A stretch of DNA of 64,000 nt, taken from Candidatus Poribacteria bacterium (GTDB taxonomy: Bacteria > Poribacteria > WGA-4E > PCPOR2b). Location: positions 4,384,001-4,448,000 of the forward strand of contig OZ244587.1 in NCBI GenBank assembly GCA_965218095.1. Reading direction: 5' to 3'. The position numbers were made by a program, and so were the translations under genes. The notes below the pieces were generated by a model. It ran no database searches. It was not told the DNA's origin and was given only the letters and a program-made list of their open reading frames with translations. This document shows, in pieces, positions 1 through 64,000 of this stretch. The first letter of the stretch is position 1. Each line of letters starts with the position of its first letter.

Positions 1-1367
1 GTGTCAATGACCCCAATTTCCTCCAGCATCTTCAGACCCAGGGACCGATCCTCCTTCAATTCGTACTCCGCCACAATCTCTGGAAACTGCTCCTTCAGGA
101 CGTCCGGCAGCGGAGACCTATCAGCGACCATCACCGGAGACGTCCGCTCTGCCATCTGGTCTCGGTCCATAATCAGGCTGAGTGCCTTCTGGAATTTGGG
201 ATGGGTGAACAGCCACCGCAGGCTTTCGTCCGGATGATCGAAATTCAGCCACAGGGCATAGAACCGACTGACCTCGGGAAACAGGAGTAACCGGATATTG
301 GCTCGTGCCTCATTTTGCTTAATCAGCCCCGCCTCCATCATACTAGATGGAAAGCCCCCCAGATCAATAGCTATCTCCCCGGAAATAAGCCCCAGCGCGA
401 CCTCGCTCCCACTGGTACTCTGCTTAAATAAAAAACGGTCAAAATAGGGCAACTGCTGTCCTTTGCGGTCCACTTTCCAGTAATAAGGGTTGCGTTCACA
501 GACCAACTTGTCGCCGAGAACCCCAACTGTGACCCACGGCGCTAGAACCGCCGGTCTCTGCTTGGGCTTGGGCATCCGCGCCCCCTGCCAGTCAGCGAGG
601 GTCGCTTCCGGGTTGTACGTGGGGTGGACCTTTACCATTTCATGTTTCGGCAGAATGTAGAACACCGGCCCCTCTCCGGGGACAAACATGTCTGCAATCA
701 GCGTGGGATGCGGTTGGGGCATCACAATCTTGAAGGTGTAATCGTCAATCTTCCCCATCTCGGTGGCACCACCTATGGGAAGCATGCGTCGGATTAAGAT
801 ACTATGAGGATTGACCAAATCGTCGTTGAGGATAACATCATAGTAGGTGAACAAGATGTCGTCAACGGTGAAAGGAACACCGTCAGACCACTTGACCCCC
901 TGGCGCAGATAAACGGTAATCACTCTGCCGTCCTCGGAGAACTCCCAACTCTCGGCCAGGTCCGGCTCCAGTACAGGCTCTTCATCAAGGCTCCAGATTG
1001 CCAGGCTCTGAAAGAATGCGCCTTGCGTTCTGTTTCCCTGTCCCACAATATATACATTCATTGGATAATCAATCCCCACGAAGATGTTGTGAGCCAGAAT
1101 GTCGCTGTAAGCGCCAATCTCGGGGGCTTTTGAAACCAGGGGGTTTGTGGGGAGGCGCTCCTCGACTGGGGGGAGCTTGCCAGCCCGGACTCGTTCAGCC
1201 AACATCGGTGCTTCGCTAAACTGCGTGATTACCTCGACTGTAGGCGGCTCCGCTGGTGGAGGGGGCTCCGTCGCCGGTTGGTCGCAGCCCGACAGCACTA
1301 ACAACATGATCATGATAGTGCTGACCAACAGCATCAGCCAAAGGTAGTGAGCGAGAATGGTTTTCAT
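1..1367 (-). CDS. ABC transporter family-5 substrate-binding lipoprotein, 3' end outside the window
   Basis: Read manually: ATG at 1367 (MKTILAHYLWLMLLVS...LSGCDQP lipobox). Colinear paralog of 1518-3530 (EPDLAESWEFSEDG, KWSDGVPFTVDD, ERNPYYWKVD). Confidence 0.85.
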   Translation of the reverse strand, partial: MKTILAHYLWLMLLVSTIMIMLLVLSGCDQPATEPPPPAEPPTVEVITQFSEAPMLAERVRAGKLPPVEERLPTNPLVSKAPEIGAYSDILAHNIFVGIDYPMNVYIVGQGNRTQGAFFQSLAIWSLDEEPVLEPDLAESWEFSEDGRVITVYLRQGVKWSDGVPFTVDDILFTYYDVILNDDLVNPHSILIRRMLPIGGATEMGKIDDYTFKIVMPQPHPTLIADMFVPGEGPVFYILPKHEMVKVHPTYNPEATLADWQGARMPKPKQRPAVLAPWVTVGVLGDKLVCERNPYYWKVDRKGQQLPYFDRFLFKQSTSGSEVALGLISGEIAIDLGGFPSSMMEAGLIKQNEARANIRLLLFPEVSRFYALWLNFDHPDESLRWLFTHPKFQKALSLIMDRDQMAERTSPVMVADRSPLPDVLKEQFPEIVAEYELKEDRSLGLKMLEEIGVID

Positions 1368-1517
1368 ATAATTCTTCGCTGTGGGAAGGAAACCACGACT
1401 CCTATCGATTAACTATCAGTGCATCACAAACCACATCTCTCCAAAATTGCAGAGCTAGACGGAAGTATAATCAAAAAAGTTGAGTGGAAAGGAAGGACAT
1501 TAAATTCCTTCCATAAG

Positions 1518-3530
1518 TCACTTCATCTTATACCATTCCCAGATGCGGCCATGCACAAAACCGTTCCAACTATAGAAAATATGCGGACCCTTGTGCTGGC
1601 TGAGGTGCGGGTGATACACCCGCGGGTTGTTGCCGATGTCCTTTCGGAAGACCGTAAACGCTCGGACACCTCCCATCGGGATTGTCCCCCGCCACCCGTC
1701 CCGGCCAATAAGGTGGGCAATCTGCCGGAGCGCGGTTTCCTCCTCAATCACCCCCGCCTCGTATTCGTCCACAAGACGGAGCCATTCTACCTGCCAAGGC
1801 AGGGGATGTGTCGCGCCGGTTTTTCGCTGGAACGAAGGCAGGTCATGCAGCATTACGGGCAGCACGCTGACGGGCAGTCGGTCCCGGTCCAAACAATACA
1901 TTATTCCGTGCCCGAAGCCGGGGGATTTAATGTACATATCGAAATTCCCGGGGCCGGTGATGGTGTCGTTCATGAGTTGCTCGTTCAGCGCGTCGAGTCT
2001 CGCGTCGAAACCCATATCTCTCAATTGTTCGACGAGGTCTTCCCCGCTCCGGACACGGCTAATATCGTGAACCGCGACCACAATCGTGAAACCCACCGGT
2101 TTGCCCGATTCGGGGACGCTAGGTGGAAATTCTCTCCAGCCATCGCTGTCCGTGTCAACGACCCCAATCTCCTCCAGCAGCGTGAGACCCAGGGGTCGAT
2201 CGTCCTTCAATTCATATTTCGCAGCGAGCTCTGGGAACCGCTCTTTCAAGGTATCCGGCAGCAGGGACCTATCGGCGACCATCATCGCCCCCGTTCGCTC
2301 CGCCATCTGGTCTCGGTCCATAATCAAGCTGAGTGCTTCTTGGAACTTCGGATTTGTGAACAGCCACCGCAGATTTTCGTCGGGATGATCGAAATTCAGC
2401 CACAGGGCATGGATGCGATTGACTTCGGGAAAGATGAGCAGCTTGAGATTGGCTCGTTTCTCATTTTGCTTAACGAGCCCCGCCTCCATCATACACGCGC
2501 CGCCTATATCGGCAGTGATCTCTCCTGAGATGAGCCCCAGCGCTACCTCGCTTCCACTGGCACTCAGCTTAAATAAGAATCGGTCAAAATAAGGCAACTG
2601 CTGTCCCCGACGGTCCACTTTCCAGTAGTAAGGGTTGCGTTCGCACACCAGCTTGTCGCCAAGGATCCCAACCGTAATCCATGGGGCAAGCACCGCCCAT
2701 GGGGCAAGCACCGCCGGTCTCTGCTCAGGCTTGGGCATCCGAGCCCCTTGCCAGTCGGCGAGGGTCGCTTCGGGATTGTATTTGGGATGGACCTTTATCA
2801 TTTCATGTTTCGGAAGAATGTGGAACCCTGTCGTCGCCCCGGGTACAAACAGGTCTTCAATCAGGATGGGATGCGGTTGGGTCATGACGATCTTGAAAGT
2901 ATAGTCGTTGATTTTCACCATCTCGGTGTCGCCGCCGATGGCAAGAAGGCGTCGGATTCCGGTACTTTGCGGGTTGACCAAATCGTTATTGTGGATGACA
3001 TCGTAGTACATGAACAGAATGTCGTTGACGGTGAACGGCACGCCGTCAGACCACTTGCCCCCCGGACGGAGATGAACTGTAATCACTTTCCCGTCGTCGG
3101 AGAACTCCCAACTCTCCGCCAGGTCTGGCTCCAGGACGGACTCTTCATTGAGGCTCCAAATCGCTAGGCTTTGAAAGAATGTGTGTTGCGTTCTGTTTGC
3201 CTGTCCCACAAGATACAAATTCATCGGATAATCAATTCCCTCGAAGATGTTGTGAGCCAGGACGTCGCTGTAAGACCCAATCTCGGGGGCTTTTGAGACG
3301 ACGGGGTTGGCGGGGAGACGCTCCTCAACGGGCGGGAGCTTGCCGGCCTGAACCCGTTCGGCGAGCATGGGGGCTTCGCTAAACTGCGTGGTCGCCTCAA
3401 TTGTAGCCGGTTCCACTGGTGGAGGGCCTTCTGTCGTCGGTTGGTCACAGCCTGACAGCCCGAACAACAGCATCACAATGCTGCTGCACAGCAACATTGG
3501 CCAACGGGAGTGAGTGAGATTGGATTTCAA
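1518..3530 (-). CDS. ABC transporter family-5 substrate-binding lipoprotein
   Basis: LSGC lipobox and the motifs GKLPPVEERLP, PDLAESWEFS, KWSDGVPFT, RNPYYWKVD. The TTG start at 3530 is chosen by alignment to the neighbouring paralog (the track starts at 3635). Confidence 0.88.
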   Translation of the reverse strand: MKSNLTHSRWPMLLCSSIVMLLFGLSGCDQPTTEGPPPVEPATIEATTQFSEAPMLAERVQAGKLPPVEERLPANPVVSKAPEIGSYSDVLAHNIFEGIDYPMNLYLVGQANRTQHTFFQSLAIWSLNEESVLEPDLAESWEFSDDGKVITVHLRPGGKWSDGVPFTVNDILFMYYDVIHNNDLVNPQSTGIRRLLAIGGDTEMVKINDYTFKIVMTQPHPILIEDLFVPGATTGFHILPKHEMIKVHPKYNPEATLADWQGARMPKPEQRPAVLAPWAVLAPWITVGILGDKLVCERNPYYWKVDRRGQQLPYFDRFLFKLSASGSEVALGLISGEITADIGGACMMEAGLVKQNEKRANLKLLIFPEVNRIHALWLNFDHPDENLRWLFTNPKFQEALSLIMDRDQMAERTGAMMVADRSLLPDTLKERFPELAAKYELKDDRPLGLTLLEEIGVVDTDSDGWREFPPSVPESGKPVGFTIVVAVHDISRVRSGEDLVEQLRDMGFDARLDALNEQLMNDTITGPGNFDMYIKSPGFGHGIMYCLDRDRLPVSVLPVMLHDLPSFQRKTGATHPLPWQVEWLRLVDEYEAGVIEEETALRQIAHLIGRDGWRGTIPMGGVRAFTVFRKDIGNNPRVYHPHLSQHKGPHIFYSWNGFVHGRIWEWYKMK

Positions 3531-3648
3531 TCTGTTTTTCCTTTGCTTGCTTGCGCGTTTAACAATTTGGTGAGATCCAGAGCGTTTCTGCCAGGATAGG
3601 TAAATTGTATCACACTTCTCACAAACTGTAAACATTGAATGTCTGGTG

Positions 3649-3773
3649 TAGGGGCATTTAATTATCGAGATTCTTCACTTCGTTCAGAATGACAGATTCA
3701 GTCATCCTGAGGCTTTGCGAAGGATCTCAATCATGATTCTCTGTAGGCTGATTGGAGAATTAAATAGCCCCAC
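3649..3773. repeat. MITE-like element with internal REP-like inverted pair
   Basis: Ends GGGGCATTTAATT and AATTAAATAGCCCC. TCTGGTG direct repeat at 3642-3648 and 3774-3780. Internal GAGATTCTTC...GAATGAC and GTCATCCTGA...GAAGGATCTC. Confidence 0.6.
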
Positions 3774-3859
3774 TCTGGTGATAGGGTCATTCAGTTTTCG
3801 GTTTTTGACCTGTCCCCTGGACTGACCTCTCTGTGGCATACTTTGCGTCCTTACCTGCT

Positions 3860-4810
3860 TTACCTCCTTTCACGTTTCATACGCCTCCGCCTGATTTGGC
3901 GTGTCATTTTCATTTGCCATTTCGGATCCGGTTGCGTTTTCCACCGATTGTGCACCCAGAGCCACTGACCAGGATAGTGTCGAATATACTTTTCAAGGAT
4001 TTTCAGGATGCGCGCGGCATTGGTCTGTATATCCTGTTCGAGCTCGCCCGATATTTCCAGGTCAATCGCTGGGGTGATTAGCACGCGATGGCGGTCATCT
4101 GGCTGACGAACATCCATCGACAGAAGGATTGATGCGCCCGTTTTGAGGGCAAGCATCGCAGGCCCACGGACAGCGGAAGCTGGCTTCCCAAAAAAATTGA
4201 CGAAAACGCCTTCCCGCCCTGCATTCTGGTCTGCGAAAAATCCGACAGCAAAATTCTCCTTGAGGGCGCGCAGAGTGCTTCTGACTGCTTGCTTCCGGGT
4301 AATCAACTCTAAACTCAGGCGCTCTCGATATTTGGAGGCAAGCGTATTGAGGTATCTGTTTCTCAAAGGGAAAGCGATTGCCTTTGCGCGATTCGGGATG
4401 AGTACCCCATAGACGAGGGCGAGGAGTTCCCAATTCCCGAAATGGGGAAGAAACACGATGACACCTTTGCCCCGATCCAACGCCTGTATCAGGTTCTCTT
4501 TTCCCTCGACGGTCACTTCTTCCCAGATATTGTCAAAGTTCAATTTAGGAAAACGGAGAAATTCGATTGCCGTTTTTCCCAGATTTCGGAAACTCTCCCG
4601 ACAGATTCGCCCTCGCTCCTCCGCTGACTTCTCATCACCAAACACAATTTGCAGGTTTTCTAAGGCAATTCGACGGCGTTTCTTGAGGGCAAGATAGAGG
4701 AGGTATCCCAGACCGCCCCCTAGCATCAAGGCAAGTTGTTTGGGAAGCCAGCAGACGAATACGCCAAATATACGGACGATAACAGCAAGTAGCCAATCAA
4801 TAATTAACAT
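3860..4810 (-). CDS. lpxL: Lipid A lauroyl/myristoyl acyltransferase (LpxL/HtrB family)
   Basis: N-terminal TM segment, HFGNWE, DQNAG, VNFFG, PGQWLWVHNRWK. Confidence 0.88.
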   Translation of the reverse strand: MLIIDWLLAVIVRIFGVFVCWLPKQLALMLGGGLGYLLYLALKKRRRIALENLQIVFGDEKSAEERGRICRESFRNLGKTAIEFLRFPKLNFDNIWEEVTVEGKENLIQALDRGKGVIVFLPHFGNWELLALVYGVLIPNRAKAIAFPLRNRYLNTLASKYRERLSLELITRKQAVRSTLRALKENFAVGFFADQNAGREGVFVNFFGKPASAVRGPAMLALKTGASILLSMDVRQPDDRHRVLITPAIDLEISGELEQDIQTNAARILKILEKYIRHYPGQWLWVHNRWKTQPDPKWQMKMTRQIRRRRMKRERR

Positions 4811-4834
4811 TTTCGATGAACCACTTTTTCTCTC

Positions 4835-5122
4835 TTATCCCGCAAGCGCATCGGCTTTCTTCGCCAACTCAAAATCGGACGTGCTAATTCCATCGGCGTC
4901 GTGCGTCATGAGATCAATTGTCACGCGGTTATAAACGTTAAACCACTCCGGATGATGGTTCATCGATTCCGCAACCAGGGCAACGCGCGTCATAAAACCG
5001 AAGGCTTCTATAAACGAGTCGAACTGAAATTGCTTGTGCAGTTTGCCGTTTTCGACTGTCCAGCCCGACAGCTCTGCAAGTTGGGCGCTAATTTCTGCAT
5101 CGGTCAGTTTTTTGACTGCCAT
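4835..5122 (-). CDS. phhB: Pterin-4-alpha-carbinolamine dehydratase
   Basis: AESMNHHPEWFNVYNRV...THDADG signature, 95 aa. Confidence 0.93.
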   Translation of the reverse strand: MAVKKLTDAEISAQLAELSGWTVENGKLHKQFQFDSFIEAFGFMTRVALVAESMNHHPEWFNVYNRVTIDLMTHDADGISTSDFELAKKADALAG

Positions 5123-5148
5123 TTCATTTTCTCCTTAAAAATTGGGTC

Positions 5149-5434
5149 ATTTTAACTTGACTTTGTTTGAGATTAAAAGAGATAATCGGCAGATCCACTG
5201 GTGGCTTGCCCCCCGGCCCCTCTCAATCCCCCCAACTTTGGGGGGAAGGGAGGATCGCAAAAACTCCTGAAGTTCCGGTGCTTCGCACCGAGAATCCACG
5301 ATGTGAAGCATCCCGATCTAAAGATCGGGATGCTTTGGGGAATTGTTGGGGGCCGGGGGGCAATGTAACAAAGTCATTTTAACTTTCTTGATTTTGCATT
5401 GTATTGGGATCTCTGGATAAAGTCAAGTTAAAAT
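5149..5434. repeat. MITE-like element
   Basis: Perfect 16-bp inverted ends ATTTTAACTTGACTTT (5149-5164) and AAAGTCAAGTTAAAAT (5419-5434). Nested palindromes CCCCCGGCCCC/GGGGCCGGGGG and GCATCCCGATC/GATCGGGATGC. Confidence 0.65.
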
Positions 5435-5513
5435 TTTAACGGAATAGAAATTTACAAAGCAACGAGAGAATTGATGGATTTGGCAATCTATCGGGAGTAG
5501 TAAAATGTGTAAA

Positions 5514-7036
5514 GTGCGTTCCTGTGCAGCATGATGTAATAGGGGTTAAAATCCCCTGACGATAACTTGCAATCGTAAGCCTAACCTTAACTGCGTTGCC
5601 TGAAAAGGCAAGGCGGAAAGCAAAGGGAAACGGCAAATGCCTGCAAGGGAATGTAGACCCTCAGAAGGCATGTCAGGCTAAGAACGTCATGGCTAAAACG
5701 AAAGTTGAACTAGTGTAAGCTTCGTCATTTTAGATCAGGTGAATCTACGAGGGGAAGACTGAAGAACTCCCCAACTACAGCCTGTAGACAAAAGTCAATG
5801 TGGCAAGGATAACGTTTTTCACATACGTTATCAAGGAAGGTGTTTTGTGTTTATGCCTTCTAGGTTCTGTTGACATTTCAACGGAGCCATATAAGAGTGG
5901 AGACAAAGCTGAGAAATCCAAAATAACGGACAGCTAGCTTCTCAAACCGAGAGAAGATACGACGATACCATTTTATCTTGTTGATGAAACATTCAACCCG
6001 ATGTCTCTCTTTGTATAAGTGTTTGCCATACGTTCTTTGGTCAACACGATGACTTTTGGGCGGTATCACCGCAATCGCTCCATTCGCCTCAATAACGGCG
6101 ATAAAAGCGTCCGAATCGTACCCCTTGTCTCCAATCACATATTCACTGTTATATCCGATTATCAACCCTTCCGCCTCAGTTATGTCATGTCTCTGACCGG
6201 GGGTCAGATGTATTCTTAGGGGATTGCCTAGTCCGTCAACTGTGATGTGATTTTTTGTACTGAAACCGCCCCGAGACCGACCTAATGCTTGGTTTTCAGT
6301 GCCACTGTTTTTTTAAGGCGCCAGCTTTTTAAGGCACCCGCCGCAGACGGGTGAGCAGATGGTACTGTCCACAATAAGCGACTCCATATCGGGGTCAGAG
6401 GCGAAGTGGGGGTGCATCTGTGTGAAGATACCTTTGTCGCACCATCGAGCAAACCGCTTGTAGCGGGTGTTCCATTTGCCATAGGTGTCTGGTAGAATCC
6501 GCCATTGAGCCCCGCTACGAGTCACCCACAGGACGGCTTCGACGAAGCGGCGTGTAGCAGCTTCGTCGCCAACATAGATGGTGGGACAGCTTAGAAGAAA
6601 CCGGTATATCTTATTCCATTGTTCATCAGGTAAGGTTATTGGCGTCATTCTTCTATTATGCCACAACCTTATACTCAAATGTCAACAGAACCTAGCAAGT
6701 CGAATGCCATCGGGGTATAGTCAGAGCCTAAAACGTTCACGACGTACACCTTGTGAGAACAGGAAAGTCCCTAAGTTCCTGTCTCAGGAATAAGGGAAAG
6801 GAGATTCGATAGGCTTATTATTAAGCCAAGCCGAATCAGAGTCATGGTTTTGAAAGGATTCTGAAATAGGTTTACCGCTACGGAGATAATCAGGCGTAAA
6901 AACCTGTCCACCGAGCAGATTAGATATTTATCTAAAGTTTAATCACCGTTTATGACTAGGCAAGCCGTGCGCGGTGAAAGTCGCACGCACGGTTTAGAAG
7001 CAGGGAAAATTCCGCAAGGAATCTACCTATGCTTAC
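5514..7036 (+). ncRNA. ORF-less group II intron (IIB-like), copy 1, about 691 nt after removing the inserted IS5
   Basis: 5' GTGCG. Domain V AAGCCGTGCGCGGTGAAAGTCGCACGCACGGTTT (6962-6995) with AGC triad and GAAA loop. Domain VI ends CCTATGCTTAC. Domain I closing stem TTCCTGT/ACAGGAA (6759-6765). Colinear with 42125-42839. Confidence 0.93.
5863..6692 (-). mobile_element. IS5-family insertion sequence (IS427-like, two-frame transposase), copy 1, degenerate
   Basis: TIRs GGTTCTGTTGACATTT/AAATGTCAACAGAACC in a C-TA-G target. orfA 6313-6678 (WVTRSGAQWRILP...GKWNTRYKRFARW) and orfB 5878-6165 (GDKGYDSD, YKERHRVECFINKIK). Small indels relative to copy 2. Confidence 0.93.
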
Positions 7037-7143
7037 CCATCCCGTTGACCAATACAAACCTTTGTAAATTCCTAAGAGGGGTAGGAGTATAGATGAAACC
7101 CTATCATGAAAAGGACGTTCCCAAAGTGTAGGAGGAATCGATA

Positions 7144-7281
7144 ATGAAACCGAAACGCAGACCCAAAACATTCGCGGGAAATGTGACCCAAAACCTGAAT
7201 CGACGAAAGCAAGTCGAGGCGATGAAGAAGCAGTTCTTACAAGGTGCTCGAAAACATCAAAGTCAAAACTCCAAACCTTAG
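7144..7281 (+). CDS. Small basic protein (45 aa), not in the ORF track
   Basis: GGAGG RBS upstream of ATG. MKPKRRPKTFAGNVTQNLNRRKQVEAMKKQFLQGARKHQSQNSKP. Stops just before the RBS of the next gene. Confidence 0.5.
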   Translation: MKPKRRPKTFAGNVTQNLNRRKQVEAMKKQFLQGARKHQSQNSKP

Positions 7282-7303
7282 TCTGTCAAGAAAGGAGATT
7301 GGG

Positions 7304-8098
7304 GTGAAGGAAGAACTCGACATTGCCATACAAGCTGCTAAGGAAGCGGGCAAAATCGTAATGGCATATTATCGGAGCAACTATGATGTTCGCGATAAAA
7401 GCCCGAACAACCCCGTCACAACTGCGGATTTGGCAGCCAATCGTCAGATTAGAGAGATAATCCGTCATGCTTTCCCTGACGACGGTTGGCTCTCTGAGGA
7501 GACGAAAGATTCTCCGGATCGATTGGCAAAATCCCGCGTATGGGTCATCGATCCAATTGACGGTACGGAGGAATTCATCGAAGGCTTACCCGAATTTGCC
7601 GTTTCGATCGCCTTCGTAATTGATGGGGCGCCAATCGTTGGCGTGCTGCACAATCCGGCAACAGCGGAGTTCTTTTATGCAAAGGCTGGCACCGGCGCAT
7701 TCTGCAACGGCAAACCGATTCACTGCTCATCATGCGAAACGCTCGAAAAGGCATCCATGCTGGTTAGCCAAACAGAACACCGAAAAGGGTTGTTAGCAGG
7801 ACTTATTTCGCTTGTTTCGGAGATCCGATACATCGGCAGCGTTGCCTACAAATTAGGGCGACTTGCGGCAGGCACGAGCGACCTCTATATCACCGTCCGT
7901 CCGAAAAATGAGTGGGATTTCTGCGCCGGTGATCTTATCCTGCGTGAAGCCGGCGGGGTCCTGTGGGATAAAGCAGGCCAGTCCATGCGGTATAACAAAG
8001 AGATCGTTAAGCAACCGACAGGGCTGTTTGCTGGCAACGCAACCATCGTAAAAAAGATAATCGATGCCTACAGGGAACTTATACCCGTTCAGGTTTAA
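7304..8098 (+). CDS. cysQ: Inositol monophosphatase / 3'(2'),5'-bisphosphate nucleotidase (CysQ-like)
   Basis: PVTTADL, LSEE, WVIDPIDGT, EWDFCAG. GTG at 7304 follows AAGGAG. Confidence 0.8.
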   Translation: MKEELDIAIQAAKEAGKIVMAYYRSNYDVRDKSPNNPVTTADLAANRQIREIIRHAFPDDGWLSEETKDSPDRLAKSRVWVIDPIDGTEEFIEGLPEFAVSIAFVIDGAPIVGVLHNPATAEFFYAKAGTGAFCNGKPIHCSSCETLEKASMLVSQTEHRKGLLAGLISLVSEIRYIGSVAYKLGRLAAGTSDLYITVRPKNEWDFCAGDLILREAGGVLWDKAGQSMRYNKEIVKQPTGLFAGNATIVKKIIDAYRELIPVQV

Positions 8099-8217
8099 AA
8101 TTGCCGATTAAAAGGAAGAGAAGGAGGGAATGGAAGGAAAAGGACAAAGGGAATCCTTTCTTTTCAGGCGTGCGAAAACTGTACTAAAGAGAACCTTCCG
8201 AAGGTTTATGTTCGCGT

Positions 8218-9522
8218 TTAGAGTAACTCCTGAAGGTATTGCACACGCGTATGGTGGCGCAACTTGCGAAGGGCTTCGTCCTCAATCTGACGTACCCTTT
8301 CCCGGCTAATGCCGAGTTGCCGTCCAATCTCAGCGAGGGTATATTCCGTGCCATCAGTTAAGCCGTACCGGAGTTTAACCACAAGGGTTTCACGGGGCGC
8401 TAATGTGTTCAGCACTTTTTCAAGCGACTCTTTTTCTGAGTTACAGAGCAATTCATCCTCAGGGGTTACCTGTGAGTCATCAGCCAGTAAGTCAGAAATT
8501 GTCGCATCGGGTGAAGATTCGCTCAATGGCGAATCCAGCGAAATCGTGCCCTTGGTGCTTTGGAGAATTTCGATAACACGGGTTTCAGACATCTCCACCG
8601 CTTCAGCAATCTCTTTGATGCCCGGTTCACGCTCAAGATCTCTGGCGAGTTTGCTCTGTGCTTGCTTGATAGATCGCCGTGTTTCTCCAACGTAACAGGG
8701 GATGCGAATCGTCTGGCTCTGCTGATCTAATGCCCGCTTAATTGCTTGCATGATCCACCATGTTGCATAAGTGCTGAAACGGTACCCTCTTTGGAGATCG
8801 AATTTTTCCACCGCCTTCATCAAACCAACACTTCCCTCTTGCATCAGATCAAGGAAAGAAAGCGATGACTTGTTGAAATTATGTTGTTTGGCGATACTTG
8901 CGACAAGCAGAAGGTTCGCCTCAACGATTTTCAACTTCGCATCTTGAATGATTTGGATAGCGTCGTGTAAATCCGCCCATAGTTTTGCAAGGCGTTCACA
9001 CTCCTCAATGCGATGGCTTAACGGCGTAGTTCCCTCCACTTCAATGCGCTTTTGGTAAGCCTTGATTGCCTTTTGAATTTGTTCCAAAAGTGTAGCGATA
9101 TACATTGGACTCCACCAAATGCTCTGGGTTTCCTTCTGTTTGGCGCCGCGTCGTCGATTGGCTTTGGGGCGCACCTCTTCTAAAATAGAGGGAGGAAGTT
9201 GATCTAATAACGCTGTAATCTTTTGCTTTCCTTCTTCAAATTGTTGAAACAGTTTAACCTCTTCCTTAGGTGTGAGCAAAGGAGTACGGGCGATTTCCTG
9301 AAGATAAGAAAATGCTTCATCTCGAGTGCCATCAGCCACATCGCCACGTCGTCGAAAGGAAGATATTAGATTACCTTCCGTTGTGTCTTCCTTGATCTCC
9401 TCTTCATCATGTTCCTCGGATTCATCAGTAGGTAATACCGACGGAAACTCACCGTCGTCGAACTCAAGCTCGCCTATCGGCTCGTCAACCCCACTATGCG
9501 TGAATTTGCGTTCTTTTCCCAT
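8218..9522 (-). CDS. RpoD/SigA-family sigma-70 factor (no clear region 1.1)
   Basis: [65 protein letters not shown]. Confidence 0.92.
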
Positions 9523-9645
9523 TTTTTGTTCACCTCCATTCTGCTAAATCTTGCTGAATCTTACGAAAATATCACAAAAACCCATAAGCCTCCTGCTATT
9601 TATTGGTTTAATTCAAACAATGAAACATGATATGTTATAATACAT

Positions 9646-9774
9646 TAGGAGTTACGCACTTCCGTTAAGCAAATCCTGCCATACCTGAATCTTGCATGGT
9701 GAATCCTGATCAAGGTACAAGATTCAAAATGCAGATAAATTGTCGAATGATTGAGACCAACTGCGTAACTTCTA
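9646..9774. mobile_element. MITE, TAGGASTTACGCA-end family
   Basis: TIRs TAGGAGTTACGCA (9646-9658) and TGCGTAACTTCTA (9762-9774). 6-bp direct repeat ATACAT at 9640-9645 and 9775-9780. Non-coding. Confidence 0.8.
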
Positions 9775-9805
9775 ATACATATTACTCATCAACTTGGAGG
9801 TCATT

Positions 9806-10342
9806 ATGAATCAACTCACCAAAGCTGATGTTCTCAGGTGCCTTCAGCGGGGCGAATCATTTGTTGGAGAAGATTTGACAGATATTGACTTATCTGGGGC
9901 ATCTGCTGATTTGACTGAAGTAAACTTCAATGATGCGAATCTTTCCAACGCAAATTTTTCAGGGACAGTAATGAAAAGAGTTTTCCTCGTTGGCGCGAAT
10001 TTAACCGATGCCAATTTTGAAGGCGCAGACCTTGAAGGCGCATTTCTCAGCGGTGCGATTCTTTCCGGCACAAATTTCAGAGGCGCGAATTTACGCCGTG
10101 CCACTATTGGCGCTCCGCATTGGACTGTCCCGGATCCGTTTGGCAGCCTGACAAGTTTTGAAAATGCAAACCTCGAAGAGGCAATTTTTGGTGAAACTGT
10201 GATGAAGGGTGTTATACTGCTTGGCGCTAAATTGAAAGGCGCCTATTTATACGAAGTGGATCTTTCCGAAGCAGTGTACAAACCTTCAGACCTTGAAGGT
10301 GCTGTCATCAAAAAAGTGTTCCAAGAATCGATCTGGGATTGA
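9806..10342 (+). CDS. Pentapeptide repeat protein
   Basis: Repeated A(N/D)(L/F)xx units. ATG at 9806 follows GGAGG. Confidence 0.9.
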   Translation: MNQLTKADVLRCLQRGESFVGEDLTDIDLSGASADLTEVNFNDANLSNANFSGTVMKRVFLVGANLTDANFEGADLEGAFLSGAILSGTNFRGANLRRATIGAPHWTVPDPFGSLTSFENANLEEAIFGETVMKGVILLGAKLKGAYLYEVDLSEAVYKPSDLEGAVIKKVFQESIWD

Positions 10343-10515
10343 ACACTCACCAGAGATTCTGTTTTATCATTGGGTGTTGTGACTGTGTATTGGCAACACC
10401 CATTGCTAACGCGGCGCAGAATATATTTGACCATCATTGAGACGTTTATTCGCTCGATTAAGTTTACAAATAAGCTGCAAGAAAACTCCTATCCCTTAAT
10501 CTTGACGAATCGCGA

Positions 10516-12369
10516 TTATCGCACAGAGTCGCCGCTTAGCCGAAATTGCATCTGGCACAGCTTTCGGTATAGCCCACCCTTTTCTAACAACTCCTGATGT
10601 GTGCCGCTTTCGACGATTTCCCCATCGTTCAGGACAAGAATTCTGTCTGCATGAACGACGGTCGAAAGTCGGTGCGCAATAACAAAGGTTGTCCTTCCTT
10701 TCATCAGGTTTGCAAGGGAGGCTTGGACAAGAACCTCCGATTCGCTGTCGAGTGCTGAAGTGGCTTCATCAAGCACAAGAACGCGAGGGTCTTTCAAAAG
10801 GGCGCGTGCAATCGAGAGGCGTTGCTGCTGGCCACCTGATAACTTAACGCCCGATTCACCAATCTGCGTTTCATACCCTTTGGGCATTTGAATAACGAAA
10901 TCGTGCACATTCGCTTGTTGGGCGGCTTTAATTGCCCCTTCGCGTGTCGCTGCCGGTGCACCATACATGATGTTCTCCATCACGGTTCCATCAAATAGGA
11001 TCGTATCCTGTGGCACAATCGCGATCTGCTGCCTGAGGGTATCCAACGCCACTTTGGAGGCAGGAATCCCGTCAATTAGAATCTCGCCGGCATCCACTTC
11101 GTAGAAACGCGACAGCAAATTGAGTAACGTTGTTTTCCCACTTCCACTCGGACCGACCAGCGCGACAACTTCGCCCGGTTTGACATGAAAACTGATATGT
11201 TTTATGACCGGCTCGCGCTCGTATCCGAAGGAGACATCCCGGAATTTAACCTCGCCACGAACTGACGGTAGCTTCAGTTGTTTGTTGCGCTTGTGCGCCT
11301 CTTGCTCAAAATCGAGGACGTGGAAAATTCTTTCAGCAGAAGCGAGACTCTGTTGCAGGACATTGTTGAAGTATCCAATGGTTTTGATCGGCTTAAACAT
11401 CAGGCTGATTAGTGCAATATAACCGATGAACCAGCCGGTTGATAGCTCACCTTGAATAACCTGCCAACAGCCAAGCCCAAAAACGGTTGCGATACCGATC
11501 GCACTGATCAGCTCCACGAGCGGTGGCACCATCGCTGCAAGTCGCACACGCCGCATAGCAATGCGATACTGCCCCTTGTTTGTGGTGGCAAAGCGATCAC
11601 GTTCTACTTCCTCGGCAGTAAAACTCTTGATAATCTTGAGCCCGAAGATTGTCTCTTTCAGTTGCGAGGAGATATCCGCCATCCGCTGTTGGATTTCCGA
11701 ACTTGTGCCGCGGATACGTTGACCAAATCGGTTAATCAGATGGGCGAGCAATGGAAAAACAAGCAGCGCAAGCACCGTCATCTTGAAACTGTGGAATAGC
11801 ATGACTAAGACACAGACGGGGATGAAGACAGTTGCGCGAATGATGTTTGCCATCGATCCAATGGCATATTGCCATGTCCGGACATCATCTATGACGCGTG
11901 CCATCAAATCACCGGTCCGATACGCCGTCAGTACCCCCAAAGGCGCAAAAAGGATTCTTTCGTATAACTCGTTCCGAACTCGGGTTATCAATTGATGTCC
12001 AACACGCGACATTAAGTAATCGTTGCAGTAAGTAAATACCCCTTTAATCACGACGAGCGTAAGGAAGCCCGCCAATACCCAACCAACAAGTTTGAAGGCA
12101 CCCCTTGCATCTGTAATGGTAATTTCGACACCATCGAAAATGGTAATTTCGACACCATTGAAGGCCGTTTCAAAATGGAAATATTCAATCTGAATGGGCC
12201 CATCTTCAAAACGCCGGGTTTCAATCAGCTTGAGCGCATCAGTTGTATACACTAAAACGTGAACGTAGCCCATTTCGCAGAGGGCAATCACGAGCGCACA
12301 AACTAATGCCAATGCAATCGAACCGAGATACGGCGATAGATACTTTGCGAAACGTGAGAATGTGGACAT
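10516..12369 (-). CDS. ABC exporter, fused TMD-NBD (MsbA-like)
   Basis: Multiple TM helices, GPSGSGKT, LSGGQQQR, LVLDEATSALD, IAHRLST. Confidence 0.92.
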   Translation of the reverse strand: MSTFSRFAKYLSPYLGSIALALVCALVIALCEMGYVHVLVYTTDALKLIETRRFEDGPIQIEYFHFETAFNGVEITIFDGVEITITDARGAFKLVGWVLAGFLTLVVIKGVFTYCNDYLMSRVGHQLITRVRNELYERILFAPLGVLTAYRTGDLMARVIDDVRTWQYAIGSMANIIRATVFIPVCVLVMLFHSFKMTVLALLVFPLLAHLINRFGQRIRGTSSEIQQRMADISSQLKETIFGLKIIKSFTAEEVERDRFATTNKGQYRIAMRRVRLAAMVPPLVELISAIGIATVFGLGCWQVIQGELSTGWFIGYIALISLMFKPIKTIGYFNNVLQQSLASAERIFHVLDFEQEAHKRNKQLKLPSVRGEVKFRDVSFGYEREPVIKHISFHVKPGEVVALVGPSGSGKTTLLNLLSRFYEVDAGEILIDGIPASKVALDTLRQQIAIVPQDTILFDGTVMENIMYGAPAATREGAIKAAQQANVHDFVIQMPKGYETQIGESGVKLSGGQQQRLSIARALLKDPRVLVLDEATSALDSESEVLVQASLANLMKGRTTFVIAHRLSTVVHADRILVLNDGEIVESGTHQELLEKGGLYRKLCQMQFRLSGDSVR

Positions 12370-12530
12370 TGGAGATTGTTCAAAAACTCGTGAGCCTTCT
12401 CAACATATTGTGTTGCATTCTGAATCTCAGGAAATTCAGATCTATGTTTACGAAAGAGCTCAAACGCATTCTGGACCCCAGATCGCTTATTGGTTGCAGC
12501 CCAGATTTTATTTCTGCTGAGAATTAGCAC
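12369..12530 (-). pseudogene. Fragment resembling a polymorphic-toxin C-terminal domain
   Basis: KIWAATNKRSGVQNAFELFRKHRSEFPEIQNATQYVEKAHEFLNN resembles, from memory, NAFxHWxKHxxEFPExQNAxQYVE of CdiA/RHS-type tips. Truncated by the ABC exporter start. Confidence 0.45.
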
Positions 12531-13243
12531 CTTTCCGCAATCGTTATGAGTCGCCTCGACCCCATCAGAAACGGGCTGTAGTTAAAGTCGCCGTACATCG
12601 CACACACCTTTAGGCCTGCTGATGCTAACATGTCTTTCAACTCCGTCGGAAAGTAGAACCGAATGCGATTGACCGACTCACGAATCTCGCCGGTGGGGAG
12701 GTCTATCACGGTTCGATAGTCAGAAAGCCGTCCAGATTCCGGATCGTATTCTACCTCCGCGAGTGCTAGGAGCGATTCGGATATCCACCACCAGTTGCGC
12801 GTGCGATCCAATTGAAGCACCGCGTAAGGATTCCAGTGATCTAGCAAAAATTTCCCGCCGGGCTTGAGGGCTGCCGCAACCGCTGTAATAACCCTTTTAT
12901 TGTCATTATCTTCAAAAAAACCGAAGCTGGTAAAAAGATTAATGACAGCGTCACAGGCTGGCTTCAAGGGGATATGGCGCATGTCGCCTTCAATGAGATG
13001 TACGCGACTGTTGCTTGAGAATGCGTTTCTTTGCGCCTCCGTTAAGAGAAAACGGGAGCTATCTAAGCCGACGACCCTCAGTCCTCTGTCTGCCAAGAGT
13101 TGTCCATGTCGCCCCTGACCACAGCAGAGATCTAAAACAGTCGCCTCTCGCAGGAGTCCAAGCGCCTCACAGATGAACTCGACCTCTTCTGCTGTTTCCG
13201 CTTCCGAAGGGAGTTCGGAAAGGAGATAGGTTTTATCCCACAT
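12524..13243 (-). CDS. Class I SAM-dependent methyltransferase
   Basis: VLDLCCGQGRH, GDMR, DAVINLFTSFGFF. Confidence 0.92.
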   Translation of the reverse strand: MWDKTYLLSELPSEAETAEEVEFICEALGLLREATVLDLCCGQGRHGQLLADRGLRVVGLDSSRFLLTEAQRNAFSSNSRVHLIEGDMRHIPLKPACDAVINLFTSFGFFEDNDNKRVITAVAAALKPGGKFLLDHWNPYAVLQLDRTRNWWWISESLLALAEVEYDPESGRLSDYRTVIDLPTGEIRESVNRIRFYFPTELKDMLASAGLKVCAMYGDFNYSPFLMGSRRLITIAERC

Positions 13244-13332
13244 TGTGCGTAAAACCCGTCCATAAGTTTTGGTAGCTGAGACCTGACCCTGTCAGGTCTG
13301 GCGGTGGCGAATATTTTATGTCCACATACATA

Positions 13333-14379
13333 TTACATTCTGTACCGTCCAAACTGGAGGGTTTTTGTCTTGGCTGCCGCCCTCGCCTTGCACCGTATTT
13401 TCAACTGCTTGGCACTGAAATCCACGGCGTCGATAACTCCAATTGAAATCGTTTTACCTGATGCGTCGAGTAACCCGACTAGGCACCGCTCAAAATATTC
13501 GGAAGTTTCGGCGACCAAATCCTTCAAACTAAAATAGCTTTTCAGTTGTGCTTGGATTAGACTCGGCAGTACATCTGGTGTGATCAGCGCCAACGATCGG
13601 TGTCCCCATTCCGCATAAAAAACACGGTCATCGACAAAATTGGAAAGAATTTCCTGTTCTTTTGGGTTCGCCTGCCGCCCATTGAAGAATGGAGTTCTTT
13701 GTCCACGAATCTGATCAAAAGGCAATGTCCCCTGGACGCAGTCTGAAAAGTAGTGCGCGAAACTCAACTCACGGTACCTCCTACGGAATTCGTCGCTCTT
13801 GGAAGTGACGCGCCTATGAGGCGAAAGGCGATGTGTCTGTATTGTATCGGCGCCCCCGAAGGGGGCAACAATTGCCTCCAACTCGCGTGACCGACGGAGG
13901 CAAATCAGGTGATTCGGCTTGACTACCTCGATCTTGTGTTGTTTGAGAACAATTGCGGGCATCCCTTCGACATAACCTGTCGTGTCAATCACGATGAAAT
14001 CGGCGTCCGCCTCAAGGGCAGCGTCAACCATCAAGCGGGTACCGGTGACGCATTGCAGCAGGTGGTGTTCCGGCGAAGTCCAGCCCACGAAGTAAAGGGC
14101 GTCTGCCTCGCCAGCAAGCTGTTCCGCACTTTGCGCCGGCATATTTGGTGCGAGAATCTCTAACCCGATCGTGGTTGGCGGCCCAATCTGCGATTGCCCC
14201 ACATCCGCATCGACGAAGCCAACCTTCAGCCCACTTGTCACGCCCCGTTCAACGAGAAACCGGCAGAACGTCGATTTACCGACATCTGGTGCACCGATAA
14301 CCAGTACAATCTGTTGGGGTTGTACGACGTTTCGGGCAAGGCGTTCCCAATCATGGTTCGGTTGGTAGAGATCTGCCAT
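13333..14379 (-). CDS. Clp1/Grc3-like polynucleotide 5'-OH kinase
   Basis: GAPDVGKST P-loop, DADVGQSQIGPP, IVIDTTGYV, and an R-rich lid (FRRRYRE). Confidence 0.85.
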   Translation of the reverse strand: MADLYQPNHDWERLARNVVQPQQIVLVIGAPDVGKSTFCRFLVERGVTSGLKVGFVDADVGQSQIGPPTTIGLEILAPNMPAQSAEQLAGEADALYFVGWTSPEHHLLQCVTGTRLMVDAALEADADFIVIDTTGYVEGMPAIVLKQHKIEVVKPNHLICLRRSRELEAIVAPFGGADTIQTHRLSPHRRVTSKSDEFRRRYRELSFAHYFSDCVQGTLPFDQIRGQRTPFFNGRQANPKEQEILSNFVDDRVFYAEWGHRSLALITPDVLPSLIQAQLKSYFSLKDLVAETSEYFERCLVGLLDASGKTISIGVIDAVDFSAKQLKIRCKARAAAKTKTLQFGRYRM

Positions 14380-14435
14380 TTCTTTACAGGGCTATTAACG
14401 TGACCGGATAATCTGAAAAGGCTCATCTCGAGACT

Positions 14436-16007
14436 TCAATCTGCTAGGAGGGCTTCAATCAGCCAAATTAATGGCTGACCGCTTATAAGATTCGCCCCAC
14501 TAAAACTGTATTGCCAAATGCCAGCTTTATCTATGAGAATAAAAAATGGTATTCCTTCAATCCCATAAGCCTTCCCCACTTCCCGATGAGGGTCGAGCAA
14601 AATTGGCCATGGTGGGTGATGCTCCTCCAAAAATTTCCGCACGTGTTCAGGAGTTTCACCATCATTGATTCCCCAGATAGCAACATCATTACTCTGGCTG
14701 AATTGATCGTAGACAATCTTGATTTGCGGAATTGCCATGTTACATGGGCCACACCAAGAAGCCCCAACATCAAGCAAAAGGACCTTTCCACACATTGCCG
14801 ATAGTGTGTATGTTTCTCCTTCCAATGTTTCTAAACAGAAGTCCGTTGCTTTCTTATTAAGCCTGTTCATCACGGTTTTCTGACGGATTTTTTCGCGGTC
14901 AGCAACTTCTCGAATCCGGTATTCAGCTTCGGCGTTTTTGAGGAAGACCTCAAACGTATCGGTAGCCCCTCGCTGTATCTGATAATAGACGCGTTCCAAC
15001 CCCGCCTGACCTTCCATGTGAGGGGTAGGCGCAAAGTGTGCATCGGCATAGTAGCGTATGGATTTTTCCCACTCTCTTATTCCTTCTGCTGACCGTCCTA
15101 ACATCCAGAAGTAATTTATAGTACTCTCGTTGAACCTTTCCGATAGTGATTCTAAATAATCCGGCGCGTTTGCTGCAAGTCCATCATGAGATTCTCTCCA
15201 TCGTTCCTGCCGGAGGTAGATTTCACAGCGCAAACGCGCGATGTCCTTGTGTGCTCCTTCTACAGATTCGTCGTTGTGTTCGACAAGCCACTCCTGTTCC
15301 TCTTTTTCCCCTAATCTAACTTCAGCACACTCTAATATTTCCAATGCTTTGTCCAATCGGTTGTTGAACTTGAGCCGCCATCTAACCGCTTCAGTATAAG
15401 CCCATCCGAACCACTGTTGTGTATCTTGGCAATAAGAAAGGTGTGCTTTCAAAAACCGGTCGAGGAGTTCGTCAAGTAGGTCATCGCTTGCCAGAGATTT
15501 ATCTTCCTCGGCTAACCACAGCAGTTGTTCATGCCCCAACAAATACCATGATAATCCTGGGACATCTGAGGCGGTACACTCATCAATGAAGTGCTGGTAA
15601 TAGTGCTACTTTTGACATGCATCTTGGCTCCGTCCGGCTAACCCTAACAATGCGTTCTGATAAACTCTGGTTCTGGGGTATTGCAACATTCTATCGAACA
15701 AACTGCTGGGGACATTCTTTGCGCCACCGGGAAGGGACCTATATCCCCCGTAGGCAGCCTCCAATACTTCCGGGGTTTCTGGGTGTGTCCTCAGCAGAGA
15801 TTCGATTTCAGAGCAAATCTTTTTCCTTGCCTCCTCCTCTGAAAACATTCCGGCTATCAGTCTCCATCGGGAACCACAAGCTTTCAAGTCTACTGGATTG
15901 GATTCCAGTGCACGTGCACTAATCTCTAGAGCCTTATCGAATTTACCGGACTGATAGTGTTTTTCAATTTGCGCCACCAAATTCTGTTAATGATTATCAT
16001 CTGACAT
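14436..16007 (-). pseudogene. Helical/TPR-like protein with C-terminal TlpA thioredoxin domain, two in-frame stops
   Basis: Single frame from ATG 16007 (GGGAGG RBS), broken by TAA 15987-15989 and TAG 15606-15608. C-terminal ASWCGPC...GIPFFILIDK. Confidence 0.78.
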
Positions 16008-16099
16008 TCGTCTGCCTCCCTTCAGGCGTTCGCAGGAAGTTCTTGGAATGTACACATATAGGGCCATGCATAAATCGCTCATATGCCGAGCAGCCGGCG

Positions 16100-16960
16100 C
16101 TAAAAATGGAGTTCATACCGGAAAGTGACACCGGCGTTATCAAGCAATTTATCTAAACTTCGCTCGCCCGTAGCCCCTAATAGCCTTTCGAGCAAAGAGA
16201 CTTTGCGCTTGGCGCGAACCACCTTCGGCTTGCCCGAAATGCCACCAAGCGTTCCTGCAAGCTCAATCGCATCCGGCAAATTACCCAGCCGATCTACTAG
16301 TTTATGTTCCAGTGCCTGCTGTCCCGAGAAAATTCGGCCGTCGGCAAGCGCAACGATCTCTTCTCGTGTCAAGTGTTCCTGACGCCCCTCAAATATGGCA
16401 TTGACGAACTGATTATGCACATCATCAATCGTTGCTTGCAGAAGTGCACGTTCCTCAGCAGTGAGATCCCGCACAGGTGAACCCGTATCCTTGAACCTGC
16501 CACTTTTAACAACCTGCTGCTCTAATCCAACCTTTTCGTAGAGCCCTTCCATCTTTATGAACTGCATGATCACCCCAATGCTACCCGTCAGGGTGCCGGG
16601 GTTTGCGACGATTTGATTGGCAGCGGAAGCGATATAATACCCACCTGACGCCGCTGTGCTCCCCATCGACGCGACAATCGGTTTTTTCAATTTTCTCAGT
16701 TCGCCGTAGATCTCCTGGACGGGGGCGACACTGCCGCCGGGAGAGTTAATACGCAGGACAACTGCCTTGACACTCTGCTCGTCCCGGTATTGATGGATGA
16801 GATCGATAATTGTCCCCCCGTTTGAAATGGCACCAACGATATTGATGACCGCAACTTTTTCTCCAATTGGGGTGCGACGTACCAGTGTCCGAACAATCAG
16901 CACCAGCAACAGCAGCCCAACAGCAATGATTAGAATGAGGAACAGTTTTTTTCGACTCAT
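16100..16960 (-). CDS. sppA: Signal peptide peptidase SppA (36K type)
   Basis: N-terminal TM, RINSPGGS, AASGGYYIA, GSIGVI, KSGRFKD. Start MSRKK at 16960. Confidence 0.93.
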   Translation of the reverse strand: MSRKKLFLILIIAVGLLLLVLIVRTLVRRTPIGEKVAVINIVGAISNGGTIIDLIHQYRDEQSVKAVVLRINSPGGSVAPVQEIYGELRKLKKPIVASMGSTAASGGYYIASAANQIVANPGTLTGSIGVIMQFIKMEGLYEKVGLEQQVVKSGRFKDTGSPVRDLTAEERALLQATIDDVHNQFVNAIFEGRQEHLTREEIVALADGRIFSGQQALEHKLVDRLGNLPDAIELAGTLGGISGKPKVVRAKRKVSLLERLLGATGERSLDKLLDNAGVTFRYELHF

Positions 16961-17233
16961 GGTATCTGCAAATAGGCAAATCAACGAATCGGTGGTTGAG
17001 TTTATGGATTTGACACCGCTGCGAATCCTGAAGTTCCCACACGGACGGAGACACTGACGCCGCTGTGCCCCCACGACGAAGGGCCAGGATAGCTAGCAAT
17101 GCCAAGTAAGCGAAAAGCACTAGCGGAGCAATCCACACCTGGCTTTTGTTTAGTCTCATTTTTTCCCGCAAAGCCTCAACCTTAGCCTTTAAGGAAGCGG
17201 TTGCAAGAATTATATAACAAGTCATGAAACCCG

Positions 17234-17452
17234 TTACTCATTATTCCCCGGCAGTTCAGCTTCATCGATCAGCATTACAGGGATACCGTCACGAATCGGG
17301 TAGCGACGCTTGCATTCACCGATACAAATCAACTTCTGATTGTCCTGATTATACTCAATATCGCCCTTGCAAGCAGGACATGTGAGGATTTCAAGTAATT
17401 CGCTGTTAATTGCTTGTGCTTGTGAACCCAAAGGACTCCTCCATAATTGCAT
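17234..17452 (-). CDS. Trm112/YcaR family protein
   Basis: LLEILTCPACKG...YPIRDGIPVMLIDEA. Start uncertain. Confidence 0.88.
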   Translation of the reverse strand: MQLWRSPLGSQAQAINSELLEILTCPACKGDIEYNQDNQKLICIGECKRRYPIRDGIPVMLIDEAELPGNNE

Positions 17453-17617
17453 AACCGTTCACTTGAGGGGAAGAAACCGAGTTTTTCACACAGGAAAATG
17501 CTTTTGTTCCGGAAACCTCTCTGTTGTCTTCTGATTAGAGACGGGTCGGCCAAAAAATTCGGTTTCTGTTCTACCGTCTGGGCACTTACAGATTTTTTAC
17601 GTTTCACGCTTTACGTT

Positions 17618-20545
17618 CTATCCACCATGACACCTTTTGTATTTTTTACCGCTCCCACAGGGACATGGATCGTTGCGGCCAATCTTCGGGAGCTCGCCAG
17701 TTGCTTGACGGGAGGCGAATTCAGCGGTATTACTACTGGCTGACTGCCTATCAGATGCTCCTGCAATGGCTCCATGTGTTCTCGCGGCGGCACCACGACG
17801 GGACGCACGCCGAGGAAGAGCGCGTTGGGGGGCTGCTGTCTCGATACGTGCTTTGAAGATGTATTCGCTGACCTCCTCTTCAATTCGTCGGTACATCGCT
17901 TCAAAGACGCTGAAGGCTTCATTTTTGAAAACGACAATCGGATCTTTGCCAGCATAGCCACGCAGATAAATTCCCTCTTCGATGTAATCGATATTGTACA
18001 GATGGTCTTTCCAGTGGTGATCGATTCGGTCAAGAAGAATCAGCCGCTCAAGGGTACGCGTCAATTCTGAACCCATTTCGGCTTCACGCTGTTCGTAAAG
18101 CTGGCGTAGCAATTTTAGGAGGTATTCTCGCAGTTCAGCCCGACTCATGTTCAATGGACGCTGTAAATCCACCGCATCGATAGTGAAGGTATTCGCCTGC
18201 CAGGTCTTGAAACCTTCAATCATCCCGTCGTAAATATTTAGCCTGTCCTCTTCTTTCCTGATAACGTATGTGTTCTGATTCTCATCATCGGAAATCAGCC
18301 ACTCGCTGCCTTTCTTTTGGCCCGAAACGATGGCGTTTTGGGACAGAGCAAGTCCATTGGCTTCAAGTTCCCCCGACAAATCCGTCGAGATTGGGTCGTT
18401 ACTGTCTAACTGATTTTGGAATTCTGGGCGAATGCTGAGTAACTTCCCGTCATTGATATGCTCGGGTAAATGTTCCTCAAGGTAATCATCCAACACATTT
18501 TCGATCATTTCCCAAACTGTCTCTTTGAGGTCGTTACCCTCCAAAATGCTATCGCGCAAACCGTAGATGCTTTGACGTTGCGAATTCATCACGTCGTCAA
18601 ACTTGAGCCGATTCTTTCGCATCTCGAAGAAAACTTGCTCAACCCGCTTCTGCGCTTTTTCAATCGCTTTGGTCACTGCTCCGTGTTCAATTGGTATATC
18701 TTCTTCCATGCCCAACCGATCCATGATACCAGATAAGCGCTCAGATCCAAACTTCCGCATCAAGTCATCTTCGAGCGAGAGGTAGAAGCGAGACGCCCCC
18801 GGGTCGCCTTGCCGACCGGAACGCCCACGCAATTGATTATCAATCCGCCGCGCTTCATGCCGCTCTGTAGCGACGATATGCAGGCCACCTGCCTTCAGCA
18901 CCTGTTCACGATTTGGGGTGCAAACGGCTTCAGCTTCAGCAAGTGCCGCTTTCCACTCTGCTGAATCCTCGTCAACAGTGGACGGGTCTATTTTCTTCTT
19001 CCGAAGGATCTCTTTCGCCATACCCTCCGGATTCCCGCCGAGCAAGATGTCCACGCCGCGGCCTGCCATATTTGTCGCGATTGTCACGGTGCCGGGGACA
19101 CCCGCTTGGGCGATGATTGTCGCTTCACGGGTGTGTTCTTTGGCGTTCAGCACTTGATGTTTTATATCGCGCCGTTTTTTGCGGAGCATCTGACTCAATT
19201 TTTCAGAATTTTCGATTGAAATTGTCCCAACAAGCACGGGGCGTCCCTGCTCATGCTGTTCGATAATGTCCTCGAGAACCGCCCGGTATTTCGCTGCCTC
19301 CGTCTTATAGATCACGTCCGGGTGATCTATCCGAATCATCGGTTCGTTTGTGGGGACGACGACGACATCCAATCCATAGACATGCGCAAATTCGGCGGCT
19401 TCTGTCTCAGCTGTGCCTGTCATGCCTGCCAACTTCTCGTACATCCGGAAATAGTTTTGATAAGTGATTGACGCACCGGTTTGGTTTTCCTGCTTAATCC
19501 GCACATGCTCTTTGGCTTCGAGGGCTTGATGGAGGCCTTCGCTGAATCGCCTGCCTTCCTGCAATCGTCCCGTAAATTCATCGACAATGATGACCTCCCC
19601 GGCCTGCACGACATAGTCCACGTCACGTTTGTAAAGGGTGTGTGCAATCAGCGCCTGATTGACGTGATGCACCAGGTTCATGCTTTCGTGACCGTAGAGA
19701 TCTTCTAGCCCTAGAAGGCGTTCTATCTCTTCCACTCCTTCCTCTGTCAGCGCGACGGTGCCGCGTTTACTGCTTTTTTCGTCGCGCTCATAATGCCTTT
19801 CATCTTTCAGTCGCCGTGTTGCGGCGTCGATTTTTTTATACAGTTCGACCGGCTCCCCTTGTGGTTCAGCAATAATCAACGGGGTCCGAGCTTCATCGAT
19901 CAGGATGCTATCGACTTCATCAACGATTGCGTAGTGGTGTCCGCGCTGTACCTTGTCTTCAAGCGCTCGCCCTTTATTATCCCACAGGTAATCAAAACCG
20001 AATTCGCTGTGCACGCCGTAAGTCACGTCCGATTTATATCCGAGTTTTTTCAAATCATGGGGCAAACCGCTGTAAGTTAATCCAACCGTCAGCCCAAGGA
20101 AGGTGTAGACGTGTCCCATCCATTCTGCGTCACGCTTGGCAAGGTAATCATTGACAGTCGCAACATGGACCCCTGTTCCCCCTAGCGCATTCAGATAGAC
20201 AGAAAGCGTCGAGGTCAGGGTTTTCCCTTCACCGGTTTTCATTTCGGCAATGTTCCCGCGATGGAGCGCGATTCCACCCATGAGTTGGACATCGTAATGA
20301 CGCTGCTCCAAAGTCCGCACCGCGGCTTCACGCACAACAGCAAACGCTTCCGGCAAGAGATCATCAAGTGGTTCTCCCGCATCCAACCTTTCGCGAAAGT
20401 GCGGCGTTTTTGATTGGAGTTCTGCATTAGATAAACGCTGCATCTGTGGCTCCAATTGATTGATTCTCTCCACGATTGGTTGGAGCCGCTTCATATCCCG
20501 GTCTTGTTTACTGCCGAAAACCTTAGTTAAAACTTTTTGAAACAT
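17618..20545 (-). CDS. secA: Protein translocase ATPase SecA
   Basis: [44 protein letters not shown]-terminal [19 protein letters not shown]. Confidence 0.98.
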
Positions 20546-20586
20546 GAAACATCATCACCCTTTACATTTTACAAATTTTTAAATTG

Positions 20587-20847
20587 TAGGACTTACGCAG
20601 TTGAACATTTGAAACCTTGTAGTTCGGCGATTTATCGACAGAAAACACAACTCCCGATCCCGTTGCGTTGGTTGGATTATTCTAATCCTTACAACATCGT
20701 GGATTCACGGTAGGGAACGCAGATCTGCGTTCCCTACAGAATTGTGGGTGCTAGGTCTCGTCAGTCCCAATGGAGTATCGGGCGAACGAGACCGGCACCT
20801 GGTGTCCCATGAGTCGGGCAACTACTATCTGAAGTGCGTAAGTCTTA
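20587..20847. mobile_element. MITE, TAGGASTTACGCA-end family, with internal palindrome
   Basis: TAGGACTTACGCA and TGCGTAAGTCTTA ends, AATTG on both flanks. Internal perfect palindrome GTAGGGAACGCAGATCTGCGTTCCCTAC (20710-20737). Confidence 0.78.
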
Positions 20848-20902
20848 AATTGTCTAATCCTACTCACGTTTGACGTTTGACACACGATTTAGTTACATCT
20901 CA

Positions 20903-21913
20903 CTAAGTTTTTTCTTCAACACCGGACTGATTTTCGGTTTGAGAAAGCAAGGCATCCATTAAGTCGCGAATCTGTCCCAGCCGTTTAAGTTGCTCTTCTA
21001 TCGCTTTTTGCTCATTGGCGAGCCAACTTAGCACTAGACTAATGTGGTAGATATTTTCCGCAGATGGGAATCCAAGTAATTTGGAGAGTTGACGGGTCTC
21101 TTTAACTTCAAGCTGGTGAGTCTTAACCTCCGTTTTTTTCCTTTCATCATCGATTTGACAATCAGATCCTTTTTCGATGATATGGTGTGCTCTCGTGGCT
21201 ATTTCAGTACCCCATCTTTTCGTGACGGTCTGATCAATCCAATCTTTATACTGGTCGCCTCGACGGATCGTTGTTCGATACCACCTCCGATATCGATCTC
21301 TCTCCTTTGAAAGTCGGTTAAGTTGAGTCGCTAAGAATTCTTTGATTTCCTCAGATTTGAACGATTGATCGTGGTTTCTTCTTAGTTCCGGCCCCGGCAT
21401 TTCGGTTGCAGAAAAATCACGATACCAAGTCAGTTGAACCCTTACTGCGAAGCTTTTATCCACCGAATTTAAGCAATTCACTTTGAGTTTGACGGGCTGT
21501 CCGTCGCCCGGATCAAAATCGTAATTAGGCAATGAAAAGCTAACCCACATGCGTGCTCCATATTTGGAGAGTCGCAATTTTGCTTCAAGAAACTTTGGAT
21601 CGGTATCGAGGTTGATTGTACTCAATGCTTCCAACACCTTGGTGAGTACGTCATGATGTTGAACAAGTTGATACTTTTTTGAAACAGCAGCAACTGGTAT
21701 ACGTACGCTATCCTTGGGATCAATTTCATCTCCGAGATCAACTTCATCTAAGGGGTTCCGTGATATGAGTTTTAAATATTCGTTTTCTCCCGGTCCTAAA
21801 CGAAAGTTTTTTCTCATGAAACGAGGAATATGCCGACGAAGATCGCTAATTAATCCTTCGCCTTCTTTTACTGCTCGACCGTGCCATGTTTGATCGCTCA
21901 ATCTAAGCGCCAC
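20903..21913 (-). CDS. DUF932-like protein
   Basis: VSKKYQLVQH, YGARM, NSVDKS pattern typical of DUF932 (phage/plasmid-associated). Confidence 0.65.
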   Translation of the reverse strand: MALRLSDQTWHGRAVKEGEGLISDLRRHIPRFMRKNFRLGPGENEYLKLISRNPLDEVDLGDEIDPKDSVRIPVAAVSKKYQLVQHHDVLTKVLEALSTINLDTDPKFLEAKLRLSKYGARMWVSFSLPNYDFDPGDGQPVKLKVNCLNSVDKSFAVRVQLTWYRDFSATEMPGPELRRNHDQSFKSEEIKEFLATQLNRLSKERDRYRRWYRTTIRRGDQYKDWIDQTVTKRWGTEIATRAHHIIEKGSDCQIDDERKKTEVKTHQLEVKETRQLSKLLGFPSAENIYHISLVLSWLANEQKAIEEQLKRLGQIRDLMDALLSQTENQSGVEEKT

Positions 21914-22023
21914 GCGCTGCTCCTTTCATTTGGTCATACTTAGGATATCTTCAATCTGTTCATCGCTCTTTAATCAAGGGAGTTCATAAAGCAAGGGCGG
22001 CTCGCGAGCTTGCTAAGGGAAAG

Positions 22024-23172
22024 TTAGAGGGAGTCACCCACTGTTTGTGGAACTGAAATTGGATCAGGCATGTCCCCCTCATCCTCAACTTCCAATAAGT
22101 TTTCCCCATCAACTCGCCTTCTCAGTATCGTATAGATGAGGGTATTACCGGCGGAAGCAATCGAAAACAGGTAAGCGATAACCAAACCTACGATAAATAA
22201 TAGAGACAGCGTCATAAAAATCGCAGCAATATCAAGCGTAATCGGCAAATTAGTGGGTTCAGGACCAATATCAAATACTTTGAATACCTTGAAACTGTCC
22301 ATGTATAGTAGCGCAGCGAGTTTATCAATTGAGCCGCCAAGCCACCGATCGGTCTGCCACATAATATGCTGCATATCTGTAGGAATGAGAAAGTGGATTG
22401 GCAGCATCGCTAGGGCAAATCCAGCTAGGCAAAAGAGCACCCAAATCGGCATACAGATCATTTTCACGCCAAACAGAAGGGCTTCGTAGATAACGACCCG
22501 CCACGGTTGATTCCAAATCATCGAAAAGTGCTGGTACACCGTTTCAAAGGCATCGGAATCCGCAGCCGCAACCACCGATGGCGCAAAGAACAGGCTCACT
22601 CCCAGGGTAACGAGGAGATAAGCCATCAGCAATCCGATAAAGAAGGCGAGGGGGGTCAGGATCGATGCAAGCATGACGAAGATCCGACCAACCGCTGGGA
22701 TCTCGCCGAGCAAACCGACGATAATCGGCGTTGCAACCAAAAGTACAAAAATAACAATCAGGCCCACAAAGCTTCCGAAAACCGCCTTCCAATTTTTCTT
22801 CGCAAAGCCCAGAGCTTCCTTCATTGAAAAAAAATGGTCGCCTCGCAGTTGCTGGATGGTGATCTTGGAGACCATTGTACTCGTTAAGAAGAAGAGCACG
22901 AAAAGGATAAATGTACCGAGCCACATCGCACCGATTGTAATGGCTTCAAACTCGTAATTGACGAAGGGACAAACTGGCAGTAGGGCATAGCGATCCCAGA
23001 AATGTTTAAACGCTGCACTGCCGCCTGCGACGAGCAAACTCGCATACACGAGTACTTCATAGATGAGATAAGCAAGCGCAAGCCCCAAAAAATGAACCGC
23101 GATCTTCTTGCCACTAAAGGCGTAACGTCCAGCTCGGAAAATGTCTCGAAAATCAAAGTGTAATTCTGCCAT
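22024..23172 (-). CDS. Hypothetical integral membrane protein
   Basis: 382-aa ORF with about 7 hydrophobic segments. Confidence 0.8.
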   Translation of the reverse strand: MAELHFDFRDIFRAGRYAFSGKKIAVHFLGLALAYLIYEVLVYASLLVAGGSAAFKHFWDRYALLPVCPFVNYEFEAITIGAMWLGTFILFVLFFLTSTMVSKITIQQLRGDHFFSMKEALGFAKKNWKAVFGSFVGLIVIFVLLVATPIIVGLLGEIPAVGRIFVMLASILTPLAFFIGLLMAYLLVTLGVSLFFAPSVVAAADSDAFETVYQHFSMIWNQPWRVVIYEALLFGVKMICMPIWVLFCLAGFALAMLPIHFLIPTDMQHIMWQTDRWLGGSIDKLAALLYMDSFKVFKVFDIGPEPTNLPITLDIAAIFMTLSLLFIVGLVIAYLFSIASAGNTLIYTILRRRVDGENLLEVEDEGDMPDPISVPQTVGDSL

Positions 23173-23479
23173 TTACTTCACCCAATTGAGAGAAATCAAC
23201 AGATTTCGATATTGTATAGAATTTAGTTTGACAGGCCCAAAAATTTGAGCGGCTATATGATACATCAATTGCGATCTTCTGTCAACAATAACTTCTGTTA
23301 AAGACATTGACTCTGAGTATACTTTTGTGACACACTAATTTTAAACTTTGGACCAATCAATTTTTTATCCGCGAATCTTCACAAGTGAGAATTAAAGATT
23401 CATGTCTATTGGCGTTATTCGCCAATGAATTCAAAAGCGCAGTTTATGCCGTTGCACAGTATATTCGGACTTCAAGAAG

Positions 23480-24164
23480 CAGATTGAATCATCTCAGCAG
23501 GAATCTTTTGAGGCGTGGGACGATTACATTTTTATCGGAGAAACCGAGCGTGAGGTGCTGATCTATATTTCGATCGAATATCAATCAACACCAAGTCCGG
23601 GGGTTTCGGCTCTCCTTCTACATGCACCAGATTTGTGATAGGCAACGGCGAGAATGGGTTGAGAAAAACATCCCCGAACATCAGTGGCGTTTCCGCCCGA
23701 TCTTACCGATTCTCTTTTACACAGGAAAGACACCATGGGAAATGCCTCTGGCGATCTCCGCTCTGATGAATCTCCCCCGTGAACTTGAGCTGTTTGTGCC
23801 GCATCATCAGACCCTATTCTTCAATCTCAAGGAGACACCCCTTCAGAACATTTCGGAGATTGATCAACTCAATACACTCTTGGATCTTTTCGTAACAGCA
23901 AACAGCTCTGAGGAAATCAGTATCGAGTGAGGAGGCAGCAACATGGGATAGACCACTGCTCAAGCACTCATCCAAGAAGGATGGGAATCGGAAGTCATCA
24001 AAGCCAAACAGGAAGATTTGATGACTTTGTTGCAGGTCAAGTTTGAGCAACTTCCTCAAGATCTCATTGAGCGGATTCAGGCAACTCGGACAACAAATCA
24101 ACTTGACACAATGTTTCGGCAGTCTGTTACAGCAACAAGTCTTGACGAAATAGAAATCAAGTGA
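23480..24164 (+). pseudogene. Rpn/YhgA-like (PD-(D/E)XK) protein remnant with DUF4351-like tail
   Basis: VLIYISIEYQSTP, PILPILFYTGKTPW, and MG*TTAQALIQEG...LLQVKFEQLP. Stops and frameshifts. Left boundary approximate. Confidence 0.7.
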
Positions 24165-24257
24165 GAAATTGGTAAACATCAGCAGACAATTGCTCAAACA
24201 TTGTTAACCTAGTCAAGACACAGCGTATCATAACAATCCTAAGGAGGTAAAGAAATC

Positions 24258-26449
24258 ATGCGGAAATTTGTCTGGTGCGTCGCTGCGATTGTGGTCCTGA
24301 TCGGATCTGTCAGTATCGCACACACAACAACAGCAGAATCTGTTCCACGATTTCTCAATGACATCGCCCCGATCCTTGATAAAAATGGGTGTTCAACAGC
24401 GCTCTGTCATGGTAAATTTGGTGGACAGGGTGGATTTGATCTCTCTTTGTTGACTTTGAATCCTGAGTCTGACCACCAGCCAATTGTCTACGACAGCCGC
24501 GGGAGGCGGGTGAACCTGATTGAACCCGAAAGAAGTTTGTTCCTGCTGAAACCGACCGAGCAGGTAAGCCACGAAGGCGGCATGCGTTTTACCCTCAATT
24601 CAGATGAATATCTCACCATCCTGCGCTGGCTTGAAGCCGGTGCGCCTTTCTCCCCTTCGGATCCGCGTTTGGAGCGTCTGGAAACGCGTCCAGGTGAATT
24701 TTTTTGCCAAAAGTTGGGGATATGCAGCAACTCCAGGTGTTAGCCTATTTCACCGATGGTTCTATTGAGGATGTCACTCATAAAGCGGTTTACGAATCCA
24801 GCGATGAACCGATCGCGGAAGTGACCGAAGGTGGACTCGTTACAAGCGTGCGTTGGGGTGGCACGGCGATCCTTGCCCGTTTTTTAGGTGTTGTCTCTGC
24901 TACATTCTTGACGATTCCACGCGATAGCCAGATCGACGTTTATCCAGAATTTCCAGCAAACAACTTTATTGATGAGTTTGTTACAGCCAAGCTGAAAAAA
25001 CTGAATATTCTCCCATCGGAGTTGTCAACCGATGAAGAGTTCATTCGGCGGGTTTATCTGGATACAATCGGTCAGTTGCCGTCCCCGAACGAAGTTAAAG
25101 CATTTGTCGAAAATAGTGATGTAAACAAAAGAACAGTGTTGATCGATGAACTCTTAGCGCGCCCCGAATTTGTTAATCTCCGCACATTACGGATCGCCGA
25201 CCTGCTGCGTTGTCATCCTCGCCAATTGGGTAACGGCGCATTCGGTGAACGGGGGGCGACGCTTTTCCATGAGTGGATTCGGCACAGCGTCATGCAGAAT
25301 CAGCTTTATGATCAATTTGTTCGAGAGATTATTACCGCGCGGGGCAGCACCTATCAGGTGGGCCCGGCAAACTACTACCGTATTGAGGGCAGTCCCGACG
25401 GTCGTGCTGAAACAACCGCACAAGCCTTCTTGGGTATTCGTATGACCTGTGCGCGATGCCATAAGCACCCCTTCAATCGCTGGACAACCGACGATTACTG
25501 GAACTTTGCGGCTTTCACCGGCAAAGTCGGTATTCGCGGCGGCGAACTTTACGACGAGCGGGTGATCTACTACAATCCAACGGGTCTGGTGATTAATCAG
25601 TCGGTGCTTGGAAATCGGGGAGAGGTAGCGGCGCCAACGTTCCTCGGCGGCGATGTGGTGAATCGAAATTATCAAGGAGACTATCTGGAATTACTCGCAA
25701 ACTGGATGACTTCTCCGACGAACCCTTACTTCGCTAAGGCGACCGCGAATCGCCTCTGGAGCTACTACTTCGGCCGAGGAATTATTCACCCCGTTGACGA
25801 TATGCGTGAAACAACCCCTGCGACAGTCGAAGGACTGCTCGAAGCGCTGGCTGATGAATTTGTGCGAAGTGGATTCGATACCAAACACATTATCAGGTTC
25901 ATCCTGAATTCGCGGACATATCAACTGTCATCTGTCTCGAATGAAACAAATGAACTCGATGATCGCTTTTTCTCCCATTTCTATCCCCGACCGATCCTCG
26001 CTCAGGTCCTTCTTGATGCCCTGAATGATGTAACGGGGACACAGGAGAAGTTTGGACGCTATCCGGGTCACATGCGGGCCGTCCAGTTGCCCTTACCGGT
26101 GAGTTCGCGGTTTCTTTCGCTTTTCGGCCGATCGAATCGGGAGTTCCTCGCGGAGCTTGAACCGAAGCTTGAGCCGACCCTCACGCAGGCGCTGCACATG
26201 ATTAATTCCCATTATATCAACAATAAGATCCGTGCCGGCAACGGGACGATCGCGCGTTTGGTGGAGTCAGATCTGACTGATGCACAGATCATTCAAGTCC
26301 TCTACCTGCGGACGCTGAGTCGCACCCCTTCACCGACAGAGCTCGCTGAAGCAAAAAAATACATCGCTGAGAGCCTGTCACGTCGGGAAGGTTTTGAAGA
26401 TCTACTCTGGGCGCTGATTTCGTCCAGAAGTTTTCTGTTTATTAGCTAA
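24258..26449 (+). pseudogene. Planctomycete-type DUF1549/DUF1553 protein with Ig-like domain, frameshifted near 24700
   Basis: Signal peptide, GCSTALCHG, NNFIDEFV, DEEFIRRVYLD, CARCHKHPF, ANRLWSYYFGRGI. Frame change at the T7 run (24699-24705). Confidence 0.85.
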
Positions 26450-26532
26450 GGTGTTAGGCCTCAGATGTTAATCATTTTCTAATACCTGATAACCTGAGTC
26501 CTAATGCCACTTACATGAGAGGTGATGATGCC

Positions 26533-27848
26533 ATGAAACGGAGAGATTTTACACACTGCACAGATTGTGAAGGATTTTACCGCCGCGACTTTCTCAAAGT
26601 CGGTGTCCTCGGATTGTTCTTGGGGTAGCGGATCTCTTTCGATTACAAGCAATCGCTGGGGGCGCAGATCAGAAAGACAGCACAGCACAGTCGGTTATTC
26701 TGATTTGGATGGGCGGCGGCCCAAGCCACCTGGACCTGTGGGACCTGAAGCCTGATGCTCCCGAAGAAATCCGTGGGCTGTTCAACCCGATTAAGACAAA
26801 TGTCCCCGGCATCAAGATCTGTGAGCACATGCCGAAACTCGCCAAACAGGTGGATAAGATCTGCCTCATCCGATCCATGACCTCACCGGAGGCAGCGCAT
26901 GAACGCGGCACCCATTATATGATGACAGGCTTTCAGCCGTTGCCCGGCTTTGCTGTACCGAGCTATGGTTCCGTCGTTGCAAAGCTGAAAGGCTCATTAA
27001 GTGCTTTGCCGCCCTACATTGCGGTTCCCTCTCCGGTTGCGTATGGTGGTGCAGGATTTCTTGGCGCTGCGCTAGATCCATTCTCACCCGGAGGAAACCC
27101 GGCGGAGCAGAACTTCAAAGTGCGCGATCTTCAGCCGCCGCGTGGAATTTCAATGGAGCGGGTGGATCGGCGTCGCTCACTGCGCCAGGCAGTTGATGCG
27201 GCATTCAAAAAGTACGAAACCGCTGGCGATCGCGCGCAAGCGACCGATGAGTTCTACACGGCTGCTTATGACCTGATCAGCTCATCCGAAGCCCGTGCTG
27301 CATTTAATCTCAAGGGTGAACTTGGGAAGATCAGAAATGCCTATCGGCACGATGGGTTTGGGCAAAGCTGCCTGCTGGCTAGAAGGCTTGTGGAAGCTGG
27401 CGTCCGCTTCGTCACAGTCAATATCGGTGGCTGGGACAACCACAATAATATCTTTTCAGCACTGCGTGGCAGGCTTGGCAGTTTTGATCAGACGGTCGCT
27501 GCGCTGATCCATGACCTCTCGGATCGGGGCATCCTTGAGCGCACACTGGTGATCGCTATGGGTGAATTTGGTCGCACGCCAACCATCAACCGTGATGCTG
27601 GCCGAGACCATCATTCGCGTGTATTCTCGCTGATGTTGGCGGGCGGTGGAATCAAAGGTGGGCAAGTGATCGGATCGTCAGATTCGCGCGGTATGGAGCC
27701 TGCCGAGCCCCCCGTTCATCCCGAAGATCTCTCCGCGACCATCTATCACTGTCTCGGGATCGATTACAACCAGAGCATCGAATCGCCTGAAGGGGTTCGG
27801 ATTGTCCTCTCGCGTGGCGGAAAACCGATTCGTGGGGTGTTGAGTTGA
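26533..27848 (+). pseudogene. DUF1501 family protein (Tat-type leader), 5' part disrupted
   Basis: ATG 26533 MKRRDF...RRDFLKVG, then a stop. Resumes MGGGPSHLDLWDLKP, CLLARRLVEAGVRFV, GEFGRTP, GRDH. Confidence 0.85.
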
Positions 27849-28026
27849 GTGGCGAAAGTAAGACAAGATGCCATTTCGTCGCACGCCGTGGGAACTCTTC
27901 GATGAACCTCAAGCAAACAACGCTTTGCAACACGCGTATAAGGCGGTTCAGAATACCGAGCATGTTGTGGAAGACTTTTATCCAACCCCGCCTTCATCGC
28001 CCATGCCAATTTTGGGGAGTATTATA

Positions 28027-29090
28027 ATGGAAGTAAACAGATCCCGCATCGCGCTTCACACCTTGTCTCTCCTTCTGTTTGTATCCCCGTCGCTCTTTGG
28101 GCTTTTGATTTTCACGCCTCCCCTTCACGCTGACAGCTCAACCTCGCCAATCTGGTCAATCCAATTCAGCCTAGATGGGAAGCATCTCGCGGTTGGACTT
28201 TATCAATGGGTACAACTGTGGGATATTCAAGCCCGCAAAGTCATTCGCGACTTCGAACCGCACGCTGACGCTGTGCGATGTCTGAAATTTTCGAGCGATG
28301 GCAAAGTCCTATTTGCCGGGGGCGGATTGCCCGCCCAGGAGGGTGAAATCAAAATCTGGGATGTCGAATCGGGCAATCTCATCAATACCCTCGAAATTCA
28401 TGCCGACACGATTGAAGCGATAGCCTTGCATCCCGACGGTTCAGAACTTCTGACTGCGGGGATGGATGAACAGGTTTTGGTTGTCTCCTCGCCGGAAGGC
28501 GAAGTCGAACAAACGCTGACGCAACATGTGGGTCGTATATTAGCTGTCGATTATCGGTCGGATGGAAAGTATTTTGTGACAGGCAGCGCAGATAAAACGG
28601 TGAAGGTATGGAACCCACAGACATACAATGTCCTCGTCAATTTCGAGTCCTCGTCAATTTCGACCAGAATGATGATGCCGTGTTTTCTGTCGCCTTTGCG
28701 CCGCAGGAGAATATGATTGTCTCCGGTTCAGCGGATAATGCTGTCCGTTCTTGGCGGATCGCTGAATCACGAGGGGAGTTAGGACGGATCGAAACACGCG
28801 GTGCGCTTGTCCGTGTCTACAACGGACATGAGCAACCTGTTTACGCTGTTGACTGCGGTCGGCAAGGAAATCAGGTGACTATCGTCTCCGGCAGCGCAGA
28901 CCGGTCAGTTATTGTCTGGGATCTCCGATCCGGTAACCGGTTGGTGACTTTTGAGCAACCCACTGATGAGGTGTACGCCGTTGATCTGAGTCCGGATAGT
29001 CGATTCGTCGCCGCGGGTGGACGAGATGGACGGGCACGGATCTGGGATTTAGCCAGCCGAGAGATGATAGCCGAACTGTTAGAAGAGTAG
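28027..29090 (+). pseudogene. Secreted WD40-repeat protein, frameshifted by a 17-bp tandem duplication
   Basis: WD repeats in both frames. GTCCTCGTCAATTTCGA duplicated at 28630-28646 and 28647-28663. Confidence 0.88.
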
Positions 29091-29137
29091 CATCAATGAT
29101 GCTTGGGGAGAGATTCTATCCGATTTATTAGTTTCCT

Positions 29138-29662
29138 TCAGTTTTCCATTGATTCCTTTTTGCCCGTCTCAGATCCGTTGTAATCCCAGGAGACATCCAG
29201 ACGTGGGTTTTTAGGGTGTCTGAACTGAATCACCCATCCCCAGAACTGAGCGTTCTCAAGAAAACGCGGATAGTAGTGGACATAGTAAGCGGTCTGATCC
29301 GTTTGCGGATAGACCAAACGGAACACTTTCTGCTCTTTAACGAGTTCATATTCTTTGAGAATTTCACGATTCTTCAGAATATCTTCAACCTGCTCTTGCA
29401 TCCGCTGTGGTTTTTCATCGGGATGAAAATATCCCTGTGTGATTAACTGTGACTGAAAATCCGCGATAACGTGTCGAAAATCTTTCAGCGCATGGGGAAT
29501 TTCAAGTAACTTTGCGGCTGCATACGCTTTGGTATGCGGCGTCTCTTGACAAACTTTATCAAGTTGAGTTAACAGGTCATCTGCCTGGGCTTTGGTATCC
29601 AGGTCATTACTAGTTTTGGAATCTTGCATGATGTATCCTCCAGTTTCAAGAACAATGTCCAA
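29138..29662 (-). CDS. Hypothetical protein
   Basis: 174-aa ORF with globular composition and no recognised motif. Confidence 0.6.
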   Translation of the reverse strand: MDIVLETGGYIMQDSKTSNDLDTKAQADDLLTQLDKVCQETPHTKAYAAAKLLEIPHALKDFRHVIADFQSQLITQGYFHPDEKPQRMQEQVEDILKNREILKEYELVKEQKVFRLVYPQTDQTAYYVHYYPRFLENAQFWGWVIQFRHPKNPRLDVSWDYNGSETGKKESMEN

Positions 29663-29872
29663 ATAGGTTTGATCAATGTCATCTCTACTTTCACAACGTA
29701 AGTGAGCAAGATCCCGTTTCTGGATTTCATCTCAAAGCCTATATGCCTATATGCCTATCATGAATTTGTGAATTGATGCTTGGAATTGCGGACCAAGATG
29801 CGGCACGGAAAGGATATTCTTCCTTTCCATCCATTCCTCCGTTCCTTACGAGCTTTATAACAAACTGCAAAC

Positions 29873-31126
29873 CTAAATCACCTCCAGCACTTTGTCACGG
29901 AATCGTTCATAAGCGAGCGCCGCACCGGCGATGTTTCCACCGGCAGGACCAAGCTGGAGTTGCGCAATGACGCCAGACCCAAACAGATTTTCGACGGGGT
30001 ATAGTTGCAGATTGTCATCAAGCAGGGGCAAACTGTGCAAAGTCGGTAGCTTGTGTCGTTCGACCAGGTCGGATAGAAATGTGCAGCGACGAAAATTAAA
30101 TCGATAGCCGGTGGCAAGGATGACGAGCTCCACCATTTCAACTGTTCCCTGAGTCGTATCGACTTGCAGCCAATCCGCTGAATTGGGTTGATCGATGCAG
30201 TGGACACTCGCACCAGCATAGAGCGCAAAGTCGCCTGGCTTTTCCACAGCGTACTTCGTCAGTGTCTCGACAATCTCTGGCGTTACGCTCCCTTCGCCCC
30301 TTGCTTGCTGGATGGCTTTGTACCGTTTTTCCCAATCCGGTTCATTCCTGAAATTGTGTAGATATTTGGGGCCAAGCCATAGGGGGTCAAAATCGAACTG
30401 CTGTCTTTTCAATGGCTTCCGCGTCACCAAGGCCACCTGTGATCCTTCCTCAACGAGGTTTTTTGCAAGTGTTCCAGCTGTCAACCCGCCCCCGATAATG
30501 ACAATCCTCTGTTTTCTTTGTAAGGAGGAAGTTCCCGAACGCCGTTGTGATAGTGTGTGCAGATCAAAATCGTGTGAGTGGAGAATACGGATGGGAAAGC
30601 GGCGCAGCCAGGGCATGAATTCCGGGGGGATATACGGACAGTCATCAGCGCCAATTGCGAGAATGACGCACCGTGCCCGAAAACCTTCATCGCACGACGA
30701 AGTGATACGGAACGGAAATTTCCCACTGCCTTTGTCCCAGCGCAGTTTGGCGACATCAAAATGGCAGCATAATAGATCAATTCCCTGCCGCTCAATTTCG
30801 CCGTGACAAAACTCCCGAAAGAGCGCTATAGACGGCTGCGAGTAGGACGCCGAGAGTTCATTGATACGGTTACGACTCCTTGCATACTCGACAATTCCTA
30901 GCGGATCGGTGCTGATATGATGCACGACAGGGGACCGCAGAAATGCCATTCCCTGGCCTTCTGTCTTTCGCTGCCACGCCGTTAAAGGGTGTGGATCGCG
31001 ATCCAGAATGACGAGATGCTTCTTCGCATTCGGCGCATCACGAATTAGTCGCATAGCGATGGATACACCGTGTATGCCGCTGCCGATGATTACAATTGGG
31101 ATATTTTGATGGCTGAGGTTTAACAT
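29873..31126 (-). CDS. FAD/NAD(P)-dependent oxidoreductase (N-hydroxylase-like fold)
   Basis: IIGSGIHG, LRSP, IIGGGLTA, ILATGY. ATG 31126 preferred because the longer start crosses a hairpin. Confidence 0.82.
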   Translation of the reverse strand: MLNLSHQNIPIVIIGSGIHGVSIAMRLIRDAPNAKKHLVILDRDPHPLTAWQRKTEGQGMAFLRSPVVHHISTDPLGIVEYARSRNRINELSASYSQPSIALFREFCHGEIERQGIDLLCCHFDVAKLRWDKGSGKFPFRITSSCDEGFRARCVILAIGADDCPYIPPEFMPWLRRFPIRILHSHDFDLHTLSQRRSGTSSLQRKQRIVIIGGGLTAGTLAKNLVEEGSQVALVTRKPLKRQQFDFDPLWLGPKYLHNFRNEPDWEKRYKAIQQARGEGSVTPEIVETLTKYAVEKPGDFALYAGASVHCIDQPNSADWLQVDTTQGTVEMVELVILATGYRFNFRRCTFLSDLVERHKLPTLHSLPLLDDNLQLYPVENLFGSGVIAQLQLGPAGGNIAGAALAYERFRDKVLEVI

Positions 31127-31190
31127 TCTTTCGTAGCGTGGGATTCCATCTCGCTGTATTTTAGCGAAGGAATGAGAGAAACAAAGGCGC

Positions 31191-31224
31191 AAAAAGCCCG
31201 GCAGGACGTTTCCTGCCGGGCTTA
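31191..31224 (-). terminator. Intrinsic terminator-like hairpin
   Basis: AAAAAGCCCGGCAGGA-CGTT-TCCTGCCGGGCTT, with a T-tract on the minus strand. Confidence 0.6.
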
Positions 31225-31449
31225 TTAGCATGAGAATTTGCTCTGCTTTCTAGTGGTCTGTCAACCGTTAAATTGATGGATGGGAGGGCGAGGCTCCCCT
31301 CAATGAATCGGGGCAGAGCCTACTCCAATCCTTCGGAATTCGCTTTGCGGACTCTCGAAACGGAGCTGTGCTCGTCCGAGAATCGGACCAAGCCAGATCG
31401 GTTGGGTTCGGTCCGATTCTCGTCGGATACATTCAGTCTGATTTGGATA

Positions 31450-32606
31450 GCCCGAATTTGATCCGCAAGATTTTGTCGTCGCGGGGACGGAGTACCGCTC
31501 GACTGTCGGTGTTACTGGTACAGACATACAAGTGCCCATCCGGTCCCACGGTCACATCTCGAAGCCGACCGTAAATCCCGGCAGAGGGCGTCAGGGCAAA
31601 CCAGCGCTCAATCCGGCGAACCTCATAATTCTTCCCGAACTGTATCCGCATTAGGGACTAGCTACCCAGCGTTGCTACATACAGATCGCCCCGATAGAAA
31701 GTCATCCCAGCCGGCGGCACGGACTGATTTTTCCACATCGCGATCGGATTCTGGTATTTGGAAATGTGAGGCGCGCCCACCACTTCCGGCCATCCGTAGT
31801 TCTTGCCTGCGATGACACGGTTGATTTCATCCCGGTGCTTCGCCTTCCCTTTCGCCTCAGCGCCGGAGGGCCCGTGCTCGGAATTGAACAAGGCCCCAGT
31901 TGCCGGGTCCCAGGCCAGCCCCTGTACCACCCGATGGCCGTACGAGTAAACCGGGGAATTCGGAAAGGGGTTGTCCGCCGGAATGTTCCCTTCTGGGGTG
32001 AGCCGAAGGATTTTGCCGACCAACGAGTTGAGATCTTGCGAGATGGGGGGGCTATTGGTATCTCCAGTCCCATAGAGCATGTCATCTGGCCCGAAAGCGA
32101 TGCGTCCACTAATGTGGGCTTGATTGCTTGGAATCCGGTCAAAGATCACGCGGTTAAATGTCCTGCTTTTTCCCAGGTGTTTCAGGCGGATGATCCGGGT
32201 GTACAATTGATCTTTCTCACGGTAGACGTGCATGACGTAAACGGCTCTGGCTCAAATGCCGGATGGAGCGCCATCCCCATTAAGCCACCATTACCCTCAT
32301 GTATCACGTCTATTTTGGCATACAAGGTCGGCTCAGATGTCCCTTGAGTAATACGCCGGATACTGCCCGGTTGTTCAGCAACCAGGGCATCCCTGTTTGG
32401 TAAGAACACCAGGGACCAGGGGATGCTCAAGGTCTCCACCTCGATTCCCTCCACCTTCGGCAGGTAGACATCTTCCACTGTTTGGAGCACCTCTCCACGG
32501 ATGGGTAGTTGACCTGTCGCGGTAGTGCAATTGAGTAGTATCAAACAACAGGTGACCCAGCAACGCTTATCAAGTGGAAATCTCCTCTCAGTGTAGAACG
32601 TGCACA
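31450..32606 (-). pseudogene. PQQ-dependent glucose/sorbosone dehydrogenase family, multiple frameshifts
   Basis: IPWSLVFLP, GGLMGMALHP, GRIAFGPD, YSYGHRVVQGLAWDP, NYGWP, GRLRDVTVGPDG spread over three ORFs. Boundaries approximate. Confidence 0.85.
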
Positions 32607-32639
32607 TTCGGATTCTCCTTGCTTCCGAGCAATAGTATA

Positions 32640-33553
32640 ACCCAAGTTGCGACCTATTCATCGAATATGTGAGTGAACTCAGAGCTGATTGATACTGCTA
32701 GCCAATACAAACAAGACCACTTTCAATTCAAATCCGTGTCGCGTTACTGCATGGATTGAACGTGGAAGCAGTTTGTTAATCAAACTGCCAGCCGTCTCAA
32801 CAGACTTACGATGGTAATTAGCCAAGTAGGTCTCCCATGGTGGATACAGCCGCTTGGAATTCTTCTTGCGTACTGGCTTTAATTCGACTCCGACTGATGT
32901 AACAATATCTTCTATCTCATAATTATTGTATGCTTTGTCACCATAGCCCGGTGGCAAGTCGAAGTCAAACCACTGTAACCCTTCAACGTCCCCTGTACTG
33001 GCTGGGGTCACAAAAAATTCAACAGGGTGTCGACTCGCAGTCACTAGCAGATGAACTTTCAAGCCATAGAAATACCGACGTTTGGACGCTTGATAGCCTC
33101 GATATGCCTTATCGGTGTAGATTTTTGACCGACGAATGCGGAACAAACAGCAATTGGTATGGTATCCAGTGCATAGATTTTCTGTTGATTAAGTTGCACA
33201 TAGCTTCGTCCCAAGATTTTGAACAATGTGGTGAACATCGGTTTAATCGACTTTTTGAAAGCATCTTGGGTATATAGCCATGAGTCTTTAGAAAGTCACA
33301 AGTGGTTTGCAAGTTTGCCCCGAAGAACAACGCAGCGACGATGCCGGTGGTCATCACTTCGGCATCAGACATCTGCGTTTGTGGGTGTGGTTTTGAGTTG
33401 AGTGCTTCTAAGCGCTTGTCACAGAGATAGAAAATGGTTGCAATTTGGATGTCCATGGGTTTCTCCTTTGGTTTCTCCTTTGAGGTATTATGGTTTGGAT
33501 TACCTCTACTTTAACGGAAAACCCATGGATTTTCAATTACTAGCAACTTGGGT
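32640..33553 (-). mobile_element. IS982-family insertion sequence, degenerate
   Basis: TIRs ACCCAAGTTGC/GCAACTTGGGT and a 7-bp TSD TAGTATA (32633-32639, 33554-33560). Transposase pieces MSDAEVMT, YFYGLKVHL, GDKAY, RKSVET. Confidence 0.93.
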
Positions 33554-33666
33554 TAGTATAACTATAGTTAGTCGTCACGAATTTTTTGAATCGTTGTTTT
33601 GCAATGAGTAAGGTGGGTTCAACCAAAAGGCTGATTGGTATTCGTCGGAAGCGGAAGGAAGCCCGG

Positions 33667-34581
33667 TTAGCGAGAGTCGGCTCCAGGGATCTCAAATTCA
33701 CTCAACTCGAAAGTCTCAGATAAGAGTAGATCGAATACTTCTCCGGTCGTTGTCGTTACCTCAGTCAGATAGGTGTACTGGTATTTGACAACACCAACGT
33801 TGGGAACGACCCAATATTTCGCCGGTTCGTACCTACTAAGCTCTAATCGGGTAGGCGGATTCCCAACAGGTTTTAAAGCTTCTCCCTGCGACAAACCGAC
33901 AATTTCTTCCTCAACCAGATAAGCGTTGTCGTAACTCCCGGCCGGAACCGTTACCGAGACATTTGCATCAATAACGCGGCGGATAACGCGAGTTGTCGGT
34001 GGCGTTGTTTTCTCAAAGACTGTCCACTCCTTTCCAAGCTGCGATTCTTCTGAGAACCACAGAGGAAAATCCCAGATAAGGCGCGGCGGAAAGTGTTTTT
34101 GATGGATAACAGGGTTGTCTAAACCGGAAGCGAAGACATCAAACGCTGACTCGTTATAGGATTGCGGCGTTTTCAAAAAGTAGGTCGCAAAAATCGGCAG
34201 ATCGAAATTTAGAAAATCGGAATCTATGCGATAATAGAGTCGATTTGCAGAGAGGTGATCGACAACGTCTCGGCCGATAATGGGATCCGGCTGTCCGGGA
34301 ATTCTTATCTCGATTTCACTGACGGTCATCTGCCGATGTGTGATTCCGCCAATGTCTCGGGCGCCTTCAATACTGAGTGTGAACGCCGCTCCAGTTTCTG
34401 CACTAACATAGGTCCATGCTGAACCGTTATTTGTGGGAAAATCGACAGCTCGCAGTCCTTCACTAGGGGGCGCAGCAATATCCACATCGCCGTGCGGATC
34501 GATCAAGCCCTCCTCCCCGCAACTGATCACGGCGAGGCAAACAACGGTAAGCATAAAAGTGACCATCGTATATTTGGTCAT
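33667..34581 (-). CDS. Hypothetical lipoprotein
   Basis: VISC lipobox. FPxxxGSAWTY, VTVPAGSY and YWVVPNVGVVK motifs. Confidence 0.8.
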   Translation of the reverse strand: MTKYTMVTFMLTVVCLAVISCGEEGLIDPHGDVDIAAPPSEGLRAVDFPTNNGSAWTYVSAETGAAFTLSIEGARDIGGITHRQMTVSEIEIRIPGQPDPIIGRDVVDHLSANRLYYRIDSDFLNFDLPIFATYFLKTPQSYNESAFDVFASGLDNPVIHQKHFPPRLIWDFPLWFSEESQLGKEWTVFEKTTPPTTRVIRRVIDANVSVTVPAGSYDNAYLVEEEIVGLSQGEALKPVGNPPTRLELSRYEPAKYWVVPNVGVVKYQYTYLTEVTTTTGEVFDLLLSETFELSEFEIPGADSR

Positions 34582-34777
34582 CTTATGGATTCCTTAACGT
34601 GAAACGTGATGCGCAAAACGTGAAAATAGGGCTTATACCCGATTTCGGCTTTCAATTTCTCATAATGATCAAATTAGTATACCACCATTCATAAACCGGG
34701 TCAAGCGGAAATGGATCGATAGGAAGTACGCCTACCTTATACGGACGGACTTTGGGGGATGACGAACCGGATTGTCA

Positions 34778-35368
34778 CTACGATAATCGCCCCGATAGAT
34801 CGGGATTAAGAAACTTGATGCGGAAGTTCTCGAAGCGAATCCAATGCGCTTCATCCGGCGGACCGTTGTAGCACTGGATGCTCACCTGGTCGTCGCCCGG
34901 TGGGGGAAGCTCGCCCGCCGCCGCCGTTTGGAATTCTGTTTCGTCTTCAGGGCAGTACTGTGCTTCCCACGAATCAGCGGTAACGAGCAGGCGCAGCCGG
35001 ACGCGCTTCGTTGACATTGGCCGTCGGCCAGGGATGATGTAGAGGTCGCCGTTGATGAGTTCCTTAACTTCTTTGAAGATCGGTATTTCGTCCTGGTACC
35101 AGGTGATCCCCGCCTGCTCGTACTGTTGGGTAGGATGGGTATGGTTGGTGACCGTCACTTCGATGGCATAAGTGCCCTCGCTGCGATCTGGTGCCGGCCG
35201 CAACAGCGCATTCCTGACCGTATCCGCCACGCTAGGCTCGACGCGAATCTCCAGCCCGCCATCCCGGATACGCCAATTGTCCGGATTCTCCCGCCGCCAC
35301 GACCAGCCTGCGTCGAGTTTGCCGTCGAAGTTGTCTTCAAAGGTGATTTTCTCGTTAGATGAATTCAT
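34778..35368 (-). CDS. ConA-like beta-sandwich hypothetical protein (DUF1349-like)
   Basis: FEDNFDGKLDAGWSW, QYEQAGI, IRFENFRI. GGAGG RBS. Confidence 0.7.
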   Translation of the reverse strand: MNSSNEKITFEDNFDGKLDAGWSWRRENPDNWRIRDGGLEIRVEPSVADTVRNALLRPAPDRSEGTYAIEVTVTNHTHPTQQYEQAGITWYQDEIPIFKEVKELINGDLYIIPGRRPMSTKRVRLRLLVTADSWEAQYCPEDETEFQTAAAGELPPPGDDQVSIQCYNGPPDEAHWIRFENFRIKFLNPDLSGRLS

Positions 35369-35629
35369 GTCAATACCTCCATTTGAGTAAGGGCGTCAAG
35401 GCAGCCACCTCATTGGGATCAACTTAAGAACTGAAATACACCGATTTCGCGGATTGACGCGGATTTCTTATTCCGTTGGCTTCGACAGCCAAGATCCGAA
35501 TCCGTGTCTAACAAGGATACGCAATCTATTGTTGGGGCCCAATCGGGAGCGGTACAACACCAATTTCCGTTAAATTGATCTCTATGGGGTAGGTTTCTGC
35601 GAATAGAACCTGCTGTTGAACAACAACCT

Positions 35630-36295
35630 CGTAGCTTTAGCGCCACCAGGCGCGACATGTTTATAGCATGATTTGGCATTAATCACATGTCGATAGCTCC
35701 ATCGGAGCGACATGTGATTCTGTGCAATGGATGCCCACGGATTGGCGTGAAACCATGAGGTTACATTTCGCTCCTACGGGGCTAAACAATGTAACGAAAG
35801 ACCGCTATCTATAGACATTTCGACCGCAGGGGTCTAAAAAATTAACCCCCTCATGAAAAAAATCTCAAAATTAAATGAAACTCCATATAGCATAAAGCCC
35901 TATTTTGGACTTTGGACAAAATCTAATAGTCAGGACGATGCTTGACACTGCTCCCGATGGATTGGCAAATCCATCAGTCTGATGTTGTGGCTTGGATTTG
36001 TCAATCCAAGCCGAGCGGGGTGTCGATCATCATATTGACCACTACAACTTTGGACAAAATTGCACGATTTCGTCATGGGGTGGCTGAAACCTCATGTGCA
36101 ACAAGACAAGGAATTTGCTAGACGCTGGCGCACAGCCCCAAAGGGGCGAAATGTCTATAGCATCCGTGTTTTCCTCTAACCTTAGCTCCATCGGGGCGAC
36201 ATGTGGGCCAGCTCGCAAAACATGCCGCTCCTACGGAGCTAGGGCTAACGGTTGGCGTGGGTTCTATAAACATACCACCCCTACGGGGTTGGGCA
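35630..36295. repeat. Cluster of REP-like composite inverted repeats
   Basis: Two units (about 35635-35835 and 36135-36290), each with ATGTYTATAG...AGCTCCATCGGRGCGACATG...CGCTCCTACGGRGCT...CTATARACAT. Extra palindromes at 35956-36011. Confidence 0.75.
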
Positions 36296-36385
36296 CGTTA
36301 GCTTGGTGCATATAGGCTGAAACCCTTGTAAGCAAATCATCTGGCTTGTGATCCGGTCCTCTCGCAAGTGCTTGTAGGTAATGGG

Positions 36386-37522
36386 CTATTTCGCGCCTTT
36401 GCCGGCCGATGCGGCATTGAGTCGCTTGACGAGTGGATGACGACGGTCTGGCAATGGGAGATTGGCTCTCGCACCCGTGAAATGGGACTCATAGACGGCG
36501 CTGACGCACTCCAGGGAGGTCAGTGCTTTTGAGCCACCGAGCGCCGGCTGACGGTTTTCGCGGATTGCGTTTACCATGTCCCGTACACTCCAAATCGAAT
36601 GTCTACCCGGCCACGGCTGACCGTCAATGAGAAAGACCTCTTTGGGGAGCAGGACTCGTTCCCATTGCGGGGTGTGTGCAGCAAACGAAACATCAAAGGG
36701 GCAATACCACATTTCATCTATGCCAGTTTTGGGATTGGGCTTGAGCATCAGTTGCCCCTCACCCCCTAAAATGTGGGGTCCCATCATCCAGCCGTGTAGC
36801 TGTTCACGACAATAGAGCTCAACCAAGCCACTAGCCCCCCGCTTTCCACCGAGATGAATCATCATTGTGTCGCCTGCCACCATTCCGTTGTCGCGCCGAT
36901 CTGTTTTGCAAAGCTCGCTACTGTGCATGATGTCTTCGACGCCGACATCATGTCCCCGGTAGGCGATCTGCGCGTGAATCCACTCAATGCCATCCATGAA
37001 GAAATCCATCTCGTCAAAGTAGTGGACACCCATTTCCATCAACTCAAATCCGGCTTCACGTCCCTTGCCGACCTCGCGGATGGAACGAAATCCACCAATT
37101 CGCCCCGATTGAATCCACTTTTTCGCGTGATGAAATAGTGGAGTAAATCGAAATTGATGGCTGACTGCAAGCCGCACCCTTGCTTCTTTACAAGCCGCGA
37201 CCATCTGATCGGCGTTTTGCAGATCGGTGGAAAGTGGCTTTTCACACAGGACATTGACCCCAGCCTTTGCGGCGGCAATCGTGATAGGAGCATGCAGCGG
37301 TGCATGGGTGCAGACACTAACAAGGTCTAGTTTTTCCATCCCAAACATCTCTTTGTAATCGGTGTAGCGATTGGACACGGCATATTCGTCCCCTCGTGCA
37401 TTGAGTGCCGCGGGATGAATGTCGCACAAGGCAACAAGCATCACATCTTTCAGATTTGTGTATGCGGTTGCATGACTCCGGCTGATTCCACCACAGCCAA
37501 CAATTCCAGCACGTAACGCCAT
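36386..37522 (-). CDS. Gfo/Idh/MocA oxidoreductase
   Basis: GIVGCGGIS, VLCEKP, EMGVHYFD. Confidence 0.92.
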   Translation of the reverse strand: MALRAGIVGCGGISRSHATAYTNLKDVMLVALCDIHPAALNARGDEYAVSNRYTDYKEMFGMEKLDLVSVCTHAPLHAPITIAAAKAGVNVLCEKPLSTDLQNADQMVAACKEARVRLAVSHQFRFTPLFHHAKKWIQSGRIGGFRSIREVGKGREAGFELMEMGVHYFDEMDFFMDGIEWIHAQIAYRGHDVGVEDIMHSSELCKTDRRDNGMVAGDTMMIHLGGKRGASGLVELYCREQLHGWMMGPHILGGEGQLMLKPNPKTGIDEMWYCPFDVSFAAHTPQWERVLLPKEVFLIDGQPWPGRHSIWSVRDMVNAIRENRQPALGGSKALTSLECVSAVYESHFTGARANLPLPDRRHPLVKRLNAASAGKGAK

Positions 37523-37611
37523 AGATATGCCTTCCTTTTCGTTTTCGATGAATTAAATGAGGGGTGTTTATAATTGAAATTGAGTCAGGATAAAGGTTAT
37601 AACTTGTGCTA

Positions 37612-38432
37612 GGTTCTGTTGACATTTCAAGGGAGCCATATAAGAGTGGAGACAAAGCTGAGAAATCCAAAATAACGGACAGCTAGCTTCTCAAACCGAG
37701 AGAAGATACGACGATACCATTTTATCTTGTTGATGAAACATTCAACCCGATGTCTCTCTTTGTAGTAAGTGTTTGTCATACGTTCTTTGGTCAACACGAT
37801 GACTTTTTGGCGGTATCACCGCAATCGCTCCATTCGCCTTGATAACGGCGATAAAAGCGTCCGAATCGTACCCCTTGTCTCCAATCACATATTCACTGTT
37901 ATATCCGATTATCAACCCTTCCGCCTCAGTTATGTCATGTCTCTGACCGGGGGTCAGATGTATTCTTAGGGGATTGCCTAGTTCGTCAACTGTGATGTGA
38001 TTTTTTGTACTGAAACCGCCCCGAGAGCGACCTAATGCTTGGTTTTCAGTCCCACCGTTTTTTTTAAGGCACCAGCCGCACACGGGTACGCTCGAATGAT
38101 TGTACTGTCAACAATAAGCGACTCGATATCGGGGTCAGAGGCGAAGTGGGGGTGCATCTGTGTGAAGATACCTTTGTCGCACCATCGAGCAAACCGCTTG
38201 TAGCGGGTGTTCCATTTGCCATAGGTGTCTGGTAGAATCCGCCATTGAGCGCCGCTACGAGTCACCCACAGGACGGCTTCGACGAAGCGGCGTGTAGCAG
38301 CTTCGTCGCCAACATAGATGGTGGGACAGCTAAGAAGAAACCGGTATATCTTATTCCATTGTTCATCAGGTAAGGTTATTGGCGTCATTCTTCTATTATG
38401 CCACAACCTTATACTCAAATGTCAACAGAACC
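37612..38432 (-). mobile_element. IS5-family insertion sequence, copy 2
   Basis: Same TIRs and C-TA-G target as 5863-6692, near-identical sequence. A-rich slippery site between orfA and orfB. orfB frameshifted near 37760. Confidence 0.93.
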
Positions 38433-38482
38433 TAGCACAAGTCGTAATCTTATCTAATTTTCAACAAAGAAAGGATTATAAC

Positions 38483-39090
38483 ATGTGTTATCCTGACAAG
38501 CACTATTATATCATATTGTTGTTCTAACTCCTCGAAGAATTCGAGGCATCGGGTACATTAAAGCAAACTGAGCGTCGAGGCTCCCCTAAAGTGCACCCCG
38601 ACAGTTCACTGATTGTCTTTTTCGCCGTTATGACCCTCAAAGCAGTCAATCGGTTCAAAGCACAATGCAGGTGGCTTTTGGCAAACCCCGATTGGCTGCC
38701 ACCCCTGAAACTCGAAAGCGTGCCATCGCGGGTGACTCTATCCCGCTGCTACAAACAGTTGGCACCGAAGCTCGAAGCGTTTGTTACATATCTTGGTGAT
38801 ATAGGGGTGACCCTTGATATAGAGACAACCCCAGAAAGGGTGTATGAAGACAAAAGCCTTTATAAGGCAAAAGGGAGTGTGGCACCAAAAACACCGAAAA
38901 GCAAACTACATCCCTAAAGGACTTCGCGCTCTAGACACGGATGCAAGTTGGTCAACGAGCAAATATCGGGGGTGGGTTTACGGATATGGACTTCATCTGA
39001 CAACCCCCGCGAGCGGGTTTCCGAGACTCGCTAGGGTCTATACCGCCTTTGTGAGCGAGAAAGCCGCGCTTGACCAGAAAATTGATTCAC
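38483..39090 (+). pseudogene. DDE transposase, N-terminal part (broken)
   Basis: ATG 38483 after AAAGGA. VPSRVTLSR, EDKSLYKAKG, DTDASW, GWVYGYGLHL. Contains a stop and a frameshift. Confidence 0.75.
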
Positions 39091-39194
39091 TGGTTGGCAG
39101 ATGGAAAGATTCTAAGATGCTCGCCCACTACGCCAAAGCAGAACTCGCGGAACGGGGCACGATTGCCCGGTTCAAATACGGCAAAGGAAGGTGA
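39091..39194 (+). pseudogene. C-terminal tail of a Cre-like tyrosine recombinase
   Basis: GRWKDSKMLAHYAKAELAERG matches the GRWxSxxMxxxY catalytic-Tyr box. Confidence 0.6.
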
Positions 39195-39196
39195 AC

Positions 39197-39805
39197 ATGG
39201 GAGCGATATATCGGATCTACAACACAGAAAATGGGAAATCTTACATTGGTCGAAGCAACCGCCCCTATCAGCGAATCGTCCGCCACTTGATGCCGGAGAG
39301 CTCAGTGGGAAGTCCTGCAATACAGGCAGACCTGCTCAACCATCCACCCGAATCGTGGCAGTGGGAGATTCTCGCCGATGACAGAGACTATCCGGGCGTT
39401 TCGATTGATGAACTTGAGAGTCAATTTATCCTCGGCTATAATTCCCAAGCAAACGGCTATAACATCATGCCCGGTGGCGAAGGCTTCGCTTCTAGCGCGA
39501 CAAAGGACGAACCGCGACTTCGTTGGAAGCATACAACCTTTGATCGCTCGCAAATACGGGGCAGGATTACCCGTGCGATTGACGACTACCAGCAACGCGA
39601 ACGGGCGGAACGCCAGAGGCAACAGGAGATTATTTCGGAATACGGAAGCCTTGAAGCCTATCAAGAACACGAGCAAAGGCAGTGGGAGATTCGGCAGCGA
39701 GAGGAATCGAGAGAAAACGCGCGCCGTGAGAACAGAGGCTGCCTGTGGGCCATTGGCATCTTCGCGGTTTGGTTTTTGATTAACCTTATCGCACGCGGGT
39801 GCTAA
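39197..39805 (+). CDS. GIY-YIG nuclease with coiled coil and C-terminal TM helix
   Basis: AIYRIYNTENGKSYIGRS...QRIVRH...ELESQFI...NGYN, then a Q/E/R-rich helix and GCLWAIGIFAVWFLINLIA. Confidence 0.8.
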   Translation: MGAIYRIYNTENGKSYIGRSNRPYQRIVRHLMPESSVGSPAIQADLLNHPPESWQWEILADDRDYPGVSIDELESQFILGYNSQANGYNIMPGGEGFASSATKDEPRLRWKHTTFDRSQIRGRITRAIDDYQQRERAERQRQQEIISEYGSLEAYQEHEQRQWEIRQREESRENARRENRGCLWAIGIFAVWFLINLIARGC

Positions 39806-39886
39806 ATAGCGATGTCGATTTTCGCCAATCGAAAGATCTGGCAAAAGCCCCCATCTCGGGAAGATAAAAGACCAGGGCACCTTAGC

Positions 39887-40232
39887 TTATGTCCGATAAA
39901 TGGCATTAACGAGCATTGCAAGTTGAAGTAACTTCACCGTGAGTATCAAAAAGGGGCGCACATTTTCAATTCGACTCACCGGAAGTTGCTTCTGATTGAC
40001 ATCGGTTGCCGCCCCCTCAATGAGCAGACTAAAGACCAGCTCAATAACTGTCTGACGCTGCTTCTGATAGCTTGCGAACGGCTCCGAGGTATTGATAGCG
40101 TCAAGGTAGTCAATCGCCTCATTGCTTTTGACACCGTTAACGGGTGTCAAAAGCAACACCCCCTTGTCCGCGAACTTCTTGACTCGGTTGAGGGCGGTAT
40201 ACCCCGCATCAGCGGCGACATACCTGATATTT
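39887..40232 (-). pseudogene. DDE transposase, C-terminal part, in opposite orientation
   Basis: YVAADAGY and YQKQRQTVIELVFS (YREK-like). Confidence 0.72.
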
Positions 40233-40508
40233 CGCTCTCCCCTTCCATTTTCAGGTGAATAAATCAGCACGAAATTATATCATCTGCCTCTCGAAAAAGT
40301 CAATGACTAAATCGGTGAGATTCGGGTAGAATGCTCGCGGGGGCGCGTGTCGCCTTATGTCCTATAATTCCATCTGGCATTTACCTTTCAGAAATGTTTC
40401 ATTGATGATTGCCTCATTTCGCTAAAGGCACCGATGGCGTGAAAATATGCTATTTTGTTATAATTATTTATGAACACCCCTCAATTAAATGAGCACGTCG
40501 TTGATTCA

Positions 40509-41940
40509 TTAGTCGGTGAAATCTGACATCTCCCACACCAGAATCGTTCCAGCCCATGACCCGGAGGCGAGTTTTGTGCCATCAGGCGAAAATGCCACCG
40601 ACATCAACCCGCGCCCATCTCCTCGAAATGTGTCGATATGTTTTCCCGTCTCGACCTCCCACAGTTCGACAGTGTTATTCGAACCCGAAACAAGCCTTGT
40701 GCCATCGGGTGAAAACGCCACCGACCAGACCCAATTCGTATGCCCCTCAAGTGTGGTGATATTTCTTTTCGTGTCAACGTCCCACAGTTTGACAGTTTTG
40801 TCCTCCGATCCCGAAGCGAGCTTCGGGCCATCGGGAGAGAATACCACAGCGTGCATCCAATCTGAATGCCCGGTGAGGAGCGCGACTTCACGAGTTGTCT
40901 TCACATCATAAAGCCAGACACCAATGTTACTTGCCACCACGATATATGCGCCATCAGGCGAAAACGCGATCACTCTGTCGCCCTGACTAATCGTCCCTTT
41001 TTCCAAGCGCGTTTTGGCTCCTTCGGGTAAATGCCACCTCCGATAATCTTGATAAGTCAGACCAGTCCGTGCATCGTCTCGCTCTTTCTGGGCAGCAACT
41101 TGCAACGCCATCTGACCGTCGCCGCGTCGATTGGGGGGAAGGGGGGCGCGGTCCAAAATGGGTGCGTTGATAATCTCAACCTTCGTCGCCGACTCTTCCG
41201 CATCAAGGTTATACGGTAGCTGAAATCGGAGCCCGTTTGTGAAACTTGAGCCGACAATCAGGGCAATCGTCACAGCGGTGGCGACGCCCTACGGAATCAG
41301 CGGTTGACCACGCGGGACAACCGGGGTGGGTTCAAAATTGCCAATTCGCTCCAGCAGTTTTCGGGTGAACGTTGGCGGCAGTTGGAAGCCTCCAAAAGTT
41401 TCCTGCATCATCTTCGTTATCTCCTCTCGTAAACGGAGGCGTGCGCGATAGAGCCGGTCTTTGATTGCACCTTGCGACGTGCCGATGAAACGTCCAATCT
41501 CCTCACAACTCAAGCCACCGAGATAGTGAAGCGTCAAGACGGTGCGTTGGCTTTCGGGCAAACTATCTAGCGCATCACGAATCTCTTGCCGTTGCTGTTC
41601 GTCGCGGTAATCCCGTTGGGCAATCGTCTCCATCTCATCGGTTTCCACGTTAGCCAGGGGGCACGTTGGCAGACGTTTTTTGCGGTGCCACATCAGGCAA
41701 CATCTCGATGCGATGACATAGAGCCAACCGGCGAAATGCACCGGGTTTCGGAGCGTCGCCAGTTTCTGATAGGCTTGGAGAAAGGCGTCCTGTGTCAATT
41801 CTTCGGCGGTGTGAAAATCACCGGTTTTGCGGTAGACAAGCGCGTGGACCGCACCTTATGTATTTATCCACCAGAAACCCAAACGCGGTCTCATCGCCCG
41901 CAAGCGTCCGTTTGATTAGTTCACCGTCACTGTGATTCAT
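40509..41940 (-). pseudogene. ECF sigma factor fused to WD40 repeats, disrupted
   Basis: ATG 41940 (LAGDETAFGFLVDKY), frameshift, TQDAFLQAY...FAGWLY...IKDRLYRAR, in-frame TAG 41289-41291, TM segment, then WHLPEGAKTRL and WD40 repeats. Confidence 0.85.
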
Positions 41941-42124
41941 CGCAGCACTCCCGTGATTAAATCGTTCCTTTTCGTCAAACAGCGGTGATACGCCTTCACT
42001 ATTTATGATGCACTCAGGAAGTGGATGGTCAGACTCTTTTTTAATTTCCTTCGGTTCCTAGCTCCTAGCCCCGCTCCCGTCAAGCCGGAGCGAGAAATCG
42101 TCCGCTTTCACAATCTAAAGTGCG

Positions 42125-42839
42125 GTGCGATTCTGCGTAGCAAAACATAATGTCGGTTAGATTCCGACTTGGAGAACTTACCTCCACAAACCTCACCTTA
42201 ACTGCGTTGCTGGAAACAGCAACGTCCAAAGCAAAGGGAAAAGGTGCATGGCTCGTAGGGAATGTAGACCCTATAGGTTGCCACATCAGGTTAGAATGAT
42301 ACGGCAAGGCGAAAGCCGAACTCATGGAAGTCTCGTGAAGTTTGAACAGGTGAATCTACAATCCTTAGCCTGTAGCCAAAAGGCATGAGCAAAGGATAAC
42401 ATCTCGCACTTATGTTATCTTGTAAGTCAGACTGCTCCGGGATAAAGTGAGTGCCTAAGTCATTGAGAATATATGTTTTGTGAGAGCAGAATAGTCCCCA
42501 TATCACCCCGATTTATCGGGGTGATATGGGAGAGGCGGACAGATAAGCCTGTCCAAGTCAAAACACAGAAATTGGGTTAAAATGGATTAAGGGAAAATGA
42601 GCGCAATATCGTGTGCCTACTCTTAAACACGGCGACTCGTCCCCAATGTTCCACAATACTTAAAAGTAAGTAGGGCTGAGATTGTCTTTCAGGATAATTA
42701 CCACAATCCAGACAGCCTAACGATTCTTTATCCGTTTACAAAGACAATCGGTAATTGACGGTGAAAGCCGTGTGCGGTGAAAGTCGCATGCACGGTTTGG
42801 AAGCAGGGAAAAATCCGTGAGGATTCTACCTATGCTTAC
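42125..42839 (+). ncRNA. ORF-less group II intron (IIB-like), copy 2, 715 nt, apparently intact
   Basis: GTGCG start. Domain I stem ATTCTGC/GCAGAAT (42486-42492). EBS1 CGCACTT (42405-42411) complements exon AAGTGCG (42118-42124). Domain V 42765-42798. Domain VI ends CCTATGCTTAC. Confidence 0.95.
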
Positions 42840-42868
42840 TAACTCCTAATGTAATTAGAAAATTGTCA

Positions 42869-43201
42869 CTACGGTTGTGTTAACTCCGGTGCTTCAACGG
42901 TTATATTTGTTACAACGTTGCGCGGTGCTTTTGCGCTGCGACTTGGAAAATCCTTAATTGTTTCATTGATGAGGGTTTTGATCGCTTCTCTGGTTTTTTC
43001 AAAGGGAATGCACTCTAAAACGATGATGGAGCGATCTTCATTGAGCGACTTTTCGTAGTGTAAACCGTATTGAATCCCCATCTGCTTGAGTTCAGGCTCT
43101 ACGCACATAGAAATGAGTCTTTGTTCTTGCAGCGTGATGAAGGCGCTATCAACGAAAAAATGAGTGTGAATCCATGCTTCTCTTTCATCGATAATCTTCA
43201 T
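42869..43201 (-). CDS. Hypothetical protein
   Basis: 110-aa ORF with AAAGGA RBS. Confidence 0.7.
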   Translation of the reverse strand: MKIIDEREAWIHTHFFVDSAFITLQEQRLISMCVEPELKQMGIQYGLHYEKSLNEDRSIIVLECIPFEKTREAIKTLINETIKDFPSRSAKAPRNVVTNITVEAPELTQP

Positions 43202-43308
43202 TGATTGCTTCCTTTCTCATCGTTGACAAGTTTGCAGAGACGGTGACGGACAACTTTGATTATATCATACCACCGACCGAAAGAGAAACAAAATCATTAC
43301 TTCCCTGC

Positions 43309-43337
43309 TTGACAGTCTGCAGATGAAGTGATAGACT
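43309..43337 (+). promoter_or_regulatory. Sigma70-type promoter
   Basis: TTGACA-17-TAGACT. Confidence 0.65.
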
Positions 43338-43387
43338 ATTTTGAAATCTGTTGAGTAAAGACCACATTCCTGAGATGAGTCAGATCG

Positions 43388-43465
43388 ATGAATACCCCCG
43401 TTGCCCTTTACACCTACATCCCCTTCTGTGCGACAAAGTGCTACTACCGTGATTTTTTAAGCTAA
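43388..43465 (+). pseudogene. N-terminal stub of a HemW/HemN radical SAM gene
   Basis: MNTPVALYTYIPFCATKCYYRDF, compare LYIHIPFCxxKCxYCDF. Stops before a palindrome at 43469-43501. Confidence 0.7.
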
Positions 43466-43529
43466 TCAAACCTTGCGAAGGTTCCAAACCTTCGCAAGGT
43501 TGAGTGTTTACGTTCACGTTTTACGAACC

Positions 43530-44018
43530 ATGCCAAGAAAAAACAAAATTCTCAACATCGGCGACAGGGCGCCCTCATTTACCCTGAACTCTGTCCAGCG
43601 TAAAACCGTCAGCCTTGAATCGTATCGCGATCAACAGCATGTAATCCTGGTCTTTTTTCGGGGTACATGGTGACCCAACACTCGTCGCCAGTTGGGGGAC
43701 TTACAAGAACACCTGAACGAATACGCAGATTTGGAGGCTGTGGTTCTTAGCGTCGTCGGCCAATGGGCCCGCGAAGTACGTCGATATGCCGAAGAACACA
43801 ATATTACCTTTCCACCGCTCATTGATAAGGATCGGCAGGTGATTAAAAGTTATGGGGTGTACCATTGGTTGGGGCTCGATGCCTACAACATTGCGCGCCC
43901 GGCGACGTTCGTGATCGATAAGACGGGAATTATCCAGTTCATATACGTTGGCTCAAACCAGTTTGACCTCGCCAGACATGAGGACATCATCGCATGCTTG
44001 AAACGGCTTCAAGTATGA
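43530..44018 (+). CDS. AhpC/TSA-like redoxin, probable selenoprotein (UGA 43671-43673)
   Basis: Two track ORFs are one frame: IGDRAPSFTL...LVFFRGTW-UGA-PNTRRQL...ARPATFVIDKTG. Hairpin CCCAAC...GTTGGG directly after the UGA. Confidence 0.8.
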
Positions 44019-44161
44019 CATATAGAGAGGAAGAAAAGCTCAGGACGGGGGCCTTATACTTTCCCCTTTTCTTGACGCCGTGGGGCCGAATCGCCCAGAT
44101 CTGTTAATCTTAATAGGTCGCTGATTAATTGGTGAATCACAATTTAATTGCACAAAAACGC

Positions 44162-44190
44162 TTGGCTTTGATTATTCGATGTGTTATAAT
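44162..44190 (+). promoter_or_regulatory. Promoter of the superoxide dismutase gene
   Basis: TTGGCT-17-TATAAT with extended TG. Confidence 0.6.
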
Positions 44191-44291
44191 AAAATCGTTC
44201 AAGCGCCGTATATTTAGAACTATTGCGCTTGATTGGTATTGATTCATCACTAATCCCAAAATCAGACGATTCCTTAAGGAGGCAAATTCCA

Positions 44292-44906
44292 ATGGCACAC
44301 ACATTACCCAACCTTCCGTATGCTCATGATGCCTTAGAACCCCATATTGATGCACAAACGATGGAAATCCATCACGGTAAGCACCATCAGGCTTACATCA
44401 ACAACCTCAACACCGCGCTTGAAGGTCTTGATGACCTCGCAGCCTTGTCGGTCGAAGACCTGCTGCGTAACATCGACAAGGTACCGGAAGCCAAGCGGCA
44501 AGCCGTTATCAATAATGGCGGCGGACATGCCAACCATTCACTCTTTTGGACGATCATGAGCCCCAACGGTGGCGGCAACCCCACAGGAGAACTTGCTGAT
44601 GCGATCGTGTCCGCATTTGGATCGGGTGAGGCTGCCAAAGAACAGTTTGTGACAGCTGCGACGACCCGTTTCGGATCCGGCTGGGCATGGTGCGTTGTTG
44701 ATGAAAATGGCGATTTGCAGATTTACTCGACTGCTAACCAAGATAGCCCCGTCATGCAGGGCCATACACCGATACTCGGTCTTGATGTTTGGGAACATGC
44801 CTATTATCTAAAGTATCAAAACCTGCGTCCCGCTTATATTGAAGCCTTTTTCAACGTTGTCAACTGGGCAGAAGTGGAAAGGCGTTACAAAGCAGCAAGC
44901 GGCTAA
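44292..44906 (+). CDS. sodA: Mn/Fe superoxide dismutase (Mn-type signature)
   Basis: [39 protein letters not shown]. Confidence 0.95.
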
Positions 44907-44941
44907 AGTAGGCGTCAGTTAAAGCGAAATTTCGCAAAAAC

Positions 44942-44970
44942 TTGACATCGCACTCAGCCTTGTGTATACT
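44942..44970 (+). promoter_or_regulatory. Sigma70 promoter of the ilv leader
   Basis: TTGACA-17-TATACT. Confidence 0.8.
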
Positions 44971-45007
44971 TAAATGCCCGAATTGGACAGAAAAATTGAA
45001 TACATAA

Positions 45008-45286
45008 AAGCGATGAAGGGGAGGAGTAAGTCGTCCGGTCTTGACAGAGAGGGAGATTCACCGGCTGAGAGATTTCCTGAAGTAACCCCGACTGAAGGTC
45101 ATCCTGGAGCTGCTAGCCTGAAAATGCCAAGTAGGGTTAGCCGGTTTGATGCACGTTAACGCATACCAATGAGCGCCCTTTTGAGCACAGAACTTCACCG
45201 ACAAAAGGGAATCGGAGTGGTACCACGGTAAGGACTTCAAAAGAAGCCCTTCTCGTCTCCAAGTTGGAACGGGAAGGGCTTTTTTA
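45008..45286 (+). promoter_or_regulatory. T-box riboswitch (transcriptional), predicted Val specifier GUC
   Basis: GA motif, AGTA 45025-45028, AGAGA and GCTGA distal loops, GAAG-GTC-A (45098-45100), GGAG-TGGTACC-ACG pairing with CGT-CTCC, terminator AAGCCCTTC...GAAGGGCTTTTTT. Confidence 0.9.
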
Positions 45287-45309
45287 ATTGGCGCTGTCAG
45301 TTATACGCT

Positions 45310-45493
45310 ATATTCCGCACCTGTTTTTGGGGTTTCCGGTATTTATTGAAATACTGTAAACCCGTATGGATACTGAGTCCTTCAATTTTTGACAATCCGA
45401 TTAGATCGTGGATTTTATTTGAGTTGCGCCCAAAAACGGTGTTTTTGGCCTCCAAAAAGGTCACAAACCCAGTATTCATGGGGTGCGGAATAT
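45310..45493. repeat. MITE-like insert between T-box and ilvB
   Basis: 12-bp inverted ends ATATTCCGCACC/GGTGCGGAATAT. No clear TSD. Confidence 0.55.
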
Positions 45494-45642
45494 GGGTTAC
45501 ACCAGTTCTCCATTCAAAAAACGCAGGATACAAGACAAGAGACAAGATGCAATACACAGCAGTTTACCTGCATCATTGCATCTTGAATCCTGATGGGATG
45601 AATGCATAGATTGAAAACAGAGTTGATTATAAGGAAAAAACT

Positions 45643-47319
45643 ATGGAAATATCAGGCGCAAAAATACTGATTGAAAGTCTCAAACGCGAAGGTGTGGAGT
45701 ACGTTTTCGGCGTCAATGGCGGTGCAGCGATGCCAATCTTTGATGCCCTCTACGAGCACCTCGATGTTAAACTAATCATGATGCGGCACGAACAAGGCGC
45801 ATCGCATGCCGCTGACGGCTATGCGCGCGCAACGGGCAAAGTCGGCGTCGCGCTTGCCACTTCAGGCCCCGGCGCAACAAATCTGGTAACTGGTATCGCA
45901 ACCGCCTTTATGGATTCCATTCCGATGGTGGCAATCACGGGGCAGGTCTTCACCCACTTAATGGGCAACGATGCCTTCCAGGAATGCGACGTCATCGGCG
46001 TCACAAGACCAATCTGCAAGCACAGCTACCTGATCAAAAGCAGTGATGAGGTAGCCGATATCGTCGCGGAAGCCTTCCACATCGCTAGCACAGGACGCCC
46101 GGGCCCTGTTGTTGTCGATTTTGCCAAAGATGCACAAATCCACGAATCACTCTTCCGTTACCCAGAGGGGGTCAATATCCGCAGTTACAAGCCCAAAGTC
46201 GATGGACATCCCCGCCAGATCGCCAAAGCCGTTGAACTGATTCATAATTCAGAACGCCCGATGCTCTATGCAGGGGGCGGCGTCGTACTTTCCAATGCCT
46301 CGGAGGAATTACGCGAGTTAGCGATTAAAACCGGTATTCCAATCACGGTGACGCTTATGGGGCTTGGTGCATTCCCCGAAACCCATCCGCTGGCGATGGA
46401 GATGCCGGGTATGCACGGCTCTTGCTGCGCGAACTATGCGTTTACAGATTCTGATCTCGTGATTGCGGTCGGTGCCCGGTTCGATGACCGCGTCACGGGG
46501 GACTTAACGAAATTCGCACCGCAAGCCAAGAAGATCCATATCGACATTGATGCCTCATGTATTGGCAAAAACGTCCCGGTTGACGTGCCGATTGTCGGCG
46601 ATGCCAAGCGCGTATTGGCGGAAATGAACAAACTCCTGCATCGCGTGGACATCGAACCCTGGATGCGCCAAATTGATGAGTGGAAAGAGAAATATCCCTT
46701 CGAGTACCACCCAAACGGCGATAAGATTATGCCGCAATACGTGATTGAGCAGATCTATGACCTTTATTCTGATGCGGTGGTCGTCGGAGATGTCGGACAG
46801 CATCAGATGTGGGCAGGGCAATACTTCAAATTCACCGAACCCCGTCAGTGGTTAAACTCCGGTGGACTCGGCACGATGGGGTTTAGCTTGCCTGCTGCGA
46901 TTGGGGCGCAACTCGGCTGTCCGGACAAAACGGTCGTCAATATCAATGGGGACGGTTCATACATTATGACGATGCAGGAACTTGTCCCCGCGATCACCCT
47001 GAAGCTCCCGCTCAAGATCTTTATCATCAACAACATGTATCTCGGCATGGTGCGGCAGTGGCAGGAGCTCTTCCACCAAAAACGTTATTCAGCCGTTGAT
47101 TACCATGATAATCCCGATTTCGCGCTGCTTGCCCAAGCATTCGGCGCGACAGGCATTCGTGTTGAACGAATTGAAGATGTCCGCCCAGCATTGGAGAAAG
47201 CAAAGGGCATCAATGATGGTCCCGTCGTCATCGACTTTATTGTCGATGAAGATGAGAATGTCTTCCCAATGGTCCCAGCGGGCGCAGGACTCGGTGACGT
47301 CATACGAGGTCTGGCTTAA
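45643..47319 (+). CDS. ilvB: Acetolactate synthase large subunit
   Basis: RHEQGA, TSGPGATN, GARFDDRVTG, SGGLGTMG, GDGS...NN, LGMVRQWQ. Confidence 0.97.
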   Translation: MEISGAKILIESLKREGVEYVFGVNGGAAMPIFDALYEHLDVKLIMMRHEQGASHAADGYARATGKVGVALATSGPGATNLVTGIATAFMDSIPMVAITGQVFTHLMGNDAFQECDVIGVTRPICKHSYLIKSSDEVADIVAEAFHIASTGRPGPVVVDFAKDAQIHESLFRYPEGVNIRSYKPKVDGHPRQIAKAVELIHNSERPMLYAGGGVVLSNASEELRELAIKTGIPITVTLMGLGAFPETHPLAMEMPGMHGSCCANYAFTDSDLVIAVGARFDDRVTGDLTKFAPQAKKIHIDIDASCIGKNVPVDVPIVGDAKRVLAEMNKLLHRVDIEPWMRQIDEWKEKYPFEYHPNGDKIMPQYVIEQIYDLYSDAVVVGDVGQHQMWAGQYFKFTEPRQWLNSGGLGTMGFSLPAAIGAQLGCPDKTVVNINGDGSYIMTMQELVPAITLKLPLKIFIINNMYLGMVRQWQELFHQKRYSAVDYHDNPDFALLAQAFGATGIRVERIEDVRPALEKAKGINDGPVVIDFIVDEDENVFPMVPAGAGLGDVIRGLA

Positions 47320-47414
47320 AAAGTGCACGGAGTGAACTACAGATGGTATAAAGTGCCTAAAGTTCGCAACTCATCTTTGTTTACAAAGGCAAAGTTTCCT
47401 CGCAGGTGGTTATA

Positions 47415-47906
47415 ATGGCTGAAGAAAGACATATCTTTTCTGTGCTCGTTGAAAATCGCTTCGGTGTCCTTGCACGAATTTCAGGACTATTTAGCGGACG
47501 CGGTTTTAATATCGATAGCCTGAATGTCGCTGAGACTGACGATCCGGAAGTTTCGCACATGACAATCGTCACGCATGGTGACGCGCAGATCATCGAGCAG
47601 ATCTACAAGCACCTGAATAAGCTAATTGACGTGATCAAGGTGACGGACCTCACCACCGAAAACCATGTCGAGCGGGAGCTGGTGCTGATCAAGGTCAAAG
47701 CCGAACCGGAGCGGCGTGGAGAGATTCTCCATATTGTGGAAATCTTCCGCGCCCGCACGGTTGATGTCAGTCTCAATACCTTAACAATCGAGGTGACGGG
47801 TGACAAAGGGAAGCTCAAGGCTGCGATTGATCTACTGCGCCCGTACGGTATTCAAGAATTAGCCCGTACCGGTAAAATTGCGCTGATGCGTGGAACAGGA
47901 AAATGA
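47415..47906 (+). CDS. ilvN: Acetolactate synthase small subunit
   Basis: VENRFGVLARISGLFSGRGFNIDSL, ELARTG. Confidence 0.97.
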   Translation: MAEERHIFSVLVENRFGVLARISGLFSGRGFNIDSLNVAETDDPEVSHMTIVTHGDAQIIEQIYKHLNKLIDVIKVTDLTTENHVERELVLIKVKAEPERRGEILHIVEIFRARTVDVSLNTLTIEVTGDKGKLKAAIDLLRPYGIQELARTGKIALMRGTGK

Positions 47907-48228
47907 GAGGGAATGCTAAGAGGCTCCTTCCGATACTCACACAAGGAATATTGGAAGAATGGGAAGAAAAGTGTATTGGTCAGGAAGATGGTAGACATTA
48001 TCTCCTACAATTTGCGGCTTGGATTTGGCGAGCAAAAGTGTCGATCATCCTATTGACCATTACAGAATGGGAAGAAAAGAAAGACTGGAAGAAAGGTGCT
48101 TGCATCCCGATCTGCCTGCACTTGCGTAGTCTGATTCTCGGACGAGCGCGGTGAGATCGGGGGAAAGATTCGCGTCACCTTTCACACACCACGTTTCACG
48201 TATCACGTTTCATGTGAAGGAGAGTTTT

Positions 48229-49221
48229 ATGGCAACAATCTACTACGATAGCAATGCAAATTTTGATTTACTGAAAGAACGAACAATTGCAGTCATTGGG
48301 TACGGCGCTCAAGGACGTGCTCAAGCGTTAAACCTCAAGGATAGCGGCGCAAACGTCATCGTCGGGCTGCGTCCAACCAGCCGATCGCGAGCGGAGGCGG
48401 AGGCCGCAGGATTGACGGTCAAAAGTGTCGATGAAGCCGCCGCCGAGGCCAACATTGTTCAAATCCTCATTCCAGACGAACAACATGGGACAGTTTATCG
48501 GGATCAAATCGAGCCGAATATGGAAGCCGGCAATATGTTGATGGTTTCGCACGGTTTCAGCATCCATTTTGGGCAGATTGTCCCATCGGGCGACATTGAC
48601 GTAGCGATGATTGCCCCGAAGGGCCCCGGCTCGCTCTTGCGCACGGTTTTTGAGGAGGGCGGCGGTGTGCCGTGCCTTATCGCCATCCATCAGGATACGA
48701 CGGGACATGCGAGAGACATCGCGCTTGCCTATGCGAAAGGAATCGGCGGCACCCGTGCAGGCGTCATCGAAACCACCTTCCGCGAGGAAACTGAAACTGA
48801 TCTCTTCGGAGAACAAGCGGTGTTATGCGGCGGCACGACTGCGCTCATCAAAGCCGCATTCGATACTCTCGTTGAAGCGGGCTACCAGCCCGAAATGGCA
48901 TACTTTGAATGCCTGCACGAGTTGAAGCTGATCGTCGATCTAATTTACACGGGTGGTCTCAGCAAAATGCGTAATGACATCAGCAATACCGCTGAATACG
49001 GCGATCTCAGCCGCGGCTCCCGCGTTGTCGACGAAAGTGTGAGGGAGCGTATGCGAGGACTCCTCAAAGATATACAGAGCGGTGAGTTTGCACGGGAATG
49101 GGTGCTGGAAAATCAGGCGAATCAGCCCGTGCTGCAAGCCCTGCGCCGCCGAGAGTCGGAGTTGCCGGTTGAAAAGGTCGGTAGGAATCTACGGAGCATG
49201 ATGAGTTGGCTTGCGGAGTAA
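48229..49221 (+). CDS. ilvC: Ketol-acid reductoisomerase
   Basis: [39 protein letters not shown] follows AAGGAG. Confidence 0.97.
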
Positions 49222-49627
49222 TACTGGTTTAGGCTTGCGTGTTCCTATGCGTAGAACTACTAGGTTTGGCAAACCTGGCAGGTCTAAATAAGCAGAATAG
49301 GAAATTTCAAGGGAATAAGTAGTTACTGGCTTAAATCAACCGCAGAGGCGCAGAGTGCGCAGAGTTTTTTTAATTCTTTTCTGTGTTCTCCGCGTTCTCC
49401 GCGTTAAATAAGCGTGTTACGATTTATTGCGAAATGTCAAGTCTTAGTCTACTTATTACGAATTTCAAACCGACATCGGTACAATCCTGCGGTTGTTCGA
49501 TTTGCTAAAAATAGCGCATGATTATACCATCGAATGGTGAAAGTCGCCACTACGGTTGTGGTGGCGACTTTTTGTTTCGGATGCAAAGTCCAATCCTCAC
49601 CTGATATCGGGAAGGCCATCTCTCATT

Positions 49628-50881
49628 ATGGATACAATTGGAACAGAAGTCCAGCAGTATGAAAAACGCAATTTCATTGTATTTGCGGTGAACCAGATTT
49701 TTATGCGCCTCGGCTGGATTTTCAAGACCGAATCGGTGGTCATGCCGGGATTTCTGGATGTGCATACCCCATCGGGCATCATCAGAGGTTTCCTGCCGCT
49801 TATTTCGCGAATCGGTCAGAGCGTACCTCAGATTTTCATCGCATATCATGTGGCAAAAATACCGAGAAAGCAAATCGTGTTTGTAGTCTCTGCCTTCAGC
49901 ATCATGATTCCCTGGCTGGTATTGGCGCTGACGTTAGGGCTGGGGTGTTGGTCAAACAGCGCCATCGTAGCGATTTTTCTCATGCTGTATGCCCTACACT
50001 GGCTGACTTACGGCTCCAATATCCTGGCACACGGTACGCTGCAGGGAAAGCTGATTCGCCCTGAAAGGCGGGGGCGTCTACTGGCTTATGCCAACATCAT
50101 TGGATGCGCACTTGCAATCGCTGCCGTCTGGCTTGTCATGCCGCGCTGGCTTCGAGGCGAAAACGCTAATTATACCTGGATATTTGGAACAACGGGGATA
50201 TTCTTTGGTCTTGCTGCGTATGCCAGTTTGTATTTCCGTGAGCCCTCTGATTCACAGTCGAAGCAAATCGTTCCTTTTCTCAAGTATCTCGGTTCAGGAG
50301 TGATGTTGTTACGGTATGATAGGAATTTTCGCGTGCTGGCAATAGTGCTGGTGTTGTTCTATATGGGTTGGCCCATTTTCCCTCACTACACCATCTTTGG
50401 AAAGCGGGCATTGAGATTGGTGTCGAGGAACTTCGTCACGTTGTTGATTGCACAGAACACGGTCAGCGGGCTTGGCTCCCTTGTGATGGGGAACACCGCA
50501 GATCGATGCGGCAATCGGATTGTGTTGCGCGTGCTGATATTTATCTTCGCCTGTGTGCCCCTGCTGGCAGTTGGTCTTAGCCGGTTGCCCATGGGAGCGC
50601 GGTTCTACTGGCTCGTGTATGCCTGTTTGGGCTTCACCCCGGTATCCAACCGCATTTTCACGAACTACACACTTGAAATCTCTCCCCAAGAAAAACACCC
50701 ACAATATCTGGGGATGCTAAGTGTCCTTCAGACCGTGCCGTTGTTTGGTTCACCGGTGGTTGGCCTGTTGATTGACCGATTCTCTTTTGAACCCGTATTC
50801 ATTGCCTGCTCTGCCCTGGTCTTCTGCGGCGTCCTGCTGACCTTTTGGTTGGTTGAACCCCGATCTGGTCAACCCGTTTAA
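49628..50881 (+). CDS. MFS transporter
   Basis: About 12 hydrophobic segments and GNTADRCGNR (motif A-like). Confidence 0.85.
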   Translation: MDTIGTEVQQYEKRNFIVFAVNQIFMRLGWIFKTESVVMPGFLDVHTPSGIIRGFLPLISRIGQSVPQIFIAYHVAKIPRKQIVFVVSAFSIMIPWLVLALTLGLGCWSNSAIVAIFLMLYALHWLTYGSNILAHGTLQGKLIRPERRGRLLAYANIIGCALAIAAVWLVMPRWLRGENANYTWIFGTTGIFFGLAAYASLYFREPSDSQSKQIVPFLKYLGSGVMLLRYDRNFRVLAIVLVLFYMGWPIFPHYTIFGKRALRLVSRNFVTLLIAQNTVSGLGSLVMGNTADRCGNRIVLRVLIFIFACVPLLAVGLSRLPMGARFYWLVYACLGFTPVSNRIFTNYTLEISPQEKHPQYLGMLSVLQTVPLFGSPVVGLLIDRFSFEPVFIACSALVFCGVLLTFWLVEPRSGQPV

Positions 50882-51155
50882 TATCCCAGTAGTCAAAGTA
50901 ATCGATCCGAAAATAGGGCAATAACGTATAACAAGCAGGGGAATCGCAAAGAGGTCGTATGCTCTAATGAAAAACAAATCAACCTTGAACCACTACTGAG
51001 TATGGGATATTTATTTTCAACAAAAGACAAACGATGAAGCAATCGATTAACATGAGCAAATGGAGCAATAAATTCGTACATCACGTTTCACGCCTCACCT
51101 TGTATTCGTCCTGTTAACACTCACCAGTGCCCTCACCTTCGCAAATCAGGTTCTT

Positions 51156-52757
51156 TTGAATCCCGATCCCATCGGGGTCAAATTTGTCGAAGTCACAAAG
51201 GAAGCAGGCATCCACTTCAAACACCACGACGGCCGGAGCGGACGCCGATACTTCATTGAACCCCTCGGCGCAGGCGCCGCCTTTTTGGACTACGACAACG
51301 ACAACTTCCAAGACATCTACTTCGTCAACGGTGCCGACCTCCCCGGCGCGACCTCAAAAGAGCCGCCTCGAAACGCTCTCTATCGTAACAACGGCGACAG
51401 TACGTTCACTGATGTGACCCAAACAGCGGACGTCGGCGATACAGGGTACGGCATGGGGTGTGCGGTTGGAGACTACGATAACGACGGCTTTCCTGACCTG
51501 TACGTGACCAATTTTGGGGCAAACATCTTTTACCGTAACAACGGCGACGGCACTTTTACCGATGTCACAGCAGAAACGGGCACCGGGGATACGCGTTGGG
51601 GGGCAAGCTGCGCTTTTGCGGACTACGACAACGACGGCTTTTTAGATCTCTACGTGGCAAACTATGTGAAGTATGCTATCGAGTCTGACAAAGTTTGCAC
51701 GAGGAAAGGAATGCGCGTCTATTGCGACCCACGCCTCTATGCGGGGGAGTTGGATATTCTCTATCACAACAACGGCGATGGGACGTTTACCAATGTGACG
51801 GAATCCGCAGGTTTTTCCAAAGCAACGGGGCGGGGACTCGCTGTTGCTCTCGGGGATTACGATGACGACGGCGACCATGATCTCTATGTCGCCAATGACG
51901 CCTACCAGAATTTCCTTTATCGCAACAACGGGGATGGCACGTTTATGGATGTCAGCCTGATCGCGGATGTTGGCTTCAGCGAAGACGGAGAAGCGGAAAA
52001 CGGCATGGGGGTTGACTTTGGAGATTATGATAACGATGGACGCCTGGATCTCATCGTCACGAACTTCCAGGGACAAACGAATACACTCTATTACAACGAG
52101 GGGAACGAGCTATTTTCCGATCTGAGCTATGCCTCGAAGATTGGGACGATAAGCCTGCCTTATCTGGCATGGGGCGTGAATTTCTTCGACTACGACAACG
52201 ACAGTTATCAGGACCTGTTTATTGCCAATGGACATCTCCACGAAAATGTCCGCAAATTTGATCCAGTTGGATTTTATGAGCAGCCCAATCTGCTTTTCCG
52301 AAATAATCGCGACGGCGCTTTTGATGAGGTCGGCGTACAATCCGGTCAAGGTTTGCGCCTGGAGAAAGTCAGCCGTGGCGCCGCATTCGCCGATTATGAC
52401 AACGATGGCGATCTCGATCTGCTTGTGACGAATTTGAATGCTCCTCCGGATCTGTTGCGGAACAACGGTGGCAATCAGAATGCGTGGCTTACCCTTAAAC
52501 TTGTCGGCACATGCAGCAATCAAGACGCAATTGGCGCCAGGGTCAAAGTGACAACAGGAAACATCACGCAAATCCGGGAAGTCCGCAGTGGTTCAAGCTA
52601 TCTGTCGCAAAGTGACATGCGTTTGCACTTTGGTCTGGGGGAACATCAACAGATTGATCTGATCGAGATTCGATGGCCAAGTGGTTTGAAGGAGCGCCTC
52701 GAAGGAATCCAAGCCAATCGAATGCTTACGCTGATTGAAGGGAAAGTAGGGCGGTGA
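51156..52757 (+). CDS. CRTAC1 / FG-GAP / ASPIC-UnbV family protein (leader possibly frameshifted)
   Basis: Repeated DYDNDGxxDL and YRNNGDGTF, C-terminal AIGARV...SGSSYLSQ...LHFGLG...IRWPSG. Confidence 0.92.
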   Translation: MNPDPIGVKFVEVTKEAGIHFKHHDGRSGRRYFIEPLGAGAAFLDYDNDNFQDIYFVNGADLPGATSKEPPRNALYRNNGDSTFTDVTQTADVGDTGYGMGCAVGDYDNDGFPDLYVTNFGANIFYRNNGDGTFTDVTAETGTGDTRWGASCAFADYDNDGFLDLYVANYVKYAIESDKVCTRKGMRVYCDPRLYAGELDILYHNNGDGTFTNVTESAGFSKATGRGLAVALGDYDDDGDHDLYVANDAYQNFLYRNNGDGTFMDVSLIADVGFSEDGEAENGMGVDFGDYDNDGRLDLIVTNFQGQTNTLYYNEGNELFSDLSYASKIGTISLPYLAWGVNFFDYDNDSYQDLFIANGHLHENVRKFDPVGFYEQPNLLFRNNRDGAFDEVGVQSGQGLRLEKVSRGAAFADYDNDGDLDLLVTNLNAPPDLLRNNGGNQNAWLTLKLVGTCSNQDAIGARVKVTTGNITQIREVRSGSSYLSQSDMRLHFGLGEHQQIDLIEIRWPSGLKERLEGIQANRMLTLIEGKVGR

Positions 52758-52839
52758 AACTCAATCGCTAGTGGTTAAGCCCATATAGGGTTGGTAGACC
52801 TAACAGGTTTCTCATGGGGAATTTCTACTCCGAACTCGT

Positions 52840-53655
52840 TTACGTCTTACGGATTGTAATTGAATCGCCCCGCTTCAGTCCAAGGGCTTGTGCCGCATTA
52901 CCTTGGTTGATCGAGATCTCCAGCCGATTAAAGCTGCCGATGATTGCTAAAGCTTCGCCGATTGCAGATTCGGCGTACGAGCGGTTGAGATGACTTATCT
53001 CTGCGGTTCCCGCCTGAATAACAAAACTGTTTCGCCCCTCCATCGACTCCAGGATTTCGTAAGAAATGTCCGTGACCAAATTCCCAAAGTAGTCAATCCA
53101 GATTACATGCCCGATGATTGTGTCGTCTGTCACTTGAGGCGTCGGGATGGGGAGTCGCACAGGGTATGCAACCGGGCTTCCCAGATCGTCAATCGGCACG
53201 CCGCATGAAAGGTGAGCTGCAGCGGGGGTGAAAATATCCCTGCCGTGAAACGTATTGCTAACCCTAGGCAAAAAGTAAGTCGCATTCTCCAATGTTACCA
53301 CATGGACGTAACTCTCATTCTGGAGGACATGGGTCAAAATCCCGTTATCCGGGCAGATGAAAAACGCGGTTTCCGTCTGGCAGGCAATTGCGCGACGTTG
53401 ACTGCCCACCCCTGGATCCACGACAATTACGTGAATGGTCCCGCTTGGGAAATAGCGGTACGCCGAATCGATTAGAAATGCAGCGCTGTAAATGTCTTGC
53501 GGCGGGATAACGTGTGTGATGTCAATGATCTGTGCCCGCGGGTTGATGTTCAAAATCACGCCTTTCATTACGCCGACATAAAGATCGTTTGTCCCAAAAT
53601 CGGTCGTGAAGGTGATGGTTCCTGATGCGGAGAGCAGTGTCAATTCCATCGGCAT
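52840..53655 (-). CDS. SAM hydrolase / DUF62 (chlorinase-fluorinase superfamily)
   Basis: TTDFG, VVDPGVGSQR, PDNG, SNTFHGRDIF, DYFGN. ATG follows GGAGG. Confidence 0.9.
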   Translation of the reverse strand: MPMELTLLSASGTITFTTDFGTNDLYVGVMKGVILNINPRAQIIDITHVIPPQDIYSAAFLIDSAYRYFPSGTIHVIVVDPGVGSQRRAIACQTETAFFICPDNGILTHVLQNESYVHVVTLENATYFLPRVSNTFHGRDIFTPAAAHLSCGVPIDDLGSPVAYPVRLPIPTPQVTDDTIIGHVIWIDYFGNLVTDISYEILESMEGRNSFVIQAGTAEISHLNRSYAESAIGEALAIIGSFNRLEISINQGNAAQALGLKRGDSITIRKT

Positions 53656-53784
53656 AACCTCCGTTAAATAAAAATACAAAGGCACAAGGATACATTCAGG
53701 GGCAGCAGCCTTGTATCCTGCATCTCTGAATCCTTGCTATAAGTTTACCAGAACGGAAAGCCGTGATCAAGATCAAAGATTGGC

Positions 53785-53813
53785 TTGCACCTCAAAGTCG
53801 GTTACGCTATAAT
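53785..53813 (+). promoter_or_regulatory. Promoter upstream of the R-M/mqn gene run
   Basis: TTGCAC-17-TATAAT. Confidence 0.65.
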
Positions 53814-53968
53814 ACTTCTGTTTTATGAGGCATGAAACAGGCGGATTGCCATGAGTGCTGCAACAACTGACTAAGCGGAAGAACTACTCAAGTTTTACAA
53901 AGAAAAACCGTGGGTGTGACTTGAAACTTCAAGAACGCACAATTCAGTTATCAGAGGAATCAACTGAA

Positions 53969-55555
53969 ATGATTGAAGACAGAGATTTAATGACAATCAC
54001 TCAAGCCAGTAAGTGGGCAACGGGCTATATAAAGAAAAATGTGACAGCTTCCAATATCTCTTATCTCATCCAATACGGAAGGATTCGGAAATATGACAGT
54101 AATGGCACCACAAGGGTTTCAAAACAGGATTTGATCAAATACTATCATGCATATCTCGGCAAGCGAGAAATCAACTGGAAAGCACAGTTAGGGGAAGACA
54201 TCAACTGGGAGTTGTCATTTGATTATCTGAAAGAGGCTGATACGACGAAACATGTCCATAGGCTCCACCCATATAAAGGCAAATTCATCCCCCAACTGGT
54301 TGAATACTTCTTAGATGGTCATACAGATGATTTCAAAAAAGATGTGTATTTCAAACAAGGCGATATTATTCTTGATCCGTTTTGCGGTAGCGGTACAACA
54401 CTGGTACAAGCCAACGAGCTTGGAATGCACGCCATTGGAATTGATATTTCGGCATTTAATACGCTCATCAGCAACATCAAAATAGAGAAACATCATCTCG
54501 TTGATGTGCAGACTGAAATTCACAACATCACAAACACGCTTAAACGGTTTATCAGCGAATCCAATGTCGCTCAATTTGAAGCACAACTAACCGAAGAACT
54601 CAACGAGTTTAATAACGAATATTTCCCGTCTACTGATTTCAAATACAAAGTCAGGCAGGGACTGATCGATCAAGAGAGATACGGAAAAGAAAAAGAGGGA
54701 GAATTCTTACTCAGATATTTTCAATTAGTCAACCGGTATGACATCAAATTGTGGCAAAGAAAATCAGAAAATTTCTTAGATACGTGGTATTTATCGCCTG
54801 TGAGAAAAGAGATTGATCTTGTCTTTGAGTGCGTCAAACACATCCAAAACCGTGAAACGCAACGGGTGATTCAGATTATTTTGAGTCGAACGATTCGTAC
54901 TTGTCGAGCAACCACCCACGCCGATTTGGCGACCTTAAAAGAACCTGTGACGACAGTCTATTATTGTGCCAAGCACGGCAAAATGTGCAAACCGTTGTTT
55001 TCCATATTGAGTTGGTGGGAACGATATAGTCAAGATACCATTCAGCGTCTCGTGCAATTTGATACATTGCGAACAGATACATCTCAAATCTGTCTGACTG
55101 GAGATTCTCGGATAATTGATATTATCGAAGCATTAAAAGAAGATGACCCAGATTTTGCGCAACTCGTGAAGGAGCAGAAGATTAAAGGGGTTTTCTCAAG
55201 CCCGCCGTATGTTGGATTAATCAATTATCACGAACAACATGCCTATGCCTATGATTTATTTGAATTTCAGCGAAAAGATGACCTCGAAATTGGACCGCTC
55301 TTCAGGGGCAAGGGCAAAGAAGCCAGAGATTCGTACATTGAAGGGATTTCAGAAGTATTGCGGAACTGTACAAGATTCTTAGCCGCAGATTACGATGTCT
55401 TTCTGGTGGCAAATGACAGGTTCAACATGTATCCAACGATTGCGGCGCATTCGGGAATGCGAATTGTCAACCGATATAAACGACCTGTTCTCAACAGGAC
55501 AGAAAAGGACAAAGGCGCGTACTCCGAAAGTATTTTCCATCTGAAATCAAAATAG
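53969..55555 (+). CDS. Type II DNA methyltransferase (N4-cytosine type) with N-terminal HTH-like segment
   Basis: HPYKGKFIPQL, DPFCGSGTT (motif I), then SPPY (motif IV). Confidence 0.9.
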   Translation: MIEDRDLMTITQASKWATGYIKKNVTASNISYLIQYGRIRKYDSNGTTRVSKQDLIKYYHAYLGKREINWKAQLGEDINWELSFDYLKEADTTKHVHRLHPYKGKFIPQLVEYFLDGHTDDFKKDVYFKQGDIILDPFCGSGTTLVQANELGMHAIGIDISAFNTLISNIKIEKHHLVDVQTEIHNITNTLKRFISESNVAQFEAQLTEELNEFNNEYFPSTDFKYKVRQGLIDQERYGKEKEGEFLLRYFQLVNRYDIKLWQRKSENFLDTWYLSPVRKEIDLVFECVKHIQNRETQRVIQIILSRTIRTCRATTHADLATLKEPVTTVYYCAKHGKMCKPLFSILSWWERYSQDTIQRLVQFDTLRTDTSQICLTGDSRIIDIIEALKEDDPDFAQLVKEQKIKGVFSSPPYVGLINYHEQHAYAYDLFEFQRKDDLEIGPLFRGKGKEARDSYIEGISEVLRNCTRFLAADYDVFLVANDRFNMYPTIAAHSGMRIVNRYKRPVLNRTEKDKGAYSESIFHLKSK

Positions 55556-55574
55556 TGCACAGACCGGGATAAAT

Positions 55575-56351
55575 ATGTCGTTATCCAAGGAACAAAAAAC
55601 ATCAGTCGAAGCAATAATCAGAGAAAGCTTGAGGAAGAAGTTTCAGAATTACAAACCAGAATCTAAAAATATGCCCTTTCACTATCGCTTGTTAGGGAAA
55701 GACAGAATGGCTCTCTATTCATTTATTCAATCGTTGAATACAACATTTGGAACATCTATTTTTGAACCAGTTGCAGAGACATTAGCCAAAACCCGTTTCG
55801 TAAAAGCGCAATCACAATATGTGGTTGGAAACGAGATTAGTGAATATGCCCACAACGAAATCCAACGCATTATTAATGAACTAACAACGGGTAAAAATCC
55901 GGATAAACACGAAGAAACTCAGAAGATTAGGGACGTGTGTCAAAAAGGTAGAATGAATACTTTGCGAACTGTGAAGGTTGATTTATTCCTTGAAAATCAA
56001 GCAGGTTCTTTATTTTTGTTTGATCTGAAAACAGCCAAGCCAAACATCAGCAACTTCAAGGATTTTAAGCGCACGTTGTTAGAATGGTGTGCAATCATTT
56101 TAGCGAAGAATCCAGATCTCAATATTCATTCTCTCATTGCAATTCCTTACAATCCGTATGAACCGAAGCCTTATGAACGCTGGACATTAAAAGGGATGTT
56201 GGATTTAGAGCAAGAGCTAAAAGTTGCCGATGAATTTTGGGGTTTTTTAGGTGGAGATGGCGCGTATCAAGATTTATTAGACTGTTTTGAAAGCGTTGGC
56301 ATTGAATTACGATCTGAGATTAATCGATATTTTGATAAATTTAGGAATTGA
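55575..56351 (+). CDS. Type II restriction endonuclease, TdeIII-like
   Basis: MPFHYRLLG, SFIQSLNTTFG, VDLF...DLKTAKPN (PD-(D/E)XK), IPYNPY. Adjacent to the MTase. Confidence 0.85.
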   Translation: MSLSKEQKTSVEAIIRESLRKKFQNYKPESKNMPFHYRLLGKDRMALYSFIQSLNTTFGTSIFEPVAETLAKTRFVKAQSQYVVGNEISEYAHNEIQRIINELTTGKNPDKHEETQKIRDVCQKGRMNTLRTVKVDLFLENQAGSLFLFDLKTAKPNISNFKDFKRTLLEWCAIILAKNPDLNIHSLIAIPYNPYEPKPYERWTLKGMLDLEQELKVADEFWGFLGGDGAYQDLLDCFESVGIELRSEINRYFDKFRN

Positions 56352-56375
56352 TTCACAACCAAAATAGGAGTAACA

Positions 56376-57512
56376 ATGGAAAAATACCTACCAATCACAG
56401 ACTCGACACTTCACCCCATCCACGAAAAAGTTCAAGCGGAGGAACGCCTTTCCTTTGAAGATGGGGTAAAGCTCTATGAAAGCCCCGATATCAACGGCGT
56501 TGGGTATCTCGCCAACATCGTGCGAGAGCGACGGAACGGGAATTTCGCCTACTACAACCTTAACCAACATATCGACTACTCGAATGTGTGTATCCTGCAT
56601 GCACGTTGTCACTTTTGTGCGTTTGCACGGAAGAACATACAGACCGAAGGCGCGTGGGAGATGAGCGTTGATGAATTTCTTGATAAGGCGATGTATTCGA
56701 TTGACCACGGCTGCACGGAAATTCACAGCGTCGGTGGGTTGCACCCGAAATTGCCGTTTGAATATTACCTCGACATGCTGCGTGGACTCAAAAAACGGAT
56801 GCCGCAAGTCCATCTGAAATTCTTCACAGCGGTGGAAATCCATCACTTCTCTCGTATTTTCAAAATGTCAATTGAAGAGGTCTTAACCGCGCTCCGTGAA
56901 GCAGGACTAGATTCTTTACCCGGCGGTGGTGCAGAAATCTTCGCTGAAGAGACGCGAGATAAGATCTGCCCTGGCAAATTGAGCACAGAAGGGTGGTTCG
57001 ATGTGCATCAGCAAGCGCACGAACTAGGGATTTCAACCAATGCGACGATGCTCTACGGCCATCTCGAAACCGATGAAGACCGGGTAGACCACCTCATCCG
57101 CTTGCGCAGGCAGCAGGATAAATCGGGCGGTTTTGTCACATTCATCCCGCTTGCGTTCCATCCGGCCAACACCCGCATGGCGTATCTGCCGAGCACGTCT
57201 GGCTTGACCGATCTACGGAATATCGCGGCAGCCCGCCTGATGCTGGACAACTTCCCTCACATCAAAGTGTATTGGATCATGACCGGGCTGAAGACTGCGC
57301 AGATTGCCATGAGTTTTGGCGCGGACGACATTGACGGAACGGTGACGGAGGAGAAAATTACCCACATGGCTGGCGCGGAAACGCCTGAAGCTGTCTCGGT
57401 GGAGGAGATTACCCGTCTTATCGAGGAGACAGGCAGGATTCCTGTCGAGCGCGATACGCTCTACAATGAAATCATCCGGGAAGGAAATCAATGGTACAGA
57501 AGAGCTGCGTGA
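56376..57512 (+). CDS. mqnE: Aminofutalosine synthase
   Basis: Radical SAM Cys motif CILHARCHFC, VGGLHP, LPGGGAEIF, NATMLYGH, GTVTEEKITHMAGA. Confidence 0.92.
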   Translation: MEKYLPITDSTLHPIHEKVQAEERLSFEDGVKLYESPDINGVGYLANIVRERRNGNFAYYNLNQHIDYSNVCILHARCHFCAFARKNIQTEGAWEMSVDEFLDKAMYSIDHGCTEIHSVGGLHPKLPFEYYLDMLRGLKKRMPQVHLKFFTAVEIHHFSRIFKMSIEEVLTALREAGLDSLPGGGAEIFAEETRDKICPGKLSTEGWFDVHQQAHELGISTNATMLYGHLETDEDRVDHLIRLRRQQDKSGGFVTFIPLAFHPANTRMAYLPSTSGLTDLRNIAAARLMLDNFPHIKVYWIMTGLKTAQIAMSFGADDIDGTVTEEKITHMAGAETPEAVSVEEITRLIEETGRIPVERDTLYNEIIREGNQWYRRAA

Positions 57513-58303
57513 AAGTCGGAGCGGTTTCGTATCTCAACACGAAACCGCTGATTTACGCCCTGTTGGACAACCCCCAATTTCCCGGCATCGAGGAAATCGA
57601 ACTGAGCCTTGAAGTCCCAAGCCGTTTGGCGGATCGGCTGAAAAACGGCGAGTTTGACGTTGGGTTGATTCCAATCATTGAATATTTCCGTGCGGACGTT
57701 CAGTATCAGATCATCCCTCACATCTCGATCTCCTCGCGTGGGGCGGTCCGAAGCATCCAACTCCTCAGCCATGTCCCGATTCCTTCCATTCGTCGCGTTG
57801 CACTCGACAGAAGTTCACGTTCATCTCGCGCCCTCGTACAGATTTTGCTTGCTGAACAATATCACCTTTTCCCTGAGTTTACCTCTTGCCCCCCTTCAAT
57901 TGACCCCCAATCGGTTGACGCGGATGCTGTCCTGCTCATCGGGGATGCGGCACTGAGACAGCTCGGCTCGACGGATTATGCTTTAGATCTTGGGGCGGAG
58001 TGGGATGCGTTGACGGGGACGCCATTTGTCTACGCCTGCTGGACAGCACGAGGGGATGTCGATCTCCGAAACGCGCCCCAAACCCTTCAGCGGACGAAGG
58101 AGTTTGGCGTCGATAGAATCCCTGAAATTGCGCGGATCGAAGCCCGGAAACTCGGCTTTCCAGAAACACTCTGTTGGGATTATCTCAGCAAGCATATTTT
58201 CTACGAGCTTGGCGAATTAGAAATTGCCGGGCTGATGAAGTTCTATGAGCTGGCAGTGAAGTATGAGCTCGCCAGACCCGGTGTGATGTTGAAGTTTGTG
58301 TAA
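57491..58303 (+). CDS. mqnA: Chorismate dehydratase
   Basis: VSYLNTKPL, SSRSS, LLIGDAAL, DLGAEW...PFVYA. Confidence 0.92.
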   Translation: MVQKSCVKVGAVSYLNTKPLIYALLDNPQFPGIEEIELSLEVPSRLADRLKNGEFDVGLIPIIEYFRADVQYQIIPHISISSRGAVRSIQLLSHVPIPSIRRVALDRSSRSSRALVQILLAEQYHLFPEFTSCPPSIDPQSVDADAVLLIGDAALRQLGSTDYALDLGAEWDALTGTPFVYACWTARGDVDLRNAPQTLQRTKEFGVDRIPEIARIEARKLGFPETLCWDYLSKHIFYELGELEIAGLMKFYELAVKYELARPGVMLKFV

Positions 58304-58334
58304 GTTCAAGTGGTGTGTGAGTTCTTGAGAGCGT

Positions 58335-58791
58335 GTGCGAGAGGTCCGACAAACGCACTTTCACCCGTTGGGTTTTGTTAAAGTCCCTGGCACCTTAACC
58401 CCTGAAGAGATTGCTGAGTTCTCCTGGCGGTTTGATGCGGACGTTGATACAGACCAGGGGGATACGTCAGCGCCCGGCGCACGGATATTTCCAGATGGCC
58501 ACCGCGTCATCATCCCATTGATTGAGGCGGCCCCGTCTTTCTACAACCTGCTAGACCACCCCAAATTGGCGGCAATCGCCGAAGATTTGCTTGGGGAAGA
58601 TTGTATCTTTTTCGGCAGTTCCGATGGGCAGATTCACACCGGCGACACGAACTGGTGCCGTGACGGCAGTTGGCCCAAACTCGGTGATGTGGTCGCATGA
58701 TACTGGACTGCTGGTGTCCGACCGGCTCTTCGAGACGGCCGGCCCGAATCGGATGAAGAAGATCCAATTGCTGAAAGAACTGGGTTTGTAA
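58335..58791 (+). pseudogene. Phytanoyl-CoA dioxygenase (PhyH) family remnant
   Basis: HFHPLGFVKVPG, LLDHPKL, GDTNWCRD (degenerate WHxD). Internal deletion and frameshift. Confidence 0.6.
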
Positions 58792-58833
58792 TCAGCAAGC
58801 ACGCCCAAAACCCTGGAAGAGGTATAACACAAT

Positions 58834-60111
58834 ATGACCGAAACCACCCTCTTTGATCCAGCATATGAAAGTCGAAAGCGTCCTCTGCTAAAACGGGTGC
58901 TGGACGCGATTCGTCCAATCTATTCCGCGGACGAACTCAAAGTGCTACGCATCGACAGTGAAAGTCGAGATGTCCTCTCCCTGCGTTCTGGACGGGGATT
59001 TGTCAATCGAGATATTCTCGAAACGGTATTGGGCAACCTGTTGGAATGCGTGGCGCCCGGCTCACATAATGCCCCGCATCCAGAAAGCCAGAAGCAAGAA
59101 CTGCCGGAAGCAATTGAAGAGGTCGCCGACCAGCTTTACGCGATGATCGCCCAATCCTTTTTGGCTGTCACCGATGAAAGCGAATTAGAAAGCCGTGCAA
59201 TGGAGATCACTTTTGCACTGCTCTGGGAGTTGCCCCGTTTGAAAGAACGGGCCCTGTGGAACCGTTTCGCCTCTCTGAAAGATCCGGCAGTGTGGGATGC
59301 TTATCTCCTACACATCGGGGTTTCCCGCGAAAAACTTGCCGAACTGGACATTGGGGATAAGATAGACGAAGCCATCGTTAAAAGGGATTTTCAACCTTAT
59401 CAGAGTTTCCTAGATGCTCTTGATTTGGCGTTTGCTTTTGACTATCAGATGCAACTGGTCGTAAGCACCTATCCCGGCTGGCGGGTGCTCTTTTACCACG
59501 ATGTTGCCCACGTCTTGACGCGGACGGGTCCCGTCGAGGACAATTCCGATCTTCGGCGCACGCCTGTACCGTTGTTGCCTCGTGCGATTTCTGAACTCGG
59601 TGGACGCTACTACCAGGCAGACCTCCATCCCGAGACGCAAATCGGCGACGCCAATTTCCTGGAGCATCCCCACCGTGGCTTTACCACCGGACAAACTGGT
59701 ATTATCGGTTCTGGTTGTGTGATCTATCCCTGTACGCTTGGCGGCTTGAGTGTCCGCGTGAAGCAACGCCACCCCACGATCGGTGACTTCGTGCAGATTG
59801 GCACAGACGCAAGTTTGTTGGGACCTGTGCGGATTGGAGACCATTCCATCGTCGGCACCAACACAGAGACCTACGGCTTTGTGGAAATCGGCGCTAGCTG
59901 CCATATCGGTTCTTCAGTGGTTATCGGAACCGTCAGGAGCGAATTTATTAGACCAGGAGTGATTCGTCTTGGAAAAAACGTCCTAGTGGGTGACGGTACA
60001 ATCATCGAAAATACGTCAGCGATTGATCTGATTATTCCAGACCGGGCGGAAATTCCCGCACGCAGCCATGTCGCTAACGATGGCTTTGGGCATCCGCGAT
60101 TTGTGGCGTGA
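58834..60111 (+). CDS. Hexapeptide-repeat (CysE-like) acyltransferase with long unknown N-terminus
   Basis: ADLHPETQIG..FLEH..G, TLGG....RHPTIGD.V.IG, and further hexapeptide repeats. Confidence 0.75.
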   Translation: MTETTLFDPAYESRKRPLLKRVLDAIRPIYSADELKVLRIDSESRDVLSLRSGRGFVNRDILETVLGNLLECVAPGSHNAPHPESQKQELPEAIEEVADQLYAMIAQSFLAVTDESELESRAMEITFALLWELPRLKERALWNRFASLKDPAVWDAYLLHIGVSREKLAELDIGDKIDEAIVKRDFQPYQSFLDALDLAFAFDYQMQLVVSTYPGWRVLFYHDVAHVLTRTGPVEDNSDLRRTPVPLLPRAISELGGRYYQADLHPETQIGDANFLEHPHRGFTTGQTGIIGSGCVIYPCTLGGLSVRVKQRHPTIGDFVQIGTDASLLGPVRIGDHSIVGTNTETYGFVEIGASCHIGSSVVIGTVRSEFIRPGVIRLGKNVLVGDGTIIENTSAIDLIIPDRAEIPARSHVANDGFGHPRFVA

Positions 60112-60150
60112 GAATCTACTACTGCTCCGTGATAACCTTGGAGACCAAAA

Positions 60151-60381
60151 ATGAGCAAACACATCGCCCGGCGCGTCCTGCTGATCGGCTGGGACGCTGC
60201 CGACTGGAAAGCCATCAATCCGCTGCTCGACGCTGGCAAGATGCCCGCCCTTGAGCAATTTGTCAACGAAGGGGTGATGGGCGTGGCGTTCAGTCCTGAC
60301 GGGAAGCTGGTCGCCACGGCATTGAAGGACAAGCCCCTCCGTCTGTGGGCCATCCCGTCAGCCACACGGGGTGCGCAATAG
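60151..60381 (+). pseudogene. Chimeric remnant: AlkP/phosphodiesterase N-terminus joined to one WD40 repeat
   Basis: [12 protein letters not shown]...GKMPAL joined to [18 protein letters not shown]. Confidence 0.65.
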
Positions 60382-60482
60382 AGGTTTCAACCCAGATGAA
60401 ATCTGCGCCGATCCGTCAAGTCCAGCGGCTAAGCGAACAACTTAGTAATGTAGCGTTGCCGAGATAATATAGGAGATAAACA

Positions 60483-61541
60483 ATGCAACAAAACCAAAAT
60501 AAACTTCGTGTCGCCATTGCTGGCTGCCACCGCATGTTGACGCGAACACCGGGAAGTCATAACTTTGCTGCCGCGTTTCACGCTGTACCAGAGACTGAAG
60601 TCGTGGCTGTGTTTGACCGCGGTGTGGATGCCCGAACGGAGTTCGTAGATTGTTGGCGAGATGTCTGGGGCGGCATTCCGACGTATCACAACTACCCGCG
60701 GATGCTTGAAGAGATTAAGCCCGATTTGATGTGCACTGCCACGCGCCAAACGATGCACGCAGAACAGATCGAGTTAGCTGTCCAGACCGGGGTGCGAGGG
60801 ATTCTATGTGACAAGCCCCTGGTCACGAGTCTGGCTGAGATGGATCGGATCATAACGGCATGTCGGGACGTGCCGCTGCTTCTTGCGCTGGACCGGCGTT
60901 GGATGGTTCGATACCAATCATTGCGGGAGTTAATTGCTGAGGACACAATCGGGGAGGTCACGAGTATCGTCGCTTACGCCCTGCCCAATTTGATAAACCA
61001 CGGCTGCCACTCGTATGACGCGATCTTGGGGCTGGCCGGCGATGTCGAGCCGGTATGGGTCAGCGGCCTGGTAGACAACGTTTCGGGATCCCCGCCGGAT
61101 TCGCGCCGAGGCATGGACCCACCAGGGCGGGCTCAAATTGGACTTGCCAATGGGGTCGTGCTTTATGTCACCCCAGACGGCCATCACGAAAGTTCCGGAC
61201 TGAGCATTGAAGTTGCTGGTGAGAGGGGACGTCTGTTTCTCCTCGACGACGCCAATGAGAGCTACATCTGGTTAGAAAATACTCCGTTTGGTTCTGCCCT
61301 GCGTCCATTAGAGGTGCCGGGGGAGACAGAGGTATGGCCCGCAGGCAAGGCGATGGTGAACGATTTGGTGCAGGCTGTGCAAACAGGCGGGCGAACGTCG
61401 TGTGACGTGGAACACGCTCGTCGCGCAACCGAGATCGGTTTTGCGATCCACGGTTCGTCAGTGCAAGGCGGGGCCAGGGTTGACTTGCCGTTAGCCGAGC
61501 GGTCGTTCCGCATCGAGTCGTTCCCCTGGGGCAATGAATAA
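60483..61541 (+). CDS. Gfo/Idh/MocA oxidoreductase
   Basis: LRVAIAGC, ILCDKP, NHGCH. Confidence 0.88.
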   Translation: MQQNQNKLRVAIAGCHRMLTRTPGSHNFAAAFHAVPETEVVAVFDRGVDARTEFVDCWRDVWGGIPTYHNYPRMLEEIKPDLMCTATRQTMHAEQIELAVQTGVRGILCDKPLVTSLAEMDRIITACRDVPLLLALDRRWMVRYQSLRELIAEDTIGEVTSIVAYALPNLINHGCHSYDAILGLAGDVEPVWVSGLVDNVSGSPPDSRRGMDPPGRAQIGLANGVVLYVTPDGHHESSGLSIEVAGERGRLFLLDDANESYIWLENTPFGSALRPLEVPGETEVWPAGKAMVNDLVQAVQTGGRTSCDVEHARRATEIGFAIHGSSVQGGARVDLPLAERSFRIESFPWGNE

Positions 61542-61619
61542 AGTTGAGATTCTGTTACCTTACTGGTGGGACTTTCCTTTGTTGTTGTGGTTGTTTCTCG
61601 TAATATGGTATCCTTTAGC

Positions 61620-62052
61620 CATGTAGCATGGGGGCGTCGCAAGGTATCGGGCCAAATCGCATGGCATTCGCACTATCCGCTCAACCGTGTCGAATTGGTT
61701 CACAACGGCGGCGTCCCGCAAAGCGAGATGCTCGACGATGCAGATGGGGGACGGGGCGGGGAATGGGAGTTTGATCTCCAGATTGAATCTGACGGCTGGG
61801 TCGCGGAACGCGCCTTTGGCGAAGTCCGTGATAGCTTTCCACAGCCGATTTCTACGCACACAAGCCTCATCTATATACAGGATGCCCAGCATCTTGCGGA
61901 AGTCGGCGGCGTTTTTTATGCGTGCAATCGATGACGCGATGGATATCGTGAGCCGCGATTGGCGGTTTACAAAAGATGCGCAGCGAGCGGAGATCCTGCA
62001 CCTGTTTAACGAAGGGCGAAAAGTTTACGCAAATTTAGCGAGGGTAGGTTAA
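61620..62052 (+). pseudogene. C-terminal fragment of a larger protein (CehA/McbA metallohydrolase-like), frameshifted
   Basis: PLNRVELVHNG, ESDGWVAERA, THTSLIYI, then SAAFFMRAIDD in another frame. Confidence 0.5.
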
Positions 62053-63298
62053 TGGAAATTCGTGCGGCAAAAGCAAATGAACGCGATGAAATCATCGATC
62101 TCATATCGGCAGTATTTTCGAAAAATACAGACCGCGGTACACCAGCCAGCATTACCAGGATTCCAGTTACCAGTTGCATCAGTCGCGGGTCTGCGTTGTC
62201 GATGGAAATATTGTCAGCTATGTTCGCGTATCAGACCGATCGATTTACATTGATGGGGTTGTCGTGAGGCTCGGCGGGATTGGCATGGTTGTAACTTTGC
62301 CTGAGTATCGCAGGCGCGGTTATGCGTCAGCGCTGATGCGTGACTCGATTGCGTACATGGAGGAACAGGGCTACGACCTCGGTCTGCTTTTTACTATCAT
62401 TCAGCCGTTTTACATGACGTTTGGGTGGGCGTCTTTTCCACAGACCACCTTCGAGTTGGAACTTCGCGGCAAAAGGACGTTTGCGCCATCGGCGTGGACG
62501 AGTCGGCCGTTTGACCCCGAAAGGGATTTAACGCAAATCAGCCAAATATACGACGAACACAACAAGGGACGCACCGGAACAATTCTGCGCTCGGAGGAAC
62601 ATTGGTGGGACGGCTATTCGCATCAAGTTGGTATTCTGCCTTCGCTTGTTGTCGAGAAGGATGGGCTAATCGGCGCTTACGCCAATCTCGCATTCCCCAC
62701 AGATTCTCAGGATATAGACGCATATTTGGCAACGTATTATCCGAATCTGAGGGAAATCGGCTATCGAAGCCAGCATCTTGACAGCCTCCTCGCCCTCTGC
62801 CACGCGATTCTGGTGCAGGCTTATGAAAAAGGCGTCGAAAGCATTTCGGGGCGTTTAACACGGCATCATCCGATGACCATTTTGTTGAGCGAAGAGAGCG
62901 GCAGTCCGTTATCGTTTTCGATCGAAGAAAGGGCAATGTACCGCGTTATCTCGCTGCACAGTCTCTTCCAGAAGCTGATCCCTGAATTCGAGGCGAGATT
63001 GGAAAACGTCGCCATGACGGAGGGCTCTGGTTCATTCTGTTTCAACCTCGAAAACCAAACCTGCACGCTGCATGTGAATCGGGGAAAAGTTGTCGTCACG
63101 GCAGATGATAGCGGCGGGACAGAGGTAGATCTGGATACTCCTCGTTTCCTGAAGCTGCTTTTCGGGGAGGCGACATTTGGACAGTTAGATGAACTGAATC
63201 GCATCAAGGGCCTCAACCTGCAACCTCATGAAATCGCCATCCTTTCCGCACTTTTCCCGAAGGATGAGCCAATCCATTGGATCTGCGACTATTTTTAG
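62052..63298 (+). pseudogene. Eis-like GNAT acetyltransferase with SCP2-like C-terminus, 5' frameshift
   Basis: MEIRAAK, then a frame change. GGIGMVVTLPEYRRRGYASALM, ends WICDYF. Confidence 0.8.
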
Positions 63299-63405
63299 TC
63301 AAGCAGAGCGGACATATTGTTATACTGATGGAGGTTGCAACTTGAGGTTCCAGTCCACTCCGTCCAATTTGGAAGGAACTGAACCATCCCGAATTCATGG
63401 AGCTT

Positions 63406-64000
63406 TTAAGCCCGCGCCTCCTCAGGGGAAACTCGACGTTGCCCGCCAAGCTGTGTTTGATCAGGTTCGATGGTTGGTGCAGCAGCTTCCCCCGCATCAA
63501 CCATGCGTCGGATGAGACGTTCCCGCATCACCGCAGTAACCTCCTGATGCGATTCCCGACCAATGAGATTTGTCAACTCGTAAGGGTCCGCCTGTAAATC
63601 GTAGAGATACTCTTCGACGTAGTGTTCTGAGGCGGCATCTTGCCCTCCGTGTTTGTCCGGTGCAGTGACGCCGTACTTCCAACGATGTGTACGGACGGCA
63701 CGTCCCACCTGAGACTCGCTAATTTGGACAAAAACTTCTTCGGGCCAGCCTTCGGTATCTCCTTTCGTCAGTGGGAGGATTGAGCGTCCTTGCATCTCCT
63801 CGGGGACGGTTAGCCCTACTGCATCCAGAAGCGTTGGTGGCAAATCAACCAGGCTGACGAGTTCCTGGATCTGGCCCCCGCCATCAAAACCGGGCCCCTG
63901 TAAGTCCGTCGGCACACGGATGGAACTCTCGTGGCATGAGCGTTTATACTCCAAATTTCGTGTCTTGAAATGGCATCCGTGATCTGATGTGAAAAGCACG
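63406..64000 (-). CDS. Sulfatase, C-terminal part (5' end outside the window)
   Basis: FTSDHG, ESSIRVP, SLVDLPPTLLD, LYDLQADPYELTNL. Confidence 0.9.
   Translation of the reverse strand, partial: VLFTSDHGCHFKTRNLEYKRSCHESSIRVPTDLQGPGFDGGGQIQELVSLVDLPPTLLDAVGLTVPEEMQGRSILPLTKGDTEGWPEEVFVQISESQVGRAVRTHRWKYGVTAPDKHGGQDAASEHYVEEYLYDLQADPYELTNLIGRESHQEVTAVMRERLIRRMVDAGEAAAPTIEPDQTQLGGQRRVSPEEARA

What the first reader, a model, noticed from the sequence alone, without database searches (positions are those of the whole stretch)
5500..7036. Family of retargeted, RT-less mini group II introns with co-varying guide sequences
Seen: both introns keep the same scaffold (ACCTTAACTGCGTTGC, AAAGCAAAGGGAAA, AGGGAATGTAGACCCT, CAGGTGAATCTAC, domains V and VI) with compensatory stems (TTCCTGT/ACAGGAA versus ATTCTGC/GCAGAAT). 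Their guides differ and each matches its own flank in the same register. Copy 1: EBS1 TTCACA (5818-5823) versus exon TGTAAA (5/6), putative EBS2 TTTTAG (5728-5733) versus GTAAAA at -14..-9 (5/6). Copy 2: EBS1 6/6, putative EBS2 AGTTTG (42339-42344) versus CAATCT (5/6). Neither encodes an RT/maturase and both are intergenic. Inference: two diverged members within 37 kb suggest a genome-wide radiation of naturally reprogrammed ribozymes mobilised by one trans-acting RT. ORF-less bacterial introns are known, but I cannot tell whether this family has been described.
Basis: partly seen in the sequence, partly recalled or inferred. Interest (0 to 1): 0.82.

Follow-up and report, generated by a model that had tools for sequence, protein, structure and literature searches.

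The report
Stranded RT-less group II intron family
The window holds two protein-less group II introns, one of them broken by an insertion sequence, from a large family of self-splicing-type retroelements whose guide sequences match their insertion sites but whose only reverse transcriptase gene in this genome is dead.

Summary
Window 5514-7036 and 42125-42839 are two ORF-less group II (IIB-like) introns: GUGCG 5' ends, Rfam domain V/VI hits (52.9 and 63.5 bits), and a domain I closing stem with three compensatory changes.

The family has 15 strong domain-I copies and 23 domain V/VI hits in this genome. It occurs in 20 of 28 related genomes. EBS1 and EBS2 match each copy's own flank better than other copies' flanks (permutation p about 2e-4 and <=5e-5). 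The orthologous site of copy 2 is empty in four related genomes.

The single related RT/maturase gene in this genome carries a nonsense codon and a frameshift, and the copies differ by 4-34%. Here they are probably stranded relics.

The kind is known (Thermosynechococcus elongatus, PMC2882425), so this is a new member of a known kind. Two side results are less ordinary. A sub-lineage lands between Shine-Dalgarno sequence and start codon. Several related genomes hold near-identical RT-less copies but no RT.

The parts
5500..5513 (+). 5' exon target of copy 1: IBS2 (GTAAAA 5500-5505, core TAAAA 5501-5505) and IBS1 (TGTAAA 5508-5513)
   Evidence: Read. Pairs with EBS2 5/5 in the core and with EBS1 5/6.
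5514..7036 (+). Group II intron copy 1 (copy 'G'), ORF-less, 1523 nt including an IS. Starts GTGCG and ends ...CTACCTATGCTTAC.
   Evidence: R1 149.9 bits. Closest relative is copy C at 88-96%.
5519..5525 (+). 5' strand of the domain I closing stem (TTCCTGT). Its partner ACAGGAA lies at 6759-6765.
   Evidence: 7/7 paired. The stem covaries across the family.
5728..5733 (+). EBS2 of copy 1 (TTTTAG)
   Evidence: same alignment position as the EBS2 of all copies.
5818..5823 (+). EBS1 of copy 1 (TTCACA) in the loop of hairpin 5808-5835
5860..6695 (-). IS5-family insertion sequence interrupting copy 1 after the domain II hairpin. It has 19-nt perfect terminal inverted repeats and CTAG at both ends. 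Transposase is in two frames: 6313-6678 and 5878-6165.
   Evidence: IR. (DUF4096, DDE_Tnp_1_2). (126 hits of >=750 nt in the genome). Uninterrupted copies C and K read ...CTTTAG/CTTCTAG|CAAGTCG at this point.
6960..7036 (+). Domains V and VI of copy 1
   Evidence: Rfam RF00029, 52.9 bits, E 1.5e-7.
42111..42124 (+). 5' exon target of copy 2: IBS2 CAATCT (42111-42116) and IBS1 AAGTGCG (42118-42124)
   Evidence: The same target motif ACAAnCTnAAGTGCG|TAAsTCCTAA flanks related copies in other genomes.
42125..42839 (+). Group II intron copy 2 (copy 'H'), ORF-less, 715 nt, uninterrupted
   Evidence: R1 132 bits. 95% identical to a copy at another locus of related genome G014. In an alignment of 5 copies of this lineage, 201 predicted pairs include 11 with compensatory changes, and domain VI is invariant.
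42339..42344 (+). EBS2 of copy 2 (AGTTTG)
   Evidence: The A/T variant at its third base tracks the T/A variant in IBS2 in relatives L146 and L139.
42405..42411 (+). EBS1 of copy 2 (CGCACTT) in the loop of hairpin GGATAACAT/ATGTTATC
   Evidence: 6/6; 7/7 with the extra T.
42763..42839 (+). Domains V and VI of copy 2
   Evidence: Rfam RF00029, 63.5 bits, E 3.9e-10.

Best explanation
Both elements are ORF-less derivatives of endonuclease-type mobile group IIB introns. The RT-bearing form, intact in related genomes, encodes RVT_N + RT + maturase (GIIM) + HNH in domain IV. In the short copies that ORF is missing, leaving a ribozyme of about 690-800 nt.

Such a ribozyme cannot make its own protein. 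It must be spliced and copied into DNA by the protein of a related intron acting in trans. This dependence is inferred by analogy with T. elongatus.

Where a copy lands is set by base pairing of two intron loops with the DNA just upstream of the insertion point: EBS1 with positions -6..-1 and EBS2 with -13..-9. This is shown by covariation. Changes in those loops created sub-lineages with new targets.

Copy 2 entered its intergenic site after this lineage split from the neighbouring genus, where the orthologous site is empty. It still has an intact catalytic core.

Copy 1 sits in the leader of a small-ORF/inositol-monophosphatase gene cluster on the same strand. It was later split by an IS5-family element and can no longer fold as one RNA.

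In this genome the only related RT/maturase gene (in copy B) is a pseudogene and all copies are diverged. The family here is therefore most likely no longer mobile. Whether copy 2 still splices is open.
For: Group II identity:
- Rfam D5/D6 hits, GUGCG 5' ends and ...AC 3' ends.
- The domain I stem covaries.
- 11 compensated pairs of 201 in 5 aligned copies of the copy-2 lineage, including one pair in domain V.

ORF-less state:
- No RT by ORF listing.
- tblastn with the family's RT, using the copy B halves and 5 intact RTs from relatives, hits only copy B, a remnant in copy D and a 30-39 aa remnant near 403,200.

Parent form:
- ORFs of 583-602 aa in 5 relatives.
- The one tested has RVT_N, RVT_1, GIIM and HNH.
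- Best solved relative is 6me0_C 'Maturase reverse transcriptase', E 1.2e-91.

Guide pairing over 14 copies of this genome:
- EBS2 pairs 5/5 with its own flank in 8 copies at a fixed register, and in 10 if a 1-nt shift is allowed. Mean own 4.0 versus other 2.3, p<=5e-5.
- EBS1 mean own 4.7 versus other 3.5, p=2e-4.
- Relatives add covarying pairs: TTAGG/CCTAA versus TTGGG/CCCAA, TACGC/GCGTA, GGATA/TATCC, TCTCC/GGAGA.

Mobility:
- The site of copy 2 is empty in G009, G013, G003 and G007, with both flanks aligned.
- The site of copy 1 is probably empty in G005.

Decay:
- Copy B's RT has a TGA and a +1 frameshift.
- One GIIM hit and no other intron RT in the genome.
- IS elements interrupt copies G, C, K, P, J and Q.
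- Pairwise identity of the copies is 66-96%.
Against: Several copies fit their flanks poorly:
- EBS1 of J, K and L scores <=3.5 of 6.
- EBS2 of C scores 2/5 and of P 3/5.
These copies have either drifted or inserted with poor pairing.

Dependence on a protein in trans is inferred, not shown. Some ORF-less introns self-splice: C.te.I1 is cited in PMC4424553.

The catalytic core of the copy-2 lineage is strongly conserved. Domain VI is identical in 5 copies that are 84-95% identical overall. Copy 2 is 95% identical to a copy in another genus, while the orthologous flanks are 83-87% identical. This points to continuing constraint or recent transfer, which sits uneasily with 'pure relic'.

The RT lesions rest on a single assembly. 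I could not check them against reads.
Confidence: 0.85

Rival explanations
1. The family is still active in this genome. Copy 2 and other intact ORF-less copies would be spliced, and perhaps mobilised, without a resident intact IEP. Possible routes are self-splicing, a host factor, a truncated product of the copy B ORF (its 374-aa C-terminal frame holds RT5-7, X, D and En), or an IEP on an unassembled replicon.
For: - Domains V/VI and many helices of the copy-2 lineage are conserved, with compensatory changes.
- Related genome G038 has 7 R1 ribozyme hits. Three of its copies are 100% identical at different sites. G038 has no GIIM hit, no RVT_1 hit and only a 76-aa RT remnant with a stop.
- Ribozyme copies occur in 20 of 28 related genomes, but a related RT at E<=1e-40 occurs in only 7 of 28.
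Against: - Within this genome no two copies at different sites are more than about 96% identical over a part, or 90% overall. That argues against recent movement here.
- At least 6 copies are IS-disrupted.
- Genes next to copies D and L carry in-frame stops.
- Identical copies in G038 could also come from gene conversion or very recent loss of the RT.
Confidence: 0.2
2. The copies have been domesticated as cis-regulatory RNA. For example, copy 1 in the leader of the downstream small-ORF / inositol monophosphatase genes would control their expression.
For: Copy 1 lies on the same strand as, and 56 nt upstream of, a conserved SD-ATG (7093) and further ORFs. In this family other copies sit exactly at ribosome-binding sites.
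Against: Copy 1 is split by an IS, and the homologous leader in G005 has no intron. Copy 2 is antisense to both neighbouring genes. Nothing shows regulation.
Confidence: 0.04
3. The EBS/flank matches are chance and the elements are immobile ancient repeats spread by DNA-level duplication.
For: Copy E and fragment Q share identical flanks, so at least one pair arose by segmental duplication. Short 5-6 nt matches are individually weak.
Against: - Permutation tests reject chance.
- 67 unique flanks were collected across genomes.
- Target motifs are conserved only over about 17 nt, with unrelated sequence beyond.
- Copy 2 has a precisely empty orthologous site.
Confidence: 0.01

Closest known systems
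Thermosynechococcus elongatus TeI3/TeI4 group II intron families (Mohr et al. 2010, PMC2882425; abstract and passages read)
   Same: - Many related copies in one genome, most of them ORF-less.
- Families differ in EBS sequences and match their own sites.
- The elements are intertwined with IS elements.
- Mobilisation by an IEP in trans is the accepted mechanism there.
- The IEP of relatives here is closest, among solved structures, to 6me0_C. I recall, without checking, that this is the T. elongatus TeI4h protein.
   Different: - T. elongatus has 8 ORF-containing copies and 17 ORF-less ones, the ORF-less ones derived from a single deletion.
- Here the only IEP gene of the genome is a pseudogene and the copies are far more diverged (66-96%).
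- The family spans at least 21 genomes of one bacterial family.
- ISs insert into the introns, rather than introns into ISs.
- I did not test whether all ORF-less copies here share one deletion.
Trichodesmium erythraeum dnaN ORF-less introns spliced by the RIR intron maturase (as summarised in PMC12584367, passage read)
   Same: ORF-less introns depend on the RT/maturase of a related ORF-carrying intron in the same genome.
   Different: Those introns sit inside housekeeping genes and must splice. The two window copies are intergenic, and no intact maturase is present.
C.te.I1 of Clostridium tetani (as described in PMC4424553, passage read)
   Same: An ORF-less bacterial group II intron in a genome without an IEP gene. 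It is the only such exception the review knew of.
   Different: C.te.I1 is a single copy that self-splices in vitro. Here there are many copies per genome and several genomes, and self-splicing is untested.
Class C (IIC) introns that insert after terminators or at attC sites (PMC4424553)
   Same: An intron lineage specialised on a generic genomic signal rather than one homing site. This is an analogy for the Shine-Dalgarno/start-codon sub-lineage seen in this family.
   Different: IIC introns lack EBS2 and an En domain and recognise a DNA hairpin. The family here has EBS2 and an HNH domain and reaches its signal by base pairing.

Membership tests
Group II intron ribozyme | Conserved 5' end GUGYG and 3' end AY | tested here: met
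   GTGCG at 5514 and 42125...CTTAC at 7036 and 42839. The same holds at 13 full copies of this genome.
Group II intron ribozyme | Domain V hairpin with catalytic AGC, and domain VI with a bulged branch-point A | tested here: met
   RF00029 at 52.9 and 63.5 bits against a cut-off of 40, full model 1-77. A bulged A lies 8 nt from the 3' end, in CCTATGCTTAC (read).
Group II intron ribozyme | Domain I with EBS1 and EBS2 pairing to the 5' exon (IIA/IIB type) | tested here: met
   Own-flank pairing exceeds other-flank pairing: p<=5e-5 for EBS2 and p=2e-4 for EBS1. Covarying pairs are seen in relatives.
Group II intron ribozyme | Six-domain secondary structure supported by covariation | tested here: inconclusive
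   The domain I closing stem and several helices covary. Rfam D1-D4 model RF02012 reaches only 22.7 bits against a cut-off of 34. Tertiary contacts and domains II-IV were not mapped.
Group II intron ribozyme | Splicing by two transesterifications (lariat) | not testable with these tools
   Only assembled contigs of RNA runs were available. No junction could be assessed.
Mobile (IEP-encoding) group II intron retroelement | RT/maturase ORF in domain IV | tested here: not met
   No RT ORF in either window copy. The ORF is present in relatives.
ORF-less intron family driven by an IEP in trans (T. elongatus type) | An intact related IEP gene in the same genome | tested here: not met
   The one related gene (copy B) has a TGA and a frameshift. 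One GIIM hit in the genome. The other RVT_1 hit, at 1,095,165, has no maturase domain.
ORF-less intron family driven by an IEP in trans (T. elongatus type) | Sub-families with diverged EBS that match their own sites | tested here: met
Class C (IIC) group II introns | No EBS2; insertion just after a terminator-like hairpin; IEP without an En domain | tested here: not met
   EBS2 is present and covaries. The IEP of relatives has HNH.
IS5-family insertion sequence (the element inside copy 1) | DDE transposase of the IS4/IS5 type, terminal inverted repeats, short target duplication | tested here: met
   DUF4096 E 9.9e-21. DDE_Tnp_1_2 at 26.9 bits is just under its cut-off of 29.2. 19-nt perfect IRs with CTAG at both ends. 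126 copies of >=750 nt in the genome.

The most novel reading that the evidence does not exclude
In this bacterial family (probably Candidatus Poribacteria) one intron lineage carries a pyrimidine-rich, anti-Shine-Dalgarno-like EBS2 (CCTTT, CCTCC, TCTCC, TTCCT). It therefore homes to ribosome-binding sites. The intron lands 7-9 nt downstream of the SD, between the SD and the start codon of ordinary genes, so translation of the host gene would require splicing. That would be a fourth generic target class for bacterial group II introns, beside homing sites, terminators and attC sites. In addition, ORF-less copies persist, and look recently copied, in genomes that hold no reverse transcriptase at all.
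Probability: 0.5. Interest if true: 0.75.

Novelty: new member of a known kind. Interest (0 to 1): 0.5.

Why it matters

In this family of genomes, ribozyme-only copies are common: 0-23 per genome, present in 20 of 28 relatives. They outlast the RT genes, which are found in 7 of 28. That makes the group a natural series for studying how introns lose autonomy, a step in the proposed path from retroelement to spliceosomal-type intron.

The clear EBS2/IBS2 and EBS1/IBS1 covariation amounts to a natural retargeting table.

The SD/start-codon sub-lineage, if confirmed, would link splicing directly to translation initiation in bacteria.

For the two window copies alone the result is ordinary: decayed members of a known kind.

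Tried and rejected
Tried, without a usable answer:

(1) Evidence of splicing from public RNA. One search listed 24 runs, 8 on record as RNA. laid contigs of 3 sponge metatranscriptome runs and 1 other run on window 41700-43300.
- No contig joined 42124 to 42840.
- The joints listed lie inside the intron, mostly with sides under 31 nt, and probably come from other copies or organisms.
- Summed contig depth over the intron was 50-1300 in the RNA runs against 0-10 on the flanks. It was also raised in the other run (60-11,570 against about 25-40), because the sequence is repeated.
- Contigs cannot show absence, strand or level, so this says nothing either way.

(2) The search for related loci with the C-terminal RT frame of copy B in genome contigs found no relative.

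(3) The 16-mer scan of genome contigs gave 88 stretches, 80 of them listed. Most are single hits in unrelated taxa and are expected by chance. Only records titled Candidatus Poribacteria had more than one hit (10 of the 80 listed loci, from 5 records). I use this only as a hint to the host phylum.

(4) Rfam D1-D4 models stayed below threshold.

(5) RT-bearing relatives in the second bacterial family (f2) were examined for the SD pattern. None of 24 sites had it. Six or seven sit in a tRNA D-arm and about seven sit after TGTTATAAT. The SD pattern is therefore confined to family f1. My D5/D6 HMM found a 3' end for only 1 of these 24.

(7) Simon et al. 2008 (PMC2525955) is not held. Supplementary figures of PMC2882425, which show EBS/IBS tables and deletion breakpoints, could not be seen and may bear on the comparison.

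Considered and rejected:
- Class IIC membership. EBS2 and HNH are present.
- The RT at genome position 1,095,165 as driver. It has RVT_1 only and no maturase domain.
- Sequencing error as the sole cause of the dead RT. There are two lesions and one is a substitution-type nonsense codon, but this remains unverified against reads.

Literature searches for an SD- or start-codon-targeting group II intron (passages) found none. That is no proof that none is in print.
Full report
WHAT IS AT THE COORDINATES

Rfam finds group II domain V/VI at window 6960-7036 (52.9 bits) and 42763-42839 (63.5 bits), and nothing else of that kind in the window. Upstream, GTGCG at 5514 and at 42125 opens two sequences that align at 77% mean column identity over domain I.

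The stem TTCCTGT/ACAGGAA (5519-5525 / 6759-6765) corresponds to ATTCTGC/GCAGAAT (42130-42136 / 42487-42493), with three base pairs changed on both sides. Across copies from this and related genomes the same stem appears as ATTCTAA/TTAGAAT, TTTCCAA/TTGGAAA, CTTCGGT/ACCGAAG, CCTTTGC/GCAAGGG, CCCAAAT/GTTTGGG and others. In some rows of that call my sequence anchor missed the 3' strand, and those rows score low for that reason.

Neither copy holds an RT ORF. Copy 2 is 715 nt and uninterrupted.

Copy 1 is 1523 nt because an IS sits in it. Perfect 19-nt inverted repeats lie at 5860-5878 and 6677-6695, with CTAG at each end. Two minus-strand ORFs match DUF4096 and a DDE transposase domain. The genome holds 126 matches of at least 750 nt. 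Uninterrupted relatives read straight through this point. Without it copy 1 is about 690 nt.

SURROUNDINGS

Copy 1 lies between a minus-strand pterin-4a-carbinolamine dehydratase gene (4835-5122) and, on its own strand, two small ORFs (from 7093 and 7144) and an inositol-monophosphatase-family gene (7244-8098).

Copy 2 lies between an ECF sigma factor gene (41289-41798, minus) and a 110-aa ORF (42869-43201, minus). It is antisense to both.

THE FAMILY IN THIS GENOME

The window is part of a single 6.35-Mb contig.
- RF00029 gives 24 matches at E<=0.01, 23 of them over the cut-off.
- An HMM of domain I gives 19 hits, 15 of them with E<=2e-76.
- A covariance model of the first 132 nt (R1) gives 17 hits.

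I could pair 13 full introns, called A to M; G is copy 1 and H is copy 2. P and Q are 5' fragments, and Q shares its flank with E.

Sizes are 715-803 nt for A, E, H, L and M. The longer copies hold an IS:
- G: the IS5-family element.
- C, K and P: a roughly 940-bp IS that gave 37-40 BLAST hits in the genome.
- J and Q: a 1253-bp IS with an integrase-type transposase.
- F and I: a roughly 900-nt interior of unknown nature.
- B: the RT ORF.
- D: an RT remnant.

Pairwise identity is 66-96%.

THE RT

The genome has one GIIM match and three RVT_1 matches. Two of these are the halves of the ORF in copy B; the third is a stand-alone RT with no maturase domain.

In copy B the reading frame runs ...LEKWHTP, then TGA, then continues in homology (SLTKIIKEMLKANIM...) for 26 codons. 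One extra base then shifts it at the conserved GTPQGG motif. tblastn with five intact RTs from relatives finds only copy B, the copy D remnant and a 33-39 aa remnant. So no intact group II IEP was found in this genome.

Relatives carry intact ORFs of 583-602 aa. The one scanned has RVT_N, RVT_1, GIIM and HNH. Its best solved relative is 6me0_C, E 1.2e-91.

DO THE GUIDES MATCH THE FLANKS?

EBS1 is the loop of a conserved hairpin. EBS2 is the 5-mer that follows CGTNN and precedes N3-4 GGTGAATCTAC.

In 14 copies of this genome, EBS2 pairs 5 of 5 with positions -13..-9 of its own 5' exon in B, D, E, G, J, K, L and M. It pairs 4 of 5 in F and H, 5 of 5 with a 1-nt shift in A and I, 2 of 5 in C and 3 of 5 in P.

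EBS1, taking the best of five registers, pairs 6 of 6 in B, E, H and I. It scores 5-5.5 in C, D, G and M, 4-4.5 in A, F and P, and 2-3.5 in J, K and L.

Dealing the flanks out at random among the introns reached the observed total:
- EBS2: in none of 20,000 permutations (p<=5e-5).
- EBS1: p=2e-4 for the best register and p=2e-3 for a fixed register.

Sixty further loci from related genomes add independent cases:
- TTAGG with CCTAA versus TTGGG with CCCAA at the target TAACCYAAGTTGCTAG
- TACGC with GCGTA
- TCTTC with GAAGA
- ACTCC with GGAGT
- EBS1 matches of 7 or 8 in a row (L152, L159, L126)

In the copy-2 lineage, an A/T difference in EBS2 tracks a T/A difference in IBS2 in two of five copies. 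In two others, including copy 2 itself, it is crossed, leaving one mismatch.

WERE THEY MOBILE?

The flanks of copy 2 are conserved in the neighbouring genus at 83-87% identity. In G009, G013, G003 and G007 the two flanks abut with no intron. The junction there reads ...CACGATCTAAAATGCC|TAAATCC... and variants of it, which resembles the occupied target CACAATCTAAAGTGCG|TAACTCC.

Copies 95% and 86% identical to copy 2 sit at unrelated loci in G014 and G018, with the same 17-nt target.

For copy 1, G005 has the first roughly 20 nt of the 3' exon and the downstream small ORFs, preceded by non-intron sequence. The 5' side is too diverged to align, so I call that site probably empty.

DISTRIBUTION

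R1 matches 20 of 28 other genomes of the same family, with 0-23 copies each. None of the 4 genomes of genus g5 has a match.

The family's RT at E<=1e-40 is found in 7 of those 28, and in 35 of 176 genomes of the phylum, counting the window's own genome.

Only records titled Candidatus Poribacteria had repeated hits to a family 16-mer. Sponge metagenome runs hold the sequence. The host is therefore probably a sponge-associated poribacterium. This is inference at phylum level only.

MECHANISM AND STATE

Shown:
- Ribozyme features
- Absence of an ORF in both window copies
- Guide/target covariation
- Empty orthologous sites
- A dead RT gene
- IS disruption

Inferred from the T. elongatus work (PMC2882425, passages read): such copies are spliced and mobilised by a related IEP in trans.

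Given the dead RT and the divergence of the copies, the family in this genome is most likely immobile now. Copy 1 is certainly broken.

Copy 2 keeps an intact core. In five copies of its lineage that are 84-95% identical, domain VI is invariant and 11 of 201 predicted pairs show compensatory change. The ribozyme has therefore been under constraint until recently. Whether it still splices I could not test (see Tried and rejected).

TWO THINGS BEYOND THE FINDING

First, many 5' exons are Shine-Dalgarno-like.

Among 67 unique insertion sites, 22 have GGAG, GAGG, AGGA or AAGG at -16..-6, against 9% of random positions (p=5e-8). Three of the 22 belong to the repeat-hairpin target.

Of the 52 sites with a mapped 3' end, 5 also have a start codon within -3..+5 of the junction that opens an ORF of at least 140 codons. 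The random expectation is 0.56% (p=1e-5). The random control used this genome only.

The five downstream ORFs are real genes whose Pfam domains begin at residues 2-15 in three cases: a short-chain dehydrogenase, a PhyH dioxygenase, a sulfatase, an M3 peptidase and a LamG-like protein.

In this genome copy D reads AAGGAGAAGATT|intron|ATGAAG. Homologous genes in G006, G002 and G005, and a paralogue at window 60483-61539, read AGGAG-N6|ATG without an intron. The gene behind copy D has TAG where its homologues have ATG at codon 18.

The EBS2 of these copies (CCTTT, CCTTA, CCTCC, TCTCC, TTCCT) pairs with the SD core. That places the insertion point where start codons lie.

I found no description of such a target class:
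- Searches found none.
- A 2015 review names three specificities only: homing sites, terminators and attC.

Neither window copy belongs to this class.

Second, G038 is a single-contig genome rated 97% complete. It has 7 ribozyme hits, of which six full copies were compared. Those six are 98.3-100% identical, and three of them are identical at three different sites. Yet G038 has no GIIM match, no RVT_1 match and only a 76-aa RT remnant with a stop. Either the RT was lost very recently, or it lies outside the assembly, or the copies are homogenised by gene conversion, or they move by other means.

VERDICT

The kind of element is already known from T. elongatus. The two window copies are decayed members of it in a new host group.

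Noticed in passing
Genome copies D (1598536-1600607), K, B and L; related loci L122, L123, L135, L152, L163, L159, L176: A sub-lineage of the same intron family sits between the Shine-Dalgarno sequence and the start codon of ordinary genes, or splits or directly follows the ATG. Its EBS2 is complementary to the SD core. 5 of 52 sites pass a strict test against 0.56% of random positions.
   Followed up: yes
Related genome G038 (loci L128-L133, L222): Six ORF-less copies are 98.3-100% identical and lie at different sites sharing the target TAACCTAAGTTGCTAG. The single-contig genome has no RVT_1 or GIIM match and only a 76-aa RT remnant.
   Followed up: partly
window 45004-45263 (+): T-box leader, Rfam RF00230, 100.6 bits (cut-off 93). 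Not examined further.
   Followed up: no
window 37609-38435: A second copy of the IS5-family element that interrupts intron copy 1 (95% identical). The genome holds 126 matches of >=750 nt, plus at least two other multi-copy IS types.
   Followed up: partly
window 6310-6341: A 16-nt tandem duplication (TTTTTAAGGCGCCAGC / TTTTTAAGGCACCCGC) lies inside the IS, at the junction of its two transposase frames. It could be a frameshift site or a lesion.
   Followed up: no
window 60483-61539 (+): A paralogue (71% DNA identity) of the oxidoreductase-like gene that carries intron D elsewhere in the genome. Here the gene has no intron and reads AGGAGATAAACA|ATG.
   Followed up: partly
Genome copy M (4704109-4703363, minus strand): The last 14 nt of the 5' exon (CTATCCAAAACGTT) nearly repeat the intron's own 3' end plus the first bases of the 3' exon. 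It looks as if copy M inserted next to the remnant of another copy's 3' splice site.
   Followed up: no
Loci L174-L180 and L144 (related genomes G040, G037): One ORF-less sub-family targets a repeated palindromic element, GGCATACGGAGTATGCC followed by TAC. The reverse complement of that element also lies just after another intron's 3' end.
   Followed up: no
Loci L192-L195, L200, L201 and L203-L209 (second bacterial family, f2): RT-bearing relatives of the intron sit in the D-arm of a tRNA gene (same site in 6 genomes), or a few bases after a TGTTATAAT promoter-like box (about 7 genomes).
   Followed up: partly
window 41289-41940 (-); genome copies D and L host genes: Several otherwise conserved genes carry in-frame stops or frame breaks. 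The ECF sigma factor is split into 41289-41798 and 41818-41940, and there are stops in the genes behind introns D and L. Together with the many ISs this suggests a pseudogene-rich genome or residual assembly errors.
   Followed up: no
window 7093-7281 (+): Two small ORFs (12 and 45 aa) downstream of copy 1 are conserved in related genome G005 (L011), each preceded by its own SD. Function unknown.
   Followed up: no

Follow-up and report, generated by a model that had tools for sequence, protein, structure and literature searches.

The window (the whole stretch of 64,000 nt analysed here, from a Candidatus Poribacteria genome) carries on its + strand, at 42125–42839, a 715-nt group II intron with domains I–VI and without a protein of its own. 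The intron splits the sequence AAGTGCG|TAACTCCTA, the outer end of a terminal inverted repeat (TIR) common to an IS701-family IS and its MITEs. Five genomes of the phylum, this one included, carry the same domain I, and in all five the intron occupies the identical TIR position.

Intron borders, structure and exon-binding sites

Rfam model RF00029 (group II domain V/VI) matched 42763–42839 over its full length (model positions 1–77 of 77) with 63.5 bits, exceeding the gathering score of 40. Group II introns have the border consensus 5′ GUGYG and 3′ AY, with which the window intron agrees, starting with GTGCGATTC from 42125 (GTGCG) and finishing with CTATGCTTAC (...TTAC at 42839); the 5′ exon finishes with ACAATCTAAAGTGCG at 42124 and the 3′ exon opens with TAACTCCTAATGTA at 42840. 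The borders were fixed by five aligned copies and by uninterrupted TIRs: similarity among all five related copies starts at GTGCGATTC, and AAGTGCG runs straight into TAA at 57 uninterrupted sites in this genome. On both grounds a junction at the GTGCG of 42120, which the original prediction had named as a possible alternative, was excluded in favour of 42124/42125. RNAalifold, applied to 11 related introns, returned 181 pairs, of which 66 are compensatory (both sides changed, pairing kept), a descriptive count without a statistical test because the 11 introns are kin. No ORF of ≥100 aa was found within 42125–42839, and the RVT_1 and GIIM matches obtained genome-wide all lie elsewhere; the window intron is therefore ORF-less. 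The Rfam score, the lack of an ORF and full EBS1 pairing (7/7) bear out the prediction of an ORF-less group II intron inserted into, and base-paired to, the TIR of a MITE family. Coordinates of the features are collected in Table 1.

Table 1 Features of the group II intron, its exons and comparison sites in the window.
Feature	Position	Strand	Basis or remark
IBS2 CAATCT, positions -14 to -9	42111–42116	+	5/6 vs AGTTTG
IBS1 AAGTGCG, last 7 nt of 5′ exon, inner TIR part	42118–42124	+	7/7 vs CGCACTT
MITE-end relic, 5′ side (plus 42840–42854)	42090–42124	+	~40 nt align with MITE ends
Hairpin loop TTAGATT (alpha-like)	42157–42163	+	partner AATCTA at 42353–42358
EBS2 AGTTTG (AGUUUG), directly after CUCGUGA	42339–42344	+	covariation in sister introns
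EBS1 CGCACTT, loop of hairpin 42394–42419	42405–42411 (intron nt 281–287)	+	7/7 to IBS1
Domains V and VI	42763–42839	+	Rfam alignment
Predicted AGC triad	42766–42768	+	placed from Rfam alignment
Candidate branch point, unpaired A	42832	+	placed from Rfam alignment
Presumed IBS3, T	42840	+	
3′ exon start TAACTCCTA, outer 9 nt (tip) of TIR	42840–42848	+	joined to AAGTGCG in uninterrupted TIRs
Complete 129-bp MITE, same TIR family, comparison copy	9646–9774		
Unoccupied TIR end AAGTGCGTAAGTCTTA	20832–20847	+	IBS2 region CTATCT

IBS1 is unchanged in all five related copies. From one intron lineage to the next the EBS1 loop changes together with the 5′ exon, and each of the five stem pairs of its hairpin (alignment columns 308–312 with 322–326) is compensatory. 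IBS2 adjoins IBS1 with a gap of 1 nt. The placement of EBS2 follows from three covarying states at the corresponding position in sister introns, just after CUCGUKA, where UUAGG or UUGGG faces CCUAA or CCCAA in one sister family (paired in 16/16 copies) and UCUCC pairs with GGAGA in sister intron L007. Pairing between EBS2 and IBS2 is complete (6/6) in two of the five genomes, G014 (AGAUUG/CAAUCU) and G018 (AGUUUG/CAAACU), and 5/6 in the remaining three copies, window included, with the mismatch in a central position.

Two other hairpin loops were rejected as EBS2. The TTAGATT loop fits AATCTAA 5′ of IBS1 in the window; however, it is invariant in the five copies while the exon facing it (-13 to -7) reads AATCTAA, AATCTGA, AACCTGA, AAACTGA or AAACTCA, and it has an internal partner (Table 1) with which it forms what we take to be the alpha/alpha′ contact. 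An extra hairpin of the sister introns does not qualify, as its loop CCACCYATG reads in the exon's own sense and not as its complement; this hairpin is deleted in the lineage of the window intron (26 alignment columns).

The transposon family and the host site

The TIR core TGCGTAASTCC has 144 matches in this genome, against ~6 expected from composition, and 304, 136, 374, 23 and 234 matches in five relatives, against 5–10 in controls. Inverted TIR pairs number 36 here, of which 24 span 111–262 bp and several ~1036–1087 bp, and AT-rich direct repeats of 5–6 bp, judged by eye, are present at many, not all, of the MITE and IS copies. The autonomous IS encodes a transposase matching NF049921 (IS701_2, NCBIfam; 289.8 bits, cut-off 250) and Pfam DDE_5 (1.4e-13), although the copy scored looks truncated (246 aa vs 318 in the profile).

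Rejoining the exon flanks of the window intron gives AAGTGCG followed by TAACTCCTAATGTA, which direct reading confirmed to be the exact reverse complement of 9641–9661, as originally proposed; the rejoined 21-mer has exactly one match genome-wide, at 9641. The MITE recognised there is also real, with 18-nt arms (9644–9661 and 9759–9776) that are 89% complementary. The site in the window is not a whole MITE but a lone, relic MITE end. In BLAST, the rejoined site aligns over only ~40 nt with MITE ends at 3572256, 3652528 and 4341074 of this genome; no inverted repeats were found in 41940–42124, and the partner TIR is absent, as nothing within 1500 nt upstream of the intron resembles a TIR at ≤4 mismatches, which agrees with the earlier remark that none was visible on that side. 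Two relatives have no intron at the orthologous locus, which is a diverged relic in G014 and lacks a 50-nt block in G023. The intron lies in an intergenic spacer, antisense to both adjoining genes, and therefore comes at no cost to the host. The locus is present in sponge metagenomes.

The TIR end at 20832–20847, which had been put forward as a free candidate site, is indeed present and matches IBS1 perfectly, but its IBS2 region pairs with EBS2 at only 4/6 positions (hand count). In the three complete MITEs that host the intron in other genomes, the partner arm reads AACTGCG or a close variant with a mismatch at -5, so that each element offers one good target arm.

Related copies in the phylum

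Searching 176 genomes of the phylum with domain I (nt 1–406; E≤1e-80, three candidates scored per genome) gave matches in five, with one copy each among the candidates scored; up to 13 or 19 candidates per genome were scored in family-level searches. When the intron is removed, all five sites rejoin to AAGTGCG|TAA(C/G/A)TCC(T/C)A, and the other copies with this EBS1, which the original prediction had proposed to inspect, are thus at MITE ends as well. The hosts are at separate loci and belong to at least three MITE subfamilies, with interiors of three unrelated types (gtccgctttcacaatcta, cccgatgaatcgggcaactacaatctg and gcgcaatgaattgcgctactacaaactg), and all five 3′ flanks are distinct. Complete host MITEs were identified in G014, G022 and G018, with the partner TIR 144, 122 and 193 nt upstream, respectively. 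The presence of five copies at one TIR spot across genomes argues that this line of introns is aimed at transposon ends and, as judged from these alignments, the preference for the TIR is a property of the lineage.

Between genomes, domain I is 94–95% identical and orthologous flanks are 77–83% identical; domain I and domains V/VI together are conserved at 94–100%. The same domain I (94–95%) is found on two different D2–D4 backbones, those in G022 and G018 being 88–94% like the backbone of a sister intron family with a different target site. Domain I with its TIR specificity could be a targeting module that is carried from one intron backbone to another. Scanning public genome contigs for the EBS1 hairpin returned two loci, both of them the G018 and G022 copies again and neither a new copy, and public metagenome contigs contained no exact match. 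With the hairpin pattern loosened to a degenerate form, four loci were returned, two consisting of the 23-nt hairpin alone and two without a BLAST match to the intron.

Origin, present state and known counterparts

The explanation that we favour, with a probability of roughly 80%, is that the window copy belongs to a TIR-matched lineage of ORF-less introns, arrived by retrohoming with a reverse transcriptase (RT) acting in trans and is now resident. The window intron is a protein-less group II intron, putatively of IIB-like kind, and the domain I of its lineage carries exon-binding sites fitted to the TIR of the IS701-family IS and MITEs, with EBS1 CGCACUU pairing with AAGTGCG (-7 to -1) and EBS2 AGUUUG or AGAUUG with CAAnCU (-14 to -9), placing cleavage 9 nt inside the transposon tip. 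Arrival would most likely have been by reverse splicing into the DNA site and subsequent reverse transcription (retrohoming). Because the intron has no ORF, the RT/maturase would have to be supplied in trans, presumably from a related intron.

Candidate sources of this activity differ between genomes. The single GIIM match in the genome analysed here lies inside another intron, and the IEP gene of that intron, the only one in the genome, is split by a frameshift at about 599.4 kb; no RVT_1 or GIIM match was found in G018, a complete genome that carries the intron. An ECF sigma gene is frameshifted as well, and either frameshift may be a real pseudogene mutation or an assembly indel. G014 has an intact 579-aa IEP ORF of a related intron, the best solved relative of which is chain 6me0_C (E=1.5e-91), which we take to be the T. 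elongatus TeI4h complex. An HNH domain is present in the related IEPs.

In this genome, 13 empty sites in TIR context pair with EBS1 at 7/7 and with EBS2 at 5/6 or 6/6, at least as well as the occupied site; among them is 418195, which matches both perfectly. A further 11 sites outside TIRs, such as 5637405, pair equally well, so that RNA pairing alone would send about half of insertions into TIRs. Contigs of four sequencing runs (two RNA, two other; 24 listed) reach both intron borders, with records 9 and 16 of X3 and 18 and 24 of X4 extending 21–27 nt into the intron, where 31 letters are needed for bridging. The 42124>42840 joint, spliced or empty, is not listed in the contigs of the four runs, which as contigs cannot show its absence; they end within the intron, where read depth is a blend of related introns.

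Taken from sequence, the window copy is probably resident and currently immobile in this genome. The suggestion that the MITE end acts as a ‘renewable safe harbour’ thus holds as a target preference of the lineage but not as a description of present activity, to which the single copies, the 13 empty ends and the frameshifted or absent IEP are opposed. Several observations count against the favoured explanation itself: there is one copy per genome while 13 equally good TIR ends in this genome are empty; 11 equal sites lie outside TIRs; EBS2/IBS2 has a central mismatch at three of the five occupied sites; the IEP of this genome is frameshifted and G018 is without an RT match; the host in the window is a solo relic; and each complete host MITE has a single arm that is a good target.

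Five TIR locations could also reflect one event and no target preference, had an intron entered a single MITE and the composite MITE::intron then been moved by transposase or by horizontal transfer. The single copy per genome and the lack of an RT match in G018 would suit such a passenger, as would the use of the same MITE subfamily as host in G014 and G043, and the higher identity of domain I (94–95%) than of orthologous flanks (77–83%) fits recent DNA transfer. However, the hosts fall into at least three subfamilies with unrelated interiors (gtccgctttcacaatcta, cccgatgaatcgggcaactacaatctg, gcgcaatgaattgcgctactacaaactg), and even the host in G014 is unlike that in G043 upstream of the subterminal hairpin; a TIR split 9 nt from its tip should hinder recognition by transposase; and the site is complementary to EBS1 as well as EBS2, which is what reverse splicing predicts. 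Carriage as a passenger is therefore quite improbable. Still less credit can be given to chance or ectopic insertion, in which a promiscuous intron happened to land in a TIR and the likeness to a MITE end is meaningless. Of 200 AAGTGCG|T sites in this genome 150 are outside TIR context, and 22 of its 23 domain V matches are without a following TAACTCCTA, most of these 23 introns being elsewhere, but all five copies occupy the same TIR nucleotide in five genomes when about half of the sites that are equally good by RNA pairing alone are not in TIRs. Chance insertion is already strongly disfavoured.

Conservation of domain I and domains V/VI (94–100%), with helices kept by compensatory changes, would be expected as well of an intron that is no selfish relic but is retained because it blocks IS/MITE transposition or because its RNA serves the host, and insertion of RmInt1 reportedly stops its host IS from spreading (PMC5894124). 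Such co-option appears highly improbable, as just 1 of roughly 50–370 TIR ends per genome is filled, too few to restrain the family, and the host end in the window, a relic lacking its partner TIR, is dead already. By its position, the intron may inactivate the MITE end in which it sits. A more far-reaching extension, which we regard as unlikely, is that the retroelement has become transposon-dependent and spreads between cells and loci mainly as MITE cargo or by recombination between copies, marking or disabling ends, and not by retrohoming of its own.

Compared with known systems, the proposed retrohoming of the window intron into TIRs has its closest counterpart in RmInt2 of S. meliloti GR4, which retrohomes into the inverted repeats of ISRm17 (Martinez-Rodriguez et al. 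2014, PMC4615759). All natural RmInt2 copies are inside IS terminal inverted repeats, and EBS/IBS recognition extends from -14 to +1 with imperfect EBS2/IBS2 pairing tolerated; three of the five sites described here similarly have one EBS2 mismatch. RmInt2 encodes its own IEP, without an endonuclease domain, is present in multiple copies in one strain, uses left and right repeats and was shown to retrohome by experiment (PMC4615759), whereas the window intron, known from its sequence, has no ORF, one copy per genome, mostly MITE hosts, insertions in the AAGTGCG arm only and related IEPs with HNH.

Comparable with the window intron are the TeI3 introns of Thermosynechococcus elongatus, ORF-less introns of IIB type that derive from ORF-containing relatives and are mobilised in trans by driver IEPs (Mohr, Ghanem and Lambowitz 2010, PMC2882425); their families are set apart by diverged EBS sequences, and family F4 occupies a conserved site in ISEL1. 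The TeI3 introns differ in occurring as several copies alongside intact driver IEPs of their own genome, where here the IEP is broken or absent, and their target is described as a conserved IS site, here replaced by a TIR common to MITEs (PMC2882425). RmInt1, associated with ISRm2011-2, is likewise specialised on an IS, one that is multi-copy, and is called a ‘parasite of a parasite’, with insertion said to block spread of the IS, but its target is within the IS and not in the terminal repeat, it encodes an IEP and it is present in multiple copies (PMC5894124). IStrons also tie a ribozyme intron physically to a DNA transposon, but as a group I intron and IS fused into one unit (PMC4227781), in contrast to a group II intron in the end of an independent MITE.

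Group II introns that target TIRs or IS are thus already known from RmInt2 and Thermosynechococcus, and the concept is not new; the lineage described here differs in uniting three traits, the missing ORF, MITEs as hosts and a swapped domain I, a case not described in the literature consulted on group II introns of Poribacteria or on such introns in connection with MITEs or terminal inverted repeats. It opens no new category but carries what is known from RmInt2 over to introns without an ORF and to non-autonomous MITEs. The defined EBS1, EBS2 and IBS sequences and the intact candidate helper RT of G014 make retrohoming readily testable. For a poorly studied, uncultured phylum of sponge symbionts, the intron provides a clean comparative natural case of a retroelement that targets a family of DNA transposons at their ends, and of a target-recognition domain that moves between intron backbones.

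An ORF-less intron in a MITE-family end

The window corresponds to G000:C1:4384001–4448000. The source genome (G000; single contig, 6.35 Mb, 50% G+C, assembly completeness 93.9%) gives 23 domain V hits, and Rfam models match group II domain V/VI over its full length at the end of the studied intron, with a second match elsewhere in the window. In the sequence itself, ...CACAATCTAAAGTGCG closes the 5′ flank at 42124 and TAACTCCTAATGTAATTAG opens the 3′ flank; joining the two yields a 21-mer whose exact reverse complement stands at 9641–9661, its sole other occurrence in the genome scan, and no ORF ≥100 aa was found inside the intron, confirming the original prediction of an ORF-less group II intron splitting a MITE-family end. 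Domain V has an AGC triad and GAAA loop and domain VI an unpaired A (Rfam alignment). When 11 related introns, drawn from 8 genomes, are aligned, the consensus fold has 181 pairs, 66 of them with compensatory changes (a descriptive count, as the aligned introns are kin); the EBS1 hairpin shows such changes in each of its five pairs. The intron, unique in G000 (closest paralogue 70% identical by BLAST), thus reads as a well-formed ribozyme gene.

Coordinates of features (positions within the window unless a genome is named)
Feature	Position	Strand	Details
Studied intron	42125–42839	+	first bases GTGCGATTCTGCG; last bases ...CTACCTATGCTTAC
IBS2	42111–42116
EBS2	42339–42344
EBS1	42405–42411
Domain V/VI	42763–42839		63.5 bits (gathering score 40)
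Unpaired A, domain VI	42832
MITE	9646–9774		arms 18 nt, 89% complementary
Second ORF-less group II intron	5514–7036		5′ GTGCG at 5514
Its domain V/VI	6960–7036		52.9 bits (Rfam)
Its interrupting IS	~5860–6690		two minus-strand transposase-like ORFs (95, 121 aa)
ECF sigma gene	41289–41940	−	begins at 41940
T-box leader	45004–45263		100.6 bits (gathering score 93)
ORF downstream of T-box	45643–47319		558 aa
Intron with RT, G000	598–600 kb		split RT gene at ~599.4 kb
IS701-family IS copy (L056)	G000:C1:2597896–2599619
ORF-less intron in L056 body	G000 2598356–2599120		66% identical to studied intron
ORF-less introns past AGGAG	G000 468785–469559, 267583–268385
Studied-lineage copy (L041)	G043:C40:425–1152
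Nested intron (L047)	G017:C1:2980868–2981852

Read outward, the elements of a large repeat family end in AA(G/C)TGCGTAA(C/G)TCCTA, and the TGCGTAASTCC core occurs 144 times in G000 (72 per strand) versus ~6 expected from composition. The ends form 36 inverted pairs, 24 of 111–262 bp (MITEs) and several of ~1036–1087 bp carrying DDE-transposase ORFs, the transposase matching NCBIfam IS701_2 (289.8 bits, cut-off 250) and Pfam DDE_5; many copies are flanked by 5–6 bp AT-rich direct repeats (judged by eye). Related genomes, whose records are titled Candidatus Poribacteria, have 304 (G014), 136 (G022), 374 (G018), 23 (G043) and 234 (G023) core matches (controls, 5–10). About 40 nt of the intron’s 5′ exon are common to one group of MITE ends (GTCCGCTTTCAG...AATCCAAAGTGCGTAAGTCCTAA). 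A partner TIR upstream was looked for and not found, and the spacer lies between two minus-strand genes, the upstream one encoding an ECF sigma factor, with the intron antisense to both; the host here is therefore a solo MITE-end relic in an intergenic spacer. A T-box leader upstream of a long ORF also lies in the window.

Target constancy and exon-binding sites

Relatives were searched first, then the phylum (176 genomes) with domain I alone, three candidates per genome being scored in the phylum search. The studied domain I was found in 5/176 genomes, one copy each, from two genera of one family. AAGTGCG directly precedes the intron in all five, and the host sequences vary (three subterminal sequence kinds; 3′ flanks different in every copy). 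Upstream partner TIRs in G014, G022 and G018 identify the hosts there as complete MITEs, and among the 23 G000 introns only the studied one is followed by TAACTCCTA. The original prediction named two findings as evidence against itself, copies with this EBS1 at non-MITE sites and a splice junction elsewhere. Neither was encountered: all five copies lie in TIR ends of differing hosts, and it stands on both points. The G043 copy lies in a mutated TIR tip and carries a tandem duplication of 16 nt immediately ahead of domain V.

The five copies of the studied lineage
Genome	EBS2	IBS2	Pairing	3′ flank after intron	Partner TIR upstream (nt)
G000	AGUUUG	CAAUCU	5/6	TAACTCCTA
G014	AGAUUG	CAAUCU	6/6	TAACTCCTA	144
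G022	AGAUUG	CAAACU	5/6	TAACTCCTA	122
G018	AGUUUG	CAAACU	6/6	TAAGTCCTA	193
G043	AGUUUG	CAACCU	5/6	TAAATCCCA

The predicted complementarity of EBS1 (CGCACUU) to AAGTGCG was borne out (7/7 pairs), its position being corrected to that tabulated; the G014 variant CGUACUU keeps the pairing with one G-U. A TTAGATT loop was rejected as EBS2 because it is constant while the exon varies and has a partner, AATCTA, inside the intron. EBS2 was placed using a ~72% identical sister family, in which the five bases directly after CUCGUUA (UUAGG or UUGGG) pair with CCUAA/CCCAA at −13 to −9 in 16/16 copies (one via G-U); in L007, an intron further removed, UCUCC faces GGAGA there. The equivalent position also pairs in the studied lineage (mismatches central), which fixes EBS2 and IBS2 as tabulated.

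Reverse transcriptase supply, empty sites and intron history

The sole GIIM hit in G000 lies within an intron whose RT is in two frames (RVT_1 positions 1–119 versus 111–204; GIIM and HNH in the second). G014 has one intact IEP ORF (579 aa; RT, maturase and HNH regions; best solved relative chain 6me0_C, 1.5e-91), and no RVT_1 or GIIM hit came from G018 or G023 (one contig and 97% completeness each). With RT frameshifted in G000 and no RT hit in G018, present mobility is unsupported in either, and the studied intron is probably inactive in G000. TIR targeting holds as a lineage-level preference (5/5 copies), to which we assign a probability of about 0.8, and not as current mobility. The locus is present in sponge metagenome and metatranscriptome runs, contigs from which reach both intron borders; no spliced or empty joint occurs among these contigs, which cannot show absence.

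The split RT gene may reflect true pseudogenisation or an indel introduced in assembly. The ECF sigma gene also appears frameshifted, as do several IS transposases, and these frameshifts together may be either real decay or long-read assembly indel errors. At the orthologous locus, G014 retains the flanking genes (82–83% identical) and a ~45-nt diverged relic without the intron, and in G023 a 50-nt block is missing entirely, so that the G000 line either gained the intron (or the MITE end, then the intron) or retained what other lines lost. AAGTGCG followed across the junction by T occurs at 200 sites in G000, 50 in TIR context; 13 of the 50 allow 5/6 or 6/6 EBS2 pairing, including a perfect match at 418195, and all 13 are empty. 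Equally good pairing is available at 11 non-TIR sites.

Domain I is 94–95% identical across the five copies, and D2–D4 of the G022 and G018 copies are 68–69% like those of G000 and 88–94% like the sister family. TIR-specific domain I on two backbones implies recombination between intron lineages. Its conservation above that of orthologous flanking DNA (77–83%) would fit either recent transfer or strong constraint.

Related introns and known systems

The ORF-less sister family is multi-copy, with six copies in G023 (L005, L023, L042, L045, L048, L050), three in G017 (L006, L024, L043), at least five in G022 (L025, L044, L046, L049, L051, L052) and a locus in G014 (L026). The 5′ exon (...AACCYAAGTTGCTAG) is conserved in all 16 copies, whereas their 3′ flanks are unrelated. 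Identity among the six G023 copies is 98.3–100%, though that genome gives no RVT_1 or GIIM hit, as if they had spread recently with no RT resident in the genome. A hairpin loop, CCACCYAUG (alignment A1, columns 246–270), reads in the sense of IBS2 (ACCYA), with which it covaries in 15/16 copies, and the hairpin is deleted in the TIR-homing lineage; being complementary to EBS2 (UURGG), the loop may mimic IBS2 from within the intron. In G017 a related intron (L047) lies within domain I of a sister-family intron, directly after GGTGAATCTGCGTG, an apparent twintron.

The second ORF-less intron of the window is interrupted by an IS. The intron in the body of L056 places a second lineage in the same IS701-family IS, outside the TIR. 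This intron, two others in G000 (468785–469559, 267583–268385) and L007 lie 6–9 nt past an AGGAG Shine-Dalgarno-like motif; ATG directly follows at least one (468785–469559), and L007 lies just after ATG, which hints that translation start regions are preferred sites.

Full-text literature on group II introns with MITEs and terminal inverted repeats, and that on Poribacteria with group II introns, gave no account of such a case, most subscription journals being outside scope; PMC9769881 merely lists both element types. All copies of RmInt2 in S. meliloti GR4 are in ISRm17 inverted repeats, into which its retrohoming was shown by experiment (PMC4615759, PMC5894124), and T. elongatus ORF-less IIB1 introns are mobilised in trans by driver IEPs, one family at a conserved ISEL1 site (PMC2882425). 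Each element of the original idea thus has precedent. Unlike these systems, the studied lineage combines lack of an ORF with a target that is the TIR common to non-autonomous MITEs, has an EBS1 matching just one arm per MITE, and shows a domain I mosaic and persistence in RT-free genomes.
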